In this document: piece after piece, positions 1 to 64,000 of the stretch
Position numbering within the stretch: position 1 is the first letter of the stretch
Layout of the letters: the number at the start of each line of letters is the position of its first letter
Origin: Gemmatimonadales bacterium
GTDB taxonomy: Bacteria > Gemmatimonadota > Gemmatimonadetes > Gemmatimonadales > GWC2-71-9
Assembly: GCA_035602245.1 (NCBI GenBank)
Contig: DATNMO010000007.1
Location: 5,981-69,980, forward strand
Length of the DNA stretch: 64,000 nt
Direction of reading: 5' to 3'
Position numbers and translations under genes: made by a program
Notes under the pieces: generated by a model
The model's database searches: none
Seen by the model: only the letters and a program-made list of their open reading frames with translations
What the model was told of the DNA's origin: nothing

Positions 1-11
1 CGCTCACCAGT

Positions 12-884
12 GTGGCCCGGAACTGCACGGTCAGCGGCGCGACAACCCGCGCCCTGATCGTCCCGCAAGACGGCACCGTGGACGTCAGTTTCAGTGTCGG
101 CTGCGTGGAGGTCGAGCGGATCGCATACTCGTATAACGGAACGATTGTCGTCGGCCGCGTGGACGGTGCGTACTCCCCTGGGATTACCGCGGGATTCGCT
201 CCGGCGTGGTCGCCCAACGGCATCAGGCTCGCCTACGAGTGCGGCCAGGACATCTGCGCGATCAACGCCGACGGCACAGGGTTCGCGCGGCTCACTGTGG
301 ACGGGGCAGGCAATCACCACCCCGCCTGGTCGCCCGACCGCTCGAAGATCGCCTACGCGGCGACGCATGCCAGCGTGACTGAGCTCTACGTGATGACGGC
401 GAACGGTGCTGGGGCCGCTCGACGGACCCAGGGCGTGGGATTCGTCGGAAGTCCGGCGTGGTCCCCGGACGGAACGATGATTGCCTTCGACTGCCGCGTG
501 GACGCCGGCAATGACGACCTATGCTCTGTGAACGCGGACGGGACCGGATTCGCACGCCTCACGAACGATCCGGCGCGCGACTATGGTGCGGCCTGGAAGC
601 CGGACGGCTCGACGCTGGCGTTCGCGACGACGCGCTATGGGTCCGACGAGATCGCGCTGCTGAACGCGACGAGCGGCACCGTGACGCGCATCGGTGCCGG
701 GCTGCCCGGATTCGCACCCAGTTGGTCGCCCGATGGCACCCAGCTCGCGTTCGTGCAATTGGTCCAAAGGGACTACGACGGCGATTGGTACACCACCTCG
801 GTAATCTCGACGGCGAAAGCGGATGGCTCGATCGTCCGCTATCTGACCGACGGCGACCAGCCGGCGTGGAAGCCACATCTATGA
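12..884 (+). CDS. PD40/TolB-like beta-propeller repeat protein (5' end probably outside the window)
   Basis: Recurring AWSPNG / AWSPDR / AWSPDG / AWKPDG / SWSPDG motifs about every 45 aa, typical of TolB-type PD40 propellers. The frame stays open back to nt 3. Confidence 0.75.
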   Translation: MARNCTVSGATTRALIVPQDGTVDVSFSVGCVEVERIAYSYNGTIVVGRVDGAYSPGITAGFAPAWSPNGIRLAYECGQDICAINADGTGFARLTVDGAGNHHPAWSPDRSKIAYAATHASVTELYVMTANGAGAARRTQGVGFVGSPAWSPDGTMIAFDCRVDAGNDDLCSVNADGTGFARLTNDPARDYGAAWKPDGSTLAFATTRYGSDEIALLNATSGTVTRIGAGLPGFAPSWSPDGTQLAFVQLVQRDYDGDWYTTSVISTAKADGSIVRYLTDGDQPAWKPHL

Positions 885-947
885 GCGGTCGCGCGGTGAC
901 GCGCGGGCTGCATGCGTCTGATCCACCTTCTCATTGAGGCAGGCACC

Positions 948-2204
948 ATGTTCAACCGAATGTTGTTGCTCGGCCCCGCCGTGCTCGTTGCGGCGGCCTG
1001 CAGTATCGACCGCCCACACCCTACCGACGCGTCCGTGGCTGCCAACACGGGCGTGGCCTTCTCCGCGGTCAAGTTCTGGGAGGCTGGTGCAACGGTAAGT
1101 TGGAACCAGCTGGCGACCGACCTGGCGACGGCCGCGCCAGCGCCCGGGGTCAACACGATTCGCCTGTACACCTATCTCTCGCTCGCTCAGCTGCGTGCTG
1201 CCGAGGCGGCACAGGCAGCCCCGGGGCCACATCCCCCGATCGCCGCGGCTATCGGTGGCGCTTCGGTCGTTGTGCTGAGCTCGTTCTTCCCCGGCAGCGT
1301 CGCCCAGCTCGAAGCCGCGCTCGACGCGCAAGATGCGTCCGACCCGTGGCCGGGCGCGAAGCACGCGGATTTCGCCGCAGGTGAAGCGATCGGGCGGGCG
1401 GCCGGCGCGCGCGTGCTCAGCTTCGCGCAGGGCGACCTCGTGGGGCTCACGAGTCCACTGCTCCCGCCCATCGGACCGCCCCCCGTCGGACCGGGCTACT
1501 GGATCTACGCCCCTCCTCCCGTAATCGCACTCGGCAACCTCGGCGCGCGGCCCTTCTTTCTCACGTCCCGGGATCAGCTGCGGTCGGCTCCGCCACCCGC
1601 ATTTGGAAGCGATGCCTTCAATGCGGCGCTGGCCGAGGTTCGTCAGATCTCGGACACCCGGACCCAAGAGCAGATCGACATCGCGAACTACTGGAACGTG
1701 AACCAGTCGCCGCGGTCGCAAGCTGCTTTCATGGGAATCGCGCGCGAGCTGATCGTGTCGCACCACCGCTCCGACGCGGAGGCCGCACGGATTTTGTTCG
1801 TTATGAGCGCGGCAGGCTTCGATGCGCTCATCGGATGCTTCGATGCCAAGTACCACTACTGGTTCATCCGGCCCCCGCAGGCAGACGGCGGTATCCATAC
1901 CGTATTCCCGACGCCGCAGCACCCGTCGTACCCGTCCGCTCACTCCTGTTTCTCGGGCGCGTTTAGTGTCGTTCTCGCTGATGAATTCCCGAGCGAGGGT
2001 GCTCGAATGGAAGCCGTCGCCCAAGAGGCGAGCCTGTCGCGCCTCTACGCAGGAATTCACTATCGATTCGACATGGTGGCGGGGCTCGAGCTGGGCCGTC
2101 GCGCTGCGGCGCTCGCGTTGGCGGCGGACCTCGACCAGGTCGCCCCGGGCACCAAGGAAAGGACGCCTCGCCACCGCCATCACTCACACGATCGCGACCG
2201 CTGA
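948..2204 (+). CDS. PAP2-superfamily lipoprotein (acid phosphatase / vanadium haloperoxidase-like)
   Basis: Tripartite PAP2 motif: KYHYWFIRP ... YPSAHS ... SRLYAGIHYRFD. Internal ATG at 948 gives the lipoprotein-type signal MFNRMLLLGPAVLVAAAC. The antisense 434-aa ORF is Arg/Gly-rich shadow. Confidence 0.8.
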   Translation: MFNRMLLLGPAVLVAAACSIDRPHPTDASVAANTGVAFSAVKFWEAGATVSWNQLATDLATAAPAPGVNTIRLYTYLSLAQLRAAEAAQAAPGPHPPIAAAIGGASVVVLSSFFPGSVAQLEAALDAQDASDPWPGAKHADFAAGEAIGRAAGARVLSFAQGDLVGLTSPLLPPIGPPPVGPGYWIYAPPPVIALGNLGARPFFLTSRDQLRSAPPPAFGSDAFNAALAEVRQISDTRTQEQIDIANYWNVNQSPRSQAAFMGIARELIVSHHRSDAEAARILFVMSAAGFDALIGCFDAKYHYWFIRPPQADGGIHTVFPTPQHPSYPSAHSCFSGAFSVVLADEFPSEGARMEAVAQEASLSRLYAGIHYRFDMVAGLELGRRAAALALAADLDQVAPGTKERTPRHRHHSHDRDR

Positions 2205-2227
2205 CCTTTCAGGGAGAAGATCAAGCT

Positions 2228-2260
2228 CCACAGCGACCGCTGCTGTGGGGCTTTTCTTTG
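2228..2260 (+). terminator. Rho-independent terminator after the PAP2 gene
   Basis: Stem ccacagc (2228-2234) / gctgtgg (2242-2248), 7-nt loop, followed by ggcttttctttg. Confidence 0.6.
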
Positions 2261-2387
2261 TCTCACCGGCAGCAAACGGTGGCGTGCCTGGCGGGCAGTC
2301 CATGTCTGAATCACCCGGCGATGATCGATGCCTCACGTATCGGCGGCCCCGCCAGCGCCCCAGCGTTCTCGCATAGCCACACCCTCA

Positions 2388-2756
<369 letters not shown>

Positions 2757-2822
2757 CTCCGCTGTTTTCCATCGGAGTGATTCCTCGGACCATCAAACCA
2801 CGCACGCATCGGTTTTCGCCTT

Positions 2823-2942
<120 letters not shown>

Positions 2943-2950
2943 CTCCATAG

Positions 2951-2990
2951 AAGCCCGCTCCCGAGCATCGGAGCGGGCTTCGATGTTTCT
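2951..2990 (+). terminator. rRNA-operon terminator hairpin
   Basis: Perfect 11-bp stem aagcccgctcc (2951-2961) / ggagcgggctt (2970-2980), followed by cgatgtttct. Confidence 0.65.
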
Positions 2991-3005
2991 CGCTAGCTTC
3001 GCTCC

Positions 3006-3845
3006 ATGACCCGCTGCGGCACCGTCGCCCTCGCCGGCCGGCCCAACGTCGGCAAATCCACGCTCCTCAACGCGCTCGTGGGCGAGCACCTCGCCATCGT
3101 GTCGCCCAAGCCGCAATCGACCCGCATGCCCGTCGTCGGCCTGCTCACCAAAGACGACGCGCAGTTCATCTTCACCGACTCCCCGGGACTGCTGGAGCCC
3201 GAGTACCAGCTGCACGAAGCGATGCGCGCCGCCGCGCTGCGCGCGATCGACGATGCCGAGGTGATCGCCTACCTGCATCCGCTCTCCGAATACCCCGCGC
3301 CGCCCCTCGCCCAGGTCGCGCGCCTCGAGCGGCCGCCGCGCGCCCCGATCCTGACCGTGTACACGAAGTCCGACCTCGCCGCATCGCGGCCGGACGTCCT
3401 CGCTGTTTCGGCGGTAACCGGAGCGGGAGTCGAAGCGTTCCTGGCCGCCCTGCGCGCCCAGATCCCCGAGGGCCCGTTCCACTACGACCCCGACGAGCTC
3501 GCGACCCAGCCGATGCGGTTCTTCGCCGCGGAGTTCATCCGCGAGGCGGCGTTCGAGCAGCTGCATGAAGAGCTGCCGTACAGCGTCGCCTGCGAGATCG
3601 ACGAGTTCCGGGAGGGCGCCGAGCCGGTGTATATTCGGGCCGTGCTGTACGTCGAGCGGGACAGTCAGAAGGGGATCGTCATCGGCGAGGGGGGACGCAC
3701 TATCAAGACGCTCGGCGCCGCCGCCCGCGCCAAGATCGAGACGCTGCTGGGCCAGCGCGTATTCCTCGACCTGCACGTCAAAGTGCTCCCCAAATGGCGC
3801 CGCCACAAACCCTCTCTCAAGCGGCTGGGGTACGCTACGTCATGA
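3006..3845 (+). CDS. era: GTPase Era
   Basis: G1 motif [14 protein letters not shown]3 motif, C-terminal KH-like region ([15 protein letters not shown]). Confidence 0.9.
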
Positions 3846-4012
3846 GCCTCGCTCCCGACCTCCTCGAAATCCTCGTCTGCCCCAAGTGCAAAGGGCCGCT
3901 CGAGTACCGCGCTGCGCCCGCCGAGGGGCTCGTTTGCCACGCCTGCCGGCTCGTGTACGCGATCGAGGACGACATCCCCATCATGCTCATCGATGAGGCA
4001 ACGCCCTTCTGA
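3842..4012 (+). CDS. Trm112/YcaR-family small zinc-ribbon protein
   Basis: 56 aa, [12 protein letters not shown]...[24 protein letters not shown] overlap with the era stop. Confidence 0.8.
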
Positions 4013-5021
4013 AAGGCAGACGGTTGGCCGGTTAGGCGGTCAGGCACTTCCACTCGCCCTGCTGCTACTAGCCGTCCATCCGTCGAACCGTCTAACCGCC
4101 CAAGAGCCGCCGCTCAACGCCGGCGCGCTATTTCTCGTCTTTCCCGTCGGCGCTCAGGCCGTGGGCATGGGCCAGACCGCGACGGCGATGGCGGGGCGGG
4201 GAGAGGCGGCGTTCTGGAACCCGGCGGGACTCGCCACCCTCACGGATGCTGAGTTCGCCTTGCACAGCGCGACGCTCGTCGCCGCGCGCAGCCACGTGTT
4301 GGGCGCCTACTTTCCCTCGCGCGGCATCGGCGTGATCGGCGGCGCCGTATACCTCGTTGACTACGGCGACCTGGAGCGCACCGACGGGAACGGCAACACC
4401 ATTGCCCGGATCGCGCCGCGCAATTTCGAGTTCGTCGCCTCGTACGCGACGAACCTCACCGGCTCGTTCGTGTTCGGGTTGAGCTACAAGCTCGTGCAGT
4501 TTCGGGTGGACTGCAGCGGCGACTGCACCGATTTCCCCGCGGGCACCGGGACGACGCACGCGCTCGACCTGGGCGGACAATTCGAGCTCGGCGCCGGCGG
4601 CCCGCTGCGCGTGGGCGTGGCGCTGCGGAACGTCGGCTTCAAGCTGCAGGTGCAGAATCAAGCCCAGGCCGATCCGCTCCCCACCCGCCTCGCCGTCGGC
4701 GCGCTCTACGAGGTGCGGCTCCGGCCCAGGAACCGCGCCGCCCCCGACGAGCGCTTCGACGTGAAGCTCGCGGCCGATGTGGACAGTCCCTGGGGCGAGG
4801 CGGGACGGTCGGAGACGCGCCTCGGCGTGGACCTCGGATACCAGCGGCTACTGCGCGTGCGCGCCGGCTATGCCTTCGTGCAGGATGGGTTGAGCGGGCC
4901 AAGCGTCGGACTCGGAGTTGAAGCCGGCTCCGTTGGCGTGGATCTGGCCCGCACGTTTCTCAGCGGTTCTGATCTGCAGGTGGACAGCCCGACGTTCTTT
5001 TCGTTCCGGGTGACGTTCTGA
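3993..5021 (+). CDS. Outer-membrane beta-barrel protein, PorV/FadL-like (putative)
   Basis: N-terminal signal-like segment, [11 protein letters not shown]...AFWNPAGLA motif, alternating beta-strand pattern, C-terminal FFSFRVTF beta-signal. Confidence 0.55.
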
Positions 5022-5824
5022 TGATCCGTGCGGGCATCCGGTTTGTGTGGTTGGCCGCGCTCGTCGCGGCGAGCCCCGCGCTGGCGCAGGACTCAACTCC
5101 CCCCCCCTCCCCCCCGGCACCGCGACGCCCCGCCGGCGTGTTGCTGCGGCCGCTGGCCTCGCTGATCGTGCCCGGGACCGGCCAGCTGCTCGCGCATCAG
5201 GATCGCGGTGCCGTGTACCTCGCCGCGGAAATCTATCTCGTCTCGCGCCTCTTGCAGCTCAGTCGGGAAGCGGCGCGCGAAGCCGAGCGCTTCGAGTCCC
5301 TCGCATACGACGTCCCCCGGCGCTCGTTCGCGCCCACCCGCCGCGATACGATATTCGAGTACTACGAGCAGATGGAGCGGTTCGTCGAGAGCGGGCGCTA
5401 CGACACCGATCCGGGCGCGGCGTTCGTCCCCGAGAGCGATCCCCGCACGTACAACGGCTCGGTATGGCTGCTCGCGCGGTTGACGTTCTGGAGGGATCCG
5501 GCCGTCCCGCCCGACCCGACGTCGCCGGCGTACTGGCGTGCCCTGCAGTTCTATCAGGCGCGCGCGGTGGGACCGGCGTACCAGTGGAGCTGGCGCGACC
5601 ACTCGCTCGAGCACGAGGTGTTTCGGCAATCGATTCGGCGCAGCGACAACGCCTTCCGGCACGCGCAGAATCAAGTCGGCCTCCTCCTGGCCAATCACGT
5701 CATGAGTGCGGTGGATGCCCTCATCTCCACGCGGCTCGCCGCGGTCGCGGGCCGCCCCGCCGCGCTCCACACCACTGTGGGTCCGGGCGGCGTCACGCAG
5801 GTGCGGTTCACCCTGACCTTCTAG
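5021..5824 (+). CDS. Hypothetical exported protein (DUF5683-like PGTGQ motif; possible OM association)
   Basis: Signal peptide ending ALAQ, Pro-rich stretch, SLIVPGTGQLL motif, C-terminus VRFTLTF. TGATG-type overlap with the upstream barrel gene. Confidence 0.5.
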   Translation: MIRAGIRFVWLAALVAASPALAQDSTPPPSPPAPRRPAGVLLRPLASLIVPGTGQLLAHQDRGAVYLAAEIYLVSRLLQLSREAAREAERFESLAYDVPRRSFAPTRRDTIFEYYEQMERFVESGRYDTDPGAAFVPESDPRTYNGSVWLLARLTFWRDPAVPPDPTSPAYWRALQFYQARAVGPAYQWSWRDHSLEHEVFRQSIRRSDNAFRHAQNQVGLLLANHVMSAVDALISTRLAAVAGRPAALHTTVGPGGVTQVRFTLTF

Positions 5825-5956
5825 CGAGCCTCTCCAATTCGCCATGGGATTCTCAGTCTTCGTGGAGATCTTGAACACTCGGCTGCGCGCCCGCAGCGCG
5901 CCGGTTCGTCTGCGAGAGGCGTATACACCCGACTGAGGGCGAAAAAACGCGTTCAT

Positions 5957-5985
5957 TTGACACGGGAGGCGAAGTGGCCTAAGTT
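5957..5985 (+). promoter_or_regulatory. Sigma70-type promoter (TTGACA-17 nt-TAAGTT)
   Basis: Exact -35 TTGACA at 5957-5962, 17-nt spacer, TAAGTT at 5980-5985. A GAGGAG RBS precedes the GTG at 6018. Confidence 0.5.
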
Positions 5986-6017
5986 TAGGCGCTTTCTACC
6001 CTTACGAGAGGAGTAAG

Positions 6018-6995
6018 GTGCGGTCGCGCCAAGCCATTCTCTTCTTTTCGCCGGCTGGTCGTCCCGTACCTGACTTCGTGACCACCTGGGTCAACGGAAA
6101 GGGTCTGCCTGTGATTACCGTTCCCCAAGCGGCGGGGATCGAGGAACGGGTGCTGCGCGCCCTTCCCACGCTGGTCGTCGTGGATGCTGACAGCGCGGGG
6201 GGGGAAGGCTTGGAGCTGTGCGCCCGCCTCAAGGGCGATGCGTATACGGCGATCGTGCCGCTCGCCGTGGTGACCAACCGTCATGCGACCGACGTGGTGC
6301 GGCGCTGGTTTGGCGCAGGCGCGGACGAGGTCATCACCCCGCTCTTCGAGCCGGGGGAGCAGGCGGGCCGGCTCGATGCGCTGGTCACGCGCGCCGAGCG
6401 GGACGTGGCGGTCCACCCCTCGACCCGCCTTCCGGGCACGACCGAGATCGAGCGGGAGTTCCGGCGCCGGATGGACCTCGGCGAGCTGTTCGCCGTGTGT
6501 TACGCCGATCTGGATCACTTCAAGGAATTCAACGATCGCTACAGTTACTACGACGGCGATCGGGTGATCTATCTCCTCTCGCGCATCCTGCACGACGTCG
6601 TGAGAGGTTTGCTGGGGAAGCAAGGCTTCGTCGGGCACATTGGCGGTGATGACTTCATCTTCGTCATCCCGATCGAAAGCATCGGCGAAGTATGCGGAGA
6701 AGTGCTCGACGTGTTCGACACGCTCGTGCCATATCAGTACAACGAGCAGGACCGCCGGGCTGGGTATTATTTCGGGAAGGATCGACGCGGCCAGCTGCAC
6801 CGGGTGCCCCTGATGACGCTGTCGATTGGCGTCGTGACGAACCAACACCGGCGGTTCGCCCATCCGGCGCAAGTGAGCGAACTCGCGACCGAGATGAAGA
6901 GTTATGCAAAGACCCAAGCGGGGTCGGTGTTCGTGGTAGACCGCCGTCATGATCCCGAGCCCGGAGAGGCCGGGAGCGGGGATATCGAGGCCTAG
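6018..6995 (+). CDS. Degenerate receiver domain + GGDEF-family (GGDDF) diguanylate cyclase-like protein
   Basis: REC-like N-terminus (LVVVDAD..., VPLAVVT) that lacks the N-terminal acidic pair and the conserved Lys (ITPLF). C-terminal DLDHFKEFNDRY...GDRVI...GHIGGDDFIFV. Confidence 0.8.
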   Translation: MRSRQAILFFSPAGRPVPDFVTTWVNGKGLPVITVPQAAGIEERVLRALPTLVVVDADSAGGEGLELCARLKGDAYTAIVPLAVVTNRHATDVVRRWFGAGADEVITPLFEPGEQAGRLDALVTRAERDVAVHPSTRLPGTTEIEREFRRRMDLGELFAVCYADLDHFKEFNDRYSYYDGDRVIYLLSRILHDVVRGLLGKQGFVGHIGGDDFIFVIPIESIGEVCGEVLDVFDTLVPYQYNEQDRRAGYYFGKDRRGQLHRVPLMTLSIGVVTNQHRRFAHPAQVSELATEMKSYAKTQAGSVFVVDRRHDPEPGEAGSGDIEA

Positions 6996-6998
6996 CGC

Positions 6999-7883
6999 GT
7001 GAACGTCACGTGTCCGTCGTGCGAAACCGTTTATCGGGTGGACCCAGCCAAGGTCCCCGCCGGGGGCGTGCGCGCGCGCTGCAGCGTCTGCAGTAGCGTC
7101 TTTGCCGTCAGCGCGGACGGGGCCGGGGGAGGAGCGGAGAGGGGGGCTGCGGTGGGGAGCGACCGTTCCACCCTGCCGCGCGCCGCGCCGGCACCGGCGC
7201 CTCGAGCGGGACCGCCGCCGCCGGCTGCGCCGCCGCCGCCGCCCGCGCCCACAGCTCCGGCGCCGCCAGCGCGCCCGGCGATGCCGGCCGCTCCGACGAT
7301 TGCCCGGCCTGCGGCACCCCCGGCCTCGCCCATCGCGCGCCCGCCCATGGCTGGTCCTGCAGTTCCTGCGGCTCCACCTAGACCTGCAGCGCCGCCGCCG
7401 CCGCCCGCGCCCGCTGCCGCGCCGGTCCGGCCAGCGGCCCCTGCGCCGGCTGCGCCGTCTCCTTTCCGGCCTGCTCCCCCCCCTCAGGCGCCCGTCGCGC
7501 CGGCCGCCGCTGTGCCTGCTCCCGCCGCGCCACCGAAGCCTGCCGCCCCAGCGGCTGGGGGCGCGGGAGTGGGGGCGGGAGTCAGCGCGCCGGGGAAGCG
7601 GCTCACCGGACCGCTGCGGCCGGTGAACCCGTTCATGGTGCAGGATCCGAAACAGAAGGCGCGTCGGCTCGCGCGGGCCCTGATCTCCGACATGCTAGTG
7701 TATCATCCGGAGAAGCGGCAGCAGGGGATCCGCGACGGCACGTTGCCGCAGCTCTTCAAGGACGAGATCGAAAAGAGCTGGCAGGAATACGTGGAGCAGG
7801 TGGGGCTCGAAATGGCCCAGAGTACGCCGTTCTGGACCGAGGCGCTGAACGAGATCCTCGGCGGCGGGAAAAAGCTCTTTTAG
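6999..7883 (+). CDS. MJ0042-type zinc-ribbon protein with long Pro/Ala-rich linker and conserved C-terminal domain
   Basis: N-terminus VTCPSCETVYRV...ARCSVCSSVF, about 170 aa of P/A low complexity, then an ordered C-terminal ~80 aa. Confidence 0.7.
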   Translation: MNVTCPSCETVYRVDPAKVPAGGVRARCSVCSSVFAVSADGAGGGAERGAAVGSDRSTLPRAAPAPAPRAGPPPPAAPPPPPAPTAPAPPARPAMPAAPTIARPAAPPASPIARPPMAGPAVPAAPPRPAAPPPPPAPAAAPVRPAAPAPAAPSPFRPAPPPQAPVAPAAAVPAPAAPPKPAAPAAGGAGVGAGVSAPGKRLTGPLRPVNPFMVQDPKQKARRLARALISDMLVYHPEKRQQGIRDGTLPQLFKDEIEKSWQEYVEQVGLEMAQSTPFWTEALNEILGGGKKLF

Positions 7884-7893
7884 AGGAGTCAGC

Positions 7894-9004
7894 ATGGTGG
7901 CGCTCGCAGAACGCTTTGCGGATTTCGATCGCCGGCTCGTCGAGCTCAGGAGATTTCTTTGACGTCGACGGGAAGGCCGCGCGCCTGGCAGAGCTGGAGC
8001 ACAAGATGGCGGACGGCTCCCTCTGGGCTGACGCCGAGCGCGCCCGCCAGACGGTCGCCGAAGTCAAAGCGCTGAAGGGCTGGCTCGAGCCCTATCACGC
8101 GCTGCGCAAGCGCGTGGACGAGGGCCGCGAGCTGAACGAGCTGCTCGAAGCCGAATCCCACGTCGATCTCCAGCTGCAGCGGTCCCTCGAAACGGATGCG
8201 GAGCAGATCTCTGGGCGGCTCGAGGCCCTCGAGCTCCAGAACATGCTGCAGGGTCCCGACGACGCGCGCGATGCGCTGCTCACCATCCATCCCGGGGCGG
8301 GCGGCACCGAATCGCAGGACTGGGCGGAGATGCTCGTCCGGATGTACACGCGCTGGGCCGAGCGGCACGGCTTCACCGTCGAGTTGCTCGATGTCCTCCA
8401 GGGGGAAGAAGCCGGCATCAAATCGGCCGAGATCGAGATCCGCGGTCAGTACGCCTACGGCTTATTGAAGGCGGAGAAGGGCGTCCATCGGCTGGTTCGC
8501 ATCTCGCCCTTCGATTCGCAGTCGCGCCGGCACACGTCGTTCGCGTCGGTGTTCGTCTATCCCGTTGTGGAGGACGAGATCGAAATCGAGATCAATGACG
8601 ACGACCTGCGCATCGACGTGTTTCGCGCGTCGGGCAAGGGTGGACAGCACGTGAACAAGACCTCGTCGGCGGTACGGATCACGCACCTGCCTACGAACAT
8701 CGTGGTGTCCTGCCAGCAGGAACGGAGCCAGGGGAAGAACAAGGCGACGGCGATGAAGATGTTGAAGGCGCGGCTGTACGAGCGCGCGGTCGCTGAGCGC
8801 GAGGCGAAGAAAGCCGAAGTGGACAAACAGAAGACCGACATTGCCTGGGGGAATCAAATTCGCTCGTACGTGTTTCAGCCCTACACCATGGTGAACGACC
8901 ATCGCACCGAGCTCAAGGTCAGCGACGTGCACAAAGTGATGGACGGTGACCTCGATCCGTTCATCGAGGCATTCCTGAAGCGCTCCGGGGGCAAGGCGGC
9001 GTAA
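7894..9004 (+). CDS. prfB: Peptide chain release factor 2 (requires programmed +1 frameshift at 7957-7963)
   Basis: ATG 7894 (RBS GAGGAG) opens a 22-codon frame that ends CTT TGA. The +1 frame continues as DVDGKAARLAELE... and contains SPF and GGQHVN motifs. Confidence 0.9.
7948..7963 (+). other. RF2 autoregulatory +1 frameshift cassette (AGGAGA TTT CTT TGA C)
   Basis: Internal SD-like AGGAGA, 3-nt spacer, slippery CTT followed by an in-frame TGA and C. This is the same architecture as the E. coli prfB site. Confidence 0.85.
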
Positions 9005-10485
9005 TGACCGGCTTTGTGGAGGCCGCCCGGCGCGAGAAGCTGAAGGAGCTGGTGGAGCGGGGCGTCGCGCCGTTCGCCTACCGATTCGAGCGGAGCGCCA
9101 CGGCAAAGGACGCGCTCGCCGCGTATCGCAGCGACGAGGACCCGACATCGTACCGGCTGGCGGGGCGGCTCGTGGCGCTGCGCCCGCACGGCAAGACGAC
9201 GTTCGCGCACCTCGAGGATCCCACCGGCAGGATCCAGCTCTACTTCAAACTGGATGACCTGGGGGCGGAGGCGTACGCGCTCGTCGAGCTGCTCGATTTG
9301 GGCGATCACGTCGGCATCGAGGGCCCGCTCTTCAAGACGCGGAGCGGCGAGATCACGATTCGCGTCCAGCGCCTTACGCTGCTCGCCAAGGCGCTGCGCC
9401 CGCTGCCCCTGGGGAAAGAGGACGCAAGCGGCGTCAAGCACGGCGAGCTGTCCGATCCCGAGCTGCGCTACCGGCAGCGCTACGCCGATCTCGCGGTGCA
9501 CCCGGAGGTCCGCGAGGTGTTCCGCCTGCGCACGCGCATCCTCCAGGGCATTCGGGCTTTCCTCGACGCGAAGGGGTATTTGGAGGTGGAGACGCCCGTG
9601 TTGCAGCCGCTCTATGGCGGCGCCACGGCGCGGCCGTTCAAAACCCATTACGACGCGCTGGACGCGACGTTCTATCTGCGGATCGCAGACGAGCTGTACC
9701 TGAAGCGCTGTCTCGTGGGCGGCTTCGAGAAGGTGTACGAGATCGGCCACGATTTTCGCAACGAGGGACTGTCGCGCTTCCACAATCCGGAATTCACGAT
9801 GGCCGAATGGTACCAGGCGTACGCGGACTACAACGACATGGCGGCGTTGACCGAGGATCTCGTCGCGGGACTCGTGCTCGAGCTGTTCGGCACGAGTGTG
9901 CTCGAGCGCCATGGCGCCACGCTCTCGTTCGCCCGGCCGTTCGCGCGGAAGGACTATTACGCGCTCGTGCAGGAGCATGCCGGCGTGGACCTGAGCCGGA
10001 GCGGGGACGCTGAGCTCCGGGCGATCCTCAAACGCCATAACGTTCCCCCCGCCGAGGTAGACGCGCTCCGCGGACCCAAGCTCGTGGACGAAGTCTTCAA
10101 GGCTTGCGTCGAGCCCAAACTCGTGCAGCCGACGTTCGTCTTCGACTATCCGCTGGCGCTGTCGCCGCTGGCGAAGCCCAAGCGCGGCGATGCGACCAAG
10201 GTCGAGCGCTGGGAGCTGTTCGTGCAGCAGCGGGAGCTCGCCAATGCGTTCAGCGAGCTGAACGACCCCGATGAGCAGCGCCGCCGCTTCGAGCAACAGG
10301 CCGTGCTGCGTGCGGCGGGCGACACCGAGGCGCAGCAGGTGGACGAGGATTACCTGCGGGCGCTCGAATACGGCATGCCGCCGGCGGGGGGCGTGGGCAT
10401 GGGCGTGGACCGGCTCACAATGATCCTCGCCGACCAGACGAACATTCGTGACGTGATCCTGTTTCCTATGCTACGGCCCGAATGA
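9004..10485 (+). CDS. lysS: Lysine--tRNA ligase (class II)
   Basis: OB-fold N-domain, HDFRNEG, PPAGGVGMGVDRL motifs. Confidence 0.92.
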   Translation: MTGFVEAARREKLKELVERGVAPFAYRFERSATAKDALAAYRSDEDPTSYRLAGRLVALRPHGKTTFAHLEDPTGRIQLYFKLDDLGAEAYALVELLDLGDHVGIEGPLFKTRSGEITIRVQRLTLLAKALRPLPLGKEDASGVKHGELSDPELRYRQRYADLAVHPEVREVFRLRTRILQGIRAFLDAKGYLEVETPVLQPLYGGATARPFKTHYDALDATFYLRIADELYLKRCLVGGFEKVYEIGHDFRNEGLSRFHNPEFTMAEWYQAYADYNDMAALTEDLVAGLVLELFGTSVLERHGATLSFARPFARKDYYALVQEHAGVDLSRSGDAELRAILKRHNVPPAEVDALRGPKLVDEVFKACVEPKLVQPTFVFDYPLALSPLAKPKRGDATKVERWELFVQQRELANAFSELNDPDEQRRRFEQQAVLRAAGDTEAQQVDEDYLRALEYGMPPAGGVGMGVDRLTMILADQTNIRDVILFPMLRPE

Positions 10486-11816
10486 TGCCGATTCTCCTCG
10501 CCGTCCTGCGCGCCTTGCTCGGGGCAGCTGCGGTCGCCGCCGTCGTGGTGATCGTGACCAACTGGCCCTCCCGCTTCGATCTGCGGATTGCCATGCGCTA
10601 CATGAAGAGCCGCCGCTCCTCGCGCCTCCTGTCGCTGATCACGGTGATCGCGGTCGGCGGCGTGACGATCGGCGTGATGGCCCTCGTGATCGTGCTGGGC
10701 GTCATGAATGGCTTGCAGAACGACCTGCGCGAGAAAATTCTCGTCGTAAACCCGCACTTGCGCGTGCTGACCTACGGCGAGGGACTGCGGCTCGACGACT
10801 GGCGGGACGTCCTCGCCAAGGTGCGGCGCACCAAAGGCGTGGTTGCGGCGGCGCCGTTCGTTCTCACGCAGGGGCTCATCTCGGCGGGGCACGACTACGC
10901 CGAAGGCGTGGCCGTGATCGGCGTCGAGACCGATACGGGCTCGCGTGCGGTGACCAGCTTGCCGCGCCACTTCACGAAGGGCGATCTGTCGTTCCGGACC
11001 ACACAGCCGGGGGTCGACGGCGGCATTGCGATCGGCACACGGCTGGCGAGCAAGCTCTCGGCGTATCCCGGAGACATCGTCACCATGGTCGCGCCGGCCG
11101 GCTCCTCGTTCAACCGTAGCCTCGGTGCGTTCGTCCCCAAATACCGCCGCTACGAGGTGACGGGCCTGTTCGAGACCGGGATGTACGACTACGACAACAG
11201 CTACGTGGTGATGCGCCGCGAGGCGGCGCAAGACTTCGCCGGGCTCGGCGGCGCGGTCACCGGCCTCGAGGTGCGGCTCGTGCAACCGGAGCAGGCCAAC
11301 GCGTTCGCCGCGACGCTGGAAACCCAGCTCGGCTATCCGTACCGGGCGCTCGACTGGCAGCTCCAGAACCGGTCGCTGTTCTCGGCCCTGGAGCTCGAGA
11401 AGCTCGCGATGGGCCTCGTCGTGTTTCTCATATGCATCGTCGCCGCGTTCAACGTCGTGGGCACCCTCACGATGGTCGTGCGGGACAAGACACGCGAGAT
11501 CGGCATCCTGCTGGCGATGGGGATGCCGCGCGGCGCGATCCGCCGCGTCTTCCTCGTCCAGGGTGTCTTCATCGGCCTCGTGGGCACTGTCTTGGGCGCG
11601 GCCCTGGGACTGATCGTCGGCGCGAGCGTGAACCGCGGCCAATTGATCCCGATCGATCCGTCGATCTACTTCATCGATCACCTGCCAGTGCTGACCCAGC
11701 CGCTCGACGCCCTTGCGGTCGTGGCGGCGAGTCTGCTGATCGCCACGCTGGCCCCCCTGTACCCCAGCCTGCAGGCTGGGCGGCTCGATCCGGTCCGGGC
11801 GATCCGCTACGAATGA
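10482..11816 (+). CDS. LolC/LolE-type lipoprotein-release ABC permease (FtsX/MacB fold)
   Basis: N-terminal TM, large periplasmic domain, three C-terminal TMs. ATGA overlaps on both sides. Confidence 0.85.
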   Translation: MMPILLAVLRALLGAAAVAAVVVIVTNWPSRFDLRIAMRYMKSRRSSRLLSLITVIAVGGVTIGVMALVIVLGVMNGLQNDLREKILVVNPHLRVLTYGEGLRLDDWRDVLAKVRRTKGVVAAAPFVLTQGLISAGHDYAEGVAVIGVETDTGSRAVTSLPRHFTKGDLSFRTTQPGVDGGIAIGTRLASKLSAYPGDIVTMVAPAGSSFNRSLGAFVPKYRRYEVTGLFETGMYDYDNSYVVMRREAAQDFAGLGGAVTGLEVRLVQPEQANAFAATLETQLGYPYRALDWQLQNRSLFSALELEKLAMGLVVFLICIVAAFNVVGTLTMVVRDKTREIGILLAMGMPRGAIRRVFLVQGVFIGLVGTVLGAALGLIVGASVNRGQLIPIDPSIYFIDHLPVLTQPLDALAVVAASLLIATLAPLYPSLQAGRLDPVRAIRYE

Positions 11817-12514
11817 ACGCGCTGCTCGTGGCCCGGGGCATCCGCAAGGTGTACGCGGGCGGTGACGGCCAGCCGCTCGAGGTGCTGCGGGGCGTCGATA
11901 TCGAAGTGCGCCGCGGCGAGTTTGTCGCGATCGTGGGGTCCTCGGGGGCGGGCAAGAGTACGCTTCTGCACCTGCTCGGCGCCCTCGATACGGCCAGCGG
12001 CGGCGATATCTGGCTCGACGGCTCCCGCTACGCGGACCTCGATGCGCGCGGCGCGGCTGAGCTCCGGAACCGGAAGTTGGGGTTCGTGTTCCAGTTTCAT
12101 CACCTGCTGCGCGAGTTTTCGGCGCTCGAGAACGTGATGATGCCGCTGCTGATCGGCGGCGCGTCGCCCCGGCAAGCGCGGTCGCGCGCCGAAGAGGTCC
12201 TCTCCGAGGTGGGTTTGGCCGGACGCATGACCCACCGGCCGGCCGAGTTGTCCGGCGGCGAGCAGCAGCGCTGCGCGGTGGCGCGCGCCTTGGTGCACGA
12301 TCCCAACGTCGTGCTCGCGGACGAACCGTCGGGCAACCTCGATCACGCCAACGCCGAACGGCTGCACGAGATGTTCTTCCGCCTGGCGCGCGAGTACGAG
12401 ACGGCGGTCGTGGTGGTCACGCACAACCGCCAGCTCGCCGCCCGGGCGGACCGGGTTCTGTGGCTGGAGGACGGCCGGCTCACCACGGTGAGCTCGGTCG
12501 ACGCGATACCCTGA
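11813..12514 (+). CDS. lolD: Lipoprotein-release ABC ATPase LolD
   Basis: Walker A GSSGAGKST, signature LSGGEQQR, Walker B VVLADEP. Confidence 0.88.
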   Translation: MNALLVARGIRKVYAGGDGQPLEVLRGVDIEVRRGEFVAIVGSSGAGKSTLLHLLGALDTASGGDIWLDGSRYADLDARGAAELRNRKLGFVFQFHHLLREFSALENVMMPLLIGGASPRQARSRAEEVLSEVGLAGRMTHRPAELSGGEQQRCAVARALVHDPNVVLADEPSGNLDHANAERLHEMFFRLAREYETAVVVVTHNRQLAARADRVLWLEDGRLTTVSSVDAIP

Positions 12515-13005
12515 TGCTCTGCGACAACTGCAAAGAACGGGACGCCATCATCAACCTCACCCACGTGGAGCATGATTCCAAGGTGACGCTCCACTTGTGC
12601 GAGCAATGCGCCCAACAAAAGGGCGTCGAGACCGGCGGGGCGGTGCTCAAAACCCCGCTGGGCGGCTTCCTCACGGCGCTGGGGAAGGGCGGCACCGTGC
12701 TGCCGACGCCGAGCGATGGCCTCCGCTGTTCCTCCTGCGGGAGCACGCTGCGGGACTTTCGCGATGCGGGGCGGCTCGGGTGCGACCAATGCTACCTGGC
12801 GTTCGAGCTGCACCTGCGCGACCTGCTGCGCCGCCTCCACGGCTCGAGCCAGCACGTCGGTGAGCGCTACGACGCACCGGGCGAGGCCGCCGCGGATCCC
12901 CGCGGCCGGCTGCTCGACCTCAAAGCGCAGCTGCGGCGAGCGGTAGAGGGGGAGAACTTCGAGCTGGCTGCCGAGTTGCGGGATCGGATCCGGGTGCTGG
13001 AATGA
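12514..13005 (+). CDS. mcsA: McsA-like protein-arginine-kinase activator (zinc fingers + UVR motif)
   Basis: CDNC...CEQC and CSSC...CDQC pairs, C-terminal UVR motif ENFELAAELRDRIRVLE. The architecture is co-linear with Bacillus McsA. Confidence 0.8.
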   Translation: MLCDNCKERDAIINLTHVEHDSKVTLHLCEQCAQQKGVETGGAVLKTPLGGFLTALGKGGTVLPTPSDGLRCSSCGSTLRDFRDAGRLGCDQCYLAFELHLRDLLRRLHGSSQHVGERYDAPGEAAADPRGRLLDLKAQLRRAVEGENFELAAELRDRIRVLE

Positions 13006-14075
13006 TCGACCTATCGCTGTTGCCTGATGGAGGGATGAATTGGCTCGACGCATCGGGGCCCAAATCCACGATCGTCCTGTCCACCCGCATCCGCCTCGCC
13101 CGCAACGTCCGGGGCATCCCGTTCAGCCAGCGCGCCAAGGACGCTGACCGCACGGCGGTGCTGGAACGGATCACGGAAGCAGCCGGCTCTTCCGATCGGT
13201 TGTCCCGGGCGGTCACGTTCCATCTTGACCAGATGGAACGGCCCGACCGGCAGCTGCTGCACGAGCGGCACCTGGTCAGTAAGGAGCTGGCGGGGCTGGA
13301 GCGCGAGTCGCGGCCGCGGCCGGGAGCCGCACTGCTCGTCCAGGATCAGGTCGGCGTGATGGTAAATGAAGAGGACCACTTCCGGATACATGGAATGCGG
13401 TCCGGGTTCGATTTGGAAGACGCGTATGCTGCTGTCGAAGCGGCAGATGCGGACTTAGGGCGCCTCGTTCCTTTCGCGTTTCACCCCGAGTTTGGCTATC
13501 TTACATCCTGCCCCACAAATGCGGGAACGGGACTCCGGGCCAGCGTGCTTATCCATTTGCCGGGGCTTGTTTTGACCAAGGAAATCAACAAGGTTCTCCA
13601 AGGTCTCTCCCAGGTGGGATTAACCTTTCGGGGCCTGTACGGTGAGGGCAGTGAAGTCGTCGGTAACTTCTTCCAGTTGTCCAATCAAACGACCCTGGGG
13701 AAGACCGAAGACGAGTTGATCGACCATCTCGGCAAGATCGTCCGCCAGGTGGTGGAGTACGAGGAGCAGGCACGGGACGTGCTATTAAAGACGGCGCCCG
13801 AAGAAGTCGAGGACAAGACGTGGCGCGCCTATGGTCTGCTCAAGCACGCGCGCCGGCTGTCGTTTGAAGAAACGATGAACCTGTTGAGCGGCGTGCGGTT
13901 GGGCGTCGGGCTGAATCTGCTCTCCGGGCCGGGGGTATATACGCTCAACAAGTTGCTGATCTACACTCAACCCGCGCACCTGGCCGCAATGGATGGCCGG
14001 TCGACCGGCGACCGCGAACTCCCGATGGTGCGCGCTGCGTTTGTGCGGCGCCTCCTCGAAGCAGAACCTCGCTGA
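13002..14075 (+). CDS. mcsB: Protein arginine kinase McsB (ATP:guanido phosphotransferase)
   Basis: Phosphagen-kinase signature CPTNAGTGLRASV, NEEDH, FRGLYGEGS. Confidence 0.88.
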   Translation: MIDLSLLPDGGMNWLDASGPKSTIVLSTRIRLARNVRGIPFSQRAKDADRTAVLERITEAAGSSDRLSRAVTFHLDQMERPDRQLLHERHLVSKELAGLERESRPRPGAALLVQDQVGVMVNEEDHFRIHGMRSGFDLEDAYAAVEAADADLGRLVPFAFHPEFGYLTSCPTNAGTGLRASVLIHLPGLVLTKEINKVLQGLSQVGLTFRGLYGEGSEVVGNFFQLSNQTTLGKTEDELIDHLGKIVRQVVEYEEQARDVLLKTAPEEVEDKTWRAYGLLKHARRLSFEETMNLLSGVRLGVGLNLLSGPGVYTLNKLLIYTQPAHLAAMDGRSTGDRELPMVRAAFVRRLLEAEPR

Positions 14076-14096
14076 ACGGCTGAATATGGAGTCTCG

Positions 14097-16573
<2,477 letters not shown>

Positions 16574-16577
<4 letters not shown>

Positions 16578-18994
16578 TTCGCCGGCTCACCCTTCTATTC
16601 TCGTTGAGTTTCGCCGTACTCGCCCCGCGCCTGTGCGACGCACAGGTGGGAGGCGAGCGCGGCGTTGCGCCGGTAGCGCCCCCCGTGCCGGACTCGATCG
16701 CGGTGGTGGGGCAGCGCCGCAACAGTCCCGCCACGGTCATCCAGGTCAGCGGCCTCCTCGCCGGCCGTCCCCTCAACTACCGCGACATCCAGCGCGCGAT
16801 CCAGGCCCTGTACGCCACCGGCCAGTTCGACGACGTCGCGATCGACCAGACGCAGACGCCGGCCGGCAAGAACGTGCTGGTGATCCGCGTGCGCGAGCGG
16901 CCGCAGCTGGTGAAATGGGCGGTCCGGGGCGTGCAGCGGCTCCCCGAGCGCAGCGTACGGGATAAAGTCACGCTCACGGAAGGGCGCCCCATCGATCCCG
17001 CCGCGGTCGCGCGCGCGCGCGCGCGTATCGATTCGATGTATCGGGCGCAGGGCTTCTACCTCGCCCGCACGCGGCCCCTGTACGTCTACGAGCGCGACTC
17101 GACGGCCGTGCGCGTGGTGTTCGATGTGGAGGAAGGGCGCCGCGTCGCGATCGCCCTCGTGCAGATCGAGGGCAACACGCACTTCACGGCCAAGCAGATC
17201 GTCGGCCAGATGAAGACGCATCCCGAGGGATTCTGGTGGTTCCGGTCCGGCGAGTACGACGAGGACCGGCTGACCGAGGACATGCGCCAGCGGCTCCCCG
17301 CCTTCTACGGCCAGCGGGGTTTCGTCGACTTTCAGGTCCTGGACGATACGCTCCTCGTGCATGAGGTGAGCGGCAAGGCCACGCTGGTCGTGCGCGTGAG
17401 CGAGGGCGAGCCCTATCGGGTGGGGACGTTCGAAATCGTCGGCAACCGGCGCTTCTCCACCGAAGAGCTCGATGCGTTCTATCCGTTCGGCGAGGAGCAG
17501 CGCTCCGGTCCGCTGGGTCTCGGGCGGAAGCGCCGCAGCGCCTACTTCGACGAGCAGCAGTGGCAGGACGCGACCCGCAAGCTGCAGACCCTGTACTACA
17601 ACAACGGCTACATCTACGTCAACGTCCGGCCCGACGTCATCAGGCGCACGGACCCCGACGGGAAGCCGGTCGTGGATCTGCGGTGGGTGATCACCGAAGG
17701 ACAGCCGGCGATCGTGAGCCACGTGGAAATCCGGGGCAACGACGTCACCCACGAGCGCGTGATCCGCGAGGCGATCGTCATCATTCCCGGCGATGTCTTC
17801 CGGCAGGACGCGCTGCTCGCGTCCTACCAGCGCATCTCGAACCTCGGATTCTTCAATCAGCCGCTGCCGTTCCCCGACACGCGCCCGGCGAACGAACAGG
17901 GTGACATCGACGTCATATTCCGCGTCTCCGAGAAGCGCACCGGGAACGTGAACTTCGGCGCTTCAGTGGGCCAGGGAACGGGCGTGGGCGGCTTCCTCGG
18001 GCTCGACGAGCCCAACCTGTTCGGCCAGGGCAAGCGCGGGCGCTTCCAGTGGCAGTTCGGCAAGAACATCAACGATTTCGACGTCTCGTTCACCGATCCG
18101 GCGATCCGCGAGTCCCGCATCTCGGGAACCGTCAGCGTGCACAACACTCGGGTCCGCTACGTGATCGCCGATCTCGGGCGGCTGCGGCGCCGCGGCGCGA
18201 GTGTGCAGTTCGGCTTCCCGGTGCTCGGCGATAACTACTCGCGGCTGTTCCTGTCCTATGGCCTCGATCAGCAGACCTTCTCCGGCTCGTCCACGAACCT
18301 CAGCTTCGCCAACCGCTTCGGATGCAACGACTGCGTCCGCTCGACCGTGGGGGCATCGTTGATGCGCGATACGCGCATCGACCTGCCGTTCCCGACGGCC
18401 GGCACGATGGTGCAGTTTGGCCTGTCGCAGAGCGGCGGCCTCCTGGGCGGGACCGGCAACTTCCAACGGATCGACGCCGAGGGCAAGTTCTACGCGCCGC
18501 TGGGTGGGCTCGGACCGGCCGCCTCATCGTCGGTGAAGTTCGTGCTCGGTCTCTCCACGCGGTCGGGGTTCGTGTTCGGGAATTCGCCGTTCTTCGAGCA
18601 GCTGTTCACGCTGGGGGGCACCCAGTTCTTCATCCCGCTGCGCGGTTACGACGAGGCCTCGATCACGCCATTCGGCTACGATCCCAACGCCAATGCCCGC
18701 GGCGCGAGTCCCAACGCGTTCGGCAAGGCGTTCTTCACGATGACGGGCGAGCTGGGGATGCGCGTCTCCCAGATGCTCTACCTCTCGGCGTTCTTCGACG
18801 CCGGCAACGTGTGGGCCCGGGCCGCGCAATTCGACCCGACCCGCCTGTTCCGCGGCGCGGGAGTCGGGGCTGCCATCATCTCGCCGCTCGGCCCCCTCGG
18901 CATCGACTACGCCTATGGGTTCGACCGGGTCGACGTCAACGGCCGGCCCAATCCAGGCTGGAAACTGCACTTCAAGCTCGGCAACTTCTTCTAA
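16574..18994 (+). CDS. bamA: Outer-membrane protein assembly factor BamA
   Basis: Signal peptide, POTRA repeats, C-terminal Omp85 barrel ending HFKLGNFF. Confidence 0.9.
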
Positions 18995-19028
18995 GCCGGA
19001 ACCACGCCCTTCCCTGGAGCTTCGCGTT

Positions 19029-19568
19029 ATGCAGCGTCTCGTTCTCGTTTCTCTCGCCGCCCTCGCAGCGGCGCCTTGTGTCGCCGTTGGACAAGCGGCG
19101 TCACCGCCGTCGGCACCCGTCAGGATCGCGATCATCAACTCCCGGGAGATCCTGCAGCGGACCCCCGGCTACGCCAGGGCAGAGTCCACGTATCTGAAAG
19201 AGGTGGAGGGATTCCGGACCGAGGTGCAGAAGCTGCAGCAGCAGCTCGACTCCGCCGTCCAGGCGCTCGATCAACAGTCGATCGCCCTGTCGCCCGCGGC
19301 GCGGCAGGCCAAGCAGCGCGAGCTGCAGGCCATGCAACAGCGGATGGAACAGCGCACGACCGAGCTGCAGGACCGCGCGCGGCAGCGCGAGCAGGAGCTG
19401 CTGCAACCGATGCAAACGCGGGTCAACTCGATCATTCAGGGACTCAGAGCCGAGCTGAACTACGCGCTCATTCTCGACGCTGACGCCGCGGGCGGGTTGA
19501 TCGCCGCGGCCGATCCGGCCCTGAACATCACGGCTCGCGTGCTGCAGCGCCTTCAGCAGGCCCAGTAG
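19029..19568 (+). CDS. skp: OmpH/Skp-family periplasmic chaperone
   Basis: Signal peptide MQRLVLVSLAALAAAPCVAVGQ, long Q/E/R-rich coiled coil. Canonical position after bamA. Confidence 0.8.
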   Translation: MQRLVLVSLAALAAAPCVAVGQAASPPSAPVRIAIINSREILQRTPGYARAESTYLKEVEGFRTEVQKLQQQLDSAVQALDQQSIALSPAARQAKQRELQAMQQRMEQRTTELQDRARQREQELLQPMQTRVNSIIQGLRAELNYALILDADAAGGLIAAADPALNITARVLQRLQQAQ

Positions 19569-19590
19569 CCGCGCTGCCCACTGACCCTCC

Positions 19591-20703
19591 GTGAACTCGG
19601 CGGGCACGCGGCCGATCTCCGCGAGTGAGATCGCGGCACTCACCGGCGGACGCCTGGTGGGGCCGGGCACGGTGACGGTCGCCGGGATCGCGCCCCTCGA
19701 GCGGGCCGGTCCCGGCGATCTGTCATTTCTTGCCTCGCCTCGCTATCTCCCGTACTTTCAACGCACTAGCGCTTCGGTGGTGCTCGTCGCCCCGGCCTTC
19801 GACGGGGCCGAGGGCGGCCCCGAAACGCGGATCGTGGTGCCCGAGCCGTATGCGGCGCTGCTGGTCGTGCTCCCGGTGCTCTATCCCCAAGAGGTGTGGG
19901 AGCCGGGCGTGCATCCGACCGCGGTCGTCGGACGGGGCGCCACCTGGCAGGAGCCGGTGGAAATCGGCGCGCATGTGGTGCTGGGCCGGGAAGTACAGCT
20001 TGGCCGCAACGTGCGCATCGGTGCGGGCTGTGTGCTCGGCGACGGCGTCGCGGTCGGTGACGACACGCAGCTGTTCCCGGGCGTCACGGCCTACGCCGGG
20101 ACGGCGCTGGGAAAGCGCGTGATCGTGCACGCCGGCGCGGTGCTGGGGAGCGACGGGTTCGGCTACATCCCCGGCAAGGGCGGGGAAGCGCACCGCAAGA
20201 TTCCGCACGTGGGGCGCTGCCTGATCGGCGACGACGTCGAGATTGGGGCGAACACCTGCGTCGACCGCGGCAGCGTGGACGACACCGTCATCGGCTCGGG
20301 GACGAAGATCGATAATCTCGTCCACATCGCGCACAACGTGCGCCTTGGCGCCCGCTGTTTGTTGATGGCCCAGTCGGGCGTCGCCGGCAGCACCCACGTG
20401 GAGGACGACGTGATCATCGGGGGACAGGCGGGCATTGCAGATCACATCACGATCGGCCGGGGTGCGCGCCTGCTCGTCCAGTCGGGCACGATCGCGGACA
20501 TCCCCGCTGACGCGACCGTGTCGGGGTATCCCGCCCGCTCCCACCGCGAGTATCTGCGCGCCCAGGCAGCCCTGTATCGGCTCGCGAAGATCGTGGACGA
20601 GCTCGAACGCCTGGTGGAACCCGAGCCTGGCGTCGTCCCCGCTCCCTCCCCTCCCGCCGCTCCCTCTATCTCTGCCGCCGTCCCCGACGTCCCCCAGCGC
20701 TAG
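19591..20703 (+). CDS. lpxD: UDP-3-O-acylglucosamine N-acyltransferase LpxD (with Pro-rich C-terminal tail)
   Basis: Hexapeptide left-handed beta-helix repeats and a C-terminal helix, then a 27-aa P/A/S tail. Confidence 0.9.
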   Translation: MNSAGTRPISASEIAALTGGRLVGPGTVTVAGIAPLERAGPGDLSFLASPRYLPYFQRTSASVVLVAPAFDGAEGGPETRIVVPEPYAALLVVLPVLYPQEVWEPGVHPTAVVGRGATWQEPVEIGAHVVLGREVQLGRNVRIGAGCVLGDGVAVGDDTQLFPGVTAYAGTALGKRVIVHAGAVLGSDGFGYIPGKGGEAHRKIPHVGRCLIGDDVEIGANTCVDRGSVDDTVIGSGTKIDNLVHIAHNVRLGARCLLMAQSGVAGSTHVEDDVIIGGQAGIADHITIGRGARLLVQSGTIADIPADATVSGYPARSHREYLRAQAALYRLAKIVDELERLVEPEPGVVPAPSPPAAPSISAAVPDVPQR

Positions 20704-20728
20704 GCGCTCCGTCACGCGCCCCGCGGCC

Positions 20729-21976
20729 GTGAGCGGCGTCGGGCTGCACACCGGCGCCGCGACGGAGGCGACGTTCTTGCCCGCACCCGCGGGCCAGGGC
20801 ATCGTGTTTCGGCGGATGGATCTCCCCGGCAGGCCGGAGGTGCCCGCTCGCCTCACGGAGGTCGAGGCGGTTGAACGCCGCACGGCGATCGGCCGGGGCG
20901 AGGCGACGATTCACACGGTCGAGCACGTGCTCGCGGCGGTGGCCGCGCATGTGATCGACGACCTGACGATCGAGCTCACGGGGCCCGAACCGCCGATCCT
21001 CGACGGCAGCGTCCAGCCGTACTTCGACGCGTTGACCAAGGCGGAGCCGGCTGCCGTGGGTGGCGAGGCGGCGGTGCTGACGGTGCAGGCGCCGTTCACC
21101 GTCACCGACAAGGACGCCGGCTATGTCGTCGCGCCTGCCAAAGCGTTTCGGCTCACAGTCTCGATCGAGTGGGCGCATCCGCTCATCGGCCGCCAGACGG
21201 GCAACTACGACGTGACACCCGAGAGCTTCGCCGCGGAGCTGGCGCCCGCCCGGACGTTCGGATTCACGCACGAGGTGGCCGATCTCCAGGCCAAGGGGCT
21301 GATCAAGGGAGCGTCCGCGGCGAATGCGATCGTGCTCGACGAGCGCGGCATCGTGCACGGCGGGAAGCTGCGCTGGCCGGACGAGTTCGTGCGGCACAAG
21401 GCGGCGGATATCGTGGGCGACCTGGCGCTGACCGGCGCGCGGATTCAAGCGCACGTGGTGGCGACGCGGCCGAGCCACGGCGGGAACATCGCACTCGCGC
21501 GGGCACTCGCCCGCGCAGGGAGGCGCACGGGAATGCCGGCCATGGACATCAGCAAGATCATGGACTATCTGCCGCACCGATATCCGTTCCTGCTCGTGGA
21601 TCGGATCATCGAGATCGAGGGGCAGAAACGGATCGTGGGCATCAAGAACGTCACGATCAACGAGCCGTTCTTCCAGGGGCACTTCCCCGGGCATCCCATC
21701 ATGCCGGGCGTGCTGATCATCGAGGCGATGGCCCAGGTCGGCGGCATGCTCCTGATGAGCCACTTTGAGGGCCAGGAAATCGCGGACAAGGTCGTCTACT
21801 TCATGTCGCTCGACCACGTGAAGTTCCGCCGCCCCGTGGTCCCGGGCGATCAGATCCGCTTCGAGCTGGAAATGGTGCAGTTCCGGGGCAAAACGTGCCG
21901 CATGAAGGGCGCAGGCTACGTCGACGGGCAGGTCGTGGCCGAGGCGGAGATGATGGCGATGGTCGTGGATAAATGA
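20729..21976 (+). CDS. lpxC: Bifunctional LpxC deacetylase / FabZ dehydratase fusion (5' boundary unresolved)
   Basis: GVGLHTG...HTVEHVLAA...[13 protein letters not shown] (LpxC), then [11 protein letters not shown]...[16 protein letters not shown] (FabZ) in one ORF. Conserved N-terminal residues [10 protein letters not shown] lie upstream of the first canonical start (GTG 20729). Confidence 0.8.
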
Positions 21977-22740
21977 TCCATCGCACGGCGCTGATCGATC
22001 CGACCGCCGAGCTGGGCAGCGACGTCTCGGTGGGGCCTTACGCCATCGTCGGGCCGCACGTGACGGTGGGGGAGGGGTCCACCATCGCGGCGCACGCGGT
22101 CATCGAGCGCAACACGCGGATCGGGACGGGCGTCACGATCGGCTACGGCACCATCATCGGCAACGATCCGCAGGACCTCAAATACAAGGGCGAAGAGACC
22201 TGGGTCGAGATCGGCGACGACACGATTATCCGCGAGTACTGCACCATCAACCGCGGCAGCACCGCCACCGGGAAGACGACGGTAGGCGAGCGCTGCTTCC
22301 TGATGACGTACGTGCACGTGGCGCACGACTGCGTCGTCGGAAACGACGTGATCATCGCCAACTCCGTCCAGATGGCGGGCCACGTCACGGTCGAGGACCG
22401 TGCGATCATCAGCGGCGTCGTTCCCATTCATCAATTTGTGCGGATCGGCACGTACTCGTTCGTGGGCGGGGCGTCGCGCGTCAATCAGGACGTGCCGCCG
22501 TACACGAAGGCGGCCGGCAATCCGGTGCACCTGTACGGTCTTAACTCCGTCGGACTGTCGCGGGCCGGGTTTTCCCCCGAAGTGAAGCTGGCGCTGAAGC
22601 GCGCCTACCGCCTGGTGTTCAATTCGGATCTCACGGTGAGTCAGGGTATCGCGAAGGCACGGATCGAGCTTCCCCAGGTGCCGGAGGTCGAGACATTCCT
22701 GCGGTTCATCGAGGTGTCGCAGCGCGGGGTGATGGTGTGA
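21973..22740 (+). CDS. lpxA: UDP-N-acetylglucosamine acyltransferase LpxA
   Basis: Hexapeptide repeats plus C-terminal helical domain. ATGA overlap. Confidence 0.9.
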   Translation: MIHRTALIDPTAELGSDVSVGPYAIVGPHVTVGEGSTIAAHAVIERNTRIGTGVTIGYGTIIGNDPQDLKYKGEETWVEIGDDTIIREYCTINRGSTATGKTTVGERCFLMTYVHVAHDCVVGNDVIIANSVQMAGHVTVEDRAIISGVVPIHQFVRIGTYSFVGGASRVNQDVPPYTKAAGNPVHLYGLNSVGLSRAGFSPEVKLALKRAYRLVFNSDLTVSQGIAKARIELPQVPEVETFLRFIEVSQRGVMV

Positions 22741-23714
22741 CGTTGCGCCGCGTTCCCGTCGGCGTCGTGGGGACCGGCGCGCTGGGCTACCACCACGCGC
22801 GGCTGCTCCGCAAAATGGACGGCGCGGAGCTGGTGGGGATTTACGAACTGAACCCGGCACGCGCGGCTCAGGTCGCGCGCGAGCTCGATACGGTCGCTTA
22901 TCCGTCGCTCGACGCCCTGCTCGACCGCGTGCAGGCGGCCACTGTGGTCGTGCCGACGTCCGCACACGTCGAAGTGGGCCTCGCGGTGCTCGCGCGCGGC
23001 ATTCCTGTCCTGATCGAGAAGCCCCTTGCCGACACGCTCCCCGGCGCCGAGAGCCTCGTGCGCGCGGCGACGGAGGGCGGCGTGGCGCTGCAGGTGGGCC
23101 ACGTGGAGCGCTTCAACCGGGCGGTGCGCGCGGCGACGCCGTACCTCGACGAGCCCCGCTTCCTCCAGACCGAGCGCCTAGCGCCCTTCCAGCCCCGGGG
23201 CACCGACGTCGCGGTGATCCTCGACCTCATGATCCACGATCTCGACCTCGTGCTCGAGCTCGTGCGCGCGGACGTCGCGGAAGTGCGCGCGACGGGTGTG
23301 CCGATTCTGACGCCCCACGTGGACATTGCCAATGCCCGCGTGGAATTCGCCAACGGGGCGGTCGCGGTGATCACCGCGAGCCGGGTGTCCCGCGAGCGCA
23401 CCCGCAAGCTGCGCATCTTCCAACCCACTGGGTATTTCTCGCTCGATCTCGCGCAGGGGAACGGCCATTTCTACAAGTTGAAGTCGGGCTGGCAGGGATT
23501 CGGCGCGACCAAGATCGAGGAGATCGTCGAGCATGTGCGGCTCGAGGCGCCGGAGGCGGAGCCACTCAAGCTCGAGCTGGAGAGTTTCCTACGCGCGGTG
23601 CGCGGCGACGGCGAGGTCGTTGTCACCGGCGCCGCCGGACTGCAAGCGCTGGCGCTGGCCTACCGCGTCGCGGACGCCATCGAAGCTTCGCCGCTCGCCT
23701 CCGCGCGACCGTGA
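22737..23714 (+). CDS. Gfo/Idh/MocA-family NAD-dependent oxidoreductase (GnnA-like candidate)
   Basis: N-terminal Rossmann VGVVGTGALGYHH, EKP motif (LIEKPLA). Located between lpxA and lpxB. Confidence 0.75.
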   Translation: MTLRRVPVGVVGTGALGYHHARLLRKMDGAELVGIYELNPARAAQVARELDTVAYPSLDALLDRVQAATVVVPTSAHVEVGLAVLARGIPVLIEKPLADTLPGAESLVRAATEGGVALQVGHVERFNRAVRAATPYLDEPRFLQTERLAPFQPRGTDVAVILDLMIHDLDLVLELVRADVAEVRATGVPILTPHVDIANARVEFANGAVAVITASRVSRERTRKLRIFQPTGYFSLDLAQGNGHFYKLKSGWQGFGATKIEEIVEHVRLEAPEAEPLKLELESFLRAVRGDGEVVVTGAAGLQALALAYRVADAIEASPLASARP

Positions 23715-24823
23715 GCCCGGTCCCGCGCGTCTATATCTCGGCGGGCGAACCGTCGGGGGACGCGCACGCGGCTGCTGTCGCGACAGCGCTGCAGCGCCGC
23801 CTGCCGGGCGTCGAGCTCGAGGCCCTAGGGGGGCCGCTGCTCGAGCGGGCCGGCGCGCGGGTGCTCGACCGCATGGAAGACTTTTCGGTCGTCGGCTTCG
23901 TCGAGGCCATCGCCAAGATTCCGGCGCATTACCGGTTGTTGGGTCGGGTGAAAAAGGCCTTTCAAGCAAGGCGTTACGATCTAGTCATCCTGGTGGACTA
24001 TCCGGGCTATCACTTGCGGGCGGCGGCCGCCGCCGCCGCGGCGGGGATTCCCGTGCTCTACTACATCGCCCCGCAGATGTGGGCATGGGGATCGTGGCGC
24101 GTGCGCCGGTTGGCGTCGGTGCGGCGGCTGGCCGTGATTCTGCCGTTCGAGGAGGCGTTTTTCCGTGAACGCGGGGTGGCGGCGACGTTCGTCGGGCATC
24201 CGCTCAAGGATCGCCCGCCGCCGCCGGGGCGCGCTGAAGCGCGGCGGCTCCTGGGACTCGATCCGGCGCGTCCCACACTGGGTCTGTTCCCCGGGAGCCG
24301 GGCGCAGGAAGTGACGCGCCATTGGGCGGTCTTCCGGGCGGCCGCGGCGCGCGTCGCGACCGCGCGTCCCGACGTGCAGATCGTAGCGGCCGGGGCACCG
24401 GGGGCGAGCTATCCCGAGCCGGGCGCGATCATGGTGCACGCGGGAGATCCGCTGCCGGTGTTCGCGGCCGCCGACGCCGGCATCTGCAAGTCGGGCACGA
24501 CGACGCTCGAGGCCGCGATGGCCGACCTGCCGATGGTGATCACGTATCGTGTCCATCCGGTCTCGTCCTTCATCGCGTTCCGCGTGCTGCGGGTGCCGTG
24601 GGTGGGACTCGTGAATCTCGTCGCGGGCTACGAGGTCGCTCCCGAGCTGCTGCAGGGGCGCGCCACGCCTGCCGCGCTCGCGGCCGCCGTGCTGCCGCTG
24701 CTCGATCCCGGCGCCCCCGCGACCCGCCGCCAACGCGAGGGGCTGCGGTTGGTGCGCGAACGGCTGGGTGCGCCCGGCGCCGCCGATCGCGTAGCCGACA
24801 TCGCCGCGGGATTGCTGAAATGA
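23711..24823 (+). CDS. lpxB: Lipid-A-disaccharide synthase LpxB
   Basis: ISAGEPSGD N-terminal motif, GT-B fold length. GTGA overlap. Confidence 0.9.
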   Translation: MSPVPRVYISAGEPSGDAHAAAVATALQRRLPGVELEALGGPLLERAGARVLDRMEDFSVVGFVEAIAKIPAHYRLLGRVKKAFQARRYDLVILVDYPGYHLRAAAAAAAAGIPVLYYIAPQMWAWGSWRVRRLASVRRLAVILPFEEAFFRERGVAATFVGHPLKDRPPPPGRAEARRLLGLDPARPTLGLFPGSRAQEVTRHWAVFRAAAARVATARPDVQIVAAGAPGASYPEPGAIMVHAGDPLPVFAAADAGICKSGTTTLEAAMADLPMVITYRVHPVSSFIAFRVLRVPWVGLVNLVAGYEVAPELLQGRATPAALAAAVLPLLDPGAPATRRQREGLRLVRERLGAPGAADRVADIAAGLLK

Positions 24824-25446
24824 AATTGCGCTGGGCGGAGCCGATCGCCGCGGCTGTCGGGCCCACGCTCGCGCACGCGCTCGCCGCGACGTGGCGGTAT
24901 CGCGTGACCGGAGACGAGCACATACGGGCGCTGCGCGCGGAGCGGCGCCCGTTCGTCTTCGTGCTGTGGCACAACAGCATCTTGCCGTTGCTGTATCTCC
25001 ACCGGCGGGAAGACGTCGTCATGCTGATCAGCCGCCACCGTGACGGGGGCTACCTCGCGGACCTGGGCGAGCGATGGGGCTACCGCTCGGTCCGAGGCTC
25101 CACCCAGCGCGGCGGCGAAGTGGGGCTGCTGGGTGTCGTCCGCGCGCTGGAGGCGGGCGCCGTGGTGGCGATCACGCCGGACGGGCCGCGCGGCCCTGCG
25201 GAGCGGGTGCAGCCGGGCGCCGTGGCGGCGGCCCAGCACGCCGGGGTGCCGCTGATTCCCGTCGGCGCGCGGCCGCGGGCAGCCTGGCGCTTGAAGAGCT
25301 GGGATCGCATGCGAATCCCCAAGCCGTTCACGATGATCGACGTCGCCTACGGGCAGCCGATCCATGTCGATCCGGGGAAGGACGGCCTGCGGCGCGGCAT
25401 GGACGCGGTGGCCAGCGCCCTCCGCGCGGTCACCGACGCGGCGTGA
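24820..25446 (+). CDS. DUF374 / lysophospholipid-acyltransferase-like protein
   Basis: FVLWHNSILPL...ITPDGPRGP motifs. ATGA overlap with lpxB and GTGA overlap with lpxK. Confidence 0.7.
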   Translation: MKLRWAEPIAAAVGPTLAHALAATWRYRVTGDEHIRALRAERRPFVFVLWHNSILPLLYLHRREDVVMLISRHRDGGYLADLGERWGYRSVRGSTQRGGEVGLLGVVRALEAGAVVAITPDGPRGPAERVQPGAVAAAQHAGVPLIPVGARPRAAWRLKSWDRMRIPKPFTMIDVAYGQPIHVDPGKDGLRRGMDAVASALRAVTDAA

Positions 25447-26465
25447 ACGTCCCCCTGGTGAACTGGCTGTGGTGGAGCCGCCGGCCGTCGGCGCGGATCG
25501 CGCGCGGACTGCTGTTGCCATTCGCCTTTCTCTACCGCGCTGTCATGGTCGCGCGGGCGGCAGCGTACCGGCGCGGGTGGCTGCGCCAGCACCGCCTGCC
25601 GCTGCCGGCCGTCGCCGTCGGTAACCTCGCGGTGGGCGGAGCGGGGAAGACGCCGTTCGCCGCCTGGGTCGCGGCGTTCTACGCGCGGCGTGGTTTGAGA
25701 CCCGGGATTCTGCTGCGGGGCTACGGGGGCGACGAGCACCGCGTCCACGAACGTTTGGTGCCGACCGCCATCGTCGTTCCCGATCCCGATCGGGTCGCCG
25801 GCGCCGAGCGCGCCCGCGCGGCGGGAGCCCAGATTCTCGTGCTCGACGACGCGTACCAACGGCTCGACGTGGCGCGCGACGTGAATGTGGCCCTGGTCAG
25901 CGCGGAGAACGCCCGCGCGGTCGCCTGGCCGCTTCCCGCGGGCCCGTGGCGCGAGGACTGGGGGGCGCTGGCGCGCGCGGACGTGATCGTGGTGACGCGC
26001 CGTCGGGCCGCCCCCGACGACGCCCGCCGTCTCGCCACCCGGCTCGCGGCGCAGTGGCCCCGCGCGCTGGTGGCGAGCGTGCATCTCGCGGTGGACGGAC
26101 TGGCGGGCCTCCAGTCGGGGCGGCGCAAAGAGCTGTCGGGCCTCACCGGCAAGCGGGTCATAGTGGCGGCCGGGATCGCCGATCCCGCCAGCTTTGCCGT
26201 GCAGGTGCGCGCGTCCGGGGCGATCGTGCAACTCTTGGCGTATCAAGACCATCACCCCTATTCGCCGGGTGACGTCGCCCGGCTCGCGCAGGCCGCCAAA
26301 GACGCCGATTATGTTGTAGTCACCGAAAAGGACGCGGTGAAGCTCCGCGACCGGTGGCCGGCGGATGCGCCGGAACCCCTCGTGGCCGAGCTGGCACTGC
26401 GCTGGGAACTGAACGGCGACGCGGTAGAACGCGTCCTGGAAGGGATGCTGCGACGACCCCTATGA
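25443..26465 (+). CDS. lpxK: Tetraacyldisaccharide 4'-kinase LpxK
   Basis: P-loop [20 protein letters not shown] motif. Confidence 0.88.
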
Positions 26466-27751
26466 GCGAACCAGCAATCATCCGCCCGGACAAACAGACG
26501 TTCCTGGCGGAAGAGAACCCATTCGAAGCCATGATGGAGCGCTTCGACCACGCGGCGAAGCTCCTGAACCTGGACCGCGGGCTCTACAAGGTGCTGCGCA
26601 ATCCCGAAAAGCAGATCATCGTGTCGGTGCCCATCGTCCGCGACAACGGCGAAGTCGAGGTCTACACGGGCTACCGCGTGCTCTACAACACGTCCCGGGG
26701 GCCCGCGAAGGGCGGCATCCGGTTCGATCTGAACGTCACCCTCGAAGAGGTGAAGGCCCTCGCCGCTTGGATGACCTGGAAGTGCGCGCTCGTGAACATC
26801 CCGTTCGGCGGCTCCAAGGGCGGGGTCGTCTGCGACCCGAGCAACATGTCCATGGCCGAGCTCGAGCGGGTCACCCGGCGCTATACGTCGAGCATCATCG
26901 AGACGCTCGGCCCGGATTCCGACGTCCCGGCGCCGGATGTGAACACGAACGAGCGCGTGATGGCCTGGATCATGGACACCTACTCCATGCACAAGCGTCA
27001 CACCGTCACGGCGGTCGTGACGGGCAAGCCGGTCGAGATGGGTGGCTCCCTGGGACGGCGCGAGGCGACGGGTCGGGGCTGCATGATCGTGACGCGCGAG
27101 GCGCTCGCGAAGCTGGGCATGTCGCTCAAGGGCGCGCGCATCGCCGTGCAGGGTTTTGGCAACGTCGGCTCGGTTTCGGGTGACCTGATGGCCAAGGCCG
27201 GAGCTACGATCGTCGCGGTGTCGGACAAGTCGACCGCCCTGCACAATCCCCAGGGTCTCGATGTGCAAGACCTGCTCAGGTGGGTGAAGGAGCGGCGCCA
27301 GCTCGCGGGCTACCCCAAGGCCGACACGATCCCGCACGACCAGCTGCTGGTCGTCGACTGCGATGTCCTCGTGCCCGCCGCGACTGAAAACGTCATCACC
27401 CGCAAGAACGCTCCCCACATCAAAGCCAAGATCATCTGCGAAGGCGCGAACGGCCCCACCAGCGCCGCCGCCGACAAGATCCTCGAAGACAAGGGGGTCT
27501 TCGTCATCCCGGACATCCTGGCAAATGCCGGCGGCGTGACGGTGAGTTACTTCGAATGGGTGCAGGATCGCGGCGGGTACTTCTGGGACGAGGACACCGT
27601 CAACCGGCGGCTCGAAGCGATCTTGGTCCGCTCGTTCACCGAAGTGATGGCGATGGCCAGCAAGCACAAGGTGGCCAATCGCATCGCATCATACATGCTC
27701 GCCGTGGACCGGGTCGCGGCGATGCACCGGCTGCGCGGGATGTATGCCTGA
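26462..27751 (+). CDS. gdhA: Glutamate dehydrogenase
   Basis: [18 protein letters not shown] catalytic-Lys motif, GFGNVG Rossmann. Confidence 0.92.
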
Positions 27752-28167
27752 TGCGCTATCGCGTCGTCGCGCTGGGCGGGGGCCGCATGAAGAACGCGGC
27801 GCTCCGGGCGGCGTGTGACGAGTACCTGGGCCGTCTCCAGCACTACGCGAAAATCGAAGAACGGGAAGTGAAGGAGGCGCGGATCCCAGAGGACTCGCGC
27901 CTCATCGCGTTGTCGCGGCAGGGAGAATCGTGGACATCCCAGCAGCTCGCCGAGATCGTCGGCCGCTGGGAGATGGACGGTCGGGACGTCACGTTCGCGA
28001 TTGGCGGCGCGGACGGGTTGCCTGAGGAGATGTTGCGGCGCGCCGAGCGGACATGGAGCCTGGGCCCACTCACGCTGCCGCACGAGCTGGCCCGGGTCGT
28101 CGTGTATGAGCAGCTCTATCGCGCGCATACGATCCGCCGGGGAGAGCCGTATCATCGCGGGCCCTGA
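27751..28167 (+). CDS. rlmH: 23S rRNA (pseudouridine1915-N3)-methyltransferase RlmH
   Basis: SPOUT-family length with IGGADG...[16 protein letters not shown]...GEPYH. Confidence 0.85.
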
Positions 28168-28720
28168 AGGAGACCTCACCGCGGCGGATCGCGCCGCGCT
28201 GCTCGGATTGGCACGCCGCGCCATCGAGGCGGCGCTCGCGGGACGGGCGCCACCGGAGCTGCCCGAGGTGCCGGGAGCGGCGCTGCACCACGGCGCGTTC
28301 GTGACCCTGGAGGAAGAGGTAGGCCACGTGCTGCGGGGATGCGTGGGACACGTACTCGGCGACCGGCCGGTGGGGGAGATCGTGCGGCAAGTGGCGGTAT
28401 CGGCTGCGCGCGCGGACCCGCGGTTCCCGCCCGTGTTGCCGGATGAGTTGCCGGCGCTGCGGATCGAGATTTCCGTCCTCGAGGAGCCGGTGCGGGTCGC
28501 ACCGGTTGAGCCTGGATCCCTGGTGATCGGGCGCGATGGCCTCCTGGTGCGGCGCGGACGCGCGCAGGGCATACTCCTGCCACAGGTGGCGACAGAGCAC
28601 GGATTCGGCCCAGAGGCATTCCTGCGTGCGGCCTGTAGCAAAGCGGGCCTGGCGGCCGGAAGCTGGCGGGAACAGGGAACGCAGGTGTTCACGTTTACGG
28701 CGGACATCTTCGGCGAATGA
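28106..28720 (+). CDS. AMMECR1-domain protein (start uncertain)
   Basis: LRGCVGH motif and DPRFPPV. The nearest canonical ATG (28106) overlaps rlmH by 62 nt. Confidence 0.7.
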
Positions 28721-29448
28721 CCGAGTGGTTCGAGCAATGGTTCGGGGAGGAGTATCACGCCCTGTACCCGCACCGCGACGAGGAGGACGCGCGCCGCGCG
28801 GTCGCACTGATCCAGCGGGTGGCGCCGTGGCAGCCCGGTGATCGGGTTCTGGATCTCGCCTGTGGCCCGGGGCGGCACGCGGCGGAGCTGGAGCAGTTGA
28901 GCGCCCGCGTGGTGGGATTCGACCTCTCACGCGCCATGCTACGGCGCGCCCGCGAGCGGACACGCGCGGCCTTGGTGCGGGGCGACATGCGGGCACTGCC
29001 CTTCCGGGCGGGGAGTTTCCGGCTCGCTGTCAACCTGTTCACCTCATTCGGCTACTTTCGAGACGACGCCGAGCACCGTTTGGTGTTGCGGCAAGTGGCG
29101 GCGGCGCTGGTGCGGGGAGGGCACTTCGTCCTCGATTACCTGAACGCCGAGCAGGTCCGCCGCTCGCTCGAGTCCGCGAATGTGTCGGGATCGACTGGAG
29201 AGGAAAGCGGCGAGGACGTGCGCATCACGCGCCGGATCGGACCCGACGGCCGGTTCGTCATCAAGGAGATCGAATTGCAGGACGAGGGTCGCAGCTTTCA
29301 AGAACGCGTGCGCCTGTACGGGCCGGATGAGTTAGAGGCGCTGCTCGCCGAAGCGGGACTCCCCGTCGCGGCCAGGTTCGGCGACTATGACGGAGGCCCG
29401 CCCGGACCTGACGCTCCGCGCGTCATTCTCGTGGGCGTGCGGACATGA
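28717..29448 (+). CDS. Class I SAM-dependent methyltransferase
   Basis: Motif I VLDLACGPGRH, post-I FDLS. ATGA overlaps on both sides. Confidence 0.8.
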   Translation: MTEWFEQWFGEEYHALYPHRDEEDARRAVALIQRVAPWQPGDRVLDLACGPGRHAAELEQLSARVVGFDLSRAMLRRARERTRAALVRGDMRALPFRAGSFRLAVNLFTSFGYFRDDAEHRLVLRQVAAALVRGGHFVLDYLNAEQVRRSLESANVSGSTGEESGEDVRITRRIGPDGRFVIKEIELQDEGRSFQERVRLYGPDELEALLAEAGLPVAARFGDYDGGPPGPDAPRVILVGVRT

Positions 29449-30869
29449 TGCGCCGCATCGTGGCGACGCCACTCCCCAAGACGGACGCCAAGCCGCCCGC
29501 GGGCAAGCCCAGGCGGGTGAGCGCCGACGTGCTCGCGGGCGTGTTGGCAGGGCCGGGGCGCGATCGGCTGGCCGGCGGCGACGTGCTCGCCGTGACGACG
29601 GGACAACAGCCCGGGCTTTTCACCGGCCCGCTCTACACCGTATACAAAGCCCTATCAGTGATCGCGCTGGCCCAGCGGCTCGAGCGCGAGCGGGGTGTGC
29701 CCGTCGTGCCCGTGTTCTGGGTGGCGGGCGACGATCATGACTTCGCCGAAGCAAATCACGCGTGGGTGCTCAACCGCGCCGGGGAACCGGTGAAGATCGT
29801 GCTGCGCGAGCGCGCCGCTGACGCGCCGCTCCTGCCGCTGTTCCGCGAGCCCTGCGGAGCGGAGATCCGTGCTGCGTTCGACGCGCTCGGCGCTGCACTC
29901 CCCGATTCGGAGTTCAAGGCGGATGTCGTGGCCTGGCTCGAGTCGGCCTACCAACCAGACACGAACCTGGCGGACGCGGGTGCCGAGGCAGTGAATCGCC
30001 TGCTGAGCAAGCGCGGCCTCGCTGTGTTCAGGGCCCACGATGGCACGGCCAAGCGGGCGGCGGCACCCTGGATCTTGCGCGGCTTGGACGTGACCCTGCC
30101 CGACGGGCTCACGCCGGTGTTGGTCGAGGGCCGGGCCGGGCGGGACCGGCTCCGGGCCGAAGGAACGGCGTTTGTGACGCGGCGGAGCGGGGAACGGTTC
30201 ACGCGCGCGGACTTGGAACGCGTGGCGGCCGAGACGCCCGAGCGGCTCTCGCCCAACGTGCTATTGCGGCCGGTCGTCGAGGCGGCGCTGTTTCCGACGG
30301 TCGCCTACCTCGGCGGCCCCGGGGAGATGGCGTATCTCCCCGATGCCGCCCCGGTGTTCGCCCGGCTCGACGTCACGCAGCCGGCGCCCGTGCCGCGCTG
30401 GTCGGGACTGATCGTCGAGGCCCGAGTGGAGAAGGTGCTGGAGCGCCACGGCCTGGCTCCGGGCGACTTCGACGGCAAGCCCGGCGCGCTCGAAGCGCGG
30501 GTGGCGCGCGAAGCGCTGCCGGCAGACGTGGCGGACATGCTCACGCAGCTGCGTGGCGACGTGGAGGCGCGCTTCGCCCAAATCGGCGACGCGGTCAAAC
30601 GGCTCGACCCCACACTCGAACGGACTGTGCAGTCAGCGCGCAACGCCGCCCTGGCGGGCGCCCAGGAGGTCGAGAAGAAACTCGTGGCGAGTCTCAAGCG
30701 CACCAACGAAACGGTCGTGAGCCAGCTCGCGCGGGCGCGCGCCGCGCTCGCGCCGGGTGGGAAGCCGCAGGAACGCGTGCTCACCGTGGCGTCGTTTCTG
30801 GCGCGCTACGGGCCAGGCCTGGTGGACGCCATCGACGTCGAGGTGGCGCGGTGGGCCAGCGCTCCATAG
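29445..30869 (+). CDS. bshC: Bacillithiol biosynthesis cysteine-adding enzyme BshC
   Basis: TTGQQPGLFTGPLYTVYKALS and FWVAGDDHDF motifs characteristic of BshC. About 475 aa. Confidence 0.8.
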   Translation: MMRRIVATPLPKTDAKPPAGKPRRVSADVLAGVLAGPGRDRLAGGDVLAVTTGQQPGLFTGPLYTVYKALSVIALAQRLERERGVPVVPVFWVAGDDHDFAEANHAWVLNRAGEPVKIVLRERAADAPLLPLFREPCGAEIRAAFDALGAALPDSEFKADVVAWLESAYQPDTNLADAGAEAVNRLLSKRGLAVFRAHDGTAKRAAAPWILRGLDVTLPDGLTPVLVEGRAGRDRLRAEGTAFVTRRSGERFTRADLERVAAETPERLSPNVLLRPVVEAALFPTVAYLGGPGEMAYLPDAAPVFARLDVTQPAPVPRWSGLIVEARVEKVLERHGLAPGDFDGKPGALEARVAREALPADVADMLTQLRGDVEARFAQIGDAVKRLDPTLERTVQSARNAALAGAQEVEKKLVASLKRTNETVVSQLARARAALAPGGKPQERVLTVASFLARYGPGLVDAIDVEVARWASAP

Positions 30870-30882
30870 AATCCGTTCTTAT

Positions 30883-31167
30883 ATGTGGGTGCTCGCGATC
30901 ATTCTCATCGTCGCCTTGCTGATCCCGGTCGCTGCGATCCTGGTGGACTCGCCGCTCGGGAAATCGGTCGCGCGCCGCATGGAAGGGCGCGCGGAAGGGC
31001 CTGCCCCGGAGCTGCGTGACATGCAGCGCAAGGTCGAGCTGCTCGAGACCGAGCTCGAAGATCTGAGCCGTTCCGTGGCGGGCATGCGGGATGAGATTCA
31101 GTTCGTGCAGCGCCTGCTGGAAGATCCCCGCAGGAAGAAACCAACGCCTCCGACATCCCACTCCTGA
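30883..31167 (+). CDS. Small membrane protein, N-terminal TM + coiled coil (PspB-like topology)
   Basis: MWVLAIILIVALLIPVAAILV followed by the heptad-like KVELLETELEDLSRSVAGMRDEIQFVQRLLE. Confidence 0.5.
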   Translation: MWVLAIILIVALLIPVAAILVDSPLGKSVARRMEGRAEGPAPELRDMQRKVELLETELEDLSRSVAGMRDEIQFVQRLLEDPRRKKPTPPTSHS

Positions 31168-31169
31168 CC

Positions 31170-32750
31170 GTGGCGGATAGCGCGCGCGGGGGAAGTGGGC
31201 GCCACGCGGCACGCGTGGCGGCCGGCATCATGGTCACCCGCGTCCTGGGCTTCGTCCGCGAGCGGGTATTCGCACACTACTTCGGCAACGGCGCAGCGGC
31301 GGACGCCTTCCGCGCGGCCCTCCGCATCCCCAACGCGCTCCGCAACCTGCTCGGCGAAGGGACGCTTTCGGCTTCGTTCATTCCGGTCTATGCGGGACTG
31401 AATGAACGGAATAAGCCGGCGGCTCGCGCCCTCGCCGGTGCAGTGCTGGGGCTGCTGCTGCTCGCCAGCGGCGTGCTGGCCCTGGTGGGCATCGCATTCG
31501 CGCCGGCAATCACCGCCGTCGTCGCGCAGGGCTTCGACGGACCCCGGCGTGAGCTCACCACGGTCCTGGTGCGCATCCTCTTCCCGATGACCGGGCTGAT
31601 GGTCGTCTCCGCCTGGTGCCTCGGGATCCTCAACACCCACCGCCGCTTCTTCCTGCCGTATGCGGCGCCGGCTTTGTGGAACGTCGCGGGGATCGTGGCG
31701 ATGGTGGGCGCGGCCAGCTGGCTGACGGGGCAGAATCTCCCGCCCGCGGAGCAGCTGTACCGCCTGGCGCTGGCGCTCGCGTGGGGCACCGTCGCCGGGA
31801 GCCTGCTGCAGATCGCCGTACAGCTCCCCGCCTGCTGGCGGCTGCTGCAGGGCATTCCGATCCGCGCCAGCCTCGCGCCCGAGGGTGTGCGGCAGGTGAT
31901 CATCGCCTGGGCCCCCTTGGTGATCGGCGCGGGCGTGGCGCAGTTGTCGGGCCTCGTGGACACCTTCCTCGGCTCCTTCACGGGGGAGGGTGGTCTCGCC
32001 AGCCTCGGCTATGCCCAGCTCATTCAGGTACTGCCGATCAGCCTGTTCGGGGTCGCGGTCGCCGCCGTCTCACTCCCGGATCTCGCCCGCGATGCCGCAG
32101 GGGCTGCGCCAAACGATCAGATCCGGGCGCGCATCGCTGTCGGCTTTCGGCGGATCGCCTTCTTCGTCGTGCCGTCCGCCTTCGCGTTCGCCGCCCTCGG
32201 TCCCGCGATCGTGGGCGCGCTGTTCCAGACCGGGCGGTTCGATGCCGACGATACGATGCTCGTTGGGGGCGTCCTGGCCGCCTACGGGGTGGGACTGCTG
32301 GGCCAGGCGACGGTAAAACTGTTCGCCTCCGGTTTCTACGCCCTGCGCGACACCCGCACACCGGTGCGGATCGGCATCGTGTCGCTCGTCGTGTCGGGAG
32401 TGCTCTCCTGGTTCCTGATGCGCCGCTTGGGGCCCGCGGGGATCGCACTGGGTTCGTCGATCGGCGGCATGCTCAACACGGTGCTCCACCTGCGCGATCT
32501 GGACCGCCGTGTGGGCACCGTCCTTCAGGCAGCCGACTGGCGGACATTTTGTCTCGTGGTCGTGGCTGGATTGCTCGCCGCCGCGCTCGCCATGGGAGCG
32601 GACCACTTCGTCGCCGCCTGGCGGCCCATCCCGCGAGGCATTGCCGTGCTGGGTATCTTTGGGGTGGTTTACGGCACGCTCACCCTGGCGTTCCGCCACC
32701 CCGACGCACTACGCGCATGGCAATCTCTGACCGGCTCGCCCGCCAACTGA
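31170..32750 (+). CDS. murJ: Lipid II flippase MurJ
   Basis: MviN/MurJ N-terminus (SRVLGFVRE...FG...ADAF..A..IPN.LR.L..EG), about 14 TM segments. Confidence 0.88.
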   Translation: MADSARGGSGRHAARVAAGIMVTRVLGFVRERVFAHYFGNGAAADAFRAALRIPNALRNLLGEGTLSASFIPVYAGLNERNKPAARALAGAVLGLLLLASGVLALVGIAFAPAITAVVAQGFDGPRRELTTVLVRILFPMTGLMVVSAWCLGILNTHRRFFLPYAAPALWNVAGIVAMVGAASWLTGQNLPPAEQLYRLALALAWGTVAGSLLQIAVQLPACWRLLQGIPIRASLAPEGVRQVIIAWAPLVIGAGVAQLSGLVDTFLGSFTGEGGLASLGYAQLIQVLPISLFGVAVAAVSLPDLARDAAGAAPNDQIRARIAVGFRRIAFFVVPSAFAFAALGPAIVGALFQTGRFDADDTMLVGGVLAAYGVGLLGQATVKLFASGFYALRDTRTPVRIGIVSLVVSGVLSWFLMRRLGPAGIALGSSIGGMLNTVLHLRDLDRRVGTVLQAADWRTFCLVVVAGLLAAALAMGADHFVAAWRPIPRGIAVLGIFGVVYGTLTLAFRHPDALRAWQSLTGSPAN

Positions 32751-34525
32751 CAGCGCTTCCCGCCCGGCCCGGCGTCTACCTCTGGAAAGACGCGGCCGGG
32801 GAGATTCTGTACGTCGGCAAGGCCAGCAGCCTCCGGTCGCGCGTGCCCAGCTATTTCGCCGACGACCAGATCAGCCCCGAGCGCGAGGCGCTGGCTCGGC
32901 TGATCGCCGATCTCGAAACAATCGTCGTGCCGAGCGAGGCGCAGGCGTTGCTCCTCGAGAACACACTGATCAAGGAGCATCAACCCCGGTTCAACATCCG
33001 GCTGCGGGACGACAAGAGTTATCCGCAGATCGCCGTGACGTTGGCCGAGCCGTTCCCGCGCGTGCTCGTGGTCCGCCGCGTGACGATTCCGGGCGCGCGC
33101 TACTTCGGGCCGTACACCGACGTGGCGACGCTGCGCCAGACTCTCAAGATCATCCGCCGGATCTTCACGGTTCGCTCGTGCCACTGGAATCTTCCCGGCG
33201 ATGCGCCCGACCGGCCCTGTCTCGATTTCCATATCGATCGGTGCAAGGCTCCGTGCGTCGGCTACCAGAGCGTCGAAGAGTACCGCCGCATGATCGACGA
33301 CGTGGTGCTGTTCCTTTCGGGGAAGACGCTCGACGTGCGGGCGCGATTGCGCGAGCGGATGCACGACGCCAGCGTCGCGCTCGACTTCGAGCGGGCCGCG
33401 CAGCTGCGGGACGCGTTGAAGTGGCTCGATCAGCTGGAGCAGCCGCAGACAGTAGAGGTGGTCGGCGGCGGCGATGCCGACGCGATCGGGATCGCGCGGG
33501 ACGGCGACGATGCGTGCGGGGTGATTCTGCGGATCCGCGACGGGCGGCTGATCGCCCGCGAGCACCGGTTTCTCGAGCATGTGGAGCACGCGCCGGAGGG
33601 AGAGGTGCTCAGCGCGTTTCTGGTCGGGTATTACCTGCCGCTCGAGCAGCGCGCCGCGCGCGTAGTGCTGCCCTACGCGCCGGCCGACCTCGAGGCGTTG
33701 CGCGAGCTCACTCCCGGCGTGGACCTCGTCGTGCCGCAGCGGGGCACGGCCGCCAAGCTCGCCGAGCTCGCCGATCAGAATGCGCGCCATCTGCTTGACA
33801 GCCTCAAGATCGAGACGTTCGATATCGACGAGCGCTCCGCCGATCCGGTATTCGCATTGGGCCGCGATCTGGGCCTGGCGGTGGTCCCGCGGGCGATGGT
33901 ATGCATCGACATCTCCACGAATCAAGGACGCGACACCGTCGGTTCGCTCGTGTGGTTCGAAGGGGGCCGCCCCCGGAAAGCGGAGTACCGCCGGTATCGG
34001 ATCAAAAGCGTCTCCGGAATTGACGACTTTGCCGCGGTGCAGGAGGTCGTGACGCGATTCCTCACTCGGCGCGTCGCGGAAGAGAAGCCTCTGCCTGATC
34101 TGATCGTTATCGATGGCGGGAAGGGACAACTCAGCGCGGCCGTCGGAGCGGCGCGGGCGGCGGGGCAGGAGGGACTGCCGTTCATAAGCCTGGCGAAGCG
34201 TGAGGAGGAAGTGTTCCTGCCCGCGCAGACTGAGCCGCTCCGTCTCTCGCGGCGCAGTCCGTCCTTGAAGCTGCTGCAGCGCGCCCGCGACGAGGCGCAC
34301 CGTTTCGCGGTCAGCTACAGCCGCAAGCGACGCACGCAGCGCACGATCACCTCTGAGCTGCTCCGTATTCCCGGCATCGGCCCGGCGCGCCGTCGCCTGC
34401 TGCTGGAGCGCTTCGGGTCGCTCGCGGGCGTGCGCACGGCCACGCCCGCCGAGATCGCCGACCTTCCCGGCTTTTCGACGAAACTGGCCGACCGCGTCCT
34501 CGACCGGCTGCACCAGCGCGCATGA
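32717..34525 (+). CDS. uvrC: Excinuclease ABC subunit C
   Basis: GIY-YIG (PGVYLWKD...ILYVGKA), UVR motif (FERAAQLRD), C-terminal (HhH)2. Confidence 0.92.
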   Translation: MAISDRLARQLTALPARPGVYLWKDAAGEILYVGKASSLRSRVPSYFADDQISPEREALARLIADLETIVVPSEAQALLLENTLIKEHQPRFNIRLRDDKSYPQIAVTLAEPFPRVLVVRRVTIPGARYFGPYTDVATLRQTLKIIRRIFTVRSCHWNLPGDAPDRPCLDFHIDRCKAPCVGYQSVEEYRRMIDDVVLFLSGKTLDVRARLRERMHDASVALDFERAAQLRDALKWLDQLEQPQTVEVVGGGDADAIGIARDGDDACGVILRIRDGRLIAREHRFLEHVEHAPEGEVLSAFLVGYYLPLEQRAARVVLPYAPADLEALRELTPGVDLVVPQRGTAAKLAELADQNARHLLDSLKIETFDIDERSADPVFALGRDLGLAVVPRAMVCIDISTNQGRDTVGSLVWFEGGRPRKAEYRRYRIKSVSGIDDFAAVQEVVTRFLTRRVAEEKPLPDLIVIDGGKGQLSAAVGAARAAGQEGLPFISLAKREEEVFLPAQTEPLRLSRRSPSLKLLQRARDEAHRFAVSYSRKRRTQRTITSELLRIPGIGPARRRLLLERFGSLAGVRTATPAEIADLPGFSTKLADRVLDRLHQRA

Positions 34526-35676
34526 GCACCTGGAGCCTGGAGTGCTCGGAATGCGTGCCCGTCCGCACGCGCGATCCCGACGGCTTGCCCGGCGTGTGTG
34601 ATGTCTGTGGATCGCCGTACCTAGTCCGGTACGGTTGGCTGCCCAAGCCGGAAGGGAAATCGCTCCTGCGACGCGAGCGCTGGACTATGTGGCGCTACGG
34701 TTCCTGGCTGCCCCTTGCCTGGGGTGAGCGTCCCATCACCCTCGGCGAGGGGGGGACGCCGCTCCTTGGAGTAAAGCGACTCGGCGCCCGGCACGGATTT
34801 GAGCAACTCTGGGTCAAGGAAGAGGGAAAGAATCCGACCGGATCGTTCAAGGCGCGGGGACTCTCCGCGGCAGTCACCCGTGCGGTGCTGGCAAGGGCGA
34901 GCAAGTTCGTCATCCCTACCGCGGGAAATGCGGGCGTCGCGCTCGCCGCGTACGCGGCTCGAGCGGGTGCCGAGGCCCGCGTGTACGCGCCCGCCACCAC
35001 CCCCCGTCTGATTCTCGATCAGATTCGTGCGTTCAAAGCCGATCTCGTCCTGCTCGAGGGTCATATCGGCGATTGCGGCAAGGCAGCCCGACAGTTCGCC
35101 GCCGACACCGGTGCGGTGGACGTCTCGACGCTGCGGGAGCCCTATCGTATCGAAGGCAAAAAGACGTTGGGCCTCGAGCTGGCCGAGCAACTCAGCTGGA
35201 CGTTACCGGACGCGATTGTGTACCCGACGGGTGGGGGTACGGGGCTGATTGGCATGTGGAAGGCCTTCCAGGAGTTACGGGATAGTGGCTGGGTGCGCGG
35301 AACGCTGCCCCGCATGTTCACTGTACAAGCGAGCGGGTGCGCGCCCGTCGTCCGGGCGTTCGAGGCGGGCGCTGATCGCTGCACGCCCTGGCCAGACCCG
35401 ACGACGGTCGCCGCGGGTCTGCGCGTGCCGGCCCCGCTGGGGGACCGGTTGATGCTCCGCGCACTGCGGGAGAGCAGCGGCGGTGCCGTGGCCGTGAGCG
35501 ACGAGGCCCTGCAGACCGCCGCAGTCGAGCTGCGGACGGTGGAGGGGATCGATGCCTCGCCCGAGGGCGGGGCGGCCTTGGCGGGCGCCGTGGAGCTGAG
35601 GCGCAGGGGTCTCCTCCACGCTGACGAACGGGTGGTGCTGTTCAATACCGGTGCCGGGTGGCTCTACCGAGCCTAA
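34522..35676 (+). CDS. thrC: Threonine synthase
   Basis: N-terminal Cys4 zinc ribbon, PLP-lysine motif NPTGSFKARG. Confidence 0.85.
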   Translation: MSTWSLECSECVPVRTRDPDGLPGVCDVCGSPYLVRYGWLPKPEGKSLLRRERWTMWRYGSWLPLAWGERPITLGEGGTPLLGVKRLGARHGFEQLWVKEEGKNPTGSFKARGLSAAVTRAVLARASKFVIPTAGNAGVALAAYAARAGAEARVYAPATTPRLILDQIRAFKADLVLLEGHIGDCGKAARQFAADTGAVDVSTLREPYRIEGKKTLGLELAEQLSWTLPDAIVYPTGGGTGLIGMWKAFQELRDSGWVRGTLPRMFTVQASGCAPVVRAFEAGADRCTPWPDPTTVAAGLRVPAPLGDRLMLRALRESSGGAVAVSDEALQTAAVELRTVEGIDASPEGGAALAGAVELRRRGLLHADERVVLFNTGAGWLYRA

Positions 35677-35703
35677 CCCGTTTATATTCCGGGACTTCGC
35701 CAC

Positions 35704-36888
35704 ATGCGCATCGCCATTATTGACCCGGCCGCCGGCATCAGCGGCGACATGACCTTGGGCGCCCTGTTATCGCTCGGGCTTCCGGTGGCCTGGCTCGAGG
35801 AGCTACCGGCCCGGCTTGGGGTAGGTGGTGTGGGCGTTGCGGTTCGGGACGTGCGGCGCGCGGGCATCACCTGTAAGCAGGTCGAGTTCACGATACCAGA
35901 TCAGCCCCACGGCCGTCACGTCGGCGAGTTGGTCCGTCTCGTGGAGCGCGCTCCGATCTCTGATTGGGTGAAGGAACGGGCGGTCCGCGCGTTCCAGCTC
36001 GTGGGCGAGGCCGAGGGCAAGGTGCACGGTGTCGCGCCGGAGAAAGTGCACCTGCATGAAGTTGGCGCGGTGGACGCCGTGCTCGACATCGTCGGCGCGA
36101 TCGAGGGATTTGAGCGGCTCGGTGCTGAAGCGGTGTACCACCTGCCCGTAGCGGTGGGCCAGGGATGGATCGAGGCGGCGCATGGGCGCCTTCCCGTTCC
36201 GGCTCCCGCGACGGCGATCTTGCTCGAGGGCCTCGAGATCGCCGCGGGCGGTCCGGTGGAGGGCGAAGCCACGACGCCCACGGGTGCAGCGCTGTTGCGT
36301 GTGCTGTCCGCTGGTGCTCCACCGGAGAAGTGGCGGATGGGTGCGAGCGGGTGGGGAGCCGGGCAGCGCGATTCCAAGCACTATCCCAACGCGCTGCGTA
36401 TTCTCGTCGCGGAAGCGGCGGCGGAGGCGGCCCGGGTGGTGCTGCTCGCGACCGACGTAGATGACATGAGTCCCGAGTACGTCGAGCCGCTACGGCAGGC
36501 GCTCGTGGCCGCGGGAGCGCTGGACGTGCAGACGTGGCCCGTCCAGATGAAGAAGGGGCGCCAGGGGTTTCGCGTGGAAGTGATGGCGCCGGAGTCGTTG
36601 GCCGACGCGGTCACGGCCGAGTTGTTCCGCCACAGCACGACGGCCGGGGTGCGTCGTTGGATGGCGGAGCGGGCGACGCTGCCGCGCCGCCAGGTGACGG
36701 TGCGGGTGGACGGCGTGGCGGTACGCGTGAAAGTGTTGGAGCAGACGGGTGAAGGGGGAAGGGTGCGGGTGAAGCCGGAGTATGAGGATGTGTTGGCGGC
36801 GGCCCAAGCGTTGGGCCGCCCACCGATCGATGTGGCGCGCGCTGTCGAGCGCGACGCCGAGGCCCTAGTCGCGAAATCCAAGGAGTGA
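35704..36888 (+). CDS. larC: LarC-family (DUF111) nickel insertion protein
   Basis: MRIAIIDPAAGISGDMTLGALL...HLHEVGAVDA. Confidence 0.82.
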   Translation: MRIAIIDPAAGISGDMTLGALLSLGLPVAWLEELPARLGVGGVGVAVRDVRRAGITCKQVEFTIPDQPHGRHVGELVRLVERAPISDWVKERAVRAFQLVGEAEGKVHGVAPEKVHLHEVGAVDAVLDIVGAIEGFERLGAEAVYHLPVAVGQGWIEAAHGRLPVPAPATAILLEGLEIAAGGPVEGEATTPTGAALLRVLSAGAPPEKWRMGASGWGAGQRDSKHYPNALRILVAEAAAEAARVVLLATDVDDMSPEYVEPLRQALVAAGALDVQTWPVQMKKGRQGFRVEVMAPESLADAVTAELFRHSTTAGVRRWMAERATLPRRQVTVRVDGVAVRVKVLEQTGEGGRVRVKPEYEDVLAAAQALGRPPIDVARAVERDAEALVAKSKE

Positions 36889-36891
36889 TAC

Positions 36892-38403
36892 GTGCGCATG
36901 TTCAGGATTCAAGCCGCCTTAGTGGTTACCGGTATGCTGGCGCTCGCGGGGCCGGCCGCTGCGCAGTCGAGCCGCTGGATTGGCCCCAAGTGTGATCTCA
37001 AACCGGGCCACTTCCTCGTGAACAGCGGGGCGCTCTACCTCAAGAGTGCGAGCGAGACGCGTTTCGATGATCAGAAGCAGAAGGATCTGCGCGATGCCTA
37101 CCGCGTGCTGAACCAGGCCCTCACGACGGGTAGCCAGGAAAAGAACCCCGCGGCGTGGTATTACCTCGGTCGCTATTACCTCCTGGTGCAGGACCTGCCC
37201 GGCGCGGACAGCGCGTTCACTCGCGCGGAAGCCCTGAAGCCCGAGTGCAAACAGGACATCACCACGTGGCGCCAGGCGATGTGGGTGCCGACATTCAACG
37301 CCGGTGTCGCCGCGTGGCAGGCGAACAATCCAGACTCGGCGATCAAGGCCTTCAGGAACGCCGCCGCGATGGACCAGAGCGACCCGCGCGCCTTCAAGTA
37401 TCTCGCCACGTTGCTGTTCAACAGCGGCCATCCCGACTCCGCGATCGTTTACTTCCGGCGCGCTGCCGATATCGCGGCCAAGGATCCGAAGTACGCCCAG
37501 GATCGCAAGGACGCGCTCTACAATCTGGCCCGCATCCAGCACAGCCAGCAGCACTGGCCCGAATCGGAAGCGACGTATCGGGAGTATCTGACGCTATACC
37601 CGAACGATGCCGAAGTGCTGGCGAGTCTCGGCAGCGTGTACATGCAGACCGGCAAGCGCGACAGCGCCTTTGCGATCTACCGGCGGATCATCGGGCAGGC
37701 GGACTCGGTGGGGGCGGTGCCGCTGTTCCGCGCCGGCGTCGAGATCTTCCAAAGCGCGCCGCCCGAGCCGGACACCGCGGCGGCGGCGGCGAGCTGCCGG
37801 ACCGAAGCGCGGGCGAATCGCCTGACCCCCGCTCGCATCCGCGCCCGCTGCGACTCGGTGACGACACGCATGGTGCGGGAGCACGCCGCCGCCGCGAACG
37901 ACGCATACCGGCTTTCGGCGCAAGCCTTCGAGGCGGGTGTGAAGCTGAATCCCTACTACCGGGATGGGCTCTTCAACCTGGTCAACGCGTATTTGGTCGT
38001 GAACGATTCGGCCAAGATGCTCGCGCCGGCGCAGCGGCTCGTCAGCGTCGATCCGATGAATCGGCAGTCGCTGCGGCTCCTGGCCTTCGCGCATCAGCGG
38101 GTGGGACACGTGGACTCGACGTTGCACTACCTGCGGATGGCCGACTCGACCCTGCTCGCGGACGTCACGGTCACGCAGTTCGATACGGACGAGCAGGGCG
38201 CCACACTCAAGGGTGTCGTGGCGAATCTACGGACCACGCCCGCGCCGCTGTTCAAGCTGGTGTTCGAGTTCGTGAACCTCAAAGGCGACGTGGTCACGAC
38301 CCAGTCCGTGGACGTGCCGGCCATCGCGCCGACGCAGAGTCACGCATTCGAGATCAAGGCGACCGGACCCGGCATCGCGGCGTGGCGCTATCGAAAGGGG
38401 TAG
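36892..38403 (+). CDS. Exported TPR-repeat protein with C-terminal beta-sandwich-like domain (paralog A)
   Basis: Signal peptide, CDLKPGHFLV, NPAAWYYLGRYY, TPR helices. C-terminus LVFEFVNLKGDVV...AAWRYRKG. Confidence 0.75.
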   Translation: MRMFRIQAALVVTGMLALAGPAAAQSSRWIGPKCDLKPGHFLVNSGALYLKSASETRFDDQKQKDLRDAYRVLNQALTTGSQEKNPAAWYYLGRYYLLVQDLPGADSAFTRAEALKPECKQDITTWRQAMWVPTFNAGVAAWQANNPDSAIKAFRNAAAMDQSDPRAFKYLATLLFNSGHPDSAIVYFRRAADIAAKDPKYAQDRKDALYNLARIQHSQQHWPESEATYREYLTLYPNDAEVLASLGSVYMQTGKRDSAFAIYRRIIGQADSVGAVPLFRAGVEIFQSAPPEPDTAAAAASCRTEARANRLTPARIRARCDSVTTRMVREHAAAANDAYRLSAQAFEAGVKLNPYYRDGLFNLVNAYLVVNDSAKMLAPAQRLVSVDPMNRQSLRLLAFAHQRVGHVDSTLHYLRMADSTLLADVTVTQFDTDEQGATLKGVVANLRTTPAPLFKLVFEFVNLKGDVVTTQSVDVPAIAPTQSHAFEIKATGPGIAAWRYRKG

Positions 38404-38416
38404 GCGATTGACAGCG

Positions 38417-38442
38417 GGCGGGATGTGGGAGCACATTCCGCC
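38417..38442 (+). terminator. Strong hairpin after paralog A (terminator or processing stem)
   Basis: 11-bp stem ggcgggatgtg / cacattccgcc (one G-U pair), loop ggag, then cagttt directly before the tRNA. Confidence 0.45.
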
Positions 38443-38448
38443 CAGTTT

Positions 38449-38520
<72 letters not shown>

Positions 38521-38536
38521 CTCGCTTCATCACACG

Positions 38537-40177
38537 ATGCCGTCGCGTCCACGCGTATTCGCCCTCGCCGCCTGCATCATCGCCGCGGCACCTCCCCCTC
38601 CCCCCCTCGTGGCTCAGGGCCAGGGCTGGGAGCCGCCGCAGCCTCCCTGCGACGTCAAGGCCGGGCATTTCCGGGTGACGTCAGCCATCGTGAACCTCAA
38701 GACGGCCGCCGAGAAGCCGATCACCCGCGACCGCATGCTGCAACAGACCAACGACGTGCTGACGCGCGCCATCACCAACGACGGGCAGGGCCAAAACCCC
38801 GGGGCCTGGTACTACCTCGGCCGCTACTACGTGGAAATGGGGGATGGGGCGGGCGCGGACAGCGCGTTTCGCCGGGCCGTGGCCCTGGCGCCGCAATGCC
38901 AGCAGGACATCGACCGCTACCGCGAGCGGCTGTGGGTGGACGTGATCAACGCCGGGATGCGGAACTGGCAGGAGAGCAGGCCCGACTCCGCGAAGCTGCT
39001 GCTGCGGCAGGCGGCCGCGCTGCGTCCCGGGCACCCACGTGCGTTTCTGACGCTCGGCCAGATCTACGCGTCGGAGAATAAGCTCGACTCGTCCGCGGTG
39101 TTCCTGGGGCGGGCGGCGGCCGCCGCGGGGAACGACACTGCGTTCGCCGAGCAAAAGAAGGACGCCCTCGGCACGGTGGCACGGCTGTCCGCGCGCCGTC
39201 TGCAGGCTGATTCGGCGGCCCAGCGCTGGCAACGCACGCGCTTCAGCCGCGACTCCATCCAGCGGCTGCTCGCGACGGACTCGGTCATCCTCACGCGCAT
39301 CGAGGCATCGTCCGCGTCGCGGCGCGGCCGCGGGGCCCGCCTGGCCCCCGCCGACCAGCAGGCGTTCAGCCGGGATTCGAGTGGGCGGGCGCGCGCCGCT
39401 GCGGACCGGCGCGCCGCGCTGGCGGCTCGCGCGTCGGCCGTGGCCGCCGACAGCGCCGCGGCCCAAGCAGCCTTCGATCCGGCGATCCGTGCGTTCCAGT
39501 CCTATCTCGAGGCCTATCCCGAGGCGACAGACGCCGTCCCCGGCCTTGCCAGCCTGTACTATCAGAGCGGCCGTGCTGGCGACGCGGTGGCCGCGTTTGA
39601 GAAGATCTATCCATCCAGCCGCCGGCTCGCCCCCGAAGTGGCTTTCGAAGCGGGGAGGAGTGCGCTGCGAGCGAACGTCTTTGCCGTCGGAACCAAGCTG
39701 CTCGCCCGGGGGATCGAGCAGCTGCCGTACGACCGCGATGCGCTCGTAGACCTCGCCAACGGCTACCTGGCCCTGCGCGACAGCGCGCATCTGCTGCCCG
39801 TCGCCCAGCGCCTCGCCAACATCGATCCGATGAATCGCACGACCCTGCGCCTGCTGGCGGCGGGATGGGACCTCCGGGGCCGGCGCGACTCCGCCCAGAA
39901 GTACAAAGACCTCGCGGACGGGGCCCTGCAGGTCGAGATCGCGATCAACGGGCTACAGCGCGACTCGGCCGGCTACACGCTCACCGGCGCAGCCAGCAAC
40001 GCCGGGACCACGCCCTCGATCGTCCAACGGCTTACCTTCGAGTTTCTCGACGCGATGGGCAATGTCCAAGTCTCTCAAACCATCGAACTCCCGCCCTTGC
40101 CGCCCCAAGGCTCACGGCCCATCGAGATCCGCGTTCCCGGGACTGCGCTCGTCGCCTGGCGTTACCGCCCCTCCTAA
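38537..40177 (+). CDS. Exported TPR-repeat protein with C-terminal beta-sandwich-like domain (paralog B)
   Basis: Signal peptide MPSRPRVFALAACIIAAA, CDVKAGHFRV, NPGAWYYLGRYY. C-terminus LTFEFLDAMGNVQ...VAWRYRPS. Confidence 0.75.
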   Translation: MPSRPRVFALAACIIAAAPPPPPLVAQGQGWEPPQPPCDVKAGHFRVTSAIVNLKTAAEKPITRDRMLQQTNDVLTRAITNDGQGQNPGAWYYLGRYYVEMGDGAGADSAFRRAVALAPQCQQDIDRYRERLWVDVINAGMRNWQESRPDSAKLLLRQAAALRPGHPRAFLTLGQIYASENKLDSSAVFLGRAAAAAGNDTAFAEQKKDALGTVARLSARRLQADSAAQRWQRTRFSRDSIQRLLATDSVILTRIEASSASRRGRGARLAPADQQAFSRDSSGRARAAADRRAALAARASAVAADSAAAQAAFDPAIRAFQSYLEAYPEATDAVPGLASLYYQSGRAGDAVAAFEKIYPSSRRLAPEVAFEAGRSALRANVFAVGTKLLARGIEQLPYDRDALVDLANGYLALRDSAHLLPVAQRLANIDPMNRTTLRLLAAGWDLRGRRDSAQKYKDLADGALQVEIAINGLQRDSAGYTLTGAASNAGTTPSIVQRLTFEFLDAMGNVQVSQTIELPPLPPQGSRPIEIRVPGTALVAWRYRPS

Positions 40178-40243
40178 GCGATATTAGCTGTTGAAGTTGC
40201 GTCGTTAGCTTCAGAAACTCCTTGAACCTCTAGGTGGCCAGCA

Positions 40244-41530
40244 GTGATTCGCGTACAGTCGGTGGCTCCCGACAGCTTGGGTGCCGCCCTCGATCTCACC
40301 CCCGGAACCGAGCTGCTCGCGGTCAACGACCGCGACCTCGAGGACTTTCTCGACTGGGAGTTCCTCACCGCAGACGAGCGGTTCGTCCTGCGGGCGCGGC
40401 TGCCTTCGGGGCAGGAGGTGGAGTACGACGTGGAGCGCCCGGAAGGGCTCCCGATGGGCATCACACTTGAAGCCCCGCGCATCCGTCGCTGCGCCAACCA
40501 CTGTGACTTCTGCTTCGTGGACGGCAACCCGCAGGGAATGCGGCAGGCCCTCTACATCCGCGACGATGATTACCGGCTCTCGTTCCGCTACGGCAACTTC
40601 GCGACCCTCACGAACCTGAAACCCTGGGACCTCGAGCGCATCGTCGAATACCGCTTGTCGCCGCTCTACGTCTCCGTGCACGCGACCGATCCGGTCGTGC
40701 GCCGCTGGCTGCTACGCAACCCCGAGGCGCCGGAGGTCATTCCGCAGCTCCGCTGGTTCGGAGAGCGGGGCATCGCGTTCCACACGCAGGTCGTGCTGGT
40801 TCCCGGTATCAACGACGGGCCGCAGCTCGAGCGCACGCTCACGGACCTCAACGGGTTAGGCGCGCCAGTCCTGTCCGTCTCCGTCGTGCCTGTCGCGCTG
40901 ACCGAGTTCAGCAAGCACGCGCTCGTGCGGCAGCCGACGTGGGATGAGTGCCGGGCTGCTCTCGCCACGGTAGATGCATTCGCCACCCGCGCGGTGGCGG
41001 AGCGCGGGATGCCGTGGTGCTACGGAGCCGACGACCTCTATTTGCAGGCCGATATCCCGCTGCCGCCGGCAGCATGGTACGGCGACTTCGAGCAGCGCGA
41101 GAACGGCGTGGGGGCGGTGCGCTACCTGCAGACTCGCATCGCAGCGGCGCGAGGGCACCTGACCGACACCGATTGGCGCGGCAAGCGGATCGGCGTGGTG
41201 ACCGGGACCGCGATGGGAGCGCTGCTGCCGCAGGTAGTCGCCGACCTGACCAGCGCAACGGGTGCCCACTTCGAGATCGTGGCGCTCGAGAACACGCTCT
41301 TCGGATCATCGGTCACGACCGCCGGCCTACTGCCGGGGAAGGACGTGATCGTCGCATTGCGGGGGCGGTCCGACTTGGATTTCGCGCTGCTGCCCGCCGA
41401 GGCCGTGAATGACGATCTGCTCTTCATGGACGACGTGAACGCCCATGACGTCGCGTCGCAGCTGCCCATGCCGGTGAAGCTGTCGTACGATTTCGCAGAC
41501 GCGCTGGTCAATGAAGAGGTGGGAGTGTGA
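40244..41530 (+). CDS. PDZ + DUF512 radical-SAM-like protein
   Basis: N-terminal PDZ-like segment. CANHCDFC (CX3CX2C) begins at nt 40490. GTGA overlap with der. Confidence 0.75.
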   Translation: MIRVQSVAPDSLGAALDLTPGTELLAVNDRDLEDFLDWEFLTADERFVLRARLPSGQEVEYDVERPEGLPMGITLEAPRIRRCANHCDFCFVDGNPQGMRQALYIRDDDYRLSFRYGNFATLTNLKPWDLERIVEYRLSPLYVSVHATDPVVRRWLLRNPEAPEVIPQLRWFGERGIAFHTQVVLVPGINDGPQLERTLTDLNGLGAPVLSVSVVPVALTEFSKHALVRQPTWDECRAALATVDAFATRAVAERGMPWCYGADDLYLQADIPLPPAAWYGDFEQRENGVGAVRYLQTRIAAARGHLTDTDWRGKRIGVVTGTAMGALLPQVVADLTSATGAHFEIVALENTLFGSSVTTAGLLPGKDVIVALRGRSDLDFALLPAEAVNDDLLFMDDVNAHDVASQLPMPVKLSYDFADALVNEEVGV

Positions 41531-42849
41531 GCGTACCGACCGTCGCGATCATCGGCCGGCCCAACGTCGGCAAGTCGACGTTGTTCAACCGGATCATCGG
41601 CCGGCGGGAAGCGATCGTGGACGCCCAGCCGGGCGTCACCCGCGACCGTCACTTTGCGCCCGCCGAGTGGAACGGGCGCCGGTTCTGGCTGGTGGATACG
41701 GGGGGACTGATCCCGGGCTCCACCGACCCGCTGAACCGCGCGATCCGCTCCCAGGTGGAGCAGGCGGTGGCCGAGAGTGATGTGCTCTTGTTCGTGGTGG
41801 ACGTCCAGGCAGGCGTGCACCCGATGGATCTCGAGATCGCGCAGTATCTGCGCAAGGCGAAGCGGCCGCTGGTGTTGGTCGCCAACAAATGCGATGACCT
41901 TCCCCTAGAGACTCGACAGCTGGGATTCTATGAGCTCGGGCTGGGGGAGCCATTCCCGGTCTCGGCCGCCATCGGCAAGAACAGCGGCGATCTCCTGGAC
42001 CGCGTCGCGGGCATGCTTCCCGCGGCCGAGGAAGCCACGGACGACGAGGCCATCCGCGTGGCGGTCGTGGGCCGCCCGAACGTGGGCAAGTCGAGTCTGG
42101 TAAACCGGCTGCTCGGCCAGGACCGCCTGGTCGTGGCCGACGAGCCGGGGACCACGCGCGACGCGATCGACACGTCGTTCGAGTATGGCGGGCGGACGCT
42201 CGTCTTCGTCGATACCGCCGGACTCCGTAAGCGCAGCAGGGTCGAGGAGGATCTCGAGTTCTACTCCGTCCTGCGCACCAGCCGCGCGATGGAGCGGGCC
42301 GACGTGTGCATGCTGGTCGTGGACGCCAAGGACGGCATGCACGTGCAGGATCTCAAGATCGCGAACGACGCCTGGGACAGAGGGGCGGGCGTCCTTATCG
42401 CGGTGAACAAATGGGATCTGATCGAGGAGAAGGAGACCAACACCGCGGTGTACGGCGAGCGGGACATCAAGGCGCGCGCGCCCTTCCTCGAGTTTATCCC
42501 GTTCTACTACGTGTCCGCCAAGACCGGCCAGCGTGTCCCGAAACTGCTCGACGCGATCCTGACGGTGGCCGAGGAGCGCAAAAAGCGGGTGCCCACCGCG
42601 GAGGTCAACCGGGTGCTCGAGGAGTTGATCGCCCGCCAACAGCCCCCGCAACCCGTGGGCGAATCGGTCAGGCTGTTCTACGCGACACAGGTGGGCACCG
42701 CGCCGCCGCGCTTCGCCGTCATCGCGAACCGGCCGGACGCGATCCCGGAATCGTACACGCGCTATCTGCACAACGGCTTTCGGGAAGCATGGGAATTCAC
42801 CGGGGCGCCGCTGACCATCAAGTTTCGACGCAAGAAAGGCCGCCGCTGA
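41527..42849 (+). CDS. der: Ribosome-associated GTPase Der/EngA
   Basis: Two G domains, each with GRPNVGKS(T/S), and a C-terminal KH-like domain. Confidence 0.93.
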   Translation: MSVPTVAIIGRPNVGKSTLFNRIIGRREAIVDAQPGVTRDRHFAPAEWNGRRFWLVDTGGLIPGSTDPLNRAIRSQVEQAVAESDVLLFVVDVQAGVHPMDLEIAQYLRKAKRPLVLVANKCDDLPLETRQLGFYELGLGEPFPVSAAIGKNSGDLLDRVAGMLPAAEEATDDEAIRVAVVGRPNVGKSSLVNRLLGQDRLVVADEPGTTRDAIDTSFEYGGRTLVFVDTAGLRKRSRVEEDLEFYSVLRTSRAMERADVCMLVVDAKDGMHVQDLKIANDAWDRGAGVLIAVNKWDLIEEKETNTAVYGERDIKARAPFLEFIPFYYVSAKTGQRVPKLLDAILTVAEERKKRVPTAEVNRVLEELIARQQPPQPVGESVRLFYATQVGTAPPRFAVIANRPDAIPESYTRYLHNGFREAWEFTGAPLTIKFRRKKGRR

Positions 42850-43493
42850 GCGTCGTCCTGTGGATCCTCGCCGCCTACCTGCTGGGCGCCACACCCACCA
42901 GCTATCTCGCCGGCAAGCTGGGGCGGGGGATCGACTTGCGCGAGCACGGCTCGAAGAACCTGGGTGCGACCAACGTCTACCGTATCCTGGGGTGGAAGTA
43001 CGCCATCCCGGTTGCGCTGTTCGACATCGCGAAGGGGGCGATCCCCGTGCTCTTGTTCGCCCGCTGGGGGGGGGGCGCCGAGCAGCGCCCGTGGTTGCCG
43101 GTCGTCGTCGGCGTCGCGGCGGTGCTGGGCCACATGTTCTCGCCCTACGTGCGGTTCAGGGGTGGGAAGGGCGTGGCCACGGCGGCCGGCATGTTCCTCG
43201 CTCTCGCGCCACTCGCGCTGGTCCTCGCGTTTCCCGTTTGGGCGTTGTGCCTGTGGCTCACAGGATTCGTCTCGTTGAGCTCGATCATTGCCGCGCTCAG
43301 CGTCCCCGCGTGGGTGTGGCTCACGGCTCCCGACTCGCCCTACGTCTTCTGGGCCGGCGTCGCGCTCGCCCTCCTGATCGTCTTCGCGCACCGGCGCAAC
43401 ATCGCGCGACTGGTTGCCGGGACCGAGAGTCGGTTCCGTACGCGAGGGGTCGCCCCGTCAGAGCGTCCGACGGTCCGACCGTCCGACCGATGA
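42789..43493 (+). CDS. plsY: Glycerol-3-phosphate acyltransferase PlsY (start uncertain: ATG 42789 or CTG 42846)
   Basis: YLLGATPTSYL...GSKNLGATNV...GGKGVATAAG motifs. Confidence 0.82.
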   Translation: MGIHRGAADHQVSTQERPPLSVVLWILAAYLLGATPTSYLAGKLGRGIDLREHGSKNLGATNVYRILGWKYAIPVALFDIAKGAIPVLLFARWGGGAEQRPWLPVVVGVAAVLGHMFSPYVRFRGGKGVATAAGMFLALAPLALVLAFPVWALCLWLTGFVSLSSIIAALSVPAWVWLTAPDSPYVFWAGVALALLIVFAHRRNIARLVAGTESRFRTRGVAPSERPTVRPSDR

Positions 43494-44485
43494 AGATCGC
43501 GGTCGTGGGTGGCGGTGCTTGGGGAACGGCGCTCGCGGATCTGCTCGTGCGCAAGGGCGACACGGTCACGCTGTGGGCGCGCGAGCCCGAGGTGGTCGAG
43601 GGCGTGAACCGCCGACACGTGAACGTGATGTTCCTGCCGGGCGCGTCCCTTGCGCCGGCGCTGCGCGCCGAGGGCGACCTCGCCAAGGCCGTGCGGGGCG
43701 CGGAGGTCATCGTCTCCGCGGCGCCGTCGCACGCCGTGCGGCCGGTGATGGCGCAGGCGGCAGCAGCACTGCAGAGTCCCGCGCCGCTCGTCGTGAGCGT
43801 CTCCAAGGGACTCGATCCGGAGAAGCTGGAGCGCCCATCCTGCGTGCTGGGCGAGGTGCTGCCGCGAGGCGTGCCGGTCGCCGTGCTGTCGGGTCCGTCG
43901 TTCGCGATGGAAGTGTTCCAAGGGCAGCCGACCGCCGTGGTCGCCGCGGCGCTCGATCACACGGTCGCGCAGCGGGCGCAGCGCGTGTTTTCAACTGGCT
44001 ACTTCCGCGTCTACTCGCACACCGACGTGGTAGGCGTCGAGCTGGGCGGCGCCCTCAAGAACGTGATCGCGCTCGCTGCCGGGATCCTCGAGGGGTTGGG
44101 ACTGGGCTACAACACACGCGCGGCGCTGATCACGCGGGGCCTCGCGGAGATCACGCGCCTGGGCGTGGAGCTCGGCGCGCAGCCGATGACGTTCGCCGGC
44201 CTAGCAGGAATGGGCGATCTGATTCTGACAGCGACAGGCGCCCTGTCGCGCAATCGCGCCCTCGGAGTCGCCCTGGGGCAGGGGCAGACGCTGGAGCAGG
44301 CGCTCGCGGGAAAGCCGGCCGTCGTGGAAGGCGTGAACACGGCCCGCACGGCGGTGGCGCTGGGCGAGCGGCACGGCGTCGAGCTGCCGATCGCGCGCGA
44401 AGTGGCCAACGTCCTCTTCGAGAACAAGGCGCCGCGGCAAGCGATCACGGATCTGATGGAGCGGGAGCTCAAAGCAGAGCTATGA
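43490..44485 (+). CDS. gpsA: NAD(P)H-dependent glycerol-3-phosphate dehydrogenase
   Basis: MKIAVVGGGAWGTALA Rossmann, GALKNVIALAAG. Confidence 0.92.
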   Translation: MKIAVVGGGAWGTALADLLVRKGDTVTLWAREPEVVEGVNRRHVNVMFLPGASLAPALRAEGDLAKAVRGAEVIVSAAPSHAVRPVMAQAAAALQSPAPLVVSVSKGLDPEKLERPSCVLGEVLPRGVPVAVLSGPSFAMEVFQGQPTAVVAAALDHTVAQRAQRVFSTGYFRVYSHTDVVGVELGGALKNVIALAAGILEGLGLGYNTRAALITRGLAEITRLGVELGAQPMTFAGLAGMGDLILTATGALSRNRALGVALGQGQTLEQALAGKPAVVEGVNTARTAVALGERHGVELPIAREVANVLFENKAPRQAITDLMERELKAEL

Positions 44486-44874
44486 GCACCGGGTCCCCGA
44501 CGCAACCCGTGCAGGAGTTCTTCTCGATCGGCGAGGTCTGCCAGCTCACCGATCTCAAGCCGCACGTGCTGCGGTATTGGGAGAGCCAGTTTCGCTTCCT
44601 GAATCCCGCCAAGAATCGCTCGGGCAATCGCGTGTATCAGCGCCGTGAGATCGAGCTGATCATGCTGGTGAAGCACCTCCTGTACACGGAGAAGTACACG
44701 ATTGAAGGTGCGCGCCAGAAGATCGAGCAGTACCGGCGCTCAGGCGAGCTCAAGCCCGAGGCGCGCCGCGCCCTCGCCACCGAAACGGTGAAGGAGCTCC
44801 GTGCGGAGCTCAAGTCGGTCCTGGGCATCCTCGAAGGGCACACACCGCCGAATGCCTCCCCTGGTGCGCGCTGA
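44482..44874 (+). CDS. MerR-family transcriptional regulator
   Basis: HTH FSIGEVCQLTDLKPHVLRYWE...R..GNRVY. Confidence 0.8.
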   Translation: MSTGSPTQPVQEFFSIGEVCQLTDLKPHVLRYWESQFRFLNPAKNRSGNRVYQRREIELIMLVKHLLYTEKYTIEGARQKIEQYRRSGELKPEARRALATETVKELRAELKSVLGILEGHTPPNASPGAR

Positions 44875-45556
44875 GCTCCGGGTCGCGGTCGTCATACCCG
44901 CGTACGAAGCGGCGGCCACTATCACGGATGTGGTCGCACGCGTCCAGGCTGCATGGCCGTCAGCCTATGTCATCGTCGTCGACGATGGTTCGCGCGATGG
45001 CACCGTCTCCGCCGCCGCGAGCGGAGACGTCGTGGTGGGCCACGATTCGAACCTCGGCAAGGGAGCCGCCCTGCGCGACGGCATTCACGCAGCGATCACC
45101 CACGGGGCCGCCGTCGTCATCACGCTCGATGCCGATGGTCAGCATCCTCCGGAGGAGATCCCCCGTCTGGTCGCGCCGATCGCCGAGGGTCGGGCGGATC
45201 TGGTGCTGGGCGCGCGCCGCCGCGCGCCGCCGATGCCCTTCGGGCGGCGGTGCACCAATTGGCTTTCGGCCCGCCTGGCCACGCGCATTGGCGGGCAGGT
45301 CGTGAGCGACGCGCAGACGGGGTTTCGCGCCTTCACCCGGGAGGTCGCGCTCCGCGTGGCGCCTCGGGAAGAGCGCTACGCCTTCGAGACGGCTTTTCTG
45401 TTGGACGCACTCGCGGCAGGCACCCGCGTGACGTGCGTACCGATCCCCACCGTTTACGACGGCGCGCGCAGCCACTTCCGCCCCTGGGCGGACACGTGGC
45501 GCCTGGCGCGGGTGTTCGCGCGCCATGCAGGGCGGATCGTGGCAGGAGCGGCATGA
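44852..45556 (+). CDS. Family 2 glycosyltransferase
   Basis: VVIPAYEAA...VVDDGSRDGT...LDADGQH (DXD). Confidence 0.8.
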   Translation: MPPLVRAELRVAVVIPAYEAAATITDVVARVQAAWPSAYVIVVDDGSRDGTVSAAASGDVVVGHDSNLGKGAALRDGIHAAITHGAAVVITLDADGQHPPEEIPRLVAPIAEGRADLVLGARRRAPPMPFGRRCTNWLSARLATRIGGQVVSDAQTGFRAFTREVALRVAPREERYAFETAFLLDALAAGTRVTCVPIPTVYDGARSHFRPWADTWRLARVFARHAGRIVAGAA

Positions 45557-46320
45557 GCGACGACAGCCGCCTGCGCATTCTCGTGTCGAACGACGACGGG
45601 GTGCTCGCACCGGGGATCGCCTTGCTCGCGGACGTCTGCGCGGCGGTGGGGCAGGTCACCGTGGTCGCTCCGGATCGGGAACAGAGCGGCACGTCCCACT
45701 CGCTCACGCTGCATCGCCCGCTGCGGGCGCACCGGCGGTCCGATGGCACCTTCCAGGTGGACGGCACGCCCACCGATTGCGTCATGCTCGCCCTGGGCGT
45801 GCTCATGCCCGACGGGCCCAACTGGGTCATCTCCGGCGTAAATCATGGGCCCAACATGGGGGAAGACGTCCTCTACTCGGGCACGGTGGCCGCGGCGATG
45901 GAAGGGCTCGCCGCCGGCATCCCCAGCGTCGCCGTATCGTACGGCAGTTCGGACATCGAGCATCTGGAGAGCCATCGCCCGGGCCTGCAGCGGATCATCG
46001 AGCGGCTCGTCAAGGTCGAGAACTTTCCGGGGGAGACGCTGCTGAATATCAATCTGCCGCCGATCCCCGGCGATCAGGTCAAAGGCGTGAAGGTCACGAA
46101 CCTGGGCAGCCGCGTGTTTCATGAAGAAATCGCCAAGATGAAAGATCCCTGGGGTCGCGAGATACACTGGATCGGCGGGGGTCACGTGACCTGGTCGGGC
46201 GGCTCGGATTCCGACTTCCAGGCGGTGAGCGACGGATACATCTCCGTGACGCCGCTGCACGTGGACATGACCAATTACAAGCTGCTGGAGGTGGTGCGGA
46301 AGTGGAATCTGGGCAAATGA
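45553..46320 (+). CDS. surE: 5'/3'-nucleotidase SurE
   Basis: ILVSNDDG, SGVNHGPN, YSGTVAAAMEG. Confidence 0.92.
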   Translation: MSDDSRLRILVSNDDGVLAPGIALLADVCAAVGQVTVVAPDREQSGTSHSLTLHRPLRAHRRSDGTFQVDGTPTDCVMLALGVLMPDGPNWVISGVNHGPNMGEDVLYSGTVAAAMEGLAAGIPSVAVSYGSSDIEHLESHRPGLQRIIERLVKVENFPGETLLNINLPPIPGDQVKGVKVTNLGSRVFHEEIAKMKDPWGREIHWIGGGHVTWSGGSDSDFQAVSDGYISVTPLHVDMTNYKLLEVVRKWNLGK

Positions 46321-46970
46321 GTGGGAGCCACGACGGCTACGGCGGGTACCGCGCGCGGCTTGTCGAGCAGCTGCGCGCCCAGGGCATTCGCGATCTCGCC
46401 GTACTGCGGGCGTTCGCTGCCACGCCGCGACATCTGTTTGTGCCCCAGGCGGTGCGCCACCGGGCGTATGAGGACGCCGCGCTGCCGATCGGGACGGGCC
46501 AGACGATTTCCCAACCGTTTACCCAGGCTCGCTACCTCGAAACGCTCGCCCTCAAGGGGAAGGAACGTGTCCTCGAGATCGGCACCGGCTCCGGTTATCA
46601 GACCGCGCTACTCGCCGCGCTCGCCGAGCAAGTCTTCAGCATCGAGCGCATGCGCGGCTTGGCCGAAACCGCCCAGGCGGCCCTCAAAGCCGCCGGCGTG
46701 CCGAATGTTTCCCTGCTCGTTGGAGACGGGACATTGGGCTGGAGCGCGTACGCCCCGTACGATGCGATCCTCGTCGCGGCTGGGGGCCCGGAGGTTCCGC
46801 CGCCACTCGTCGAGCAGCTGGCGCCGCAGGGACGGATGATCATTCCGCTGGGCGCAAAAGGCGCCCAGACCCTGACCCTGGTCCGGCGTGACGAGAACGG
46901 CATCCGAGCGACGCCGTTGGGCGAGGCGCGGTTCGTCCCCCTGGTGGGGGAGCACGGCTTCGATGGTTGA
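46317..46970 (+). CDS. pcm: Protein-L-isoaspartate O-methyltransferase
   Basis: GQTISQP, VLEIGTGSGYQTA. surE-pcm synteny. Confidence 0.9.
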   Translation: MSGSHDGYGGYRARLVEQLRAQGIRDLAVLRAFAATPRHLFVPQAVRHRAYEDAALPIGTGQTISQPFTQARYLETLALKGKERVLEIGTGSGYQTALLAALAEQVFSIERMRGLAETAQAALKAAGVPNVSLLVGDGTLGWSAYAPYDAILVAAGGPEVPPPLVEQLAPQGRMIIPLGAKGAQTLTLVRRDENGIRATPLGEARFVPLVGEHGFDG

Positions 46971-47580
46971 ACGCTTCATCGACTGGCTGCTACACACGCT
47001 GCTCGCGCTCGGCTATCCCGGAATCGTCGGGTTGATGGCGATGGAATCGTCAATCCTGCCGGTGCCGAGCGAGCTGGTGATGCCCCCGGCGGGGTACTGG
47101 GCGGCCAAAGGCGAGATGAACTTCTTCGTGGTGCTGGCGTGCGGGGTGCTGGGCAGCGTCATTGGGGCGTTGGCCAACTATTACGGCGCCCAATGGATCG
47201 GGCGGCCGCTGATCCAGCGCTACGGCAAGTACGTGCTTCTCAGCGAGAAGAACTTGCAGCGTTCGGAACGGTTCTTCGCGCAGCATGGAGAGATCAGCAC
47301 GCTCATTGGGCGTTTATTCCCCGTCATCCGGCACCTCATCTCGATCCCGGCAGGCCTGCATCGCTTGCCGCTGCCCAAGTTCATCACGTATACGGCCATC
47401 GGCGCGCTGGTTTGGTGTGCGATTCTCACCTGGATTGGCTATTTCCTCGGTCAGCATGAGGGCGTTTTGCGCAACGAGGAGATCCACCGCTATGTCACGT
47501 GGGCCCTCCTGGCCCTGATTCCGCTCGCCGCCGTCGTGGTGCTCGTGTACGTTCTGCGCCGGCGCCGTAAGGCCCTGTGA
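46963..47580 (+). CDS. DedA-family membrane protein
   Basis: YPGIVGLMAMESSILPVPSE and the GRLFPVIRHLISIPAG re-entrant motif. Confidence 0.85.
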   Translation: MVERFIDWLLHTLLALGYPGIVGLMAMESSILPVPSELVMPPAGYWAAKGEMNFFVVLACGVLGSVIGALANYYGAQWIGRPLIQRYGKYVLLSEKNLQRSERFFAQHGEISTLIGRLFPVIRHLISIPAGLHRLPLPKFITYTAIGALVWCAILTWIGYFLGQHEGVLRNEEIHRYVTWALLALIPLAAVVVLVYVLRRRRKAL

Positions 47581-47849
47581 CCGCGCGCCGCTGGATCGTG
47601 CGCGGCCTGGTGCAGGGGGTGGGGTTCAGGTGGTTTGTCGGGCGTGAAGCCGATCGGTTGGGCCTGCGGGGATTTGTACGCAACCTTTCCGACGGAACGG
47701 TTGAAGTGGTTTCGCAGGGTGCCGAGGCGGCGCTCGATGCGCTGGAGCGACACATCAGCCGCGGCCCGTCGCATGCGCGAGTGGATGCCGTGGAGCGCCT
47801 TCACGTTCCAGTTGAACTGGATGTTCCTACGTCGTTCGATATCAGGTGA
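47577..47849 (+). CDS. acyP: Acylphosphatase
   Basis: 90 aa, V.G.VQGVGFR and G.VRN..DG.V signatures. Confidence 0.85.
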   Translation: MTARRWIVRGLVQGVGFRWFVGREADRLGLRGFVRNLSDGTVEVVSQGAEAALDALERHISRGPSHARVDAVERLHVPVELDVPTSFDIR

Positions 47850-47858
47850 CTCCGAGAC

Positions 47859-48401
47859 TTGAGCCCCCGGCCGGTGCCTACACTCGACGACCTGAAGCGC
47901 GCCATTCGCGACGTGCGCAATTTCCCCAAGCCCGGGATCATTTTCCGGGACGTCACGCCGGTGCTGCTCGACGTGGAATTGTTCGCGCGCGCTGTCACCC
48001 TGATGGCAGAGCCGTACCGGGACGCGCGGATCTCGCGGGTCGTGTCCATCGAGTCGCGCGGATTCCTGTTCGGAGCGCCGATCGCGCTGGCGCTCAGGGC
48101 AGGGCTGGTCCCGATCCGGAAACCGGGGAAACTGCCGGCGGCCACCGAGAGGGTCGAGTACGCCCTCGAGTACGGGACCGATGCGCTGGAGATGCACCAC
48201 GACGCCGTGCAGCCCGGGGATCGTGTGCTCATCGTGGACGACGTACTGGCTACGGGAGGCACGGCAAACGCCGCGGCGCAGCTCGTGGGCGGCACCGGTG
48301 GCGCCGTCGTGGGGTTCAGCTTCCTCATCGAGCTCGACAACTTGAAGGGCCGCCAGCGCCTGCAAGGGAGGCGCGTCGAGGCCTTGCTGCACTACACGTA
48401 A
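47859..48401 (+). CDS. apt: Adenine phosphoribosyltransferase (TTG start)
   Basis: FPKPGIIFRD and the PRPP loop VLIVDDVLATGGT. Confidence 0.92.
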   Translation: MSPRPVPTLDDLKRAIRDVRNFPKPGIIFRDVTPVLLDVELFARAVTLMAEPYRDARISRVVSIESRGFLFGAPIALALRAGLVPIRKPGKLPAATERVEYALEYGTDALEMHHDAVQPGDRVLIVDDVLATGGTANAAAQLVGGTGGAVVGFSFLIELDNLKGRQRLQGRRVEALLHYT

Positions 48402-48424
48402 CTCGCGTACATTTCGCGGCTTAC

Positions 48425-48498
48425 GCCCCTGTAGCTCAGGTGGATAGAGCAGCGGTTTCCTAAACCGTTGGCCGGGTGTTCGAGTCACCCCAGGGGCA
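48425..48498 (+). tRNA. tRNA-Arg (CCT)
   Basis: Manual cloverleaf: acceptor gcccctg/caggggc, D gctc/gagc, anticodon loop ttCCTaa, T arm gggtg-ttcgagt-caccc. Confidence 0.9.
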
Positions 48499-48548
48499 CT
48501 GGGGATTCGGACCGCGGACGAGCACGATTTCAGAGGAAACTCACACGC

Positions 48549-49229
48549 ATGGCGACGCAGACGGCAACACCAGTGGGCGGGAGCAACCCGGCGAGGCTCC
48601 AGGTTGAGCCGGCCTCCGAGCGGCTGTTGGCGTGGATCAAGGCCCACAAGCAAGCCGCAACGTGGATAGGTGCGGTCCTCGTGGTGGCGCTCGTGTTGTT
48701 CGTGTGGACGCTGTCGTCCAATCGCCGCAGCGAGGAGATCGCGAGCCGGGAGCTTCAGGGGGCGCGCTTCGCATTCGAGAACAAGAATCTGCCGCTCGCC
48801 GCCAGCGAGTTGGCCCGCATCGTCGAGAACTATTCCGGTACCAATGCAGCCCAGGAGGGGCGACTGCTGCTGGCGCAGGTGCGGCTGCTGCAGGGGCAAC
48901 CCCAGCAGGCGGTCGAGGTGCTGCGGGACTTCGCCCCAGGCGCGGGAAAGGCGTTCCGCGCGCAGGCGTACGGCCTCCTGGGTGCTGCCTATGAGAACAT
49001 GGCCCGACCCAGAGAAGCCGCGGAGGCCTATGAAAAGGGGGCCGAGGAGGCCCGTATGGACTTCCTGAAGGTGCAGTTGCTGTCGGATGCCGGACGGGCG
49101 TGGACGATCGCTAGCGAGAGCACGAAGGCGATTGCAACCTACCGGCGGATCGTGAAGGACTTCCCGAAAGAGGGGACGGCGACCGAGGCGAAGGTGCGCC
49201 TGGGTGAGCTCACCAAAGGTGCACTATGA
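48549..49229 (+). CDS. Membrane-anchored TPR protein (YfgM-like topology)
   Basis: Single N-terminal TM WIGAVLVVALVLFVW, then TPR-like helices. Confidence 0.65.
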   Translation: MATQTATPVGGSNPARLQVEPASERLLAWIKAHKQAATWIGAVLVVALVLFVWTLSSNRRSEEIASRELQGARFAFENKNLPLAASELARIVENYSGTNAAQEGRLLLAQVRLLQGQPQQAVEVLRDFAPGAGKAFRAQAYGLLGAAYENMARPREAAEAYEKGAEEARMDFLKVQLLSDAGRAWTIASESTKAIATYRRIVKDFPKEGTATEAKVRLGELTKGAL

Positions 49230-49238
49230 CGGCAGTCA

Positions 49239-49266
49239 ACTTCGTATAATAGATGTTATGTTAAGT
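49239..49266. other. dif: dif-like XerC/XerD chromosome-dimer resolution site
   Basis: ACTTCGTATAA-TAGATG-TTATGTTAAGT compared with E. coli dif GGTGCGCATAA-TGTATA-TTATGTTAAAT gives 20/28 identical and 10/11 in the XerD arm. It sits in the only AT-rich spacer, exactly at the convergence of the + and - gene blocks. Confidence 0.7.
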
Positions 49267-49295
49267 TGAGCGGTGTGTGAATGTGGACAAGCCCC

Positions 49296-50090
49296 TCAAG
49301 TAATCACACCCCTGAACACAATCCGCCCCTCCCCAGCAAGCCAGACATCGTCATAGCGGCCGCTCCCAGCCTTGGCCGCCTTGATCCCAAGCAAGCGCCC
49401 GCTGCGGGTCTGGATGTTGATGGGTAGGCGTCCCAATCCCCATTCCTGGATCGCACACGCCGCGGCGACCGCGCCCGTCCCGCAGGCTAGCGTCTCGGCC
49501 TCGACGCCACGCTCGTACGTCCGCATCCGCCATACCCCCTGTTCGCCGGGAGAGATAAAGTTGATGTTCGCGCCATCCGGCGCGAGCGCCGGGTCGAACC
49601 GCAGCGCGGCACCGCGCCGCATGAGGTTCACGGCGTCTACCTCGTCGAGCAGCACCACGAGATGGGGCACGCCCACCTGCCCCAGGGCTGCCTGCAGCTC
49701 CCCTGGGACCAATGCCAGGCCCCCGACCGGTGCGGGCGGCTCTACCGCAGCGAGATGGAGCTCGGCCCGGCCCGGCTCCGTCACCCGGCTACGATAGGTG
49801 CCGGCGTCAGTCTCGAGATCCATGCCATCCGGCGATGCCAGGCTCAAGTGCACGGCGAGGGTGGTGCTGCACAGGGCCGCGTTTCCGCACATGGCGGCGT
49901 GGGAACCGTCGGCATTGTAGTAGATCATGCGGGCCGTGCCGGGCCGAGAGCCCGGGCCGACGAACACGACGCCATCCGCGCCCACTCCGGTGCCGCGGGC
50001 GCAGACGATCTGCATGTCTTCGGGCGACCAGTCGGCCGGCGCGGACACGCGCGCGTCCACCATGACGAAATCGTTCCCCGATCCCGTCAT
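49296..50090 (-). CDS. dapF: Diaminopimelate epimerase (start uncertain; conserved strand begins at CTG 50105)
   Basis: GSGNDFVMVD, catalytic Cys motifs MCGNA and ACGTG. Confidence 0.88.
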   Translation of the reverse strand: MTGSGNDFVMVDARVSAPADWSPEDMQIVCARGTGVGADGVVFVGPGSRPGTARMIYYNADGSHAAMCGNAALCSTTLAVHLSLASPDGMDLETDAGTYRSRVTEPGRAELHLAAVEPPAPVGGLALVPGELQAALGQVGVPHLVVLLDEVDAVNLMRRGAALRFDPALAPDGANINFISPGEQGVWRMRTYERGVEAETLACGTGAVAAACAIQEWGLGRLPINIQTRSGRLLGIKAAKAGSGRYDDVWLAGEGRIVFRGVIT

Positions 50091-50110
50091 CTTGTAGACG
50101 TGCAGGCCGG

Positions 50111-50833
50111 TTAGATGCGGCCGAACCAGGCCATGAGCCGGAGGCGCGGCACCTTCCACACCGCCTCGCGGACGATGGCCCGATTCATCTTGCTCTGCCC
50201 CTCGGTCCGGTCGACGAACACGATCGGAATTTCCCGGAGCTTGAACCCTTTTCGCCATGCGCGAACGCTCATCTCGATTTGGAAAGCGTACCCGTTGGAG
50301 ACGACCTGGGACAGGTCAATCGCTTCGAGCACGCGCCTGCGAAAGCACTTGAACCCACCTGTCAGGTCCCAGATCCTGAGGCCGGTCACCCAACGGGCGT
50401 AGATGTTGGCTAAGTACGATAGCACGAGACGGCCCATCGGCCAATTGACGACCGTCACCCTCCCCTGCAGGTAGCGCGACCCCAGGACGAGGTCGGCATC
50501 CGTAATGGCCTTGAGAAAGTCGGTGAGGTGCGCCGGGTCGTGCGAGAAGTCGGCATCCATCTCGAAGACGTAGTCGTATCCCCGCTCGAGCGCCCACTTG
50601 AAGCCGGTGATGTAGGCGGTGCCCAGCCCCAGCTTTCCCTCTCGATGGATCGTGTGGACCCGGGGATTGGTGCGGGCGAGCTCGTCGGCAATCACGCCCG
50701 TGCCGTCAGGTGAATTGTCGTCCACGACGAGTATCTCGAGCCGCGGATCCTGCGCCAGCACCTGGGGCGCGATCTGGGGGAGATTCACCGCCTCGTTGTA
50801 GGTCGGGATGACCACCAGCGCGCGCTCAGGCAC
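50111..50833 (-). CDS. Polyprenol-phosphate mannosyl/glycosyl-transferase (DPM1/Ppm1-like GT2)
   Basis: VVIPTYNEA.NL, VVDDNSPDGT, EMDADFSHDP. A GTG start at 50833 overlaps the upstream stop by 8 nt. Confidence 0.85.
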   Translation of the reverse strand: MPERALVVIPTYNEAVNLPQIAPQVLAQDPRLEILVVDDNSPDGTGVIADELARTNPRVHTIHREGKLGLGTAYITGFKWALERGYDYVFEMDADFSHDPAHLTDFLKAITDADLVLGSRYLQGRVTVVNWPMGRLVLSYLANIYARWVTGLRIWDLTGGFKCFRRRVLEAIDLSQVVSNGYAFQIEMSVRAWRKGFKLREIPIVFVDRTEGQSKMNRAIVREAVWKVPRLRLMAWFGRI

Positions 50834-53135
50834 GCCGGCGTCTCCGGGCGATCGCGGGCGCCACCCAGACGGCAACGACCAGGAGCAACGAAACGAGCGT
50901 GACGATCTTGCCGCGCCCATATGCCCCGCTGCTGAAGGCAAGCTCCACGCGATTCGCTCCCGCCTGCAGCGGCACCGTGATGAGTGTCCAGTCTCCTCGC
51001 AGGACCGGTGCCGGCGCCCCGTTTACAGTGGCGCGCCAATCAGGATACCAGTTCTCGGCTACGAGCAGGTACGACGGCGTCGTCGGAGACGGATCGAGCG
51101 TAATGGTCATGCGGCCCGGTTCCCATTGCGTCACCGTGGCGCGCGCGGCACTCGGAGCCGGCAGCTGCTCGAGCGGAGGGACGGTGTTGCCTACGCGCGC
51201 GTCGAGCAGCACCACGCGGTCGTACGCCATGCGGGGATCCACCAGCGTCGTCACGATCTGCGCCGAATCGAGCGTCACCGCGGCCGGCACGACCCGCGCG
51301 TACGGCGCAGGCGTGCTCCGCTCAAAGAGGTGTGCCGGCGTGCCCGAGGAAGTCATCGCGTCCCGCAGCACCCGGGTAAAGCCCGGGATGGAGTCGAGAC
51401 CTTGTGCGAGCGCGGGAACGATCACCCACCGCACGGCGAACAGGTCCCAGAGGTGCAGGTTCGCCAGATTGCGCCACTCCCCGCGCCCGCCCATCACGTC
51501 GTCGAAGTAGCGGATCTCGACACCGTGCTCGCCTAGGAGCTGAGGTACGTCCAGCGCCATCAAGACTGCGCCCGGATACACGGCATGGTGTGAGCCGAGG
51601 AATGGGCCGAGGTCGAGGGCTCGAGTAGGCGCCGCGGGCGCAGCCGCTCTGATGTGCTCGGTGACGGGATCGGGGCGAAAGAGATCGCGATCGGTCGTGC
51701 TGTACGTCCAAAACGGTTTTGCGTTGAGCCAGAGATCGGCGCCGACCACGAGGGCCAGTAGGACGGTCCAGCGCGCGGGCGTCAGCCGGCCCCGCAGCCC
51801 GGCCCAGGCCAGGGCCGCGACGGCCGCGAGTGCCGCGGCGCTCGTGACCGCGCCGAAGGTGATGTCGGCTTTCGCGACCGACTGGGCGTGACTGATGGCG
51901 ACCGCCATGTTGCCGAAGACGCCGGCGGCGGCCAGCAGGGCCAGCACCGCGGCGGCGATGAACCAGACGCGGACGTGCATGTTGCACTTGGCCTCGTCGC
52001 TGCGCCGTTCCAGCCGCTCCACACCAAAGGCGGCGAAACACGAGACGATGAACGCGACGACGAAGAATGCCATCCCGGGTGCGCGCATCTGCTTGACGTA
52101 CGGCATGACCGTCCACCAAAGACGGTAGAACGGCGTGCCACTGCCCAGGCCGATCAGGAGGAACAGCAGCCCGATGCCGCCGAGCCAGAGCCGCAGCCTC
52201 GCGTCCTTCCCTGCCCCGGCGCCCAGCACCGCCAGCGCGACGACGGGCAGTCCAAGGTATTCGGAGTGCAGCTTGATCGGGTTCGATCCCCAGTACGCCG
52301 TGCCCTGGCCCACGAAGTTCTTGAGGAAGAACTCGGGGAGGTGCATCCAGGGAATCGCGTAGCTCGTCGCCCCGGCGAAGCCGCCTTGATACCCGCCCGC
52401 GCGCGATGACAGCGGGATATGGACGAACGCCGGGAAGAGCTGCACCGCCGCGATCCCAAACCCGAGCGCGACCGCGGCCAGCGCCAGCCCCAAGCGACTG
52501 AAGCGATCCGCGGGCGCGGCCGTCGAAGCTGTGCCGAAGGCGAGAAACAGGGCGAACAGTCCCGCCGCAATCAGCATGTAGTAGGTGACCTGGACGTGCT
52601 GGCTGAGTATGCTGAGGCCCACGCCGAGCGCGGTCAGGCCGTACCCGGAGAGGCGGCGATCGCGCATCCCCATCACGAGCCCGAGCAGCACGAGCGGTAG
52701 CAGCGCCGTGACGACGAGCTTGCCGTCGTGTCCCGGCTGGACATACGAAGCGACGACGCCCGAGAGTTGATACGCGATCCCGCCGACGACCGCGCCGGCC
52801 CATGACACCTGGAGCCGCCGCAGCAGCAGGTAGGTGAACAGACCGGCCAGAACGTAGTGAACGAAGAAACCGATGTTGATGACTGTGGCGGTCGGCAGCA
52901 CGAGGCGGAGAAACGCCGTCGGGTAAAGGACGTCGCCGGTGCCGAGCGCGCCCACGTAGGGCATGCCTGCAAAGATCTCGGGATTCCACAGCGGAACGTG
53001 TCCCAGACGGCGCCACCACTCGGCGCCCCAGCCCCGGAAGGGCAGCCCGGCTGTGACCTGGTCGCTCCACGGTCCGGCCAGCCATTTCCCCTGCAGCATG
53101 GGCAAGCTGAGGATCGCGATCCAGAGCGTCAGCAA
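50826..53135 (-). CDS. YfhO-family polytopic membrane protein (putative GT-C glycosyltransferase)
   Basis: More than 12 predicted TM segments, LWNPEIFAGMPY motif, periplasmic C-terminal domain with the YfhO-typical ENWYPDWRATVNGAPAPVLRGDW...AGANRVELAF and a terminal TM. Confidence 0.7.
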   Translation of the reverse strand: MLTLWIAILSLPMLQGKWLAGPWSDQVTAGLPFRGWGAEWWRRLGHVPLWNPEIFAGMPYVGALGTGDVLYPTAFLRLVLPTATVINIGFFVHYVLAGLFTYLLLRRLQVSWAGAVVGGIAYQLSGVVASYVQPGHDGKLVVTALLPLVLLGLVMGMRDRRLSGYGLTALGVGLSILSQHVQVTYYMLIAAGLFALFLAFGTASTAAPADRFSRLGLALAAVALGFGIAAVQLFPAFVHIPLSSRAGGYQGGFAGATSYAIPWMHLPEFFLKNFVGQGTAYWGSNPIKLHSEYLGLPVVALAVLGAGAGKDARLRLWLGGIGLLFLLIGLGSGTPFYRLWWTVMPYVKQMRAPGMAFFVVAFIVSCFAAFGVERLERRSDEAKCNMHVRVWFIAAAVLALLAAAGVFGNMAVAISHAQSVAKADITFGAVTSAAALAAVAALAWAGLRGRLTPARWTVLLALVVGADLWLNAKPFWTYSTTDRDLFRPDPVTEHIRAAAPAAPTRALDLGPFLGSHHAVYPGAVLMALDVPQLLGEHGVEIRYFDDVMGGRGEWRNLANLHLWDLFAVRWVIVPALAQGLDSIPGFTRVLRDAMTSSGTPAHLFERSTPAPYARVVPAAVTLDSAQIVTTLVDPRMAYDRVVLLDARVGNTVPPLEQLPAPSAARATVTQWEPGRMTITLDPSPTTPSYLLVAENWYPDWRATVNGAPAPVLRGDWTLITVPLQAGANRVELAFSSGAYGRGKIVTLVSLLLVVAVWVAPAIARRRRRA

Positions 53136-53202
53136 CCCCGTCGCGGCGAGCGTGGGATGGGCCGGGACGTACGGTGTGTAGGGCGTTACCGCGGGAGCGT
53201 TG

Positions 53203-54126
53203 TTAGGGCGACTCAGAAGGCCTCTCCGGTGGCGAGTGGCGCACTAGCACGATGGCGAGCAGCGCCGCGCCGGCTTCTGTGACCGTGAGCAATACGCGCG
53301 AGCCCACACTCACCGCCACCGCCCCACCGCTGCCGAGGGCCGGCGTGAGCAGGCTGATCATGACGAGCTCGCGGACGCCGATGCCCCCGGGTGCGAACAG
53401 CGCTAAAGTGCCCAGAATGTAGCTGAGAGTGAAGGCGCCGGCTGCAGCGGCATAGGTGAGGTGCGTGTCCGGGAGCAAGCCGCGGACGAACAGCCAGAAC
53501 GCGACGCCGTAGGTCAACCATCCCAGGAACATCAGTGCTCCCGCGAGTGCCACCGCCGACAGCGGCAGCGGCGTGAGGGGGCTCGCCGTGCTCATCAACC
53601 GGCCCAGCCACCGGGCCGTGGGTCCCCACACCAGGACGCCGAGCGATGCCAGCGCGAGCCCGAAGCCGGCGACGAGCCGCAACGCCGACGTTGCCTGCGG
53701 CGTGGCAGCCGCGACGACCGCCACTCCGGTGCCGAGGACGAGTGCTTGGAAAGCGACGGCGGAGGCGGCAGCGGCGCCGCCGCGCACGCCCGCACGCTGC
53801 GCCAGTACGACCAGCCCCGTGACGCTCCAGATCTTGCCGGGAACGTAGCGTCCGAGATTCGACAGGCTCCAGACGCGTGCCGCGACGCCGAACGGGATTC
53901 GTTGCGCCCACCCGGCCAGGAGCCGCCGCCATGACTCGATATAGAACGCGTACGTGAGGAACACCGCAAGCGTGGCCAGCGCCAGCCAGCCGGGTTGCAC
54001 GTCGAGATTCACGTGCAGCGAGCGGAACTCCGTCCAGTTCCGCTGCACCGTCCGTGCGACGAGCACAACAACGACCAGGGCGACGGCCCCCTGGATTGCC
54101 CAGAGCCACCGCCGCGTGTTGGTCAC
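53203..54126 (-). CDS. UPF0104 / flippase-like (LPG-synthase-TM type) membrane protein
   Basis: About 8 TM segments. The conserved pattern SLSNLGRYVPGKIW and PGGIGVRE is typical of this family. Confidence 0.65.
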   Translation of the reverse strand: MTNTRRWLWAIQGAVALVVVVLVARTVQRNWTEFRSLHVNLDVQPGWLALATLAVFLTYAFYIESWRRLLAGWAQRIPFGVAARVWSLSNLGRYVPGKIWSVTGLVVLAQRAGVRGGAAAASAVAFQALVLGTGVAVVAAATPQATSALRLVAGFGLALASLGVLVWGPTARWLGRLMSTASPLTPLPLSAVALAGALMFLGWLTYGVAFWLFVRGLLPDTHLTYAAAAGAFTLSYILGTLALFAPGGIGVRELVMISLLTPALGSGGAVAVSVGSRVLLTVTEAGAALLAIVLVRHSPPERPSESP

Positions 54127-54139
54127 CCGATGCGGGGGG

Positions 54140-54757
54140 TTAGTCCTTGACGAACTTGTAGGCGACGGAGCGCGCGAGCATCCACCACGGCGCGGGAATT
54201 GGCGGATAGAAGTACGTGCCGCCCCAATCCACCAGCCGGAGGCCGTTCATCTCTCCCAGCCGGCTGATCGTCTGCCGGGTCCAGCTGTAGATGTGCCCCT
54301 GCTTGTCCGCGACGTGGAAGAGATTCCAGATGACCTCCTTCACGTGATAGGGATTAGGCACGGAGACCATCCACACGCCCCCGGGCCGCAGAACTCGATG
54401 GATTTCGCCCGCCGTATTGTACGCGGTGGGCGTGTGTTCGAGGACCTCTACCATGAAGACGTAATCGAACGAGGCGTCGGGAAACGGGAGCCCCGACGTG
54501 ATATCGTGAATCATGATATCCGGAGCGGCGAACTCAGGGGCGATGTCGAGTCCCTGATACTTCACGTCCCGCGGCAGGTACTTGCGGAGGTCGCCGTTGC
54601 GCGAGCCGATGTCGAGCACCGCGCTGCCAGGGCGTACCTGTGCCAGCTGCATGTGCTTGCGGAAGCGCATCCGCTCCTCGCCCGAATTCCGCCAATTGGC
54701 CCGTTCGCTGTAGAACTTGGTGAGCGCGGGAGACGACGTCGCAATCCGTTCAGCCAT
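54140..54757 (-). CDS. Class I SAM-dependent methyltransferase
   Basis: VLDIGSRNGD motif I, FDYVFMVEVLEH. Confidence 0.8.
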   Translation of the reverse strand: MAERIATSSPALTKFYSERANWRNSGEERMRFRKHMQLAQVRPGSAVLDIGSRNGDLRKYLPRDVKYQGLDIAPEFAAPDIMIHDITSGLPFPDASFDYVFMVEVLEHTPTAYNTAGEIHRVLRPGGVWMVSVPNPYHVKEVIWNLFHVADKQGHIYSWTRQTISRLGEMNGLRLVDWGGTYFYPPIPAPWWMLARSVAYKFVKD

Positions 54758-54852
54758 CTTTCGAAGTCCTTATGAGTCGCGTAGTTGTGGTCGACGCGGA
54801 CGGAAAGATAGTTGCCCCGGCAGGCATGGAGAAGGGTTATAGTATCACCCCC

Positions 54853-56058
54853 ATGCGCATTCTTCACGTGGTGACGGCGTTCCCTCGCACTCCCGACGAC
54901 GTCATCACCCCGTGGCTGGTGGAGCTGCTGCAGCGCCTGCGGGCCGCGGGCCACGAGGTCGAGGTGTTCACCTCGGCGTACAAGGGTGCTGGCGACCAGG
55001 TCTTCGCGGGAATCCCCGTCCATCGCTTCCGGTACTTCTTCCGCCGCTGGGAAAACCTGACCCACGAGGAGACGGCGCCGGACCGGATGCGGCGGTCCCT
55101 GCTCTATCGCCTGATGCCGTTCTGGTTCGTCAGCGCCGGGATGATCGCGATCTGGCGTCTGGCCCGCCGCCGGTCGTACGACGTGATCCACGTGCACTGG
55201 CCGCTGCCCCTGGCGCTTTTCGGGTGGGCGGCCCAGCGCGCGCGCCGTGCGCGCCCCACACCGATCGTCACGACGTTTTACGGCGTCGAGCTGCGCTGGG
55301 TAAAGAGCGCGCTCAAACCGCTCAAGCGGTTCATCGCGTGGGCCGCGCGCCGGTCCGCTCGCGTCGTGGCGATCTCGTCGTACACGGCTGCGGAGCTGCA
55401 GGAGCTGGTGGACGTGCCGGTCGATGTCATTCCCTACACCGCCGCCCTGCCCGCTCCGGAATCACGGACCCGAACGGCGGGGGGGGGGGGCGTGCCCACG
55501 GTGCTCTTCGTCGGCCGGCTGGTGGAGCGCAAGGGCGTCACGCACCTCATCGAAGCGGTGGCACGTCTGCGCGAGCGGTCCCTGCGGCTGGAGGTGGTCG
55601 GCGACGGCCCCGAGCGCCCGCGACTGGAAGCCCTCGCGCACAGCCGCGGCGTCGCCGACCGCGTCGTGTTTCGGGGGAAGATCTCCGATGCCGAGCTGCG
55701 CCGCGCGTACGCGGCCGCGGACGTCTTCGTATTGCCGTCGGTGCTGGATGCGCGCGGCGATACGGAAGGCTTGGGGGTCGTGCTACTCGAGGCGATGAAT
55801 TACGCGGTCCCCGTGATTGCGAGCCGGATCGGCGGCATCGTGGACATCGTCGCGGATGGGGAAACGGGTCTGCTCGTACCACCGGGGGATGAGACGGCGC
55901 TCGCGTCCGCGCTGGAGCGAGTGCTGAGCGATCCGGCCCTGGCTCGACGGCTCGGCGAAGCGGGCCGCGAGCGTCTCGCCGAGCGGTTCAACTGGGACGC
56001 GATAACCGCTCGATGGGATGCGGTGTATCGCAGTCTTGCCCGATCGCGGGAGGGCTAG
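54853..56058 (+). CDS. GT4 (GT-B) glycosyltransferase containing a G12 homopolymer
   Basis: MRILHVVTAFPR N-terminus. C-terminal LFVGRL...KG and EGLGVVLLEAMNYAVPVIASRIGG motifs. Confidence 0.85.
   Translation: MRILHVVTAFPRTPDDVITPWLVELLQRLRAAGHEVEVFTSAYKGAGDQVFAGIPVHRFRYFFRRWENLTHEETAPDRMRRSLLYRLMPFWFVSAGMIAIWRLARRRSYDVIHVHWPLPLALFGWAAQRARRARPTPIVTTFYGVELRWVKSALKPLKRFIAWAARRSARVVAISSYTAAELQELVDVPVDVIPYTAALPAPESRTRTAGGGGVPTVLFVGRLVERKGVTHLIEAVARLRERSLRLEVVGDGPERPRLEALAHSRGVADRVVFRGKISDAELRRAYAAADVFVLPSVLDARGDTEGLGVVLLEAMNYAVPVIASRIGGIVDIVADGETGLLVPPGDETALASALERVLSDPALARRLGEAGRERLAERFNWDAITARWDAVYRSLARSREG
55479..55490 (+). repeat. Homopolymeric G12 tract inside the GT4 coding sequence
   Basis: Direct count gives 12 consecutive G. 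They encode the Gly4 linker (TAGGGGVPT) between the two Rossmann halves. Confidence 0.95.
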
Positions 56059-57014
56059 CGCCCGTTCTTCTCTCTCAACCGCTCCACCTCCCGCTCCAAC
56101 GTCCGCAGCTCTTCCCTCATCCCCGCCAGCATTTCGCCCACGAAGCCGAAGCCGAACAGCACCACGCCGGAAATCACCAGGACCATGATCAGGTCGAGGA
56201 GGGGCCGGAAGCCCACGTGTGGCGGACCGAATCGCAGGTAGAGCGACACGGCGCCGACGAGCACTCCCAGCAGAAATAGCAGCGCGCCCGCGAAGCCGAA
56301 GAACATCATCGGCTTGCGGCCGAAGCGCAGCTGGAACCAGACCGACAGGAGATCGAGAACCCCCACCGGGATCCGCCCGATCCCGAACTTCGAGGTCCCC
56401 GCACGCCGCGGGTGGAGCGGTACCGGGCGCTCGGCGAGGCGGAATCCCTGCGCCGCGGCGATCACGACCATGAAGCGGTGCCAATCCGGGCGGGTGGGCA
56501 GCGCCTCCATCACCTCGCGGCGGTAGGCTTTTACGGAGTTCAGGTCGGTGACGCGCACCCCGAAGAGCCAGCGGCACAGGGCGTTGTACACGCTGGAGAC
56601 GAACCGCTTTTCGTATTGGCCCTGCTTGGCCCCGGTAACGATGTCCGCCTGCCCTGCCAGAATGGGCGCGACGAGACCGGGGATCTCGGCCGGCAGATAC
56701 TGCAGGTCCGCGGGATAGAAGACTAGCACGCGGCCGCGCGCTGCGTCGGCGGCCGACTTGAGCGCGTCCGCGATGCCCCGCTGGGTCCGGTGGGTGACGA
56801 TGCGAACGAAGGCGTGCTTGGCAGCGAGCTCCTCGAGTACCCGCGCCGTCCCGTCGTGGCTGCCGTCGTTGACGATCACCACCTCGCACGCGTAGGGCAG
56901 CGGCAGCAGCGCCTCACGGGTCAAGCGCACGAACTCGGGGAGGTTCTCCGCCTCGTCCTTCGCGGGCACGAGCACGCTGACCTCGGGGACCGAAGACGGG
57001 CTGGCGAGGCTCAC
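56055..57014 (-). CDS. Membrane-anchored GT2 (GtrB/ArnC-like polyprenyl-phosphate glycosyltransferase)
   Basis: VLVPAKDEAENL, VNDGSHDGT, and two C-terminal TM helices. A GTG start at 57014 overlaps the rpoN stop (GTGA). Confidence 0.82.
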   Translation of the reverse strand: MSLASPSSVPEVSVLVPAKDEAENLPEFVRLTREALLPLPYACEVVIVNDGSHDGTARVLEELAAKHAFVRIVTHRTQRGIADALKSAADAARGRVLVFYPADLQYLPAEIPGLVAPILAGQADIVTGAKQGQYEKRFVSSVYNALCRWLFGVRVTDLNSVKAYRREVMEALPTRPDWHRFMVVIAAAQGFRLAERPVPLHPRRAGTSKFGIGRIPVGVLDLLSVWFQLRFGRKPMMFFGFAGALLFLLGVLVGAVSLYLRFGPPHVGFRPLLDLIMVLVISGVVLFGFGFVGEMLAGMREELRTLEREVERLREKNGR

Positions 57015-58474
57015 AGGCGCTTGCGCATCCGGGCCGGCAAAATGCCGAGCTGATCGCGGTATTTGGCGACGGTGCGCCGGGCGATCTTCACCCCTTTGCG
57101 CTCGAACATCTCCACGATCTGCTGGTCCGTGAGCGGCGCCTTCTCGGGCTCGTCGTCCACGAGCTTCTGAATCTGCGATTTGATCGACCGGGCACTGGCG
57201 TCCTCTCCGGTCGTGGTCGAGAGGCCGCTCGAGAAGAAGAATTTCAGCGGCAGCAGGCCGCGGGGCGTCTGCACGTACTTCTCGTTCGTGACCCGGCTCA
57301 CGGTGCTCTCGTGCATGCTGATGACGTCCGCCACCTCGCGCAGCGTGAGCGGCTTCAGGTGATCGATGCCCTTCTCGAAAAAGTCCCGCTGCCGGTCCAC
57401 GATGAAGTTCATCACCTTGAGCATCGTCTGGCGGCGCTGCTCGATCGCCTGAATCATCCAATGGGCGCTGTTCAGCCGCTGATTGATGAACTCCTTGCTT
57501 TCGGTGTCGTATTTCTTCTTGTCGCGGGCGATCTCCTGGTACGTCTTGGAAATGCGCAGCCGCGGCAGCCCGCTGTCGTTCAAGAAGACGTGGTACTTAT
57601 CGTCGATTTTCTCGACGATCAAGTCGGGAATGATGTACGCGTCATTGCTGGCCGAGTGCTGCAAGCCGGGCTTGGGATCCAGCCGGGCGAGCTCGTCGGC
57701 GGCGCGCTGCACCTCGTCGGGGGCGAGGCCAAAGCGCTTGCCCAGGTCGCTCCAGCGGTGGGCGATGAGATCGTCGAACGCATCCTTCACGAGGCGGTAC
57801 ACCAGCGAGTCGGTCCGCTTCAGATTCTCGAGCTGCACCAGCAGGCACTCGCGCAGGTTGCGCGCCCCCGTTCCCGGGGGATCGAGCTGCTGGATGACGC
57901 GGAGCATCTCCTCCGTCTCGGCCATCGTGAAGGGCACGACGTTCAGGTCGCTCTCCGACTCGGCCTCGTACTCTTCGAGCAGCTGGTTGGCGCCCTTGGT
58001 GATGCGCTCGAGATCCGCCTGCAGGTAGCCGTCCTCCCCGATGTTACCGAGGAATTCTTCCGCCAACAGCTGTTGCCGCGGCGTCAAGTCGAGCATCTGG
58101 GTCTGCTCGCGCAGGTAATCGATCAGGTCCTTGCTCTCGACCGTCACCGGCTCGACGTATTCCCGCGCGTCGCTGTACGTGCCGCTGGGCACGCTGTGCT
58201 CGGTGCGGTCGGCAAGCAGGATGTTCTCCCAATCGGGCTCGTCCTCGGCGGGCTTGTCTTTCTCGGGCTTGTTCTGCTGCTGCTCGGCGGCGGTCGCTTG
58301 GACTTCTTCCTCGGGCTCGATCAGCTCGAGGAACGGGTTGCCCAACAGCTCTTGCTTGAGGTGCTGCTCCAGGTCGAGCAGCGGCATATACAGGAGGTCC
58401 ATCGCCTGATAGAGGCGTGGATTGATCCGCAGGTCCTGGCGGAGGGCCGCGTGCTGGTGCAGGCCGGTCTTCAT
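57011..58474 (-). CDS. rpoN: RNA polymerase sigma-54 factor
   Basis: N-terminal Gln/Leu region and the C-terminal RpoN box ARRTVAKYR. Confidence 0.93.
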   Translation of the reverse strand: MKTGLHQHAALRQDLRINPRLYQAMDLLYMPLLDLEQHLKQELLGNPFLELIEPEEEVQATAAEQQQNKPEKDKPAEDEPDWENILLADRTEHSVPSGTYSDAREYVEPVTVESKDLIDYLREQTQMLDLTPRQQLLAEEFLGNIGEDGYLQADLERITKGANQLLEEYEAESESDLNVVPFTMAETEEMLRVIQQLDPPGTGARNLRECLLVQLENLKRTDSLVYRLVKDAFDDLIAHRWSDLGKRFGLAPDEVQRAADELARLDPKPGLQHSASNDAYIIPDLIVEKIDDKYHVFLNDSGLPRLRISKTYQEIARDKKKYDTESKEFINQRLNSAHWMIQAIEQRRQTMLKVMNFIVDRQRDFFEKGIDHLKPLTLREVADVISMHESTVSRVTNEKYVQTPRGLLPLKFFFSSGLSTTTGEDASARSIKSQIQKLVDDEPEKAPLTDQQIVEMFERKGVKIARRTVAKYRDQLGILPARMRKRL

Positions 58475-59667
58475 GCCGCGGGTGACAAGCGCGAGCGCAG
58501 CCGCGCGGTGAGGGTGGGGCCGAGGTAGAGGTCGGCCACGCGGTCGTCGAACACGAGCTGGCGGACCGTGCCGGCGACCTGTACCCGGCCTTCGAACATG
58601 ATGTAGGCCCGATCAACGATATCCAGCGTCTGCTCCACGTTGTGGTCGGTGATGAGGACGCCGATGCCGCGATGCCGCAGGCCGGCGACGATGGTCTGGA
58701 TGTCGTGTACGGCGATCGGATCGACGCCCGCAAACGGCTCGTCGAGGAGCAGGAACTTGGGTTCGGTCACGAGCGCGCGCGTGATCTCGAGCCGCCGCCG
58801 CTCGCCGCCGGAGAGCTGATACGCCTTCTGTTGGCGCAGGTGTTTGATCGCCAGTTCGTCGAGCAGAGACTCCAGGCGCCGCTTCCGCTCCTCCTCGTCG
58901 ATGTTCTGCGTCTCGAGAATGGCCAGCACATTCTCCTCGACGCTGAGCTTGCGAAACACCGAGGGTTCCTGCGCCAGGTAGCCGATGCCGGCGCGTGCGC
59001 GCTGGTACATCGGGAGCGTCGTGATCTCCCGGCCATCGAGCCGGATCTTGCCCTCTTCGGGCCGGATCAGCCCGGTGATCATGTAAAACGTCGTGGTCTT
59101 CCCCGCCCCGTTCGGCCCCAGCAGGCCCACGATCTCGCCCTGGGCGAGTTCGACGGAGACGTTGTTGACGACCCGGCGGCCTTTATACGCCTTGACCAGG
59201 TTCTGCGCCTCGAGCCGGCTTCCCCCCCGCACCACCGGGTGCTCCCCGCTCACTGCTTCGCTGCGGGAGACGGTCTGCTCGGCGAGCTCCAGGAAGCGGC
59301 GCGCGGCCGCGTCACGCGCGGGGGGCATGCTCGCCCACACGTCTGGCGCGAAGGCGACCGGCGCCTCGCCCCACAGGGAACCGATCGGCAGCACGAGCAC
59401 CTTGAGCATGGCCAGCCGCGGCAGCACCGATGTTGCGAGATACGCGCGCGCATCGTCCACCGAGAGGTGGCCGGCGTCGGGCAGCTTCGCGCCCTTGGTG
59501 TCCGCGCGCAGCTTGAGGAATTCCTCCCGGTACGCGACGGCAAGGTCGCCAAACGTGGCGCGGCCCTGGTCGTCAGCGATGCGCGCGAGCGCGGCTGCCG
59601 CGAGCGCGAGCGACGAGTCGCGCGTGGCGAACAGCTCGGTAAACCGCTCGGGAGGAGAGGCCGTCAT
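58471..59667 (-). CDS. lptB: LPS export ABC ATPase LptB with an unrecognised ~150-aa N-terminal extension
   Basis: C-terminal 245 aa carry Walker A GPNGAGKTT, LSGGERRRLEI and LLLDEPFAGVDP. The ORF starts at ATG 59667 in an ATGA overlap with the lptA-like stop. The extension has high GC3 codons and no in-frame stop. Confidence 0.8.
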   Translation of the reverse strand: MTASPPERFTELFATRDSSLALAAAALARIADDQGRATFGDLAVAYREEFLKLRADTKGAKLPDAGHLSVDDARAYLATSVLPRLAMLKVLVLPIGSLWGEAPVAFAPDVWASMPPARDAAARRFLELAEQTVSRSEAVSGEHPVVRGGSRLEAQNLVKAYKGRRVVNNVSVELAQGEIVGLLGPNGAGKTTTFYMITGLIRPEEGKIRLDGREITTLPMYQRARAGIGYLAQEPSVFRKLSVEENVLAILETQNIDEEERKRRLESLLDELAIKHLRQQKAYQLSGGERRRLEITRALVTEPKFLLLDEPFAGVDPIAVHDIQTIVAGLRHRGIGVLITDHNVEQTLDIVDRAYIMFEGRVQVAGTVRQLVFDDRVADLYLGPTLTARLRSRLSPAA

Positions 59668-61019
59668 GGGATCGGCGGAGGGGGTGGGGCCACGGGGGGG
59701 GGCGTCGCCGTACGGGTGCTGTCGGCCGCCACGGCGGGCCGGGGCTCGAGATTGACGCCGTCCGCCTTGCCGGCCACCACGACACGCTCGATCCGGTCGC
59801 GCTTCATCGCGACCGCGATCTGTGCGCCGCGGGAGTAGTTGATCGCCGGCCCGGCAGTGGAATCGCGGGTGTTGTAATTGTGCGTCAGCGCGCGCGCCGA
59901 GCCGCGAGCGAGGACCTGCCGCAGGCGGGATTGCTCGTGGCCGGCGGAGTCCTGTTCCTGCGCGAAGTGCGCCGTGAGGGTATCGCCGCTGATCCAGTCG
60001 GTGTCGGCCGCGTGGCTGGTCGAGTCCCGCTTGGCGGTGGAGAGCGCGTGGCCGAATGCCCGCGTTTCCGTCAGCACCTCGCCCGGCGAGTCGATCGCCA
60101 GCGAATCCGCCTGAATGGTGTTGAGCGTGGACACGGCGTTGGGGCGTGTGGAATCTCCCCACGCAAACGTCTGCTGCAGCATCCGGTCTGCGACGACCAG
60201 ATGAATGGTGTCAGCGGTCAGGACCCAGTCGGCGCCGGTGGCCTTCCCGTGTCCCAGGGCCTTCACGAGGCGCACCTCGCGCTGCTCCAGTGCCAGCTCG
60301 ATCCGCGTGCCCACGAGCCTGTAACCTTTCGCGCCTGTTCCCGGACGCCCTCTCCCCTCGACGCTGGGGCTGCCGACGAGGACGCCGAACCCCTGGATCT
60401 GATCGAGGAGCATCGAATCGGAGCGCGACACAAAGTCGCTGCGGTCCACGGTGACTTTCCCGCCCCCCCACATGCGGTCGTCCCCTTTGAAGCGGATCCG
60501 GTCGGCGACGATGATGTAGGGCTCGGCCGAGTCGCCGCCCTCCGCACGATACTCGACCGTGGGACGGGACGTGGCGTACATCTCGACCGTATCGCGAATG
60601 CCCTTGGCGGCGCGCCAATACCGGAGATTCGGTCCGCGCAGCACGGAGCCTGTGCGCCGGTTCACGGCCACGACTCTGTTGTGCGCCTCGAGCCGCTCGT
60701 CGCGGAGAAAGTAGGATGCGTAGTTCGCGTCTAGTGCGAGCCCGGTATCGCGGATCCGCACGCGGCCGATGAGGTCGAGCCGCCCCAGCGCCGTGTAGTG
60801 CGCGAAGCTATCGGCCGAGATCGTGCTGTTCGTTCCATCACAATGCGCCAGCACGCCGCCGCCGCCGTGCAACGTCTTCAGCCCGGCCGCATCCGTGATT
60901 TCGTGGTAGTGTCCCATCGAATCGATGGCGACTCGGCAGGGCCGCCCCCCGGCCGTATCGGGCGGGGCTCCCTGCTGCAGTAGCAGCGCAACGACGAGGA
61001 GGGACGCGGTCGGCATCAT
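59664..61019 (-). CDS. lptA: Large OstA/LptA-like periplasmic protein (451 aa) with Pro-rich C-terminus
   Basis: Signal peptide and repeated OstA-type beta-jellyroll-like strands. Position between lptC and lptB. Tail TPPPVAPPPPPIP. Confidence 0.65.
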   Translation of the reverse strand: MMPTASLLVVALLLQQGAPPDTAGGRPCRVAIDSMGHYHEITDAAGLKTLHGGGGVLAHCDGTNSTISADSFAHYTALGRLDLIGRVRIRDTGLALDANYASYFLRDERLEAHNRVVAVNRRTGSVLRGPNLRYWRAAKGIRDTVEMYATSRPTVEYRAEGGDSAEPYIIVADRIRFKGDDRMWGGGKVTVDRSDFVSRSDSMLLDQIQGFGVLVGSPSVEGRGRPGTGAKGYRLVGTRIELALEQREVRLVKALGHGKATGADWVLTADTIHLVVADRMLQQTFAWGDSTRPNAVSTLNTIQADSLAIDSPGEVLTETRAFGHALSTAKRDSTSHAADTDWISGDTLTAHFAQEQDSAGHEQSRLRQVLARGSARALTHNYNTRDSTAGPAINYSRGAQIAVAMKRDRIERVVVAGKADGVNLEPRPAVAADSTRTATPPPVAPPPPPIP

Positions 61020-61594
61020 TGATTCGGAAGGATGAACTGTCCGCCCGTGCCCCGTGGATGCTTGGCGGTGACGTTTTTGAACTCGGGGTCCGACGTGAAC
61101 CCTTCACCTTCGATGTGCCGGTCCGGCGCGTCGAACACGAAGGCCTTGTCGGAGGTCACTTCATTGCGCGCCTGGTTGTAATTCATCGCCTCGGTCCGCA
61201 TCGTGCCGCCGTCCTTGTTGCGAACGACGACCACGTTGCCGCGCGCCTCCATGTCGCCCGTGCGCCAGTGATGCGTCCCCTCCCGGGCGGTGAGCGTCGA
61301 GGTCGCGATGCCGATCGCGTCGTAGAACGTCACGTGGAGATTGCGGAGCTCGGCCCGCTGCGTGCCGGAAAAAAAATACGCGGTGTCCGCGCGGACCCGG
61401 GCACGCTGCACGCCCGCTTCCGTCACATAGTGGGTCATGCCGATCAGCACCTGGTCGGCGCTGTCCAGGGCAGCCTGGGTCGCCGTCACGGGCGTGCCGC
61501 TCTTGCAGGCAGCGACGAGGAGCAGCAGGAGACCGCGGCTGACCCCGGGGCGGCGCCCCGGGGTTAGCCGAGACCCGAATCTGTTCGAGCTCAC
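61016..61594 (-). CDS. lptC: LptC-like protein (lipoprotein-type signal)
   Basis: LLLLLVAAC lipobox-like signal, LptC-like beta-jellyroll length, synteny kdsD-lptC-lptA-lptB. Confidence 0.7.
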   Translation of the reverse strand: MSSNRFGSRLTPGRRPGVSRGLLLLLVAACKSGTPVTATQAALDSADQVLIGMTHYVTEAGVQRARVRADTAYFFSGTQRAELRNLHVTFYDAIGIATSTLTAREGTHHWRTGDMEARGNVVVVRNKDGGTMRTEAMNYNQARNEVTSDKAFVFDAPDRHIEGEGFTSDPEFKNVTAKHPRGTGGQFILPNQ

Positions 61595-62577
61595 ACGGCA
61601 CCCGCTTTCATCAAGTCATGCAGATGCACGATCCCCACCACCTGCTTTCCCCCGTCGAGCACCGGCAGCGCCATGATACCGTGGCGTTCCATGACACTCA
61701 CCGCCGCGCCGGCGAGGTCCTCGGGTGTCGCAACCTTCGGTGTCTTCGTCATGACATCGCCGACGGGTATGTCGAGAAAGTTGTCCGTGCGCTCCATCAG
61801 GCGCGTGAGATCTCCAGCCGTGACGACGCCCGCGAGCGTACCCTTGCCATTCCGATCCACGACGACCACGGTGCCGCGCTTCTCGGCAAGCAGCACCACG
61901 CACTCACGCATCGGGCGGTCGGGCGTGAGGGTGGGAAGGTCCTGGGTGAGCATCACGTCCGCGACGCGCAGCAGCAGCTTGCGGCCCAACGCACCGCCCG
62001 GGTGGAGGGCGGCGAAGTCTTCGCGGCGGAACCCTTTCACCTCGAGCAACGTCACGGCGAGGGCGTCGCCGAGGGCGAGCGCGACGGTGGTGCTGGCCGT
62101 GGGCGCCAGGGTTTCGGGACAAGCTTCATCGACTACGGACGCGTCGAGGACGACGGTCGCCTGGCGGCCGAGCGGCGAGTCGGCTTCGCCGGTGAGGGCG
62201 ATGAGCGGTACGCCCAGGCGCTTGAGCTGGTTGACGAGGCCGAACAGCTCGTCGGACGCGCCGCTCTTCGAGAGCACGATCGCCACGTCGTCCCGGCTCA
62301 CGATCCCGAGGTCGCCGTGCAGCGAGTCCACCGGATGCAGGAACGTGGCCGGTGTGCCCGTCGACGTGAAGGTCGCCGCGATCTTGCGGGCGATCAGTCC
62401 CGATTTGCCGACGCCCGAGACGATGACGCGGCCCTTGGCCTGGGCGAGGATGTCGATCGCGCGGCCGAACGCCGGCCCCAACGTGTCGGCGAGGCGCTGC
62501 ACGGCAGCGGCCTCCAGGGCGAGCACGCGTTTGCCGCGATCGACGAGCTGCTGGGCAGCAGAAGCGACTTCACGCAC
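61591..62577 (-). CDS. kdsD: Arabinose-5-phosphate isomerase KdsD/KpsF
   Basis: SIS domain VSGVGKSG plus tandem CBS domains. A GTG start at 62577 overlaps kdsA by 8 nt. Confidence 0.88.
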   Translation of the reverse strand: MREVASAAQQLVDRGKRVLALEAAAVQRLADTLGPAFGRAIDILAQAKGRVIVSGVGKSGLIARKIAATFTSTGTPATFLHPVDSLHGDLGIVSRDDVAIVLSKSGASDELFGLVNQLKRLGVPLIALTGEADSPLGRQATVVLDASVVDEACPETLAPTASTTVALALGDALAVTLLEVKGFRREDFAALHPGGALGRKLLLRVADVMLTQDLPTLTPDRPMRECVVLLAEKRGTVVVVDRNGKGTLAGVVTAGDLTRLMERTDNFLDIPVGDVMTKTPKVATPEDLAGAAVSVMERHGIMALPVLDGGKQVVGIVHLHDLMKAGAV

Positions 62578-63394
62578 GGACGGTCTCCCCCCCTCGGGCG
62601 CGCTGCCAGATGTCGACGGCGAGGCCCACGATCCCGGCGAGCTGATCGAGCGGCACCATGTTGGGGCCGTCGGAGGGTGCGCGGGATGGGTCGGGGTGCG
62701 TCTCGATGAAGAAGCCGTCAGCCCCGGCGGCCGCGGCGGCATACAGGAGCGGCGGAATGAACGCACGCTGGCCGCCACTCGAGCCGTCGGCGCCCTGCCC
62801 CGGCTGCTGGACCGAATGCGTGGCATCGAAGATCACGGGCGCGTTGCAGGCCGCGCGCAACCGTGGGAAGCTGCGCATGTCCACCACCAGGTCGCCGTAG
62901 CCGAAGAACGTGCCCCGCTCCGTCACCGCGACTTCCGGCGCTCCGCCGGCGCGGACTTTCTCGACGGCGCCCCGCATATCCTCGGGGGCCATCCACTGGC
63001 CCTTCTTGATGTTCACAGGCCGGCCAGCCTTCCCCGCGGCCACGAGCAGGTCGGTCTGGCGACAGAGGAATGCGGGGATCTGCAGCACATCCGCGACGCG
63101 CGCAGCGGCGGTGACCTGGTCTGGCTGGTGGACGTCGGTGAGGATCGGAAGCCCGGTGGCGGCGCGGACCTTCTCGAGCGCGCGCAGGCCGGCTTCGAGG
63201 CCGGGCCCGCGCGGCGCCTTCAGCCGCGAGCGGTTGGCCTTGTCGTACGAGGCCTTGTAGATGACGACGATGCCGAGCTTGACCGCAACCTCGGCCAGCG
63301 CCTCACCGACGCGCACGTTGAGGTCGTCGGTTTCGACGACGCACGGCCCCGCGATGAGAAACGGGGCGGCCCCCCCGCCGAACCGCTGGGCCAT
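62570..63394 (-). CDS. kdsA: 3-deoxy-8-phosphooctulonate (KDO-8-P) synthase
   Basis: FLIAGPCVVE, KASYDKANRS, DATHSVQ. Confidence 0.92.
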   Translation of the reverse strand: MAQRFGGGAAPFLIAGPCVVETDDLNVRVGEALAEVAVKLGIVVIYKASYDKANRSRLKAPRGPGLEAGLRALEKVRAATGLPILTDVHQPDQVTAAARVADVLQIPAFLCRQTDLLVAAGKAGRPVNIKKGQWMAPEDMRGAVEKVRAGGAPEVAVTERGTFFGYGDLVVDMRSFPRLRAACNAPVIFDATHSVQQPGQGADGSSGGQRAFIPPLLYAAAAAGADGFFIETHPDPSRAPSDGPNMVPLDQLAGIVGLAVDIWQRARGGETVRA

Positions 63395-63395
63395 G

Positions 63396-64000
63396 TCAGT
63401 CGGTGAGCTCGGCGAGCGCGCGCGAGGTCCCGGCGGCGCTGTCGGCGCGGGGCTGCCGCTTCCGGTGATCCAACGCGGCGCCCACGAACCCGGCGAACAG
63501 CGGGTGCGGGCGCATGGGCCGCGATTTGAGCTCGGGGTGGAACTGGCAGCCGATGAACCAGGGATGATCCGGGAGCTCGATCATCTCGACCAGCGAGCCG
63601 TCGGGCGACAGTCCCGAGCAGCGCATGCCATACTCGGCGAGCACGTCGCGGTAGGCGTTCGACACCTCGTAGCGGTGCCGGTGGCGTTCGCTCACCTCGG
63701 CGGCGTTGTACGCCTGCGCCACGCGCGACCCGGGCCGCAGCCGGCAAGGGTAAGCGCCGAGCCGCATCGTCCCGCCCATCTCTTGAATCCCTTCCTGGGA
63801 TCGCATCAGGGCGATCACCGGGTTCTCGCACTCGGGCTCGAACTCGCTCGAGTTCGTGTCCGGAATCTTGCAGACGTTACGGGCGAATTCGATGATCGCC
63901 GTCTGCAGGCCGAGGCAGATGCCGAAGAACGGCACCTTGTGCTCGCGCACCCAACGGATGGCCTCGAGCATGCCTTCGACGCCCCGCACGCCAAAGCCGC
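63396..64000 (-). CDS. pyrG: CTP synthase, C-terminal glutamine-amidotransferase part (continues beyond the window)
   Basis: [19 protein letters not shown] catalytic Cys, HRHRYEV. Confidence 0.92.

What the first reader, a model, noticed from the sequence alone, without database searches (positions are those of the whole stretch)
49230..49295. dif-like XerC/D site at the point where two long co-oriented gene blocks converge: probable replication terminus
The spacer 49230-49295 is the only markedly AT-rich stretch in 64 kb. It contains ACTTCGTATAA TAGATG TTATGTTAAGT (49239-49266). Aligned to E. coli dif (GGTGCGCATAA TGTATA TTATGTTAAAT), it matches 7/11 in the XerC arm, 3/6 in the spacer and 10/11 in the XerD arm, with the expected 11-6-11 geometry. 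To its left, about 50 consecutive genes (948-49229) are all on the + strand. To its right, all genes but one are on the - strand. That is the pattern expected when genes are co-oriented with two converging replication forks. No CDS-based annotation would report this site.
Basis: partly seen in the sequence, partly recalled or inferred. Interest (0 to 1): 0.7.

Follow-up and report, generated by a model that had tools for sequence, protein, structure and literature searches.

The report
Chromosomal dif site of a Gemmatimonadales bacterium
The 28-base AT-rich sequence is very probably the chromosome's dif site, where the XerC/XerD recombinases separate joined sister chromosomes at cell division; this is an ordinary feature already predicted for the phylum, though here it has an unexplained conserved motif next to it.

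Summary
ACTTCGTATAA-TAGATG-TTATGTTAAGT lies at 49239-49266. It is unique in the window, is its AT-richest 30-mer, and sits in a 66-bp spacer between a long + gene block and a mostly - block.

The dif reading is strongly supported:
- A matrix built from 13 dif sites of other phyla scores it 41.9 bits; the next best place scores 7.0.
- It matches the dif predicted in 2011 for Gemmatimonas aurantiaca at 23/28.
- The arms were fixed by my search patterns. The independent signals are one copy per contig in 15 Gemmatimonadota genomes and 109 high-GC soil-metagenome contigs (two palindromic artefacts set aside), unconserved flanks, and neighbouring DapF down to 42% identity.
- The FtsK-guiding octamer GGGNAGGG reverses polarity exactly at the site: 149:16 on the left and 15:137 on the right across 99 loci. 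It ranks first of 7120 octamer patterns and points to the site even in genes facing away from it.

Caveats: cumulative GC skew in this genome has no extremum at 49.25 kb, only a change of slope. xerC, xerD and ftsK, genome-wide copy number and the true fork-meeting point could not be tested.

Verdict: a new member of a known kind, of low interest. One extra: a DnaA-box-like motif, TGTGGAnA, lies exactly 15 bp beyond the XerD arm in 79 of 99 loci and is unexplained.

The parts
49239..49266 (+). Complete 28-bp dif site, ACTTCGTATAATAGATGTTATGTTAAGT
   Evidence: The identical 28-mer is in 44 of 118 single-match metagenome contigs. L069 differs by one base.
49239..49249 (+). Putative XerC-binding arm, ACTTCGTATAA
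   Evidence: 7/11 to E. coli dif, 9/11 to B. subtilis dif and to the predicted G. aurantiaca dif, and 11/11 to gammaproteobacterial dif variants such as L053 and L060. Positions 3-11 were fixed by the search patterns, so their constancy in the collected sites is not independent evidence.
49250..49255 (+). Central 6-bp region (TAGATG) where strand exchange would occur
   Evidence: This region was left free in the searches. Almost all variation among the related sites lies here (TAGATG, GATATG, GAGATG, TATATG, TATATA and others), as expected for dif.
49256..49266 (+). Putative XerD-binding arm, TTATGTTAAGT
   Evidence: 10/11 to E. coli dif. The ...AAGT ending occurs in 12 of the 15 Gemmatimonadota sites from the genome scan, where the last two bases were free.
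49282..49290 (-). Conserved dif-adjacent motif TGTGGACAA, which reads TTGTCCACA on the - strand (DnaA-box-like). It starts 16 nt after the XerD arm.
   Evidence: TGTGGAnA is at this exact offset in 79 of 99 non-redundant loci, with only 46 other occurrences in 723 kb on both strands. The 15-nt spacer and the left flank are not conserved. Function unknown.
48549..49229 (+). TPR_21-domain gene ending 9 bp before the site; last gene of the + block
   Evidence: Pfam PF09976. Called as 226 aa on L001 and L007. Found left of the site in 88 of 97 metagenome loci.
49296..50090 (-). dapF (diaminopimelate epimerase), first gene of the - block, converging on the site
   Evidence: Pfam PF01678. Exact protein found on L007 and L008. 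Found right of the site in 81 of 85 metagenome loci at 42-79% identity.
31983..48104 (+). Left zone of GGGNAGGG (KOPS-type) motifs pointing toward the site: + strand starts at 31983, 34118, 36756, 38783, 43164, 44276 and 48097; one opposed at 38596
   Evidence: 7:1 in this zone against 3:6 in 1-30 kb, where gene orientation is the same.
49327..62800 (-). Right zone of GGGNAGGG motifs on the - strand, pointing toward the site: starts at 49327, 50458, 52209, 55445 and 62793; none on the + strand
   Evidence: Two more (65002, 65312) lie on the overlapping contig L265, giving 0:7. The one at 55445 is on the non-coding strand of the lone + gene.

Best explanation
This is the chromosomal dif site of an uncultured soil Gemmatimonadales bacterium.

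Inferred mechanism, by homology with the E. coli and B. subtilis systems:
- When homologous recombination has joined the two sister chromosomes into a dimer, the septum-anchored translocase FtsK pumps DNA in the direction set by polar GGGNAGGG motifs. These point toward this site from both sides.
- That brings the two dif copies together at the division septum.
- XerC binds the left arm (ACTTCGTATAA) and XerD the right arm (TTATGTTAAGT).
- FtsK activates XerD. The two recombinases then exchange strands across the 6-bp centre, which resolves the dimer.

Shown here: the sequence, its geometry, its uniqueness in the window, its recurrence as a single copy with unconserved flanks, the convergence of genes, and the polarity switch of GGGNAGGG at the site.

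Inferred, not shown: binding by XerC and XerD, dependence on FtsK, and that replication forks actually meet nearby.
For: 1. Sequence. The site has the 11-6-11 layout. A matrix from 13 dif sites of other phyla scores it 41.9 bits against 7.0 for the next best place in the window. It matches the dif predicted for G. aurantiaca T-27 at 23/28 (PMC3025954 Table S1).

2. Distribution. A GTDB scan found the motif once per locus in 15 Gemmatimonadota assemblies of 60-73% GC, spanning Gemmatimonadales and Longimicrobiales, and no assembly appeared twice. A metagenome scan found 109 further high-GC contigs (118 single-match contigs in all), and variation among all 118 sites is almost confined to the free central 6 bp. 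Flanks show no conservation on the left, while the neighbouring proteins diverge to 42% (DapF) and 26% (TPR_21) identity.

3. FtsK guide motifs. GGGNAGGG counts are 149(+):16(-) left of the site and 15:137 right of it in 99 non-redundant loci (Fisher p = 1e-52). The switch falls in the 1-kb bins that touch the site, 16:0 then 4:35. The motif ranks first of 7120 NNNnNNNN patterns for polarity toward the site. In genes oriented away from the site it still points to the site, 26:5. In this genome alone the counts are 7:1 left (30-49 kb) and 0:7 right. [quoted passage not shown]

4. Context. Housekeeping genes converge on the site.

5. Literature. [quoted passage not shown]
Against: - Cumulative GC skew in this genome has no maximum at 49.25 kb. 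Skew is +0.027 left and +0.011 right out to 73.4 kb. Third-codon-position skew on the right runs opposite to what a leading strand should show.
- The pooled sign change in relatives (+0.042 to -0.015) is confounded by coding-strand composition.
- GGGNAGGG polarity is absent in window 1-30 kb (3:6).
- No xerC, xerD or ftsK gene lies in the window or in any fetched Gemmatimonadota locus, so the enzymes are assumed from phylum-level data.
- The pooled loci are homologous, so motif counts are not fully independent.
- Genome-wide single copy is untested.
Confidence: 0.9

Rival explanations
1. The sequence is a Xer-type site that belongs to a mobile element: the junction of an integrated element that exploits Xer (IMEX), or a plasmid pdif-type module boundary, rather than the chromosome's own resolution site.
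For: The same core pattern is found many times per contig on Acinetobacter plasmid-like contigs, the known pdif modules. A 64%-GC tailed-phage fragment with terminase and portal genes (L256 = L228) carries a site with the same arms, so elements using such sites exist in this setting.
Against: The window holds only one dif-like site; the next best matrix score is 7.0 bits. The site is flanked directly by the housekeeping genes TPR_21 and dapF. This arrangement is kept in 81 of 85 and 88 of 97 related contigs at 42-79% DapF identity. No integrase, phage or plasmid genes lie nearby. The two contigs with two copies are palindromic assembly artefacts.
Confidence: 0.03
2. The conserved block is a gene-linked regulatory element of the TPR_21 or dapF genes, such as a protein operator, a bidirectional terminator or a 3' UTR structure. 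Its likeness to dif would then be incidental.
For: The site is syntenic with the same two genes across Gemmatimonadales. An imperfect inverted repeat extends to 14-nt arms, and a further inverted repeat (49265-49277 with 49305-49317) overlaps the dapF end. A weak sigma-70-like match lies on the - strand.
Against: In Longimicrobiales-type loci the neighbours differ, yet the 28-mer persists. The match to dif sites of unrelated phyla is far above chance. GGGNAGGG polarity converges on it, which no gene-regulatory role predicts. There is no Rfam match, and no terminator-like T-run hairpin in the spacer.
Confidence: 0.03
3. It is a genuine XerCD/dif site, but it does not mark where replication ends. 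The fork-meeting point and GC-skew shift lie elsewhere, and the gene convergence here is local.
For: Cumulative GC skew does not peak at the site within -49 to +24 kb. KOPS polarity fades beyond about 19 kb to the left. Kono et al. conclude that termination need not occur at dif, and they list genomes where dif and the skew shift point are far apart (PMC3025954).
Against: In G. aurantiaca the two positions coincide to 0.011%. Skew in the phylum is weak (GC skew index 0.071), so 24 kb has little power. About 45-50 co-oriented genes on the left and 20 of 23 on the right converge on the site.
Confidence: 0.15

Closest known systems
E. coli dif / XerCD-FtsK chromosome dimer resolution (GGTGCGCATAA-TGTATA-TTATGTTAAAT)
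   Same: 28 bp with 11-6-11 geometry. The XerD arm matches 10/11. There is one copy at the convergence of the replichore-oriented gene blocks. The same octamer family, GGGNAGGG, points to the site from both sides.
   Different: The XerC arm matches only 7/11 and the centre 3/6. The XerD arm ends in AAGT rather than AAAT. The GGGNAGGG motifs are much denser, about 1 per 2.3 kb in the pooled dif regions, against 1 per 11.6 kb in the E. coli dif region (PMC3384302). A conserved extra motif lies 15 bp beyond the XerD arm. No biochemical data exist.
Predicted dif of Gemmatimonas aurantiaca T-27 (AATGCGTATAATACATGTTATGTAAACT; Kono et al. 2011, PMC3025954 Table S1)
   Same: Same phylum. Identity is 23/28, including the CGTATAATA.ATGTTATGT core. 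That site lies 0.011% of the genome from the GC-skew shift point.
   Different: The outer arm positions differ: AATG against ACTT, and TAAACT against TTAAGT. I could not fetch the G. aurantiaca locus, so I do not know whether it lies between TPR_21 and dapF or has the adjacent TGTGGA motif.
B. subtilis dif (ACTTCCTAGAATATATATTATGTAAACT) with CodV/RipX
   Same: 22/28 identical, with the same ACTTC start of the XerC-type arm. Kono et al. note that the Firmicutes profile was the best seed for Gemmatimonadetes.
   Different: The B. subtilis guide motif GAGAAGGG is rare here: 2:0 and 1:1 in the window. The polar motif here is the proteobacterial type.
Acinetobacter plasmid pdif (XerC/D) sites
   Same: They share the core TTCGTATAA-N6-TTATGTTAA.
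   Different: pdif sites occur many times per contig in both orientations on low-GC plasmids, where they bracket resistance modules. The present site is single, chromosomal, and flanked by housekeeping genes.

Membership tests
dif (XerC/XerD chromosome dimer resolution site) | 28-bp site of two 11-bp partly inverted arms around a 6-bp centre, matching the dif consensus, above all the XerD arm TTATGTTAAAT | tested here: met
   10/11 in the XerD arm; inverted arms; 41.9 bits against 7.0 for the next place, using a matrix of 13 dif sites from other phyla.
dif (XerC/XerD chromosome dimer resolution site) | A single copy per chromosome | tested here: inconclusive
   Unique in the 64-kb window. One per contig in 15 Gemmatimonadota genome loci and 118 metagenome contigs (109 of them high-GC); the two apparent doubles are palindromic artefacts.
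dif (XerC/XerD chromosome dimer resolution site) | Location at the GC-skew shift point, opposite the origin | tested here: not met
   No extremum of cumulative GC skew at 49.25 kb within -49 to +24 kb; only the slope falls, from +0.027 to +0.011. Power is low because skew in the phylum is weak (index 0.071 in G. aurantiaca). A whole-replicon test was not possible.
dif (XerC/XerD chromosome dimer resolution site) | Lies at the junction where FtsK-orienting polar sequences (KOPS) switch strand | tested here: met
   GGGNAGGG 149:16 left and 15:137 right in 99 loci. The switch falls in the bins touching the site. Rank 1 of 7120 patterns. 26:5 toward the site in contra-oriented genes. This genome alone gives 7:1 and 0:7.
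dif (XerC/XerD chromosome dimer resolution site) | Recurs across related genomes independently of its flanks, with variation mainly in the central region | tested here: met
   Caveat: most arm positions were fixed by the search patterns, so arm constancy in the collected set is partly built in. The free positions and the unconserved flanks are the informative part.
dif (XerC/XerD chromosome dimer resolution site) | The genome encodes XerC and XerD (or a single Xer) and an FtsK with a gamma domain | not testable with these tools
Kono et al. analysed only genomes with KEGG XerCD orthologs, which included G. aurantiaca.
dif (XerC/XerD chromosome dimer resolution site) | Xer binding and FtsK-dependent recombination at the site | not testable with these tools
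   This needs an experiment.
Plasmid or IMEX Xer sites (cer/psi, pdif, attP of CTX-type elements) | Located on a plasmid or at the border of an integrated element, often in two or more copies or with accessory sequences of about 180 bp on the XerC side | tested here: not met
   The contig carries housekeeping genes. There is one site only. The XerC-side flank is unconserved. No mobile-element genes lie nearby.
DnaA box (for the adjacent motif at 49282-49290) | 9-mer matching TTATCCACA or the relaxed TTWTNCACA | tested here: inconclusive
   The - strand reads TTGTCCACA, which is 8/9 to TTATCCACA. In relatives the motif is TTnTCCACA with the third base free. The consensus is cited from memory. 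DnaA binding is untested and no cluster of boxes is present.

The most novel reading that the evidence does not exclude
In Gemmatimonadales, dif may be a composite site. The 28-bp XerCD core would be coupled, at a fixed 15-bp distance on the XerD side, to a second protein-binding element, TGTGGAnAA (TTnTCCACA on the other strand, DnaA-box-like). DnaA or an unknown terminus-specific factor would bind there and link dimer resolution or termination to another cell-cycle process. No dif-adjacent accessory element of this kind is known to me for chromosomal dif sites, and one literature search found none.
Probability: 0.2. Interest if true: 0.6.

Novelty: new member of a known kind. Interest (0 to 1): 0.25.

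Why it matters
Taken alone this is routine: it adds a dif annotation to an uncultured Gemmatimonadales chromosome and marks its terminus region. It has three modest uses.

- It gives a phylum-specific dif consensus, ACTTCGTATAA-N6-TTATGTTAAGT. This can anchor the terminus in fragmented Gemmatimonadota genome bins and flag misassemblies. Two palindromic contigs were recognised this way.
- It suggests that the proteobacterial KOPS octamer GGGNAGGG also guides FtsK in a distant, FCB-related phylum, at unusually high density.
- It exposes a conserved motif at fixed spacing beside dif that current Xer models do not predict. If functional, that motif would be the interesting part.

Tried and rejected
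- GC skew as proof of the terminus. Within the window, and with a 9.4-kb extension, cumulative skew shows no extremum at the site. The pooled flip in relatives is confounded by coding-strand composition, so I do not count it as independent evidence.
- Linking the locus to the G. aurantiaca dif position. I searched homologues of the neighbouring glycosyltransferase, but all 120 listed hits were close relatives at 85-100% identity.
- Looking for xerC/xerD near the site.
- Second copies. Contigs L130 and L203, each with two inverted copies, are whole-contig palindromic assembly artefacts at 98% self-complementarity.
- RNA element. No Rfam match at E <= 1 in 48800-49700.
- Promoter or terminator. 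Only a weak 9/12 sigma-70-like match on the - strand, and no terminator in the spacer. A possible hairpin between 49265-49277 and 49305-49317 is not kept across relatives by eye, so I did not pursue it.
- B. subtilis-type guide motif GAGAAGGG. Too rare to be informative.
- De novo skewed 8-mers from the window alone. These gave only codon-related motifs; pooling across loci was needed.
- Viral contigs with the pattern. Most are low-GC and unrelated; only L256 is relevant.

Full report
**Observation.**
The sequence ACTTCGTATAA TAGATG TTATGTTAAGT is at 49239-49266 on the + strand. It has no other match in the window with up to three mismatches, and none in 100 shuffles. It is the AT-richest 30-mer of the window, at 23% GC against 68% overall; the runner-up is 33%.

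It lies in a 66-bp spacer (49230-49295). On the left is the stop of a TPR_21-domain gene (48549-49229, +). On the right is the stop of dapF (49296-50090, -).

Every gene I could confirm by third-codon-position GC and Pfam from about 3 to 49229 is on the + strand, roughly 45-50 genes. Right of the site, all but one (54772-56058) are on the - strand. An overlapping metagenome contig extends this to 73.4 kb, where 20 of 23 genes are on the - strand.

The gene content is that of a chromosome: era, prfB, lysS, clpC, bamA, the lpx genes, murJ, uvrC, der, gpsA, surE, pcm, dapF, rpoN, the lpt genes, kdsA and pyrG. Source names identify the organism as a Gemmatimonadales bacterium from soil metagenomes.

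**Is it more than chance?**
Against E. coli dif alone, 20/28 is only just above the best chance match in 200 simulated windows, which was 19. The site matches other references better:
- B. subtilis dif at 22/28 (simulated maximum 18).
- The dif predicted by Kono et al. (2011) for Gemmatimonas aurantiaca at 23/28 (simulated maximum 20).
- A gammaproteobacterial dif variant at 24/28.

A position matrix built only from 13 dif sites of other phyla scores the site at 41.9 bits. Its own reverse strand scores 19.3, and the next independent place in the window scores 7.0.

**Related sequences.**
It returned three kinds of hit:
- Acinetobacter contigs with many copies each, the known plasmid pdif sites.
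- Single gammaproteobacterial dif sites ending in AAAT.
- Fifteen Gemmatimonadota assemblies (Gemmatimonadales and Longimicrobiales, 60-73% GC).

Each of the fifteen has one copy. The consensus is ACTTCGTATAAT-ATATR-TTATGTTAAGT, and no assembly appears twice.

A metagenome scan with the Gemmatimonadota-type pattern was also cut at its limit. It gave 120 contigs, 109 of them high-GC and carrying a single match. Forty-four of the 118 single-match contigs carry exactly the window's 28-mer. The differences among sites lie almost entirely in the central six bases, which the pattern left free.

The two contigs with two inverted copies are whole-contig palindromes, that is, assembly artefacts.

Most arm positions were fixed by my search patterns, so their constancy is partly built in. 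The informative facts are these:
- The copy number is one per contig.
- The left flank is completely unconserved.
- The neighbouring proteins have diverged to 42-79% (DapF) and 26-76% (TPR_21) identity while the site persists. It lies between these two genes in 81 of 85 and 88 of 97 contigs.
- In Longimicrobiales-type loci the neighbours differ, but the site is still there.

**Guide motifs for FtsK.**
This is the strongest functional evidence. I oriented each locus by the site and removed near-duplicates, leaving 99 loci and 720 kb.

- The E. coli KOPS octamer GGGNAGGG occurs 149 times on the + strand and 16 on the - strand to the left of the site. To the right the counts are 15 and 137 (Fisher p = 1e-52).
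- The switch falls in the 1-kb bins that touch the site: 16:0, then 4:35.
- In an unbiased ranking of all 7120 sufficiently frequent NNNnNNNN patterns by polarity toward the site, GGGNAGGG comes first (z = 14.3, 90% toward). The runners-up look like ordinary codon-usage effects at 77-83%.
- Gene orientation also converges on the site, so I separated the occurrences by gene direction. In genes that point away from the site, the motif still points toward it, 26:5. It therefore follows position, not coding strand. These counts come from crude gene calls on homologous loci and are not fully independent.
- In this genome alone the counts are 7:1 in 30-49.2 kb and 0:7 from the site to 73.4 kb. One of the seven lies on the non-coding strand of the lone + gene.
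- In 1-30 kb, where genes have the same orientation, the count is 3:6. This shows there is no general coding-strand bias. It also shows that the polar zone on the left may be only about 20 kb in this stretch.

A skew of 0.90 meets the published criteria for KOPS in a dif region, as does a frequency of about one motif per 2.3 kb. Those criteria are a skew of at least 90% and a frequency of at least 1 per 40 kb (PMC3384302).

**GC skew.**
- Skew on the + strand is +0.027 left of the site, +0.008 on the right within the window, and +0.011 out to 73.4 kb. Cumulative skew therefore keeps rising, and only the slope changes.
- Third-codon-position skew of the right-hand genes is -0.069 on their coding strand. 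That is the opposite of what a leading strand should show.
- Pooled relatives do change sign (+0.042 to -0.015, with left greater than right in 39 of 40 loci). First-codon-position G richness makes any coding strand G-rich, so this is confounded with gene orientation.
- Skew is weak in the phylum. The GC skew index is 0.071 in G. aurantiaca, below the level the authors call visible.

I therefore treat GC skew as uninformative at this scale. It is neither support nor refutation.

**Link to the literature.**
Kono et al. (PMC3025954) predicted dif in 641 genomes that have XerCD orthologs. One was a Gemmatimonadetes genome, G. aurantiaca T-27. Its predicted dif is AATGCGTATAATACATGTTATGTAAACT at 1,930,284, which is 0.011% of the genome from the GC-skew shift point. 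The kind of site, and its presence in this phylum, are therefore already known. I could not fetch that locus to compare neighbours.

**What could not be shown.**
No xerC, xerD or ftsK gene lies in the window or in any fetched Gemmatimonadota locus. Genome-wide copy number, the position relative to oriC, and the real fork-meeting point all need a closed genome. On the chromosome-level bin OZ220481.1 the site is at 44% of the record, but the origin position is unknown.

**Mechanism.**
By homology, XerC binds the left arm and XerD the right arm. FtsK is steered by the converging GGGNAGGG motifs, reaches the site at the septum and activates XerD. Strand exchange across the central six bases then resolves chromosome dimers. 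Sequence, geometry, distribution and motif polarity are shown here. Binding, catalysis and FtsK dependence are inferred.

**Rivals.**
- A mobile-element Xer site is unlikely. There is one site, its housekeeping neighbours are constant, and no mobile-element genes are nearby.
- A gene-linked regulatory element is unlikely. The site persists with other neighbours, matches dif of unrelated phyla, and attracts KOPS polarity. There is also no Rfam match or terminator.
- The reading 'dif, but not the actual terminus' remains open at about 15%.

**Noticed beside it.**
Exactly 15 nt beyond the XerD arm lies TGTGGACAA (49282-49290), which reads TTGTCCACA on the other strand. TGTGGAnA is at this offset in 79 of 99 non-redundant loci, and it occurs only 46 times elsewhere in 723 kb on both strands. 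The 15-nt spacer itself is variable.

The motif is missing from Longimicrobiales-type sites and from the phage-borne site. Among 143 non-Gemmatimonadota sites, only one has TGTGGA or TCCACA within 30 nt to the right. It is kept even where the dapF stop lies further away, so it goes with dif rather than with dapF.

It resembles a DnaA box; TTATCCACA is quoted from memory. One literature search found no report of a DnaA box next to dif. I cannot say what binds it.

**Verdict.**
The finding is correct and well observed, but it describes an ordinary, expected chromosomal feature. It is a new member of a known kind. Only the adjacent motif, and the apparent reuse of the proteobacterial KOPS in this phylum, go beyond routine annotation.

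Noticed in passing
window 49282-49290 (and the same offset in L041, L069, L097, L089, L103, L032 and most of L129-L248): The conserved motif TGTGGAnAA (TTnTCCACA on the - strand, DnaA-box-like) starts exactly 16 nt after the XerD arm in 79 of 99 non-redundant Gemmatimonadales loci, across a variable 15-nt spacer. It is rare elsewhere, with 46 occurrences in 723 kb on both strands. It is absent from Longimicrobiales-type and non-Gemmatimonadota dif sites. Function unknown.
   Followed up: partly
window 30000-64000 and 99 related loci: The E. coli-type KOPS octamer GGGNAGGG is the most polar of 7120 octamer patterns around the Gemmatimonadota dif. It occurs about once per 2.3 kb, much denser than the 1 per 11.6 kb reported for the E. 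coli dif region. This suggests the FtsK recognition motif is shared with Proteobacteria.
   Followed up: yes
window 1-30000: In the far-left 30 kb GGGNAGGG shows no polarity (3 on +, 6 on -), although all genes are still on the + strand. GC skew is negative in 1-6 kb and 17-21 kb. The polar zone left of dif may be short, or this segment may have a different history.
   Followed up: no
L256 (= L228), site at 9673-9700 of a 9917-bp contig: A 64%-GC tailed-phage fragment (terminase and portal domains, HNH endonuclease) carries ACTTCGTATAAGGTGGATTATGTTAAGT, with arms identical to the Gemmatimonadales dif, 245 bp from the contig end. It could be a prophage integrated at dif, or a phage that uses the host Xer system.
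   Followed up: partly
L130 and L203 (metagenome contigs Ga0137420_1345223 and Ga0137417_1503452): Both contigs are self-reverse-complementary over their whole length at 98% identity, with dif duplicated in inverted orientation. They are palindromic assembly artefacts, not real second copies.
   Followed up: yes
L001/L008 (ENA scaffold_13, 215 kb): This 215-kb scaffold of the same strain ends about 170 bp beyond the TPR_21 gene, roughly 860 bp left of dif, so that assembly broke close to the site. Another assembly (L007) and the window read through it.
   Followed up: no
window 49296-50090: dapF sits directly next to dif in 81 of 85 related contigs. In E. coli, from memory, dapF is co-transcribed with xerC. 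Here no xer gene is nearby, so the juxtaposition may be coincidence.
   Followed up: no
window 12460-16577: An operon of a UVR-motif protein (McsA-like), an ATP:guanido phosphotransferase (McsB-like) and ClpC. This arginine-kinase/Clp arrangement is best known from Firmicutes.
   Followed up: no
window 20435-21976 and 29445-30869: An LpxC-FabZ fusion protein lies inside the lpxD-lpxC/fabZ-lpxA-lpxB-lpxK cluster. There is also a BshC (bacillithiol synthesis) homologue.
   Followed up: no
L009, L026, L072, L085 and other Acinetobacter loci: The search core TTCGTATAA-N6-TTATGTTAA occurs 2-6 times per short Acinetobacter contig, in both orientations. These are the known plasmid pdif module boundaries, and they dominated the truncated genome scan.
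   Followed up: no

What the first reader, a model, noticed from the sequence alone, without database searches (positions are those of the whole stretch)
50111..57014. Polyprenyl-phosphate-sugar / flippase-like / YfhO (GT-C) glycosylation cluster abutting the Lpt-Kdo-rpoN locus
The cluster holds six adjacent genes:
- a DPM1/Ppm1-like GT2 (50111-50833);
- a 769-aa YfhO-family polytopic protein (50826-53135);
- a UPF0104 flippase-like membrane protein (53203-54126);
- a SAM methyltransferase (54140-54757);
- a GT4 (54853-56058);
- a second, membrane-anchored GtrB/ArnC-like GT2 (56055-57014), which overlaps the rpoN stop.
The logic of lipid-linked sugar synthesis, flipping and GT-C transfer on the outer face is established for GtrABC, ArnC/ArnT and CsbB/GtcA/YfhO. 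YfhO itself has been characterised only for teichoic-acid glycosylation in monoderms. In a diderm with no teichoic acids, physically linked to lptCAB, kdsA and kdsD, the acceptor is unknown. It could be LPS core or lipid A, a lipoprotein, or another periplasmic glycoconjugate. The acceptor may also be methylated.
Basis: partly seen in the sequence, partly recalled or inferred. Interest (0 to 1): 0.55.

Follow-up and report, generated by a model that had tools for sequence, protein, structure and literature searches.

The report
Conserved YfhO envelope glycosylation gene cluster
Six neighbouring genes, conserved across the soil phylum Gemmatimonadota, most likely attach sugars to a still unknown envelope molecule on the outer face of the inner membrane; the machinery is a variant of known sugar-decorating systems, not a new kind.

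Summary
All six genes are at the stated coordinates and every family call passes curated thresholds. One detail was not stated: the GT4 lies on the + strand, the other five on the - strand.

- **Fold tests.** The 769-aa protein models confidently (pLDDT 86.8) as a GT-C enzyme; its top 21 PDB matches are all GT-C. The UPF0104 protein matches only MprF.
- **Conservation.** rpoN→GT2b … UPF0104–YfhO–GT2a–dapF is kept in about 52 of 56 informative Gemmatimonadota loci.
- **Variable cassette.** A 1.1–7.4 kb stretch between GT2b and UPF0104 always holds at least one GT4, with methyl-, acetyl-, deacetyl- or FemAB-type tailoring genes that differ by lineage.
- **Beyond the phylum.** The same module (GT2b, GT4, UPF0104, YfhO, GT2a, sometimes the methyltransferase) recurs in candidate division TA06 and unnamed lineages. 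None of those loci has lpt or rpoN nearby, so the Lpt linkage is lineage-specific and says little about the acceptor.

[quoted passage not shown] The acceptor is unresolved; I favour a GT4-made lipid-anchored glycan, then proteins, then LPS.

Verdict: new variant of a known kind, moderate interest.

The parts
56055..57014 (-). GT2b: GtrB/ArnC-type polyprenyl-phosphate glycosyltransferase. It has a GT-A catalytic domain plus two C-terminal TM helices at residues 238-256 and 275-293. Its start GTG overlaps the rpoN stop (GTGA).
   Evidence: - PF00535, 80 bits.
- Full-length match to the ArnC model, 82.7 bits, below the equivalog cut-off of 529.
- PDB: ArnC 9hwj E=1e-23 and GtrB 5ekp E=2.5e-19, both over the full length.
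- TM hairpin; overlap with rpoN.
- Median 71% identity across the related loci.
- 48% identity to the orthologue in the out-of-phylum locus L087.
54853..56058 (+). GT4 retaining glycosyltransferase of the BshA/MshA/PimA-PimB clade. It is the only cluster gene on the + strand and is one variant of the variable cassette.
   Evidence: - Pfam Glycos_transf_1, 155 bits, plus Glyco_transf_4.
- Best NCBIfam hit is BshA at 136.8 bits, below the cut-off of 273.7.
- PDB relatives include BshA, PimB', MshA and PimA.
- Orthologues at 59-81% identity occur in only 12 of 56 loci; the others carry a GT4 with ~29-37% identity to the window's.
54140..54757 (-). Class I SAM-dependent methyltransferase with no TM segment. 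It is a cassette gene, first of the MT-UPF0104-YfhO-GT2a-dapF unit, and ends 13 nt before UPF0104.
   Evidence: - Pfam Methyltransf_23/11/25.
- No equivalog match.
- Present in 32 related loci.
- A methyltransferase sits between UPF0104 and YfhO in the distant locus L084, and another lies in the TA06 locus L082.
53203..54126 (-). UPF0104 / PplT / MprF-flippase-domain protein of 307 aa with about 8 TM helices. It is the candidate lipid translocator and lacks an aminoacyl-PG synthase domain.
   Evidence: - PF03706, 47.3 bits against 33.4, covering profile positions 3-293 of 302.
- AF2 model pLDDT 83.4.
- The five matches with Foldseek probability 1.00 are all MprF (9j8q, 6lvf, 9j8s, 9goe, 7f47), TM-score 0.52-0.61 normalised to the query; the next match has probability 0.28.
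- Directly upstream of YfhO in 52 of 56 loci and in L082, L084 and L087.
50826..53135 (-). YfhO-family GT-C glycosyltransferase. The architecture is an N-terminal multi-TM domain, a periplasmic beta-sandwich domain and a C-terminal TM anchor. D25 in the first external loop is invariant. The true start probably lies upstream, since conserved coding runs to ~53201.
   Evidence: - PF09586, 52.9 bits.
- AF2 pLDDT 86.8, pTM 0.88.
- Foldseek top 21 hits are all GT-C: AftD E=2.7e-9, ArnT TM 0.50-0.52, PglB, STT3, EmbA/B/C.
- No sequence relative in the PDB.
- D25 is invariant down to 23% identity.
- EL1 is the most conserved segment.
- N-terminus issue.
50111..50833 (-). GT2a: soluble DPM1/Ppm1/AglJ-type polyprenyl-phosphate sugar synthase of 240 aa with no TM segment. 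Its start overlaps the YfhO stop by 8 nt.
   Evidence: - PF00535, 111 bits.
- Best NCBIfam hits are AglJ, PpgS and Dol-P-hexose transferase, all below cut-off.
- PDB: P. furiosus Dol-P-Man synthase 5mlz, E=2.3e-27.
- No TM segment.
- Median 79% identity in the phylum.
- 56-62% identity in TA06 and the other lineages, directly downstream of YfhO there too.
49296..50126 (-). dapF (diaminopimelate epimerase), co-transcribed context. Its start is either 16 nt inside GT2a or 21 nt after it.
   Evidence: - TIGR00652, 182 bits against 114.65.
- Sequence at the junction.
- Present downstream of GT2a in 61 of 65 loci.
57011..58474 (-). rpoN (sigma-54), upstream context. It is the last housekeeping gene of the kdsA-kdsD-lptC-orf-lptB-rpoN row, and GT2b is translationally coupled to it.
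   Evidence: - TIGR02395, 422 bits.
- Overlap with GT2b.
- Conserved upstream of GT2b in 51 of 56 loci.

Best explanation
**Tier 1 (about 0.75): one multi-component transmembrane glycosylation system.**
- On the cytoplasmic face, two GT2 enzymes charge a polyprenyl phosphate with sugars. GT2b is GtrB/ArnC-like and membrane-anchored. GT2a is DPM1-like, soluble and translationally coupled to YfhO.
- A cytoplasmic GT4 builds a small lipid-linked glycan. In this genome a SAM methyltransferase tailors it. In other lineages the tailoring genes are acetyltransferases, a deacetylase or a FemAB-like enzyme.
- The MprF-like UPF0104 protein moves a lipid-linked intermediate to the periplasmic leaflet. 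It takes the place of the GtrA/GtcA flippase of classical systems.
- The YfhO GT-C enzyme then transfers sugar from polyprenyl-phosphate sugar to an acceptor on the periplasmic side.

**Tier 2 (about 0.35, inferred): the acceptor is the lipid-anchored glycan made by the GT4 and flipped by UPF0104.** The product would be a periplasmically elaborated glycolipid or lipoglycan. The logic is that of PIM/LM/LAM or LTA glycosylation. LPS would not be the target.

**Shown:** the gene content, the folds, the conservation and the variable cassette.
**Inferred:** the donors, the direction of flipping, the order of steps and the acceptor.

The confidence value of 0.6 refers mainly to tier 1.
For: **Enzyme identities**
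- GT2b matches ArnC and GtrB over its full length and has the C-terminal TM hairpin.
- GT2a matches Dol-P-Man synthase.
- YfhO has a GT-C fold with an invariant Asp in its first external loop.
- The UPF0104 model matches only MprF.
- No GtrA-family gene lies in the cluster.

**Operon evidence**
- Overlapping or near-abutting genes: rpoN/GT2b, MT/UPF0104 and YfhO/GT2a/dapF.

**Conservation**
- UPF0104-YfhO occurs in 52 of 56 loci and GT2a in 62 of 65.
- At least one GT4 lies between GT2b and UPF0104 in all 56 loci. In the minimal form it is a single GT4 about 10-40 nt upstream of UPF0104.

**Independent lineages**
- L087: GT2b…GT4-UPF0104-YfhO-GT2a.
- TA06 locus L082: MT, GT4 … UPF0104-YfhO-GT2a.
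- L084: UPF0104-MT-YfhO.
- L085: GT4-YfhO-epimerase-GT2a.

**Rates of change**
- The donor synthases are as conserved as LptB and RpoN (71-79% median identity).
- YfhO and UPF0104 sit at 51-53%.
- GT4 sits at 34%; it is non-orthologous in most loci.

**Precedents for tier 2**
- GT plus deacetylase plus stand-alone MprF-like protein makes glycosylated membrane lipids in P. aeruginosa (gpgSDF, PMC12713373) and C. difficile (hexSDF, PMC10128005).
- The closest solved relatives of the GT4 include BshA, MshA, PimA and PimB', and the Und-PP-glycan enzyme WlaC is far weaker (E=6e-12).
- A deacetylase-GT4-UPF0104 arrangement occurs in about 7-13 related loci.
- An archaeal neighbourhood of UPF0104, a GT-C-like protein and an AglD-like GT2 was described in 2015 (PMC5898192).
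Against: - No biochemical or genetic data exist for any Gemmatimonadota member.
- Flippase activity of stand-alone UPF0104 proteins has never been shown directly. GpgF and HexF are dispensable for lipid synthesis.
- Two donor synthases face one GT-C. One of them may serve a YfhO paralogue encoded elsewhere, such as L061, L070, L073 or L080.
- In L087 an EamA/ArnE-like small protein sits beside the GT2b orthologue, so it is ambiguous which lipid UPF0104 moves.
- In TA06, L087, L129 and L096, a phosphoglycosyl transferase and another GT2 follow GT2a. That arrangement fits a Und-PP-linked glycan as the acceptor or donor instead.
- GT2a orthologues are usually found without YfhO.
- The GT4 scores far below the GpgS equivalog cut-off: 72 against 480 bits.
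Confidence: 0.6

Rival explanations
1. Protein O-glycosylation. YfhO glycosylates periplasmic, inner-membrane or outer-membrane proteins. It could add single sugars from polyprenyl-P-sugar, as streptococcal PgtC2 and PgfM1 do. Or it could transfer a short, GT4-extended and tailored lipid-linked glycan en bloc, as predicted for Bacteroidota YfhO.
For: - YfhO-family enzymes glycosylate Ser/Thr-rich regions of membrane proteins (PMC12041528).
- YfhO is predicted to be the phylum-wide O-OTase of Bacteroidota, a relative in the FCB group (preprint).
- The module is phylum-wide and sits among housekeeping genes.
- The variable tailoring cassette resembles protein-glycan diversity loci.
- Beta-propeller plus Big_2 lipoprotein genes lie inside the cassette in about 20 loci and could be substrates, as the Cnm adhesins are in the pgf locus.
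- PGT genes adjoin the module in TA06 and L087.
Against: - No PGT or Wzx gene lies in the Gemmatimonadota locus.
- No glycoprotein is known in this phylum.
- The Bacteroidota prediction is itself untested.
- The window's cassette holds no candidate substrate gene.
- The nearest solved relatives of the GT4 include small-molecule and lipid glycosyltransferases (BshA, MshA, PimA, PimB'), while the Und-PP-glycan enzyme WlaC is far weaker.
Confidence: 0.3
2. LPS modification. GT2b and/or GT2a make a Und-P-sugar that YfhO adds to lipid A or core in the periplasm before Lpt export. This would be an ArnC/ArnT analogue.
For: - GT2b's best named relatives are ArnC.
- GT2b is translationally coupled to rpoN in the kdsA-kdsD-lptC-lptB-rpoN row, and this holds in 44 of 51 loci.
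- ArnT is among the best structural matches of YfhO.
- The genome has a complete lipid A block.
Against: - Outside Gemmatimonadota the same module lies nowhere near lpt or kds genes.
- Within the phylum the whole 20 kb region is collinear, so adjacency is not specific evidence.
- There are no arnA/B/D-type sugar-modifying genes, and GT2b scores 82.7 against 529 bits for ArnC.
- The always-present GT4, UPF0104 and tailoring cassette have no role in an Arn-type scheme.
Confidence: 0.15
3. Not one system. The GT4 and methyltransferase would serve a cytoplasmic pathway, for example BshA-like GlcNAc-malate synthesis and methylation for a bacillithiol derivative. UPF0104 would be a general phospholipid translocator. 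Only GT2 plus YfhO would form a glycosylation pair.
For: - BshA is the top NCBIfam hit and among the top PDB hits of both GT4 types.
- bshC lies in the window at 29445-30869.
- Gemmatimonadetes are predicted bacillithiol producers (PMC6282198).
- The GT4 is on the opposite strand here.
- E. coli UPF0104 (YbhN) is linked to phospholipid enzymes (preprint).
Against: - The GT4 scores 136.8 and 107 bits against the BshA cut-off of 273.7.
- A GT4 sits at this exact site in all 56 loci and abuts UPF0104 in the minimal form and in out-of-phylum L087.
- The site swaps between non-orthologous GT4s with acetyl-, deacetyl- and FemAB-type genes. That is unlike a conserved thiol pathway.
- The methyltransferase showed no named NmbA match among solved structures.
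Confidence: 0.1

Closest known systems
CsbB/GtcA/YfhO and GtlA/GtlB three-component teichoic-acid glycosylation (Bacillus, Listeria)
   Same: - A GtrB-type GT2 makes C55-P-sugar.
- A YfhO-family GT-C transfers it outside the membrane (PMC5836110 and PMC8035078, listed).
- The overall YfhO architecture is shared, including a match to the C-terminal part of PgfM2.
   Different: - The host is a diderm with lipid A genes.
- There is no GtrA/GtcA flippase; a UPF0104 protein is present instead.
- A second, DPM1-like synthase is coupled to YfhO.
- A GT4/tailoring cassette is always present.
- Only residues 90-465 match the Pfam YfhO model, and there is 23-35% identity even to other-phylum members of the same subfamily.
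[quoted passage not shown]
   Same: YfhO-family GT-C plus GtrB-type GT2, with extracytoplasmic transfer.
   Different: - Those systems are in monoderms.
- They are said to use a DXD motif, whereas here a single invariant Asp sits in 'SDQ'.
- They have no UPF0104 and no GT4 cassette.
Bacteroidota YfhO, predicted general O-oligosaccharyltransferase (bioRxiv 10.64898/2026.07.27.740950)
   Same: A YfhO-family protein that is phylum-wide, in a diderm, and treated as a core gene.
   Different: - That role is an untested prediction.
- It implies en bloc transfer from Und-PP-glycan.
- The gene context differs (mtnN-luxS or sahH).
- Sequence relatedness to the Gemmatimonadota subfamily was not tested here.
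Archaeal neighbourhood of UPF0104 (arCOG00899, also the C-terminal domain of AglD), a PMT/STT3-like protein (arCOG00563) and an AglD-like GT2 (PMC5898192)
   Same: The same triad: an MprF-like membrane protein, a GT-C-like enzyme and a Dol-P-sugar-synthase-type GT2. A second archaeal context of UPF0104, deacetylase and glycosyltransferase also has a counterpart here.
   Different: - The archaeal triad is linked to S-layer N-glycosylation.
- The GT-C family is different (not YfhO).
- It is also only a comparative-genomic prediction.
GpgSDF (P. aeruginosa GlcN-phosphatidylglycerol) and HexSDF (C. difficile aminohexosyl glycolipid)
   Same: A cytoplasmic lipid-glycosylating GT, a tailoring enzyme and a stand-alone MprF-like UPF0104 protein in one operon.
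   Different: - Those operons have no GT-C and no polyprenyl-P-sugar synthase.
- The window has a methyltransferase, not a deacetylase.
- The GT4 is below the GpgS cut-off.
ArnC/ArnE-F/ArnT lipid A aminoarabinose pathway
   Same: An ArnC-like GT2 is the closest named relative of GT2b, and ArnT is a top structural match of YfhO.
   Different: - There are no arnA/B/D genes.
- There is no SMR-type flippase in the window.
- The GT-C is YfhO, not the PMT_2 family.
- Equivalog cut-offs are not met.
Mycobacterial PIM/LM/LAM pathway (Ppm1, PimA/PimB', GT-C mannosyltransferases); comparison from my own knowledge
   Same: The same parts list: a DPM1-like polyprenyl-P-sugar synthase, PimA/PimB'-clade GT4s acting on a lipid at the inner face, an unidentified flip, then GT-C extension outside. 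PimA and PimB' are among the GT4's solved relatives, and the mycobacterial GT-C AftD is YfhO's best structural match.
   Different: - There is no evidence for phosphatidylinositol or lipoglycans in this phylum.
- The GT-C family is different.
- The resemblance is of logic only.

Membership tests
YfhO family (PF09586) / GT-C fold glycosyltransferases | Sequence match to the family model above the curated threshold | tested here: met
   PF09586 scores 52.9 bits against a gathering score of 28.5, but only residues 90-465 match. All 120 listed homologues carry PF09586.
YfhO family (PF09586) / GT-C fold glycosyltransferases | GT-C architecture: N-terminal polytopic membrane domain with long external loops plus an extracytoplasmic domain | tested here: met
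   The AF2 model has pLDDT 86.8 and pTM 0.88. The Foldseek top 21 PDB hits are all GT-C enzymes: AftD, ArnT, PglB, STT3 and Emb.
YfhO family (PF09586) / GT-C fold glycosyltransferases | Conserved acidic residue in the first extracytoplasmic loop | tested here: met
   D25 is invariant in 13, 61 and 19-sequence alignments, down to 23% identity. EL1 is the most conserved segment. Its placement on the periplasmic side is inferred from topology, not measured.
YfhO family (PF09586) / GT-C fold glycosyltransferases | Uses a polyprenyl-phosphate-linked sugar donor | not testable with these tools
   Only indirect evidence: two polyprenyl-P-sugar-synthase-type GT2 genes lie in the unit, one of them translationally coupled to YfhO.
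Classical three-component systems (GtrABC; CsbB/GtcA/YfhO) | GtrB-type GT2 with a C-terminal TM hairpin | tested here: met
   GT2b aligns full-length with GtrB 5ekp and ArnC 9hwj. It has TM segments at 238-256 and 275-293.
Classical three-component systems (GtrABC; CsbB/GtcA/YfhO) | Small GtrA/GtcA-family flippase encoded with the system | tested here: not met
   No such gene lies among the six cluster genes or the called genes ±10 kb. The only membrane protein besides YfhO and GT2b is UPF0104.
UPF0104 / PplT / MprF flippase domain (PF03706) | Family model above threshold and MprF-type fold | tested here: met
   PF03706 scores 47.3 against 33.4 over nearly the whole profile. The five Foldseek matches with probability 1.00 are all MprF structures, TM-score 0.52-0.61.
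UPF0104 / PplT / MprF flippase domain (PF03706) | Lipid translocation activity | not testable with these tools
   This is unproven even for the stand-alone homologues GpgF and HexF.
MprF (bifunctional aminoacyl-PG synthase/flippase) | C-terminal aminoacyl-phosphatidylglycerol synthase domain | tested here: not met
   The protein is 307 aa, entirely covered by PF03706, with no second domain.
DPM1/Ppm1/AglJ-type polyprenyl-phosphate sugar synthases | GT-A GT2 catalytic domain closest to Dol-P/polyprenyl-P sugar synthases | tested here: met
   GT2a against P. furiosus DPMS 5mlz gives E=2.3e-27 over residues 5-240. The top NCBIfam hits are AglJ, PpgS and Dol-P-hexose transferase.
DPM1/Ppm1/AglJ-type polyprenyl-phosphate sugar synthases | Equivalog-level identity with a characterised enzyme (which would name the sugar) | tested here: not met
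   AglJ scores 63.7 against 325, PpgS 52.8 against 370 and DPhHxTase 45.3 against 375. The sugar is unknown.
Arn pathway (ArnC/ArnT lipid A modification) | ArnC equivalog score, arnA/B/D genes and ArnT (PMT_2) present | tested here: not met
   GT2b scores 82.7 against 529 bits. No Arn-type sugar-modifying genes or PMT_2 protein lie in the cluster.
BshA (bacillithiol GlcNAc-malate synthase) | TIGR03999 equivalog cut-off | tested here: not met
   The window GT4 scores 136.8 and the common GT4 type 107.4, against 273.7.
GpgSDF/HexSDF-type glycolipid operons | Lipid-glycosylating GT, deacetylase and UPF0104 in one operon; GpgS equivalog score | tested here: inconclusive
   - GT4 next to UPF0104 is universal in relatives, and a VimE-like deacetylase is present in about 7-13 loci.
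- The window has a methyltransferase, not a deacetylase.
- The GT4 scores 72 against 480 bits for GpgS.

The most novel reading that the evidence does not exclude
Gemmatimonadota, and scattered other lineages such as candidate division TA06, use this module to build a phylum-wide surface glycoconjugate whose tailoring varies between lineages.

- The product would be either a periplasmically elaborated glycolipid or lipoglycan (an LTA/LAM-like molecule in a diderm) or a general protein O-glycan.
- A stand-alone MprF-like UPF0104 protein would act as the dedicated translocator of the lipid-linked intermediate.
- YfhO would act as the periplasmic transferase.

If true, this would be the first function for a YfhO enzyme in a diderm and the first defined cargo for a UPF0104 protein in a GT-C pathway.
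Probability: 0.3. Interest if true: 0.7.

Novelty: new variant of a known kind. Interest (0 to 1): 0.45.

Why it matters
- **YfhO in diderms.** YfhO enzymes have been characterised only in monoderms. The missing O-oligosaccharyltransferase of Bacteroidota has just been proposed to be a YfhO.
- **A testable module.** A phylum-wide, operon-embedded YfhO module in Gemmatimonadota has clearly paired donor synthases and a variable tailoring cassette. That makes a compact, genetically testable system for asking what YfhO does in diderms.
- **UPF0104.** It is also a natural test of whether stand-alone MprF-like proteins are flippases for lipid-linked glycans. This has been predicted since 2015 and never shown.
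- **Envelope of a little-studied phylum.** The envelope chemistry of Gemmatimonadota, abundant in soils, is essentially unknown.

Tried and rejected
- **Sigma-54 promoters.** A TGGCAC-N5-TTGC search gave 47 matches against 60 expected, with none in the relevant intergenic regions. There is no evidence of RpoN control.
- **Sigma-70 promoters and terminators.** The scan gave nothing usable in this 67% GC DNA.
- **PDB sequence search with the YfhO profile.** No solved relative exists.
- **YfhO paralogues.** The paralogue in L073 sits among peptidase, amidohydrolase and other genes unrelated to glycosylation, so it gave no functional clue; L061, L070 and L080 likewise showed none of the cluster's genes around them.
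- **P0197.** It looked like a methyltransferase-UPF0104 fusion, but the methyltransferase C-terminus is out of frame. I rejected it as a frameshift artefact.
- **Naming the organisms of the distant loci L083-L087.** Exact-sequence look-up of neighbouring proteins returned no names. Only L082 could be tied to candidate division TA06.
- **Methyltransferase as NmbA.** A PDB search showed only generic class I methyltransferases and no NmbA-named entry.
- **Is GT2a always paired with YfhO?** It is not. Most of the ~50 metagenome loci that lack the Gemmatimonadota markers (dapF, rpoN) carry GT2a without a detectable YfhO, often next to a PGT.
- **Exact look-up of window protein 38471-40177.** It failed.

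Full report
**1. Observation**

The window is 67-68% G+C. Its proteins have their closest relatives in Gemmatimonadales metagenome-assembled genomes.

ORFs exist at all six stated positions. Pfam and NCBIfam confirm each call:

| Gene | Coordinates, strand | Call |
|---|---|---|
| GT2a | 50111-50833, - | Soluble GT2. Best named relatives are AglJ, PpgS and Dol-P-hexose transferase. Best solved relative is Pyrococcus Dol-P-Man synthase, E=2.3e-27. |
| YfhO | 50826-53135, - | PF09586, 52.9 against 28.5 bits. |
| UPF0104 | 53203-54126, - | PF03706, 47.3 against 33.4 bits. |
| Methyltransferase | 54140-54757, - | Class I SAM methyltransferase. |
| GT4 | 54853-56058, + | Glycos_transf_1 plus Glyco_transf_4. 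|
| GT2b | 56055-57014, - | GT2 aligning end to end with ArnC (E=1e-23) and GtrB (E=2.5e-19). Two C-terminal TM helices. |

An independent gene call on an identical contig agrees. Upstream on the - strand lie rpoN, lptB, a 451-aa ORF, lptC, kdsD and kdsA. A bamA-skp-lpxD-lpxC/fabZ-lpxA-lpxB-lpxK block lies at 16.5-26.5 kb, so this is a diderm with LPS genes.

Gene junctions:
- GTGA is shared by the rpoN stop and the GT2b start.
- The methyltransferase and UPF0104 are 13 nt apart.
- YfhO and GT2a overlap by 8 nt.
- dapF starts within about 20 nt of the GT2a stop.
- The GT4 is the only + strand gene. It converges on GT2b and diverges from the methyltransferase across about 95 nt.

**2.

An AlphaFold2 model of the YfhO protein, built on 61 homologues, is confident (pLDDT 86.8, pTM 0.88). 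It shows:
- a polytopic N-terminal domain;
- a beta-rich periplasmic domain;
- a final TM helix.

Foldseek against the PDB returns GT-C enzymes only in the first 21 places. These are AftD (E=2.7e-9), ArnT (TM-score 0.50-0.52), PglB, STT3 and EmbA/B/C. No solved structure is related by sequence.

D25, just after the first hydrophobic segment, is invariant in alignments reaching 23% identity. The first external loop is the most conserved part of the protein. This is what is expected of the GT-C catalytic loop.

The UPF0104 model (pLDDT 83.4) has five matches with Foldseek probability 1.00, all MprF, with TM-score 0.52-0.61. The protein lacks the MprF synthase domain.

**3. Conservation within the phylum**

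A scan of one genome per species found more than 578 loci encoding a relative; all but two of the 80 kept are labelled Gemmatimonadota (one 'Chloroflexi' and one unclassified MAG share the cluster's gene order). I mapped the window's proteins onto the 80 kept loci.
- Of 56 loci with at least 8 kb upstream, 52 have UPF0104 directly before YfhO and GT2b further up, 51 have rpoN and 49 have lptB.
- Of 65 loci with downstream sequence, 62 have GT2a and 61 have dapF.
- The four exceptions are YfhO paralogues in unrelated contexts.
- The same collinearity extends to kdsA on one side and to surE on the other. The lpt adjacency is thus part of a generally frozen neighbourhood.

Median identity to the window:

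| Protein | Median identity |
|---|---|
| GT2a | 79% |
| GT2b | 71% |
| LptB | 81% |
| RpoN | 70% |
| YfhO | 53% |
| UPF0104 | 51% |
| GT4 | 34% |

**4. A variable cassette**

The stretch between GT2b and UPF0104 measures 1.15 to 7.4 kb. It always contains at least one GT4. The 56 loci sort as follows:

| Cassette type | Loci |
|---|---|
| Single same-strand GT4 ending about 10-40 nt before UPF0104 (minimal form) | 19 |
| Methyltransferase added to the minimal form | 9 |
| Window arrangement: a different GT4 on the opposite strand, in most cases with the methyltransferase | 12 |
| Other combinations (listed below) | 16 |

The remaining 16 loci combine some of these genes:
- WcaF-like hexapeptide acetyltransferases;
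- a VimE-like deacetylase;
- a FemAB/GNAT-type protein;
- a GATase1-like protein;
- unknown proteins;
- beta-propeller plus Big_2 lipoproteins.

The GT4 types share only about 29-37% identity. Their nearest solved relatives include BshA, MshA, PimA and PimB'.

So the conserved core is GT2b … GT4 – UPF0104 – YfhO – GT2a. The window's GT4 and methyltransferase are one allele of a diversifying tailoring site.

**5. Outside the phylum**

A full HMMER scan found 23,255 representative clusters related to the YfhO protein and 611 at E≤1e-30. Looking up the contigs of six distant representatives (23-36% identity; GC 26-62%) gave these contexts:

| Locus | Context |
|---|---|
| L082, cluster named candidate division TA06 | MT – GT4 – UDP-Glc dehydrogenase – epimerase – PMT_2 – GT2 – UPF0104 – YfhO – GT2a (60% identity) – GT2 – PGT |
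| L087 | GT2b (48%) – epimerase – EamA-like – GT4 – UPF0104 – YfhO – GT2a (62%) – GT2 – WecA-type PGT |
| L084 | two epimerases – UPF0104 – MT – YfhO, with overlapping genes |
| L085 | epimerase – GT4 – YfhO – epimerase – GT2a (56%) |
| L083, L086 | largely orphan |

None has lpt, kds or rpoN nearby. The module itself is the recurring unit, not its linkage to Lpt.

A metagenome scan seeded with GT2a found more than 580 relatives and shows that this synthase family is very widespread. It is only sometimes next to YfhO. More often it sits beside a phosphoglycosyl transferase and another GT2.

**6. Literature**

- YfhO-family enzymes glycosylate LTA and WTA (papers listed).
- Since 2025 they are also known to glycosylate Ser/Thr-rich disordered regions of streptococcal membrane proteins.
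- A July 2026 preprint predicts, in silico only, that YfhO is the long-sought O-oligosaccharyltransferase of Bacteroidota.
- Stand-alone UPF0104 proteins are proposed lipid translocators.
- They are encoded with lipid-glycosylating enzymes in gpgSDF of P. aeruginosa and hexSDF of C. difficile.
- In archaea, a neighbourhood of UPF0104, a PMT/STT3-like protein and an AglD-like GT2 was described in 2015, as was a UPF0104 – deacetylase – glycosyltransferase neighbourhood.

The Gemmatimonadota locus combines both patterns.

**7. Mechanism**

Shown:
- the identities, folds and topology classes of the proteins;
- the operon-like packing;
- the phylum-wide conservation;
- the recurrence in other lineages;
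- the variable cassette.

Inferred, in order:
1. GT2b and GT2a make polyprenyl-P-sugars at the inner face.
2. The GT4 and the tailoring enzymes build a small lipid-linked glycan.
3. UPF0104 moves a lipid-linked species outward.
4. YfhO transfers sugar on the periplasmic side.

I put about 0.75 on this general scheme. The probabilities below are for the whole picture and sum to about 0.9; the first three assume the general scheme holds.

| Reading | Probability | Main reasons |
|---|---|---|
| GT4-made, UPF0104-flipped lipid-anchored glycan | ~0.35 | The GT4-UPF0104 pairing, the experimental precedents, and the PimA/PimB'-type relatives among the GT4's nearest solved structures |
| Proteins | ~0.3 | The streptococcal data and the Bacteroidota prediction |
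| LPS | ~0.15 | Supported only by a lineage-specific adjacency and by ArnC/ArnT resemblance at family level |
| GT4 and methyltransferase belong to a bacillithiol-type cytoplasmic pathway | ~0.1 | bshC is in the window, but the BshA cut-off is missed by half and the site swaps non-orthologous genes |

**8. Verdict**

The system is a new variant of a known kind. It is a YfhO GT-C module in diderms with three distinctive features:
- an MprF-like protein in place of GtrA;
- two donor synthases;
- a hypervariable GT4/tailoring cassette.

Interest is moderate at 0.45. A specialist would not be astonished. Even so, the locus makes the role of YfhO in diderms, and the cargo of UPF0104 proteins, directly testable.

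Noticed in passing
window 58471-59667 (-): The lptB ORF carries an N-terminal extension of about 150 aa (gene aa) with no Pfam hit. The extension is conserved at 36-85% identity in 45 related Gemmatimonadota loci.
   Followed up: partly
window 59664-61019 (-): A 451-aa ORF with a signal-like N-terminus sits between lptC and lptB, where lptA is expected. It has no Pfam hit and is conserved in 37 related loci (36-82% identity).
   Followed up: partly
window 16574-26465 (+): An outer-membrane and lipid A block: bamA, skp, lpxD, an lpxC-fabZ fusion gene (415 aa, 20729-21976), lpxA, a Gfo/Idh/MocA oxidoreductase, lpxB, DUF374 and lpxK.
   Followed up: no
window 12514-16577 (+): A UVR-domain protein (McsA-like), an arginine-kinase-type McsB and ClpC lie in a row. 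To my knowledge this module is typical of Gram-positive bacteria; here it lies directly upstream of bamA in a diderm.
   Followed up: no
window 29445-30869 (+): A bshC gene (bacillithiol cysteine-adding enzyme; PF10079, 211 bits). This is relevant because the cluster's GT4 is BshA-like, though below the BshA cut-off.
   Followed up: partly
window 53135-53201 (-): The conserved N-terminal peptide of YfhO (…PYVPAHPTLAATG…) continues 22 codons upstream of the first canonical start codon, almost to the UPF0104 stop. No ATG, GTG or TTG lies there. The cause could be a non-canonical start, a shortened TM1 or a sequence error.
   Followed up: partly
related loci, e.g. L009 6018-7268, L008 4644-6659: Genes for lipoproteins with a Big_2 domain and a YncE-like beta-propeller are inserted in the variable cassette of about 20 related loci. 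One has a long poly-proline linker. They could be substrates of the system.
   Followed up: no
protein P0197 (metagenome contig, 2.9 kb): An apparent methyltransferase-UPF0104 fusion protein. The methyltransferase C-terminus is out of frame relative to the window's gene, so this is most likely a frameshift and not a true fusion.
   Followed up: yes
metagenome loci L088-L167: Orthologues of GT2a (52-65% identity) occur in lineages with GC from 0.30 to 0.73. Most often they sit next to a Bac_transf phosphoglycosyl transferase and a ~280-aa GT2. This conserved trio is distinct from the YfhO module.
   Followed up: partly
L087 5348-5713; L082 6672-8276: In the out-of-phylum versions of the module, an EamA/ArnE-like 121-aa membrane protein (L087) and a second GT-C of the PMT_2 family (L082) accompany the YfhO genes. 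Those lineages therefore seem to run two lipid-linked sugar routes side by side.
   Followed up: no

What the first reader, a model, noticed from the sequence alone, without database searches (positions are those of the whole stretch)
58471..59667. LptB carries an unrecognised ~150-aa N-terminal domain, translationally coupled to lptA
Canonical LptB is about 240 aa. Here the Walker A region starts about 170 codons into a 398-codon ORF. The first ATG of that ORF (59667) forms an ATGA overlap with the stop of the upstream lptA-like gene. The extra segment is MTASPPERFTELFATRDSS...RRFLELAEQTVSRSEAVSGEHPVVRGG. It has the strong third-position GC bias of real genes in this genome, has no in-frame stop, and matches no motif I can recognise. 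An accessory domain fused to the cytoplasmic motor of the LPS bridge, sitting directly upstream of rpoN, could be a regulatory or coupling module.
Basis: partly seen in the sequence, partly recalled or inferred. Interest (0 to 1): 0.55.

Follow-up and report, generated by a model that had tools for sequence, protein, structure and literature searches.

The report
LptB with extra winged-helix-like domain
The ATPase that powers lipopolysaccharide export in this Gemmatimonadota genome carries a real, conserved and previously undescribed 140-residue N-terminal domain, found across the sampled orders of the phylum and often lost from genome annotations; what it does is still unknown.

Summary
ORF 58471-59667 (-) encodes 398 aa: a canonical LptB ATPase (residues ~150-398; TIGR04406, 357 bits) preceded by ~140 residues and a short flexible linker.

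- **The extension is coding.** GC3 is 0.87-0.93 in frame. dN/dS is about 0.1-0.3. It is fused in frame in 80 of 80 related genomes.
- **The start is conserved.** An ATGA or GTGA overlapping the stop of the upstream lptA-like gene is present in 78 of 82 loci. An internal start is not conserved: 28 of 73 orthologues have no start-type codon at the domain boundary.
- **The domain is unannotated.** It has no Pfam, NCBIfam or PDB sequence match. AlphaFold predicts an acidic winged-helix-like fold, and structural matches are only weak.
- **It looks phylum-wide.** Five of five Gemmatimonadota LptBs annotated at 242-258 aa (Gemmatimonadaceae and Longimicrobiales included) hide the same domain in a 404-452-nt false intergenic gap.

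Function is not shown. I favour a tethered cytoplasmic protein-interaction, dimerisation or regulatory module on LptB2FG. DNA binding is disfavoured, since pI is 4.5-5.6 and the wing has no basic residues. I rate it a new variant of a known kind, of moderate interest.

The parts
59251..59667 (-). N-terminal accessory domain of LptB (residues 1-139). It is acidic and winged-helix-like. Predicted elements: H5-14, H18-30, E36-38, H39-57, H70-87, E~91, E103-106, H108-113, H118-139.
   Evidence: - In-frame GC3 of 0.87-0.93.
- 88 database homologues, and 109 genome loci of which 80 were examined.
- Median dN/dS 0.29, and 0.10-0.24 for the closest pairs.
- AF2 model with pLDDT 76 and pTM 0.71. The same secondary structure appears in the full-length model.
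- Weak winged-helix structural matches.
- pI of 4.5-6.1 in all homologues.
59221..59250 (-). Flexible linker (residues 140-149, AVSGEHPVVR).
   Evidence: - pLDDT is below 50 at residues 136-145 in the full-length model.
- In distant relatives the linker varies in length and is Pro/Ala/Thr-rich.
- A start-type codon at the V145/V146 columns occurs in only 31/73 orthologues, and 28/73 have none in residues 136-156.
- SD-like motifs are rare upstream of these codons.
58471..59220 (-). Canonical LptB nucleotide-binding domain (residues 150-398 plus stop). Walker A is at residues 184-191 (59095-59118), LSGGE at 285, Walker B LLLDEP at 306, and the switch His in TDHN at 340-343.
   Evidence: TIGR04406 LPS_export_lptB scores 2.6e-107 and 357.5 bits against a cutoff of 240. 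PF00005 scores 2.9e-40.
59664..59667 (-). ATGA start/stop overlap between the lptA-like gene and lptB.
   Evidence: Read directly from the sequence. ATGA (56 loci) or GTGA (22 loci) is conserved in 78/82 loci. In 66 of these the TGA ends an upstream ORF of at least 300 codons. The overlap is also present in all 5 'short-annotated' loci.
59664..61019 (-). Upstream 451-aa periplasmic protein, a divergent long LptA/OstA-like protein with an N-terminal hydrophobic signal and a Pro-rich C-terminal tail.
   Evidence: It sits between lptC and lptB. 15/30 orthologues weakly hit PF03968 LptD_N/LptA, with a best E-value of 6.9e-5. The window protein itself has no Pfam, NCBIfam or PDB hit.
61016..61594 (-). 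lptC, with a predicted lipoprotein signal (lipobox LLVAAC, Cys30).
   Evidence: TIGR04409 LptC_YrbK scores 8.2e-20. The lipobox Cys is conserved in relatives.
57011..58474 (-). rpoN (sigma-54). Its ATG overlaps the lptB stop (ATGA at 58471-58474).
   Evidence: Sigma54_AID, Sigma54_CBD and Sigma54_DBD Pfam hits. The overlap is read from the sequence.

Best explanation
**What it is (shown).**
- lptB here is a single gene whose product has two parts.
- The first part is a ~140-residue acidic domain that is predicted to be winged-helix-like and is specific to Gemmatimonadota.
- A short flexible linker joins it to a complete LptB ATP-binding cassette with all catalytic motifs intact.

**How it is made (inferred).**
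- Translation starts at ATG 59667.
- That start overlaps the stop of the upstream lptA-like gene, so ribosomes finishing that gene probably reinitiate on lptB.
- The same 4-nt overlaps link lptC, the lptA-like gene, lptB and rpoN, which suggests the four genes are translated as one coupled chain.

**What it most likely does (inferred, not shown).**
- The domain sits in the cytoplasm, tethered to the N-terminal edge of each LptB subunit of the LptB2FG transporter.
- I propose it acts as a protein-protein interaction module.
- It could self-associate to clamp the two ATPase subunits, or it could dock a cytoplasmic partner. Either would tune ATP-driven LPS extraction.
- This would resemble the accessory regulatory domains of other ABC ATPases such as MalK, MetN and ModC.
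- It would not be a DNA-binding domain.

My confidence is about 0.9 for the anatomy and about 0.3-0.4 for the mechanism.
For: **Coding and fused**
- GC3 is 0.87-0.93 and continuous from 59667 into LptB.
- The domain lies in frame, 175-186 residues upstream of Walker A, with no intervening stop in 80/80 genome loci.
- More than 120 protein clusters of 389-404 aa exist. They include the identical NCBI protein, annotated as LptB at 398 aa.
- dN/dS is 0.10-0.24 against the closest relatives, compared with 0.05-0.12 for the ATPase part.

**Start site**
- An ATGA or GTGA overlap with the upstream stop is present in 78/82 loci.
- 28/73 orthologues have no start-type codon at the domain boundary.
- There are no SD-like motifs at the annotated internal starts.

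**Breadth**
- Distant members keep the synteny and the fusion.
- 5/5 LptBs annotated as short (a Gemmatimonadaceae MAG and a Longimicrobiales MAG included) contain the domain in an unannotated 404-452-nt gap.
- For four of these the HMM E-values are 1.7e-24 to 2e-12. For the Longimicrobiales one the E-value is 4.7e-6 with a broader profile. All are computed at Z = 1.8e9.

**Fold**
- The AF2 model has pLDDT 76 and pTM 0.71, with wH topology H-E-H-H-E-E flanked by helices.
- All the top Foldseek hits are winged-helix domains: Orc1/Cdc6, the Sir3 dimerisation wH, the Scc1 kleisin WHD, MukE and MarR.

**Flexible tether**
- The linker has pLDDT below 50 and the full-length model has pTM 0.45.
- The linker varies in length and is Pro/Ala-rich in relatives.

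**Not DNA-binding**
- pI is 4.5-6.1 and net charge is -1 to -10 in every homologue.
- The predicted wing (residues 90-106) has no K or R in the window protein and is hydrophobic in the close relatives; distant members do carry Arg there.
Against: - No experiment or computation here shows any interaction, dimerisation or effect on ATPase activity.
- The structural matches are weak: the best PDB E-value is 0.05 and TM-scores are 0.4-0.6.
- The full-length model gives no confident docking of the domain onto the ATPase.
- Acidity does not strictly exclude nucleic-acid binding.
- Translation from 59667 is inferred from conservation, not measured. A minority of lineages do have in-frame GTG or ATG codons near the boundary, so a second, shorter isoform cannot be excluded there.
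- DNA of cultured strains (Gemmatimonas, Gemmatirosa) could not be fetched.
Confidence: 0.6

Rival explanations
1. Annotation artefact. Translation starts only at an internal codon near the domain boundary (GTG 59230-59235 here), and the upstream 440 nt is a non-coding leader or spacer that merely stays open in a GC-rich genome.
For: - In this window, GTG GTG lies 6-9 nt downstream of a GGGGAG motif.
- PGAP annotates many Gemmatimonadota LptBs at 242-265 aa.
- The frame is open by chance for 165 further codons upstream of 59667.
Against: - GC3 and dN/dS show a protein-coding region under purifying selection.
- The protein sequence is conserved down to ~30-40% identity across orders.
- 28/73 orthologues have no start-type codon at the boundary, and valines there are often GTC.
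- The annotated internal starts are inconsistent (CTG, GTG, GTG, ATG, ATG). One lies inside the first beta-strand of the ATPase. None has an SD-like motif.
- An open frame of ~140 codons in a 60% GC genome (L086) is unlikely by chance (about 1% by my own calculation, not a tool run).
Confidence: 0.03
2. The domain is a DNA-binding winged helix-turn-helix. It would make LptB a transport-coupled transcription regulator, for example of the kds-lpt-rpoN cluster itself.
For: - The fold is predicted to be winged-helix, and MarR-like and forkhead domains are among the weak hits.
- The helix order resembles MarR (α1-α2-β1-α3-α4-β2-β3-α5-α6).
- The gene lies directly upstream of rpoN and is coupled to it. 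The lptB-rpoN linkage is widely conserved and unexplained (PMC3162934).
Against: - The domain is uniformly acidic: pI 4.5-6.1 and net charge -1 to -10.
- The wing has no basic residues.
- The loop between the two 'HTH' helices is 12 residues long and low-confidence, which is atypical for an HTH.
- There is no hit to any Pfam HTH family, even at E <= 10.
- The protein is expected to be held at the membrane in LptB2FG.
Confidence: 0.1
3. The domain is a functionally separate small protein that became fused to LptB only for stoichiometric co-production. It is either released by proteolysis at the linker or acts independently of the transporter.
For: - The linker is flexible, low-complexity and variable.
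- No confident domain-domain packing was predicted (pTM 0.45).
- The domain evolves about 2.5 times faster than the ATPase.
Against: - No free-standing homologue was detected among 1.84 billion representatives. Every hit long enough to judge continues into LptB.
- The fusion is kept in every locus examined across the phylum. This argues for a function that needs physical linkage.
Confidence: 0.1
4. Dual initiation. In this lineage both the long form (from 59667) and a canonical-length LptB (from GTG 59230-59235) are made, giving mixed or regulated LptB dimers.
For: - In this window and a few close relatives (L001, L009), an SD-like GGGGAG or GGAGAG precedes in-frame GTG codons.
- The VSGEHPVV motif is conserved in the close clade.
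Against: - The feature is not conserved. Only 31/73 orthologues have a start-type codon at those columns, and very few have an SD-like motif.
- Other genes of this operon have no SD-like motif, so SD-driven initiation may not be the norm in this organism.
Confidence: 0.1

Closest known systems
LptB (YhbG) of Escherichia coli and other Proteobacteria, the ATPase of the LptB2FGC LPS extractor (NCBIfam TIGR04406, ~240 aa)
   Same: - Residues 150-398 are a full-length match above the curated cutoff.
- Walker A, LSGGE, Walker B and the switch His are intact.
- The gene order kdsD-lptC-lptA(-like)-lptB-rpoN is the same.
   Different: - It carries ~149 additional N-terminal residues that form an independent domain.
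- The model family has none. The profile is 239 positions long, and it starts aligning at residue 152 of this protein.
ABC-transporter ATPases with accessory regulatory domains: the MalK C-terminal regulatory domain, the MetN C2/NIL domain, the ModC TOBE domain, and the OpuAA/ProV CBS domains. This comparison rests on my own knowledge and was not tested here.
   Same: An extra soluble domain is fused to the nucleotide-binding subunit on the cytoplasmic side. In those systems the domains dimerise or bind ligands or regulators, and so control closure of the ATPase dimer.
   Different: - Those domains are C-terminal and have beta-rich or CBS folds.
- This one is N-terminal, mainly helical and winged-helix-like, with no sequence relation to them.
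- No ligand or partner is known.
Winged-helix protein-interaction domains: the Orc1/Cdc6 C-terminal WHD, the Sir3 C-terminal wH dimerisation domain (3zco), the kleisin WHD bound to the ABC-type SMC head (6qpq), and MukE/ScpB
   Same: - The predicted topology is H-E-H-H-E-E.
- These are the best structural matches (Foldseek probability 0.9-0.99; TM-score normalised by target 0.53-0.63).
- Several of them mediate dimerisation or bind an ABC-like ATPase head rather than DNA.
   Different: - The E-values are not significant (>= 0.05), and sequence identity is 10-14%.
- The loop between helices 2 and 3 is long.
- No homology can be claimed.
MarR-family dimeric wHTH regulators
   Same: The size (~140 aa) and the order of secondary-structure elements are the same, with N- and C-terminal helices flanking a winged-helix core. 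In MarR these flanking helices form the dimer interface.
   Different: - There is no Pfam MarR or HTH hit.
- TM-scores are poor (0.2-0.35).
- The domain is acidic.
- The helix-turn-helix geometry is atypical.

Membership tests
LptB (TIGR04406 LPS_export_lptB) | Full-length match to the equivalog profile above its curated cutoff | tested here: met
   357.5 bits against a cutoff of 240. Residues 152-385 align to profile positions 2-236 of 239.
LptB (TIGR04406 LPS_export_lptB) | Intact ABC catalytic motifs (Walker A, signature LSGGE, Walker B, switch His) | tested here: met
   GPNGAGKT at 184, LSGGE at 285, LLLDEP at 306, TDHN at 340.
LptB (TIGR04406 LPS_export_lptB) | Genomic context with lptC and lptA, upstream of rpoN | tested here: met
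   - lptC matches TIGR04409 at 8.2e-20.
- The gene between lptC and lptB is weakly LptA/LptD_N-like in 15/30 orthologues.
- rpoN follows.
- The same order is seen in all related loci inspected.
LptB (TIGR04406 LPS_export_lptB) | Single-domain protein of ~240 aa | tested here: not met
   The protein is 398 aa, with a conserved 149-residue N-terminal extension.
LptB (TIGR04406 LPS_export_lptB) | Assembles with LptF/LptG and powers LPS extraction | not testable with these tools
   No lptF or lptG candidate is adjacent in the window. Biochemistry is required.
Winged-helix fold | Topology α1-β1-α2-α3-β2-β3 | tested here: met
   The AF2 model shows H18-30, E36-38, H39-57, H70-87, E~91 and E103-106, with pLDDT 76. 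The same elements are reproduced in the full-length model. This is a prediction, not a solved structure.
Winged-helix fold | Significant structural similarity to solved winged-helix domains | tested here: inconclusive
   All the top PDB hits are WH domains, but the best E-value is 0.05 and TM-scores are 0.4-0.6. The best BFVD hit has E 9.8e-4 and TMq 0.60, to an uncharacterised DUF262 phage protein.
DNA-binding wHTH regulators (e.g. MarR) | Sequence-profile match to an HTH-clan family | tested here: not met
   None of the 19 members has a Pfam hit to any HTH family at E <= 10. There is also no NCBIfam hit and no PDB sequence hit.
DNA-binding wHTH regulators (e.g. MarR) | Basic recognition helix and wing surface | tested here: not met
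   pI is 4.5-6.1 and net charge is -1 to -10 in 73 close and 12 diverse homologues. The wing segment of the window protein has no K or R.

The most novel reading that the evidence does not exclude
The N-terminal domain is a new kind of cytoplasmic gate for the LPS extractor.
- In Gemmatimonadota, LptC appears to be a lipoprotein. The lipobox Cys is conserved in every lineage checked. Such an LptC would lack the transmembrane helix that, in E. coli, inserts between LptF and LptG and restrains LptB ATPase activity.
- Under this reading, the two tethered winged-helix-like domains take over that coupling role from the cytoplasmic side. They would do so by dimerising under the ATPase dimer, or by sensing a cytoplasmic signal.
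- Because lptB is translationally coupled to rpoN, this could also link LPS export to sigma-54.
Probability: 0.12. Interest if true: 0.75.

Novelty: new variant of a known kind. Interest (0 to 1): 0.5.

Why it matters
- **A conserved motor with an add-on.** LptB is one of the most conserved and best-studied envelope ATPases, and it is an antibiotic target. In my literature searches I found no description of an accessory domain on it.
- **A likely regulatory input.** A whole phylum of abundant soil bacteria has kept an extra domain on this motor. That implies an input, or a structural requirement, for LPS export that the proteobacterial model systems do not have.
- **A testable handle.** It gives a concrete way to ask how LPS extraction is coupled to the state of the cytoplasm.
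- **An annotation error to fix.** Many Gemmatimonadota lptB genes are annotated about 140 codons too short, which leaves a false 400-450-nt intergenic region. This could be corrected with a simple profile.
- **A new domain family.** The domain would also be a new entry for the domain databases.

Tried and rejected
- **Sequence searches on residues 1-155 found nothing meaningful.** I tried Pfam, NCBIfam and PDB sequences, both with the single protein and with a 19-member profile.
- **A structure prediction with the richer alignment A2 was refused.** A2 was built from proteins translated from the related loci.
- **The replacement alignment A3 gave only a mediocre full-length model.** pTM was 0.45 and parts of the ATPase had low pLDDT, so it says nothing about docking.
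- **Model coordinates are not exposed.** Surface conservation and electrostatics could therefore not be mapped.
- **Internal-start hypothesis tested and rejected**.
- **'Separate small gene with a lost stop codon in this assembly' rejected.** The fusion is present in 80/80 loci.
- **My first reading, that the domain is confined to one Gemmatimonadales subclade, was overturned.** It rested. LptBs annotated as short turned out to hide the domain.
- **No negative control for the LptC correlation.** A test of lipoprotein-type LptC against presence of the N-domain needs lineages without the domain. None was found inside the phylum, so the co-occurrence may simply reflect shared ancestry.
- **Literature searches found nothing.** I searched for an LptB N-terminal extension, winged helix, and Gemmatimonadetes.
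- **No promoter-like site was found in 56500-63500, and none of the four terminator-like sites lies at the lptA-lptB junction**.
Full report
**1. The observation**

On the minus strand, an ORF ending at 58471 has its first ATG at 59667 and encodes 398 residues.
- The ATG forms ATGA with the TGA stop of the upstream 451-aa gene (59664-61019).
- The lptB stop in turn overlaps the rpoN start (ATGA at 58471-58474).
- The LptB equivalog profile TIGR04406 aligns to residues 152-385 at 357.5 bits against a cutoff of 240.
- Pfam ABC_tran aligns to residues 167-313.
- Walker A is at residues 184-191, LSGGE at 285, Walker B at 306, and the switch histidine at TDHN 340.
- So about 149 residues precede a complete LptB.

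An open frame is not evidence in this genome. The window is 67.7% GC, and the same frame stays open for 165 more codons upstream while it overlaps the lptA-like gene. What is informative is codon composition. Third-position GC is 0.87-0.93 without interruption from 59667 to the stop. The position carrying the high GC switches frame exactly at ~59667, where the upstream gene ends.

**2. Is the extension a conserved, translated part of LptB?**

The extension is conserved and always fused:
- Residues 1-155 alone recover 88 proteins at 50-85% identity. Most are fragments, and those long enough continue into the ATPase.
- A scan of one genome per species found 109 relatives. Nearly all of the 80 loci fetched are labelled Gemmatimonadales or Gemmatimonadota MAGs.
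- In 80 of 80 loci the domain lies in frame, 175-186 residues upstream of Walker A, with no stop between.
- The identical protein is in NCBI as a 398-aa 'LPS export ABC transporter ATP-binding protein [Gemmatimonadales bacterium]'. More than 120 further clusters are 389-404 aa long.
- Nei-Gojobori dN/dS against 72 orthologues has a median of 0.29 for the N-domain (0.10-0.24 for the closest pairs). The ATPase part has a median of 0.11. This is purifying selection, about 2.5-fold more relaxed than on the ATPase.

The start site is conserved:
- An ATGA (56 loci) or GTGA (22 loci) lies just upstream of the first conserved motif in 78 of 82 loci.
- In 66 of these, the TGA closes an upstream ORF of at least 300 codons.
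- No SD-like motif precedes this start. None precedes the starts of the lptA-like gene or rpoN either; the 25 nt before the lptC GTG do contain an AAAG-type purine run.

- 28 of 73 orthologues have no ATG, GTG or TTG anywhere in the boundary region (window residues 136-156).
- Only 31 have a start-type codon at those two columns.
- The valines are often encoded by GTC.

**3. How widely is it distributed?**

An exhaustive profile search of 1.84 billion representatives returned only 171 proteins. Every one long enough to judge is an N-terminal fusion to LptB. Distant members (30-40% identity in the domain) keep two features:
- the synteny pyrG-kdsA-kdsC-kdsD-lptC-(lptA-like)-lptB-rpoN;
- the 4-nt overlap.

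This first suggested a restricted clade, but a further search changed the picture. A search with the ATPase core of a distant member listed 120 Gemmatimonadota LptBs annotated at only 160-265 aa, the complete ones at 237-265 aa. They include Gemmatirosa kalamazoonensis, a Gemmatimonas sp., Gemmatimonadaceae MAGs and Longimicrobiales MAGs.

I fetched five of these, with annotated lengths of 242-258 aa. All five show an unannotated 404-452-nt 'gap' between the lptA-like gene and the annotated lptB start. In every case the gap has these properties:
- It is open in the lptB frame.
- It begins with ATGA or GTGA on the upstream stop.
- It has coding-type GC3.
- It encodes a homologue of the domain.

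Four score E = 1.7e-24 to 2e-12 against the narrow profile at a search space of 1.8e9. The Longimicrobiales one scores 4.7e-6 with a broader profile.

The annotated internal starts are inconsistent: CTG, GTG, GTG, ATG and ATG. One lies inside the first strand of the ATPase, and none has an SD-like motif.

The domain is therefore probably ancestral to Gemmatimonadota and is often annotated away. I could not fetch DNA of the cultured strains.

**4. What is the domain?**

There is no match in Pfam, NCBIfam or PDB sequences.

AlphaFold2 with a 19-sequence alignment gives pLDDT 76 and pTM 0.71. The predicted elements are H5-14, H18-30, E36-38, H39-57, H70-87, E~91, E103-106, H108-113 and H118-140. 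This is a winged-helix topology with flanking helices.

Foldseek results:

| Library | Best hits | Scores |
|---|---|---|
| PDB | All the top hits are winged-helix domains: Orc1/Cdc6 WHD, Sir3 dimerisation wH, Scc1 kleisin WHD, MukE/F, ROQ, forkhead, MarR | E >= 0.05, TM 0.4-0.6 |
| BFVD | An uncharacterised DUF262 phage protein | E 9.8e-4, TMq 0.60 |

The fold assignment is therefore plausible but not proven, and no homology can be claimed.

Other properties of the domain:
- It is acidic in every homologue: pI 4.5-6.1 and net charge -1 to -10.
- Its predicted wing is hydrophobic, with no basic residue in the window protein.
- Across the 83 sequences of alignment A2 the invariant residues are D17, S19, R47, P83, R84 and L85, and W111 is nearly invariant. 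In the broader 13-sequence set that adds the Longimicrobiales member, only S19, R47, R84 and L85 stay invariant.
- The linker has low confidence in the full-length model, whose pTM is 0.45. In distant relatives it varies in length and is Pro/Ala/Thr-rich.

**5. Most likely mechanism**

Shown:
- One gene encodes one two-domain protein.
- The ATPase is intact.
- The start/stop overlap is conserved.
- The domain is conserved across the sampled orders of the phylum.

Inferred:
- Translation is by termination-reinitiation along a chain of overlapping genes (lptC, lptA-like, lptB, rpoN).
- The domain hangs in the cytoplasm from the N-terminal edge of each LptB in LptB2FG.
- It works through protein contacts, either self-association or partner recruitment, to stabilise or regulate the ATPase dimer.
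- This is the role accessory domains play in MalK, MetN and ModC (my own knowledge, not tested here).

DNA binding is disfavoured by charge and by the lack of any HTH-family signal, but it is not excluded.

A more speculative link concerns LptC. LptC in these genomes has a conserved lipobox cysteine. A study of LptC reports that most LptC homologues across phyla are predicted to stay bitopic and that few are predicted lipoproteins (PMC9544173). From my own knowledge, the transmembrane helix of E. coli LptC modulates the transporter. The N-domain could compensate for the absence of that helix. Both traits are present in every lineage I checked, so I have no negative control.

**6. Comparison with what is known, and novelty**

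The ATPase part is an unambiguous LptB. The extension has no described counterpart in LptB, and four literature searches found nothing relevant. I class it as a new variant of a known kind: LptB with an undescribed accessory domain. It comes with a practical annotation correction for the phylum.

I score interest as moderate (0.5). It is a genuine, conserved oddity on a very well-studied motor, but no mechanism is demonstrated, and only a few cultured isolates exist to test it in.

Noticed in passing
window 61016-61594 (-), Cys30 at about 61505-61507; also L001-L090: LptC carries a lipobox (LLVAAC|KSG). The cysteine is conserved in 27 of 51 relatives by a strict pattern. It is also present in all the distant loci where the LptC N-terminus could be read (L081, L084, L086-L090), Longimicrobiales included. 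LptC would then be a lipoprotein without the transmembrane helix that regulates LptB2FG in E. coli. PMC9544173 reports such variants as uncommon.
   Followed up: partly
window 59664-61019 (-): The gene in the lptA position encodes 451 aa, about 2.5 times a canonical LptA by my recollection. It has a Pro-rich C-terminal tail and no Pfam, NCBIfam or PDB hit of its own. Only 15/30 orthologues weakly match PF03968. It may be a multi-domain or tandem periplasmic bridge protein.
   Followed up: partly
window 58471-61594 (-); L082: lptC, the lptA-like gene, lptB and rpoN are chained by 4-nt start/stop overlaps. No SD-like motif precedes the starts of the lptA-like gene, lptB or rpoN. No sigma-70-type promoter match was found, and no terminator-like site at the lptA-lptB junction. 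This suggests obligatory translational coupling of LPS transport genes with sigma-54.
   Followed up: partly
L086 4267-4688; L087 4597-5000; L088 4549-5000; L089 4555-5000; L090 4558-5000: There is a systematic start-site error in public annotations. Gemmatimonadota lptB is annotated at 242-258 aa in these records, which leaves a 404-452-nt false intergenic gap that actually encodes the N-domain. One annotated start is CTG, and one lies inside the first strand of the ATPase.
   Followed up: yes
P0088 (metagenomic protein, 173 aa): This is a single sequence in which N-domain residues ~33-141 are cleanly deleted (…ALARIAD|VSGEHPVV…) while the start and the LptB part remain. It is either a natural deletion variant or an assembly artefact.
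   Followed up: no
window 58642-59838 (+); P0089: An antisense ORF of exactly 398 aa runs opposite lptB, a typical high-GC shadow ORF. The C-terminal tail of database protein P0089 resembles a translation of this antisense frame, so that record is probably a chimeric or inverted assembly.
   Followed up: no
window 2364-2941 (+); 38449-38520; 48425-48498: The 3' end of a 23S rRNA gene and a 5S rRNA gene lie near the window start. The 23S match is split at 2461-2481. There are also two tRNA genes.
   Followed up: no
L006 (DATGVE010000001.1, 2761 bp): A contig binned as 'Candidatus Eisenbacteria' carries an N-domain-LptB that is 82% identical in the N-domain to the window protein. It is probably a mis-binned Gemmatimonadales contig and not evidence for the domain outside the phylum.
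   Followed up: no
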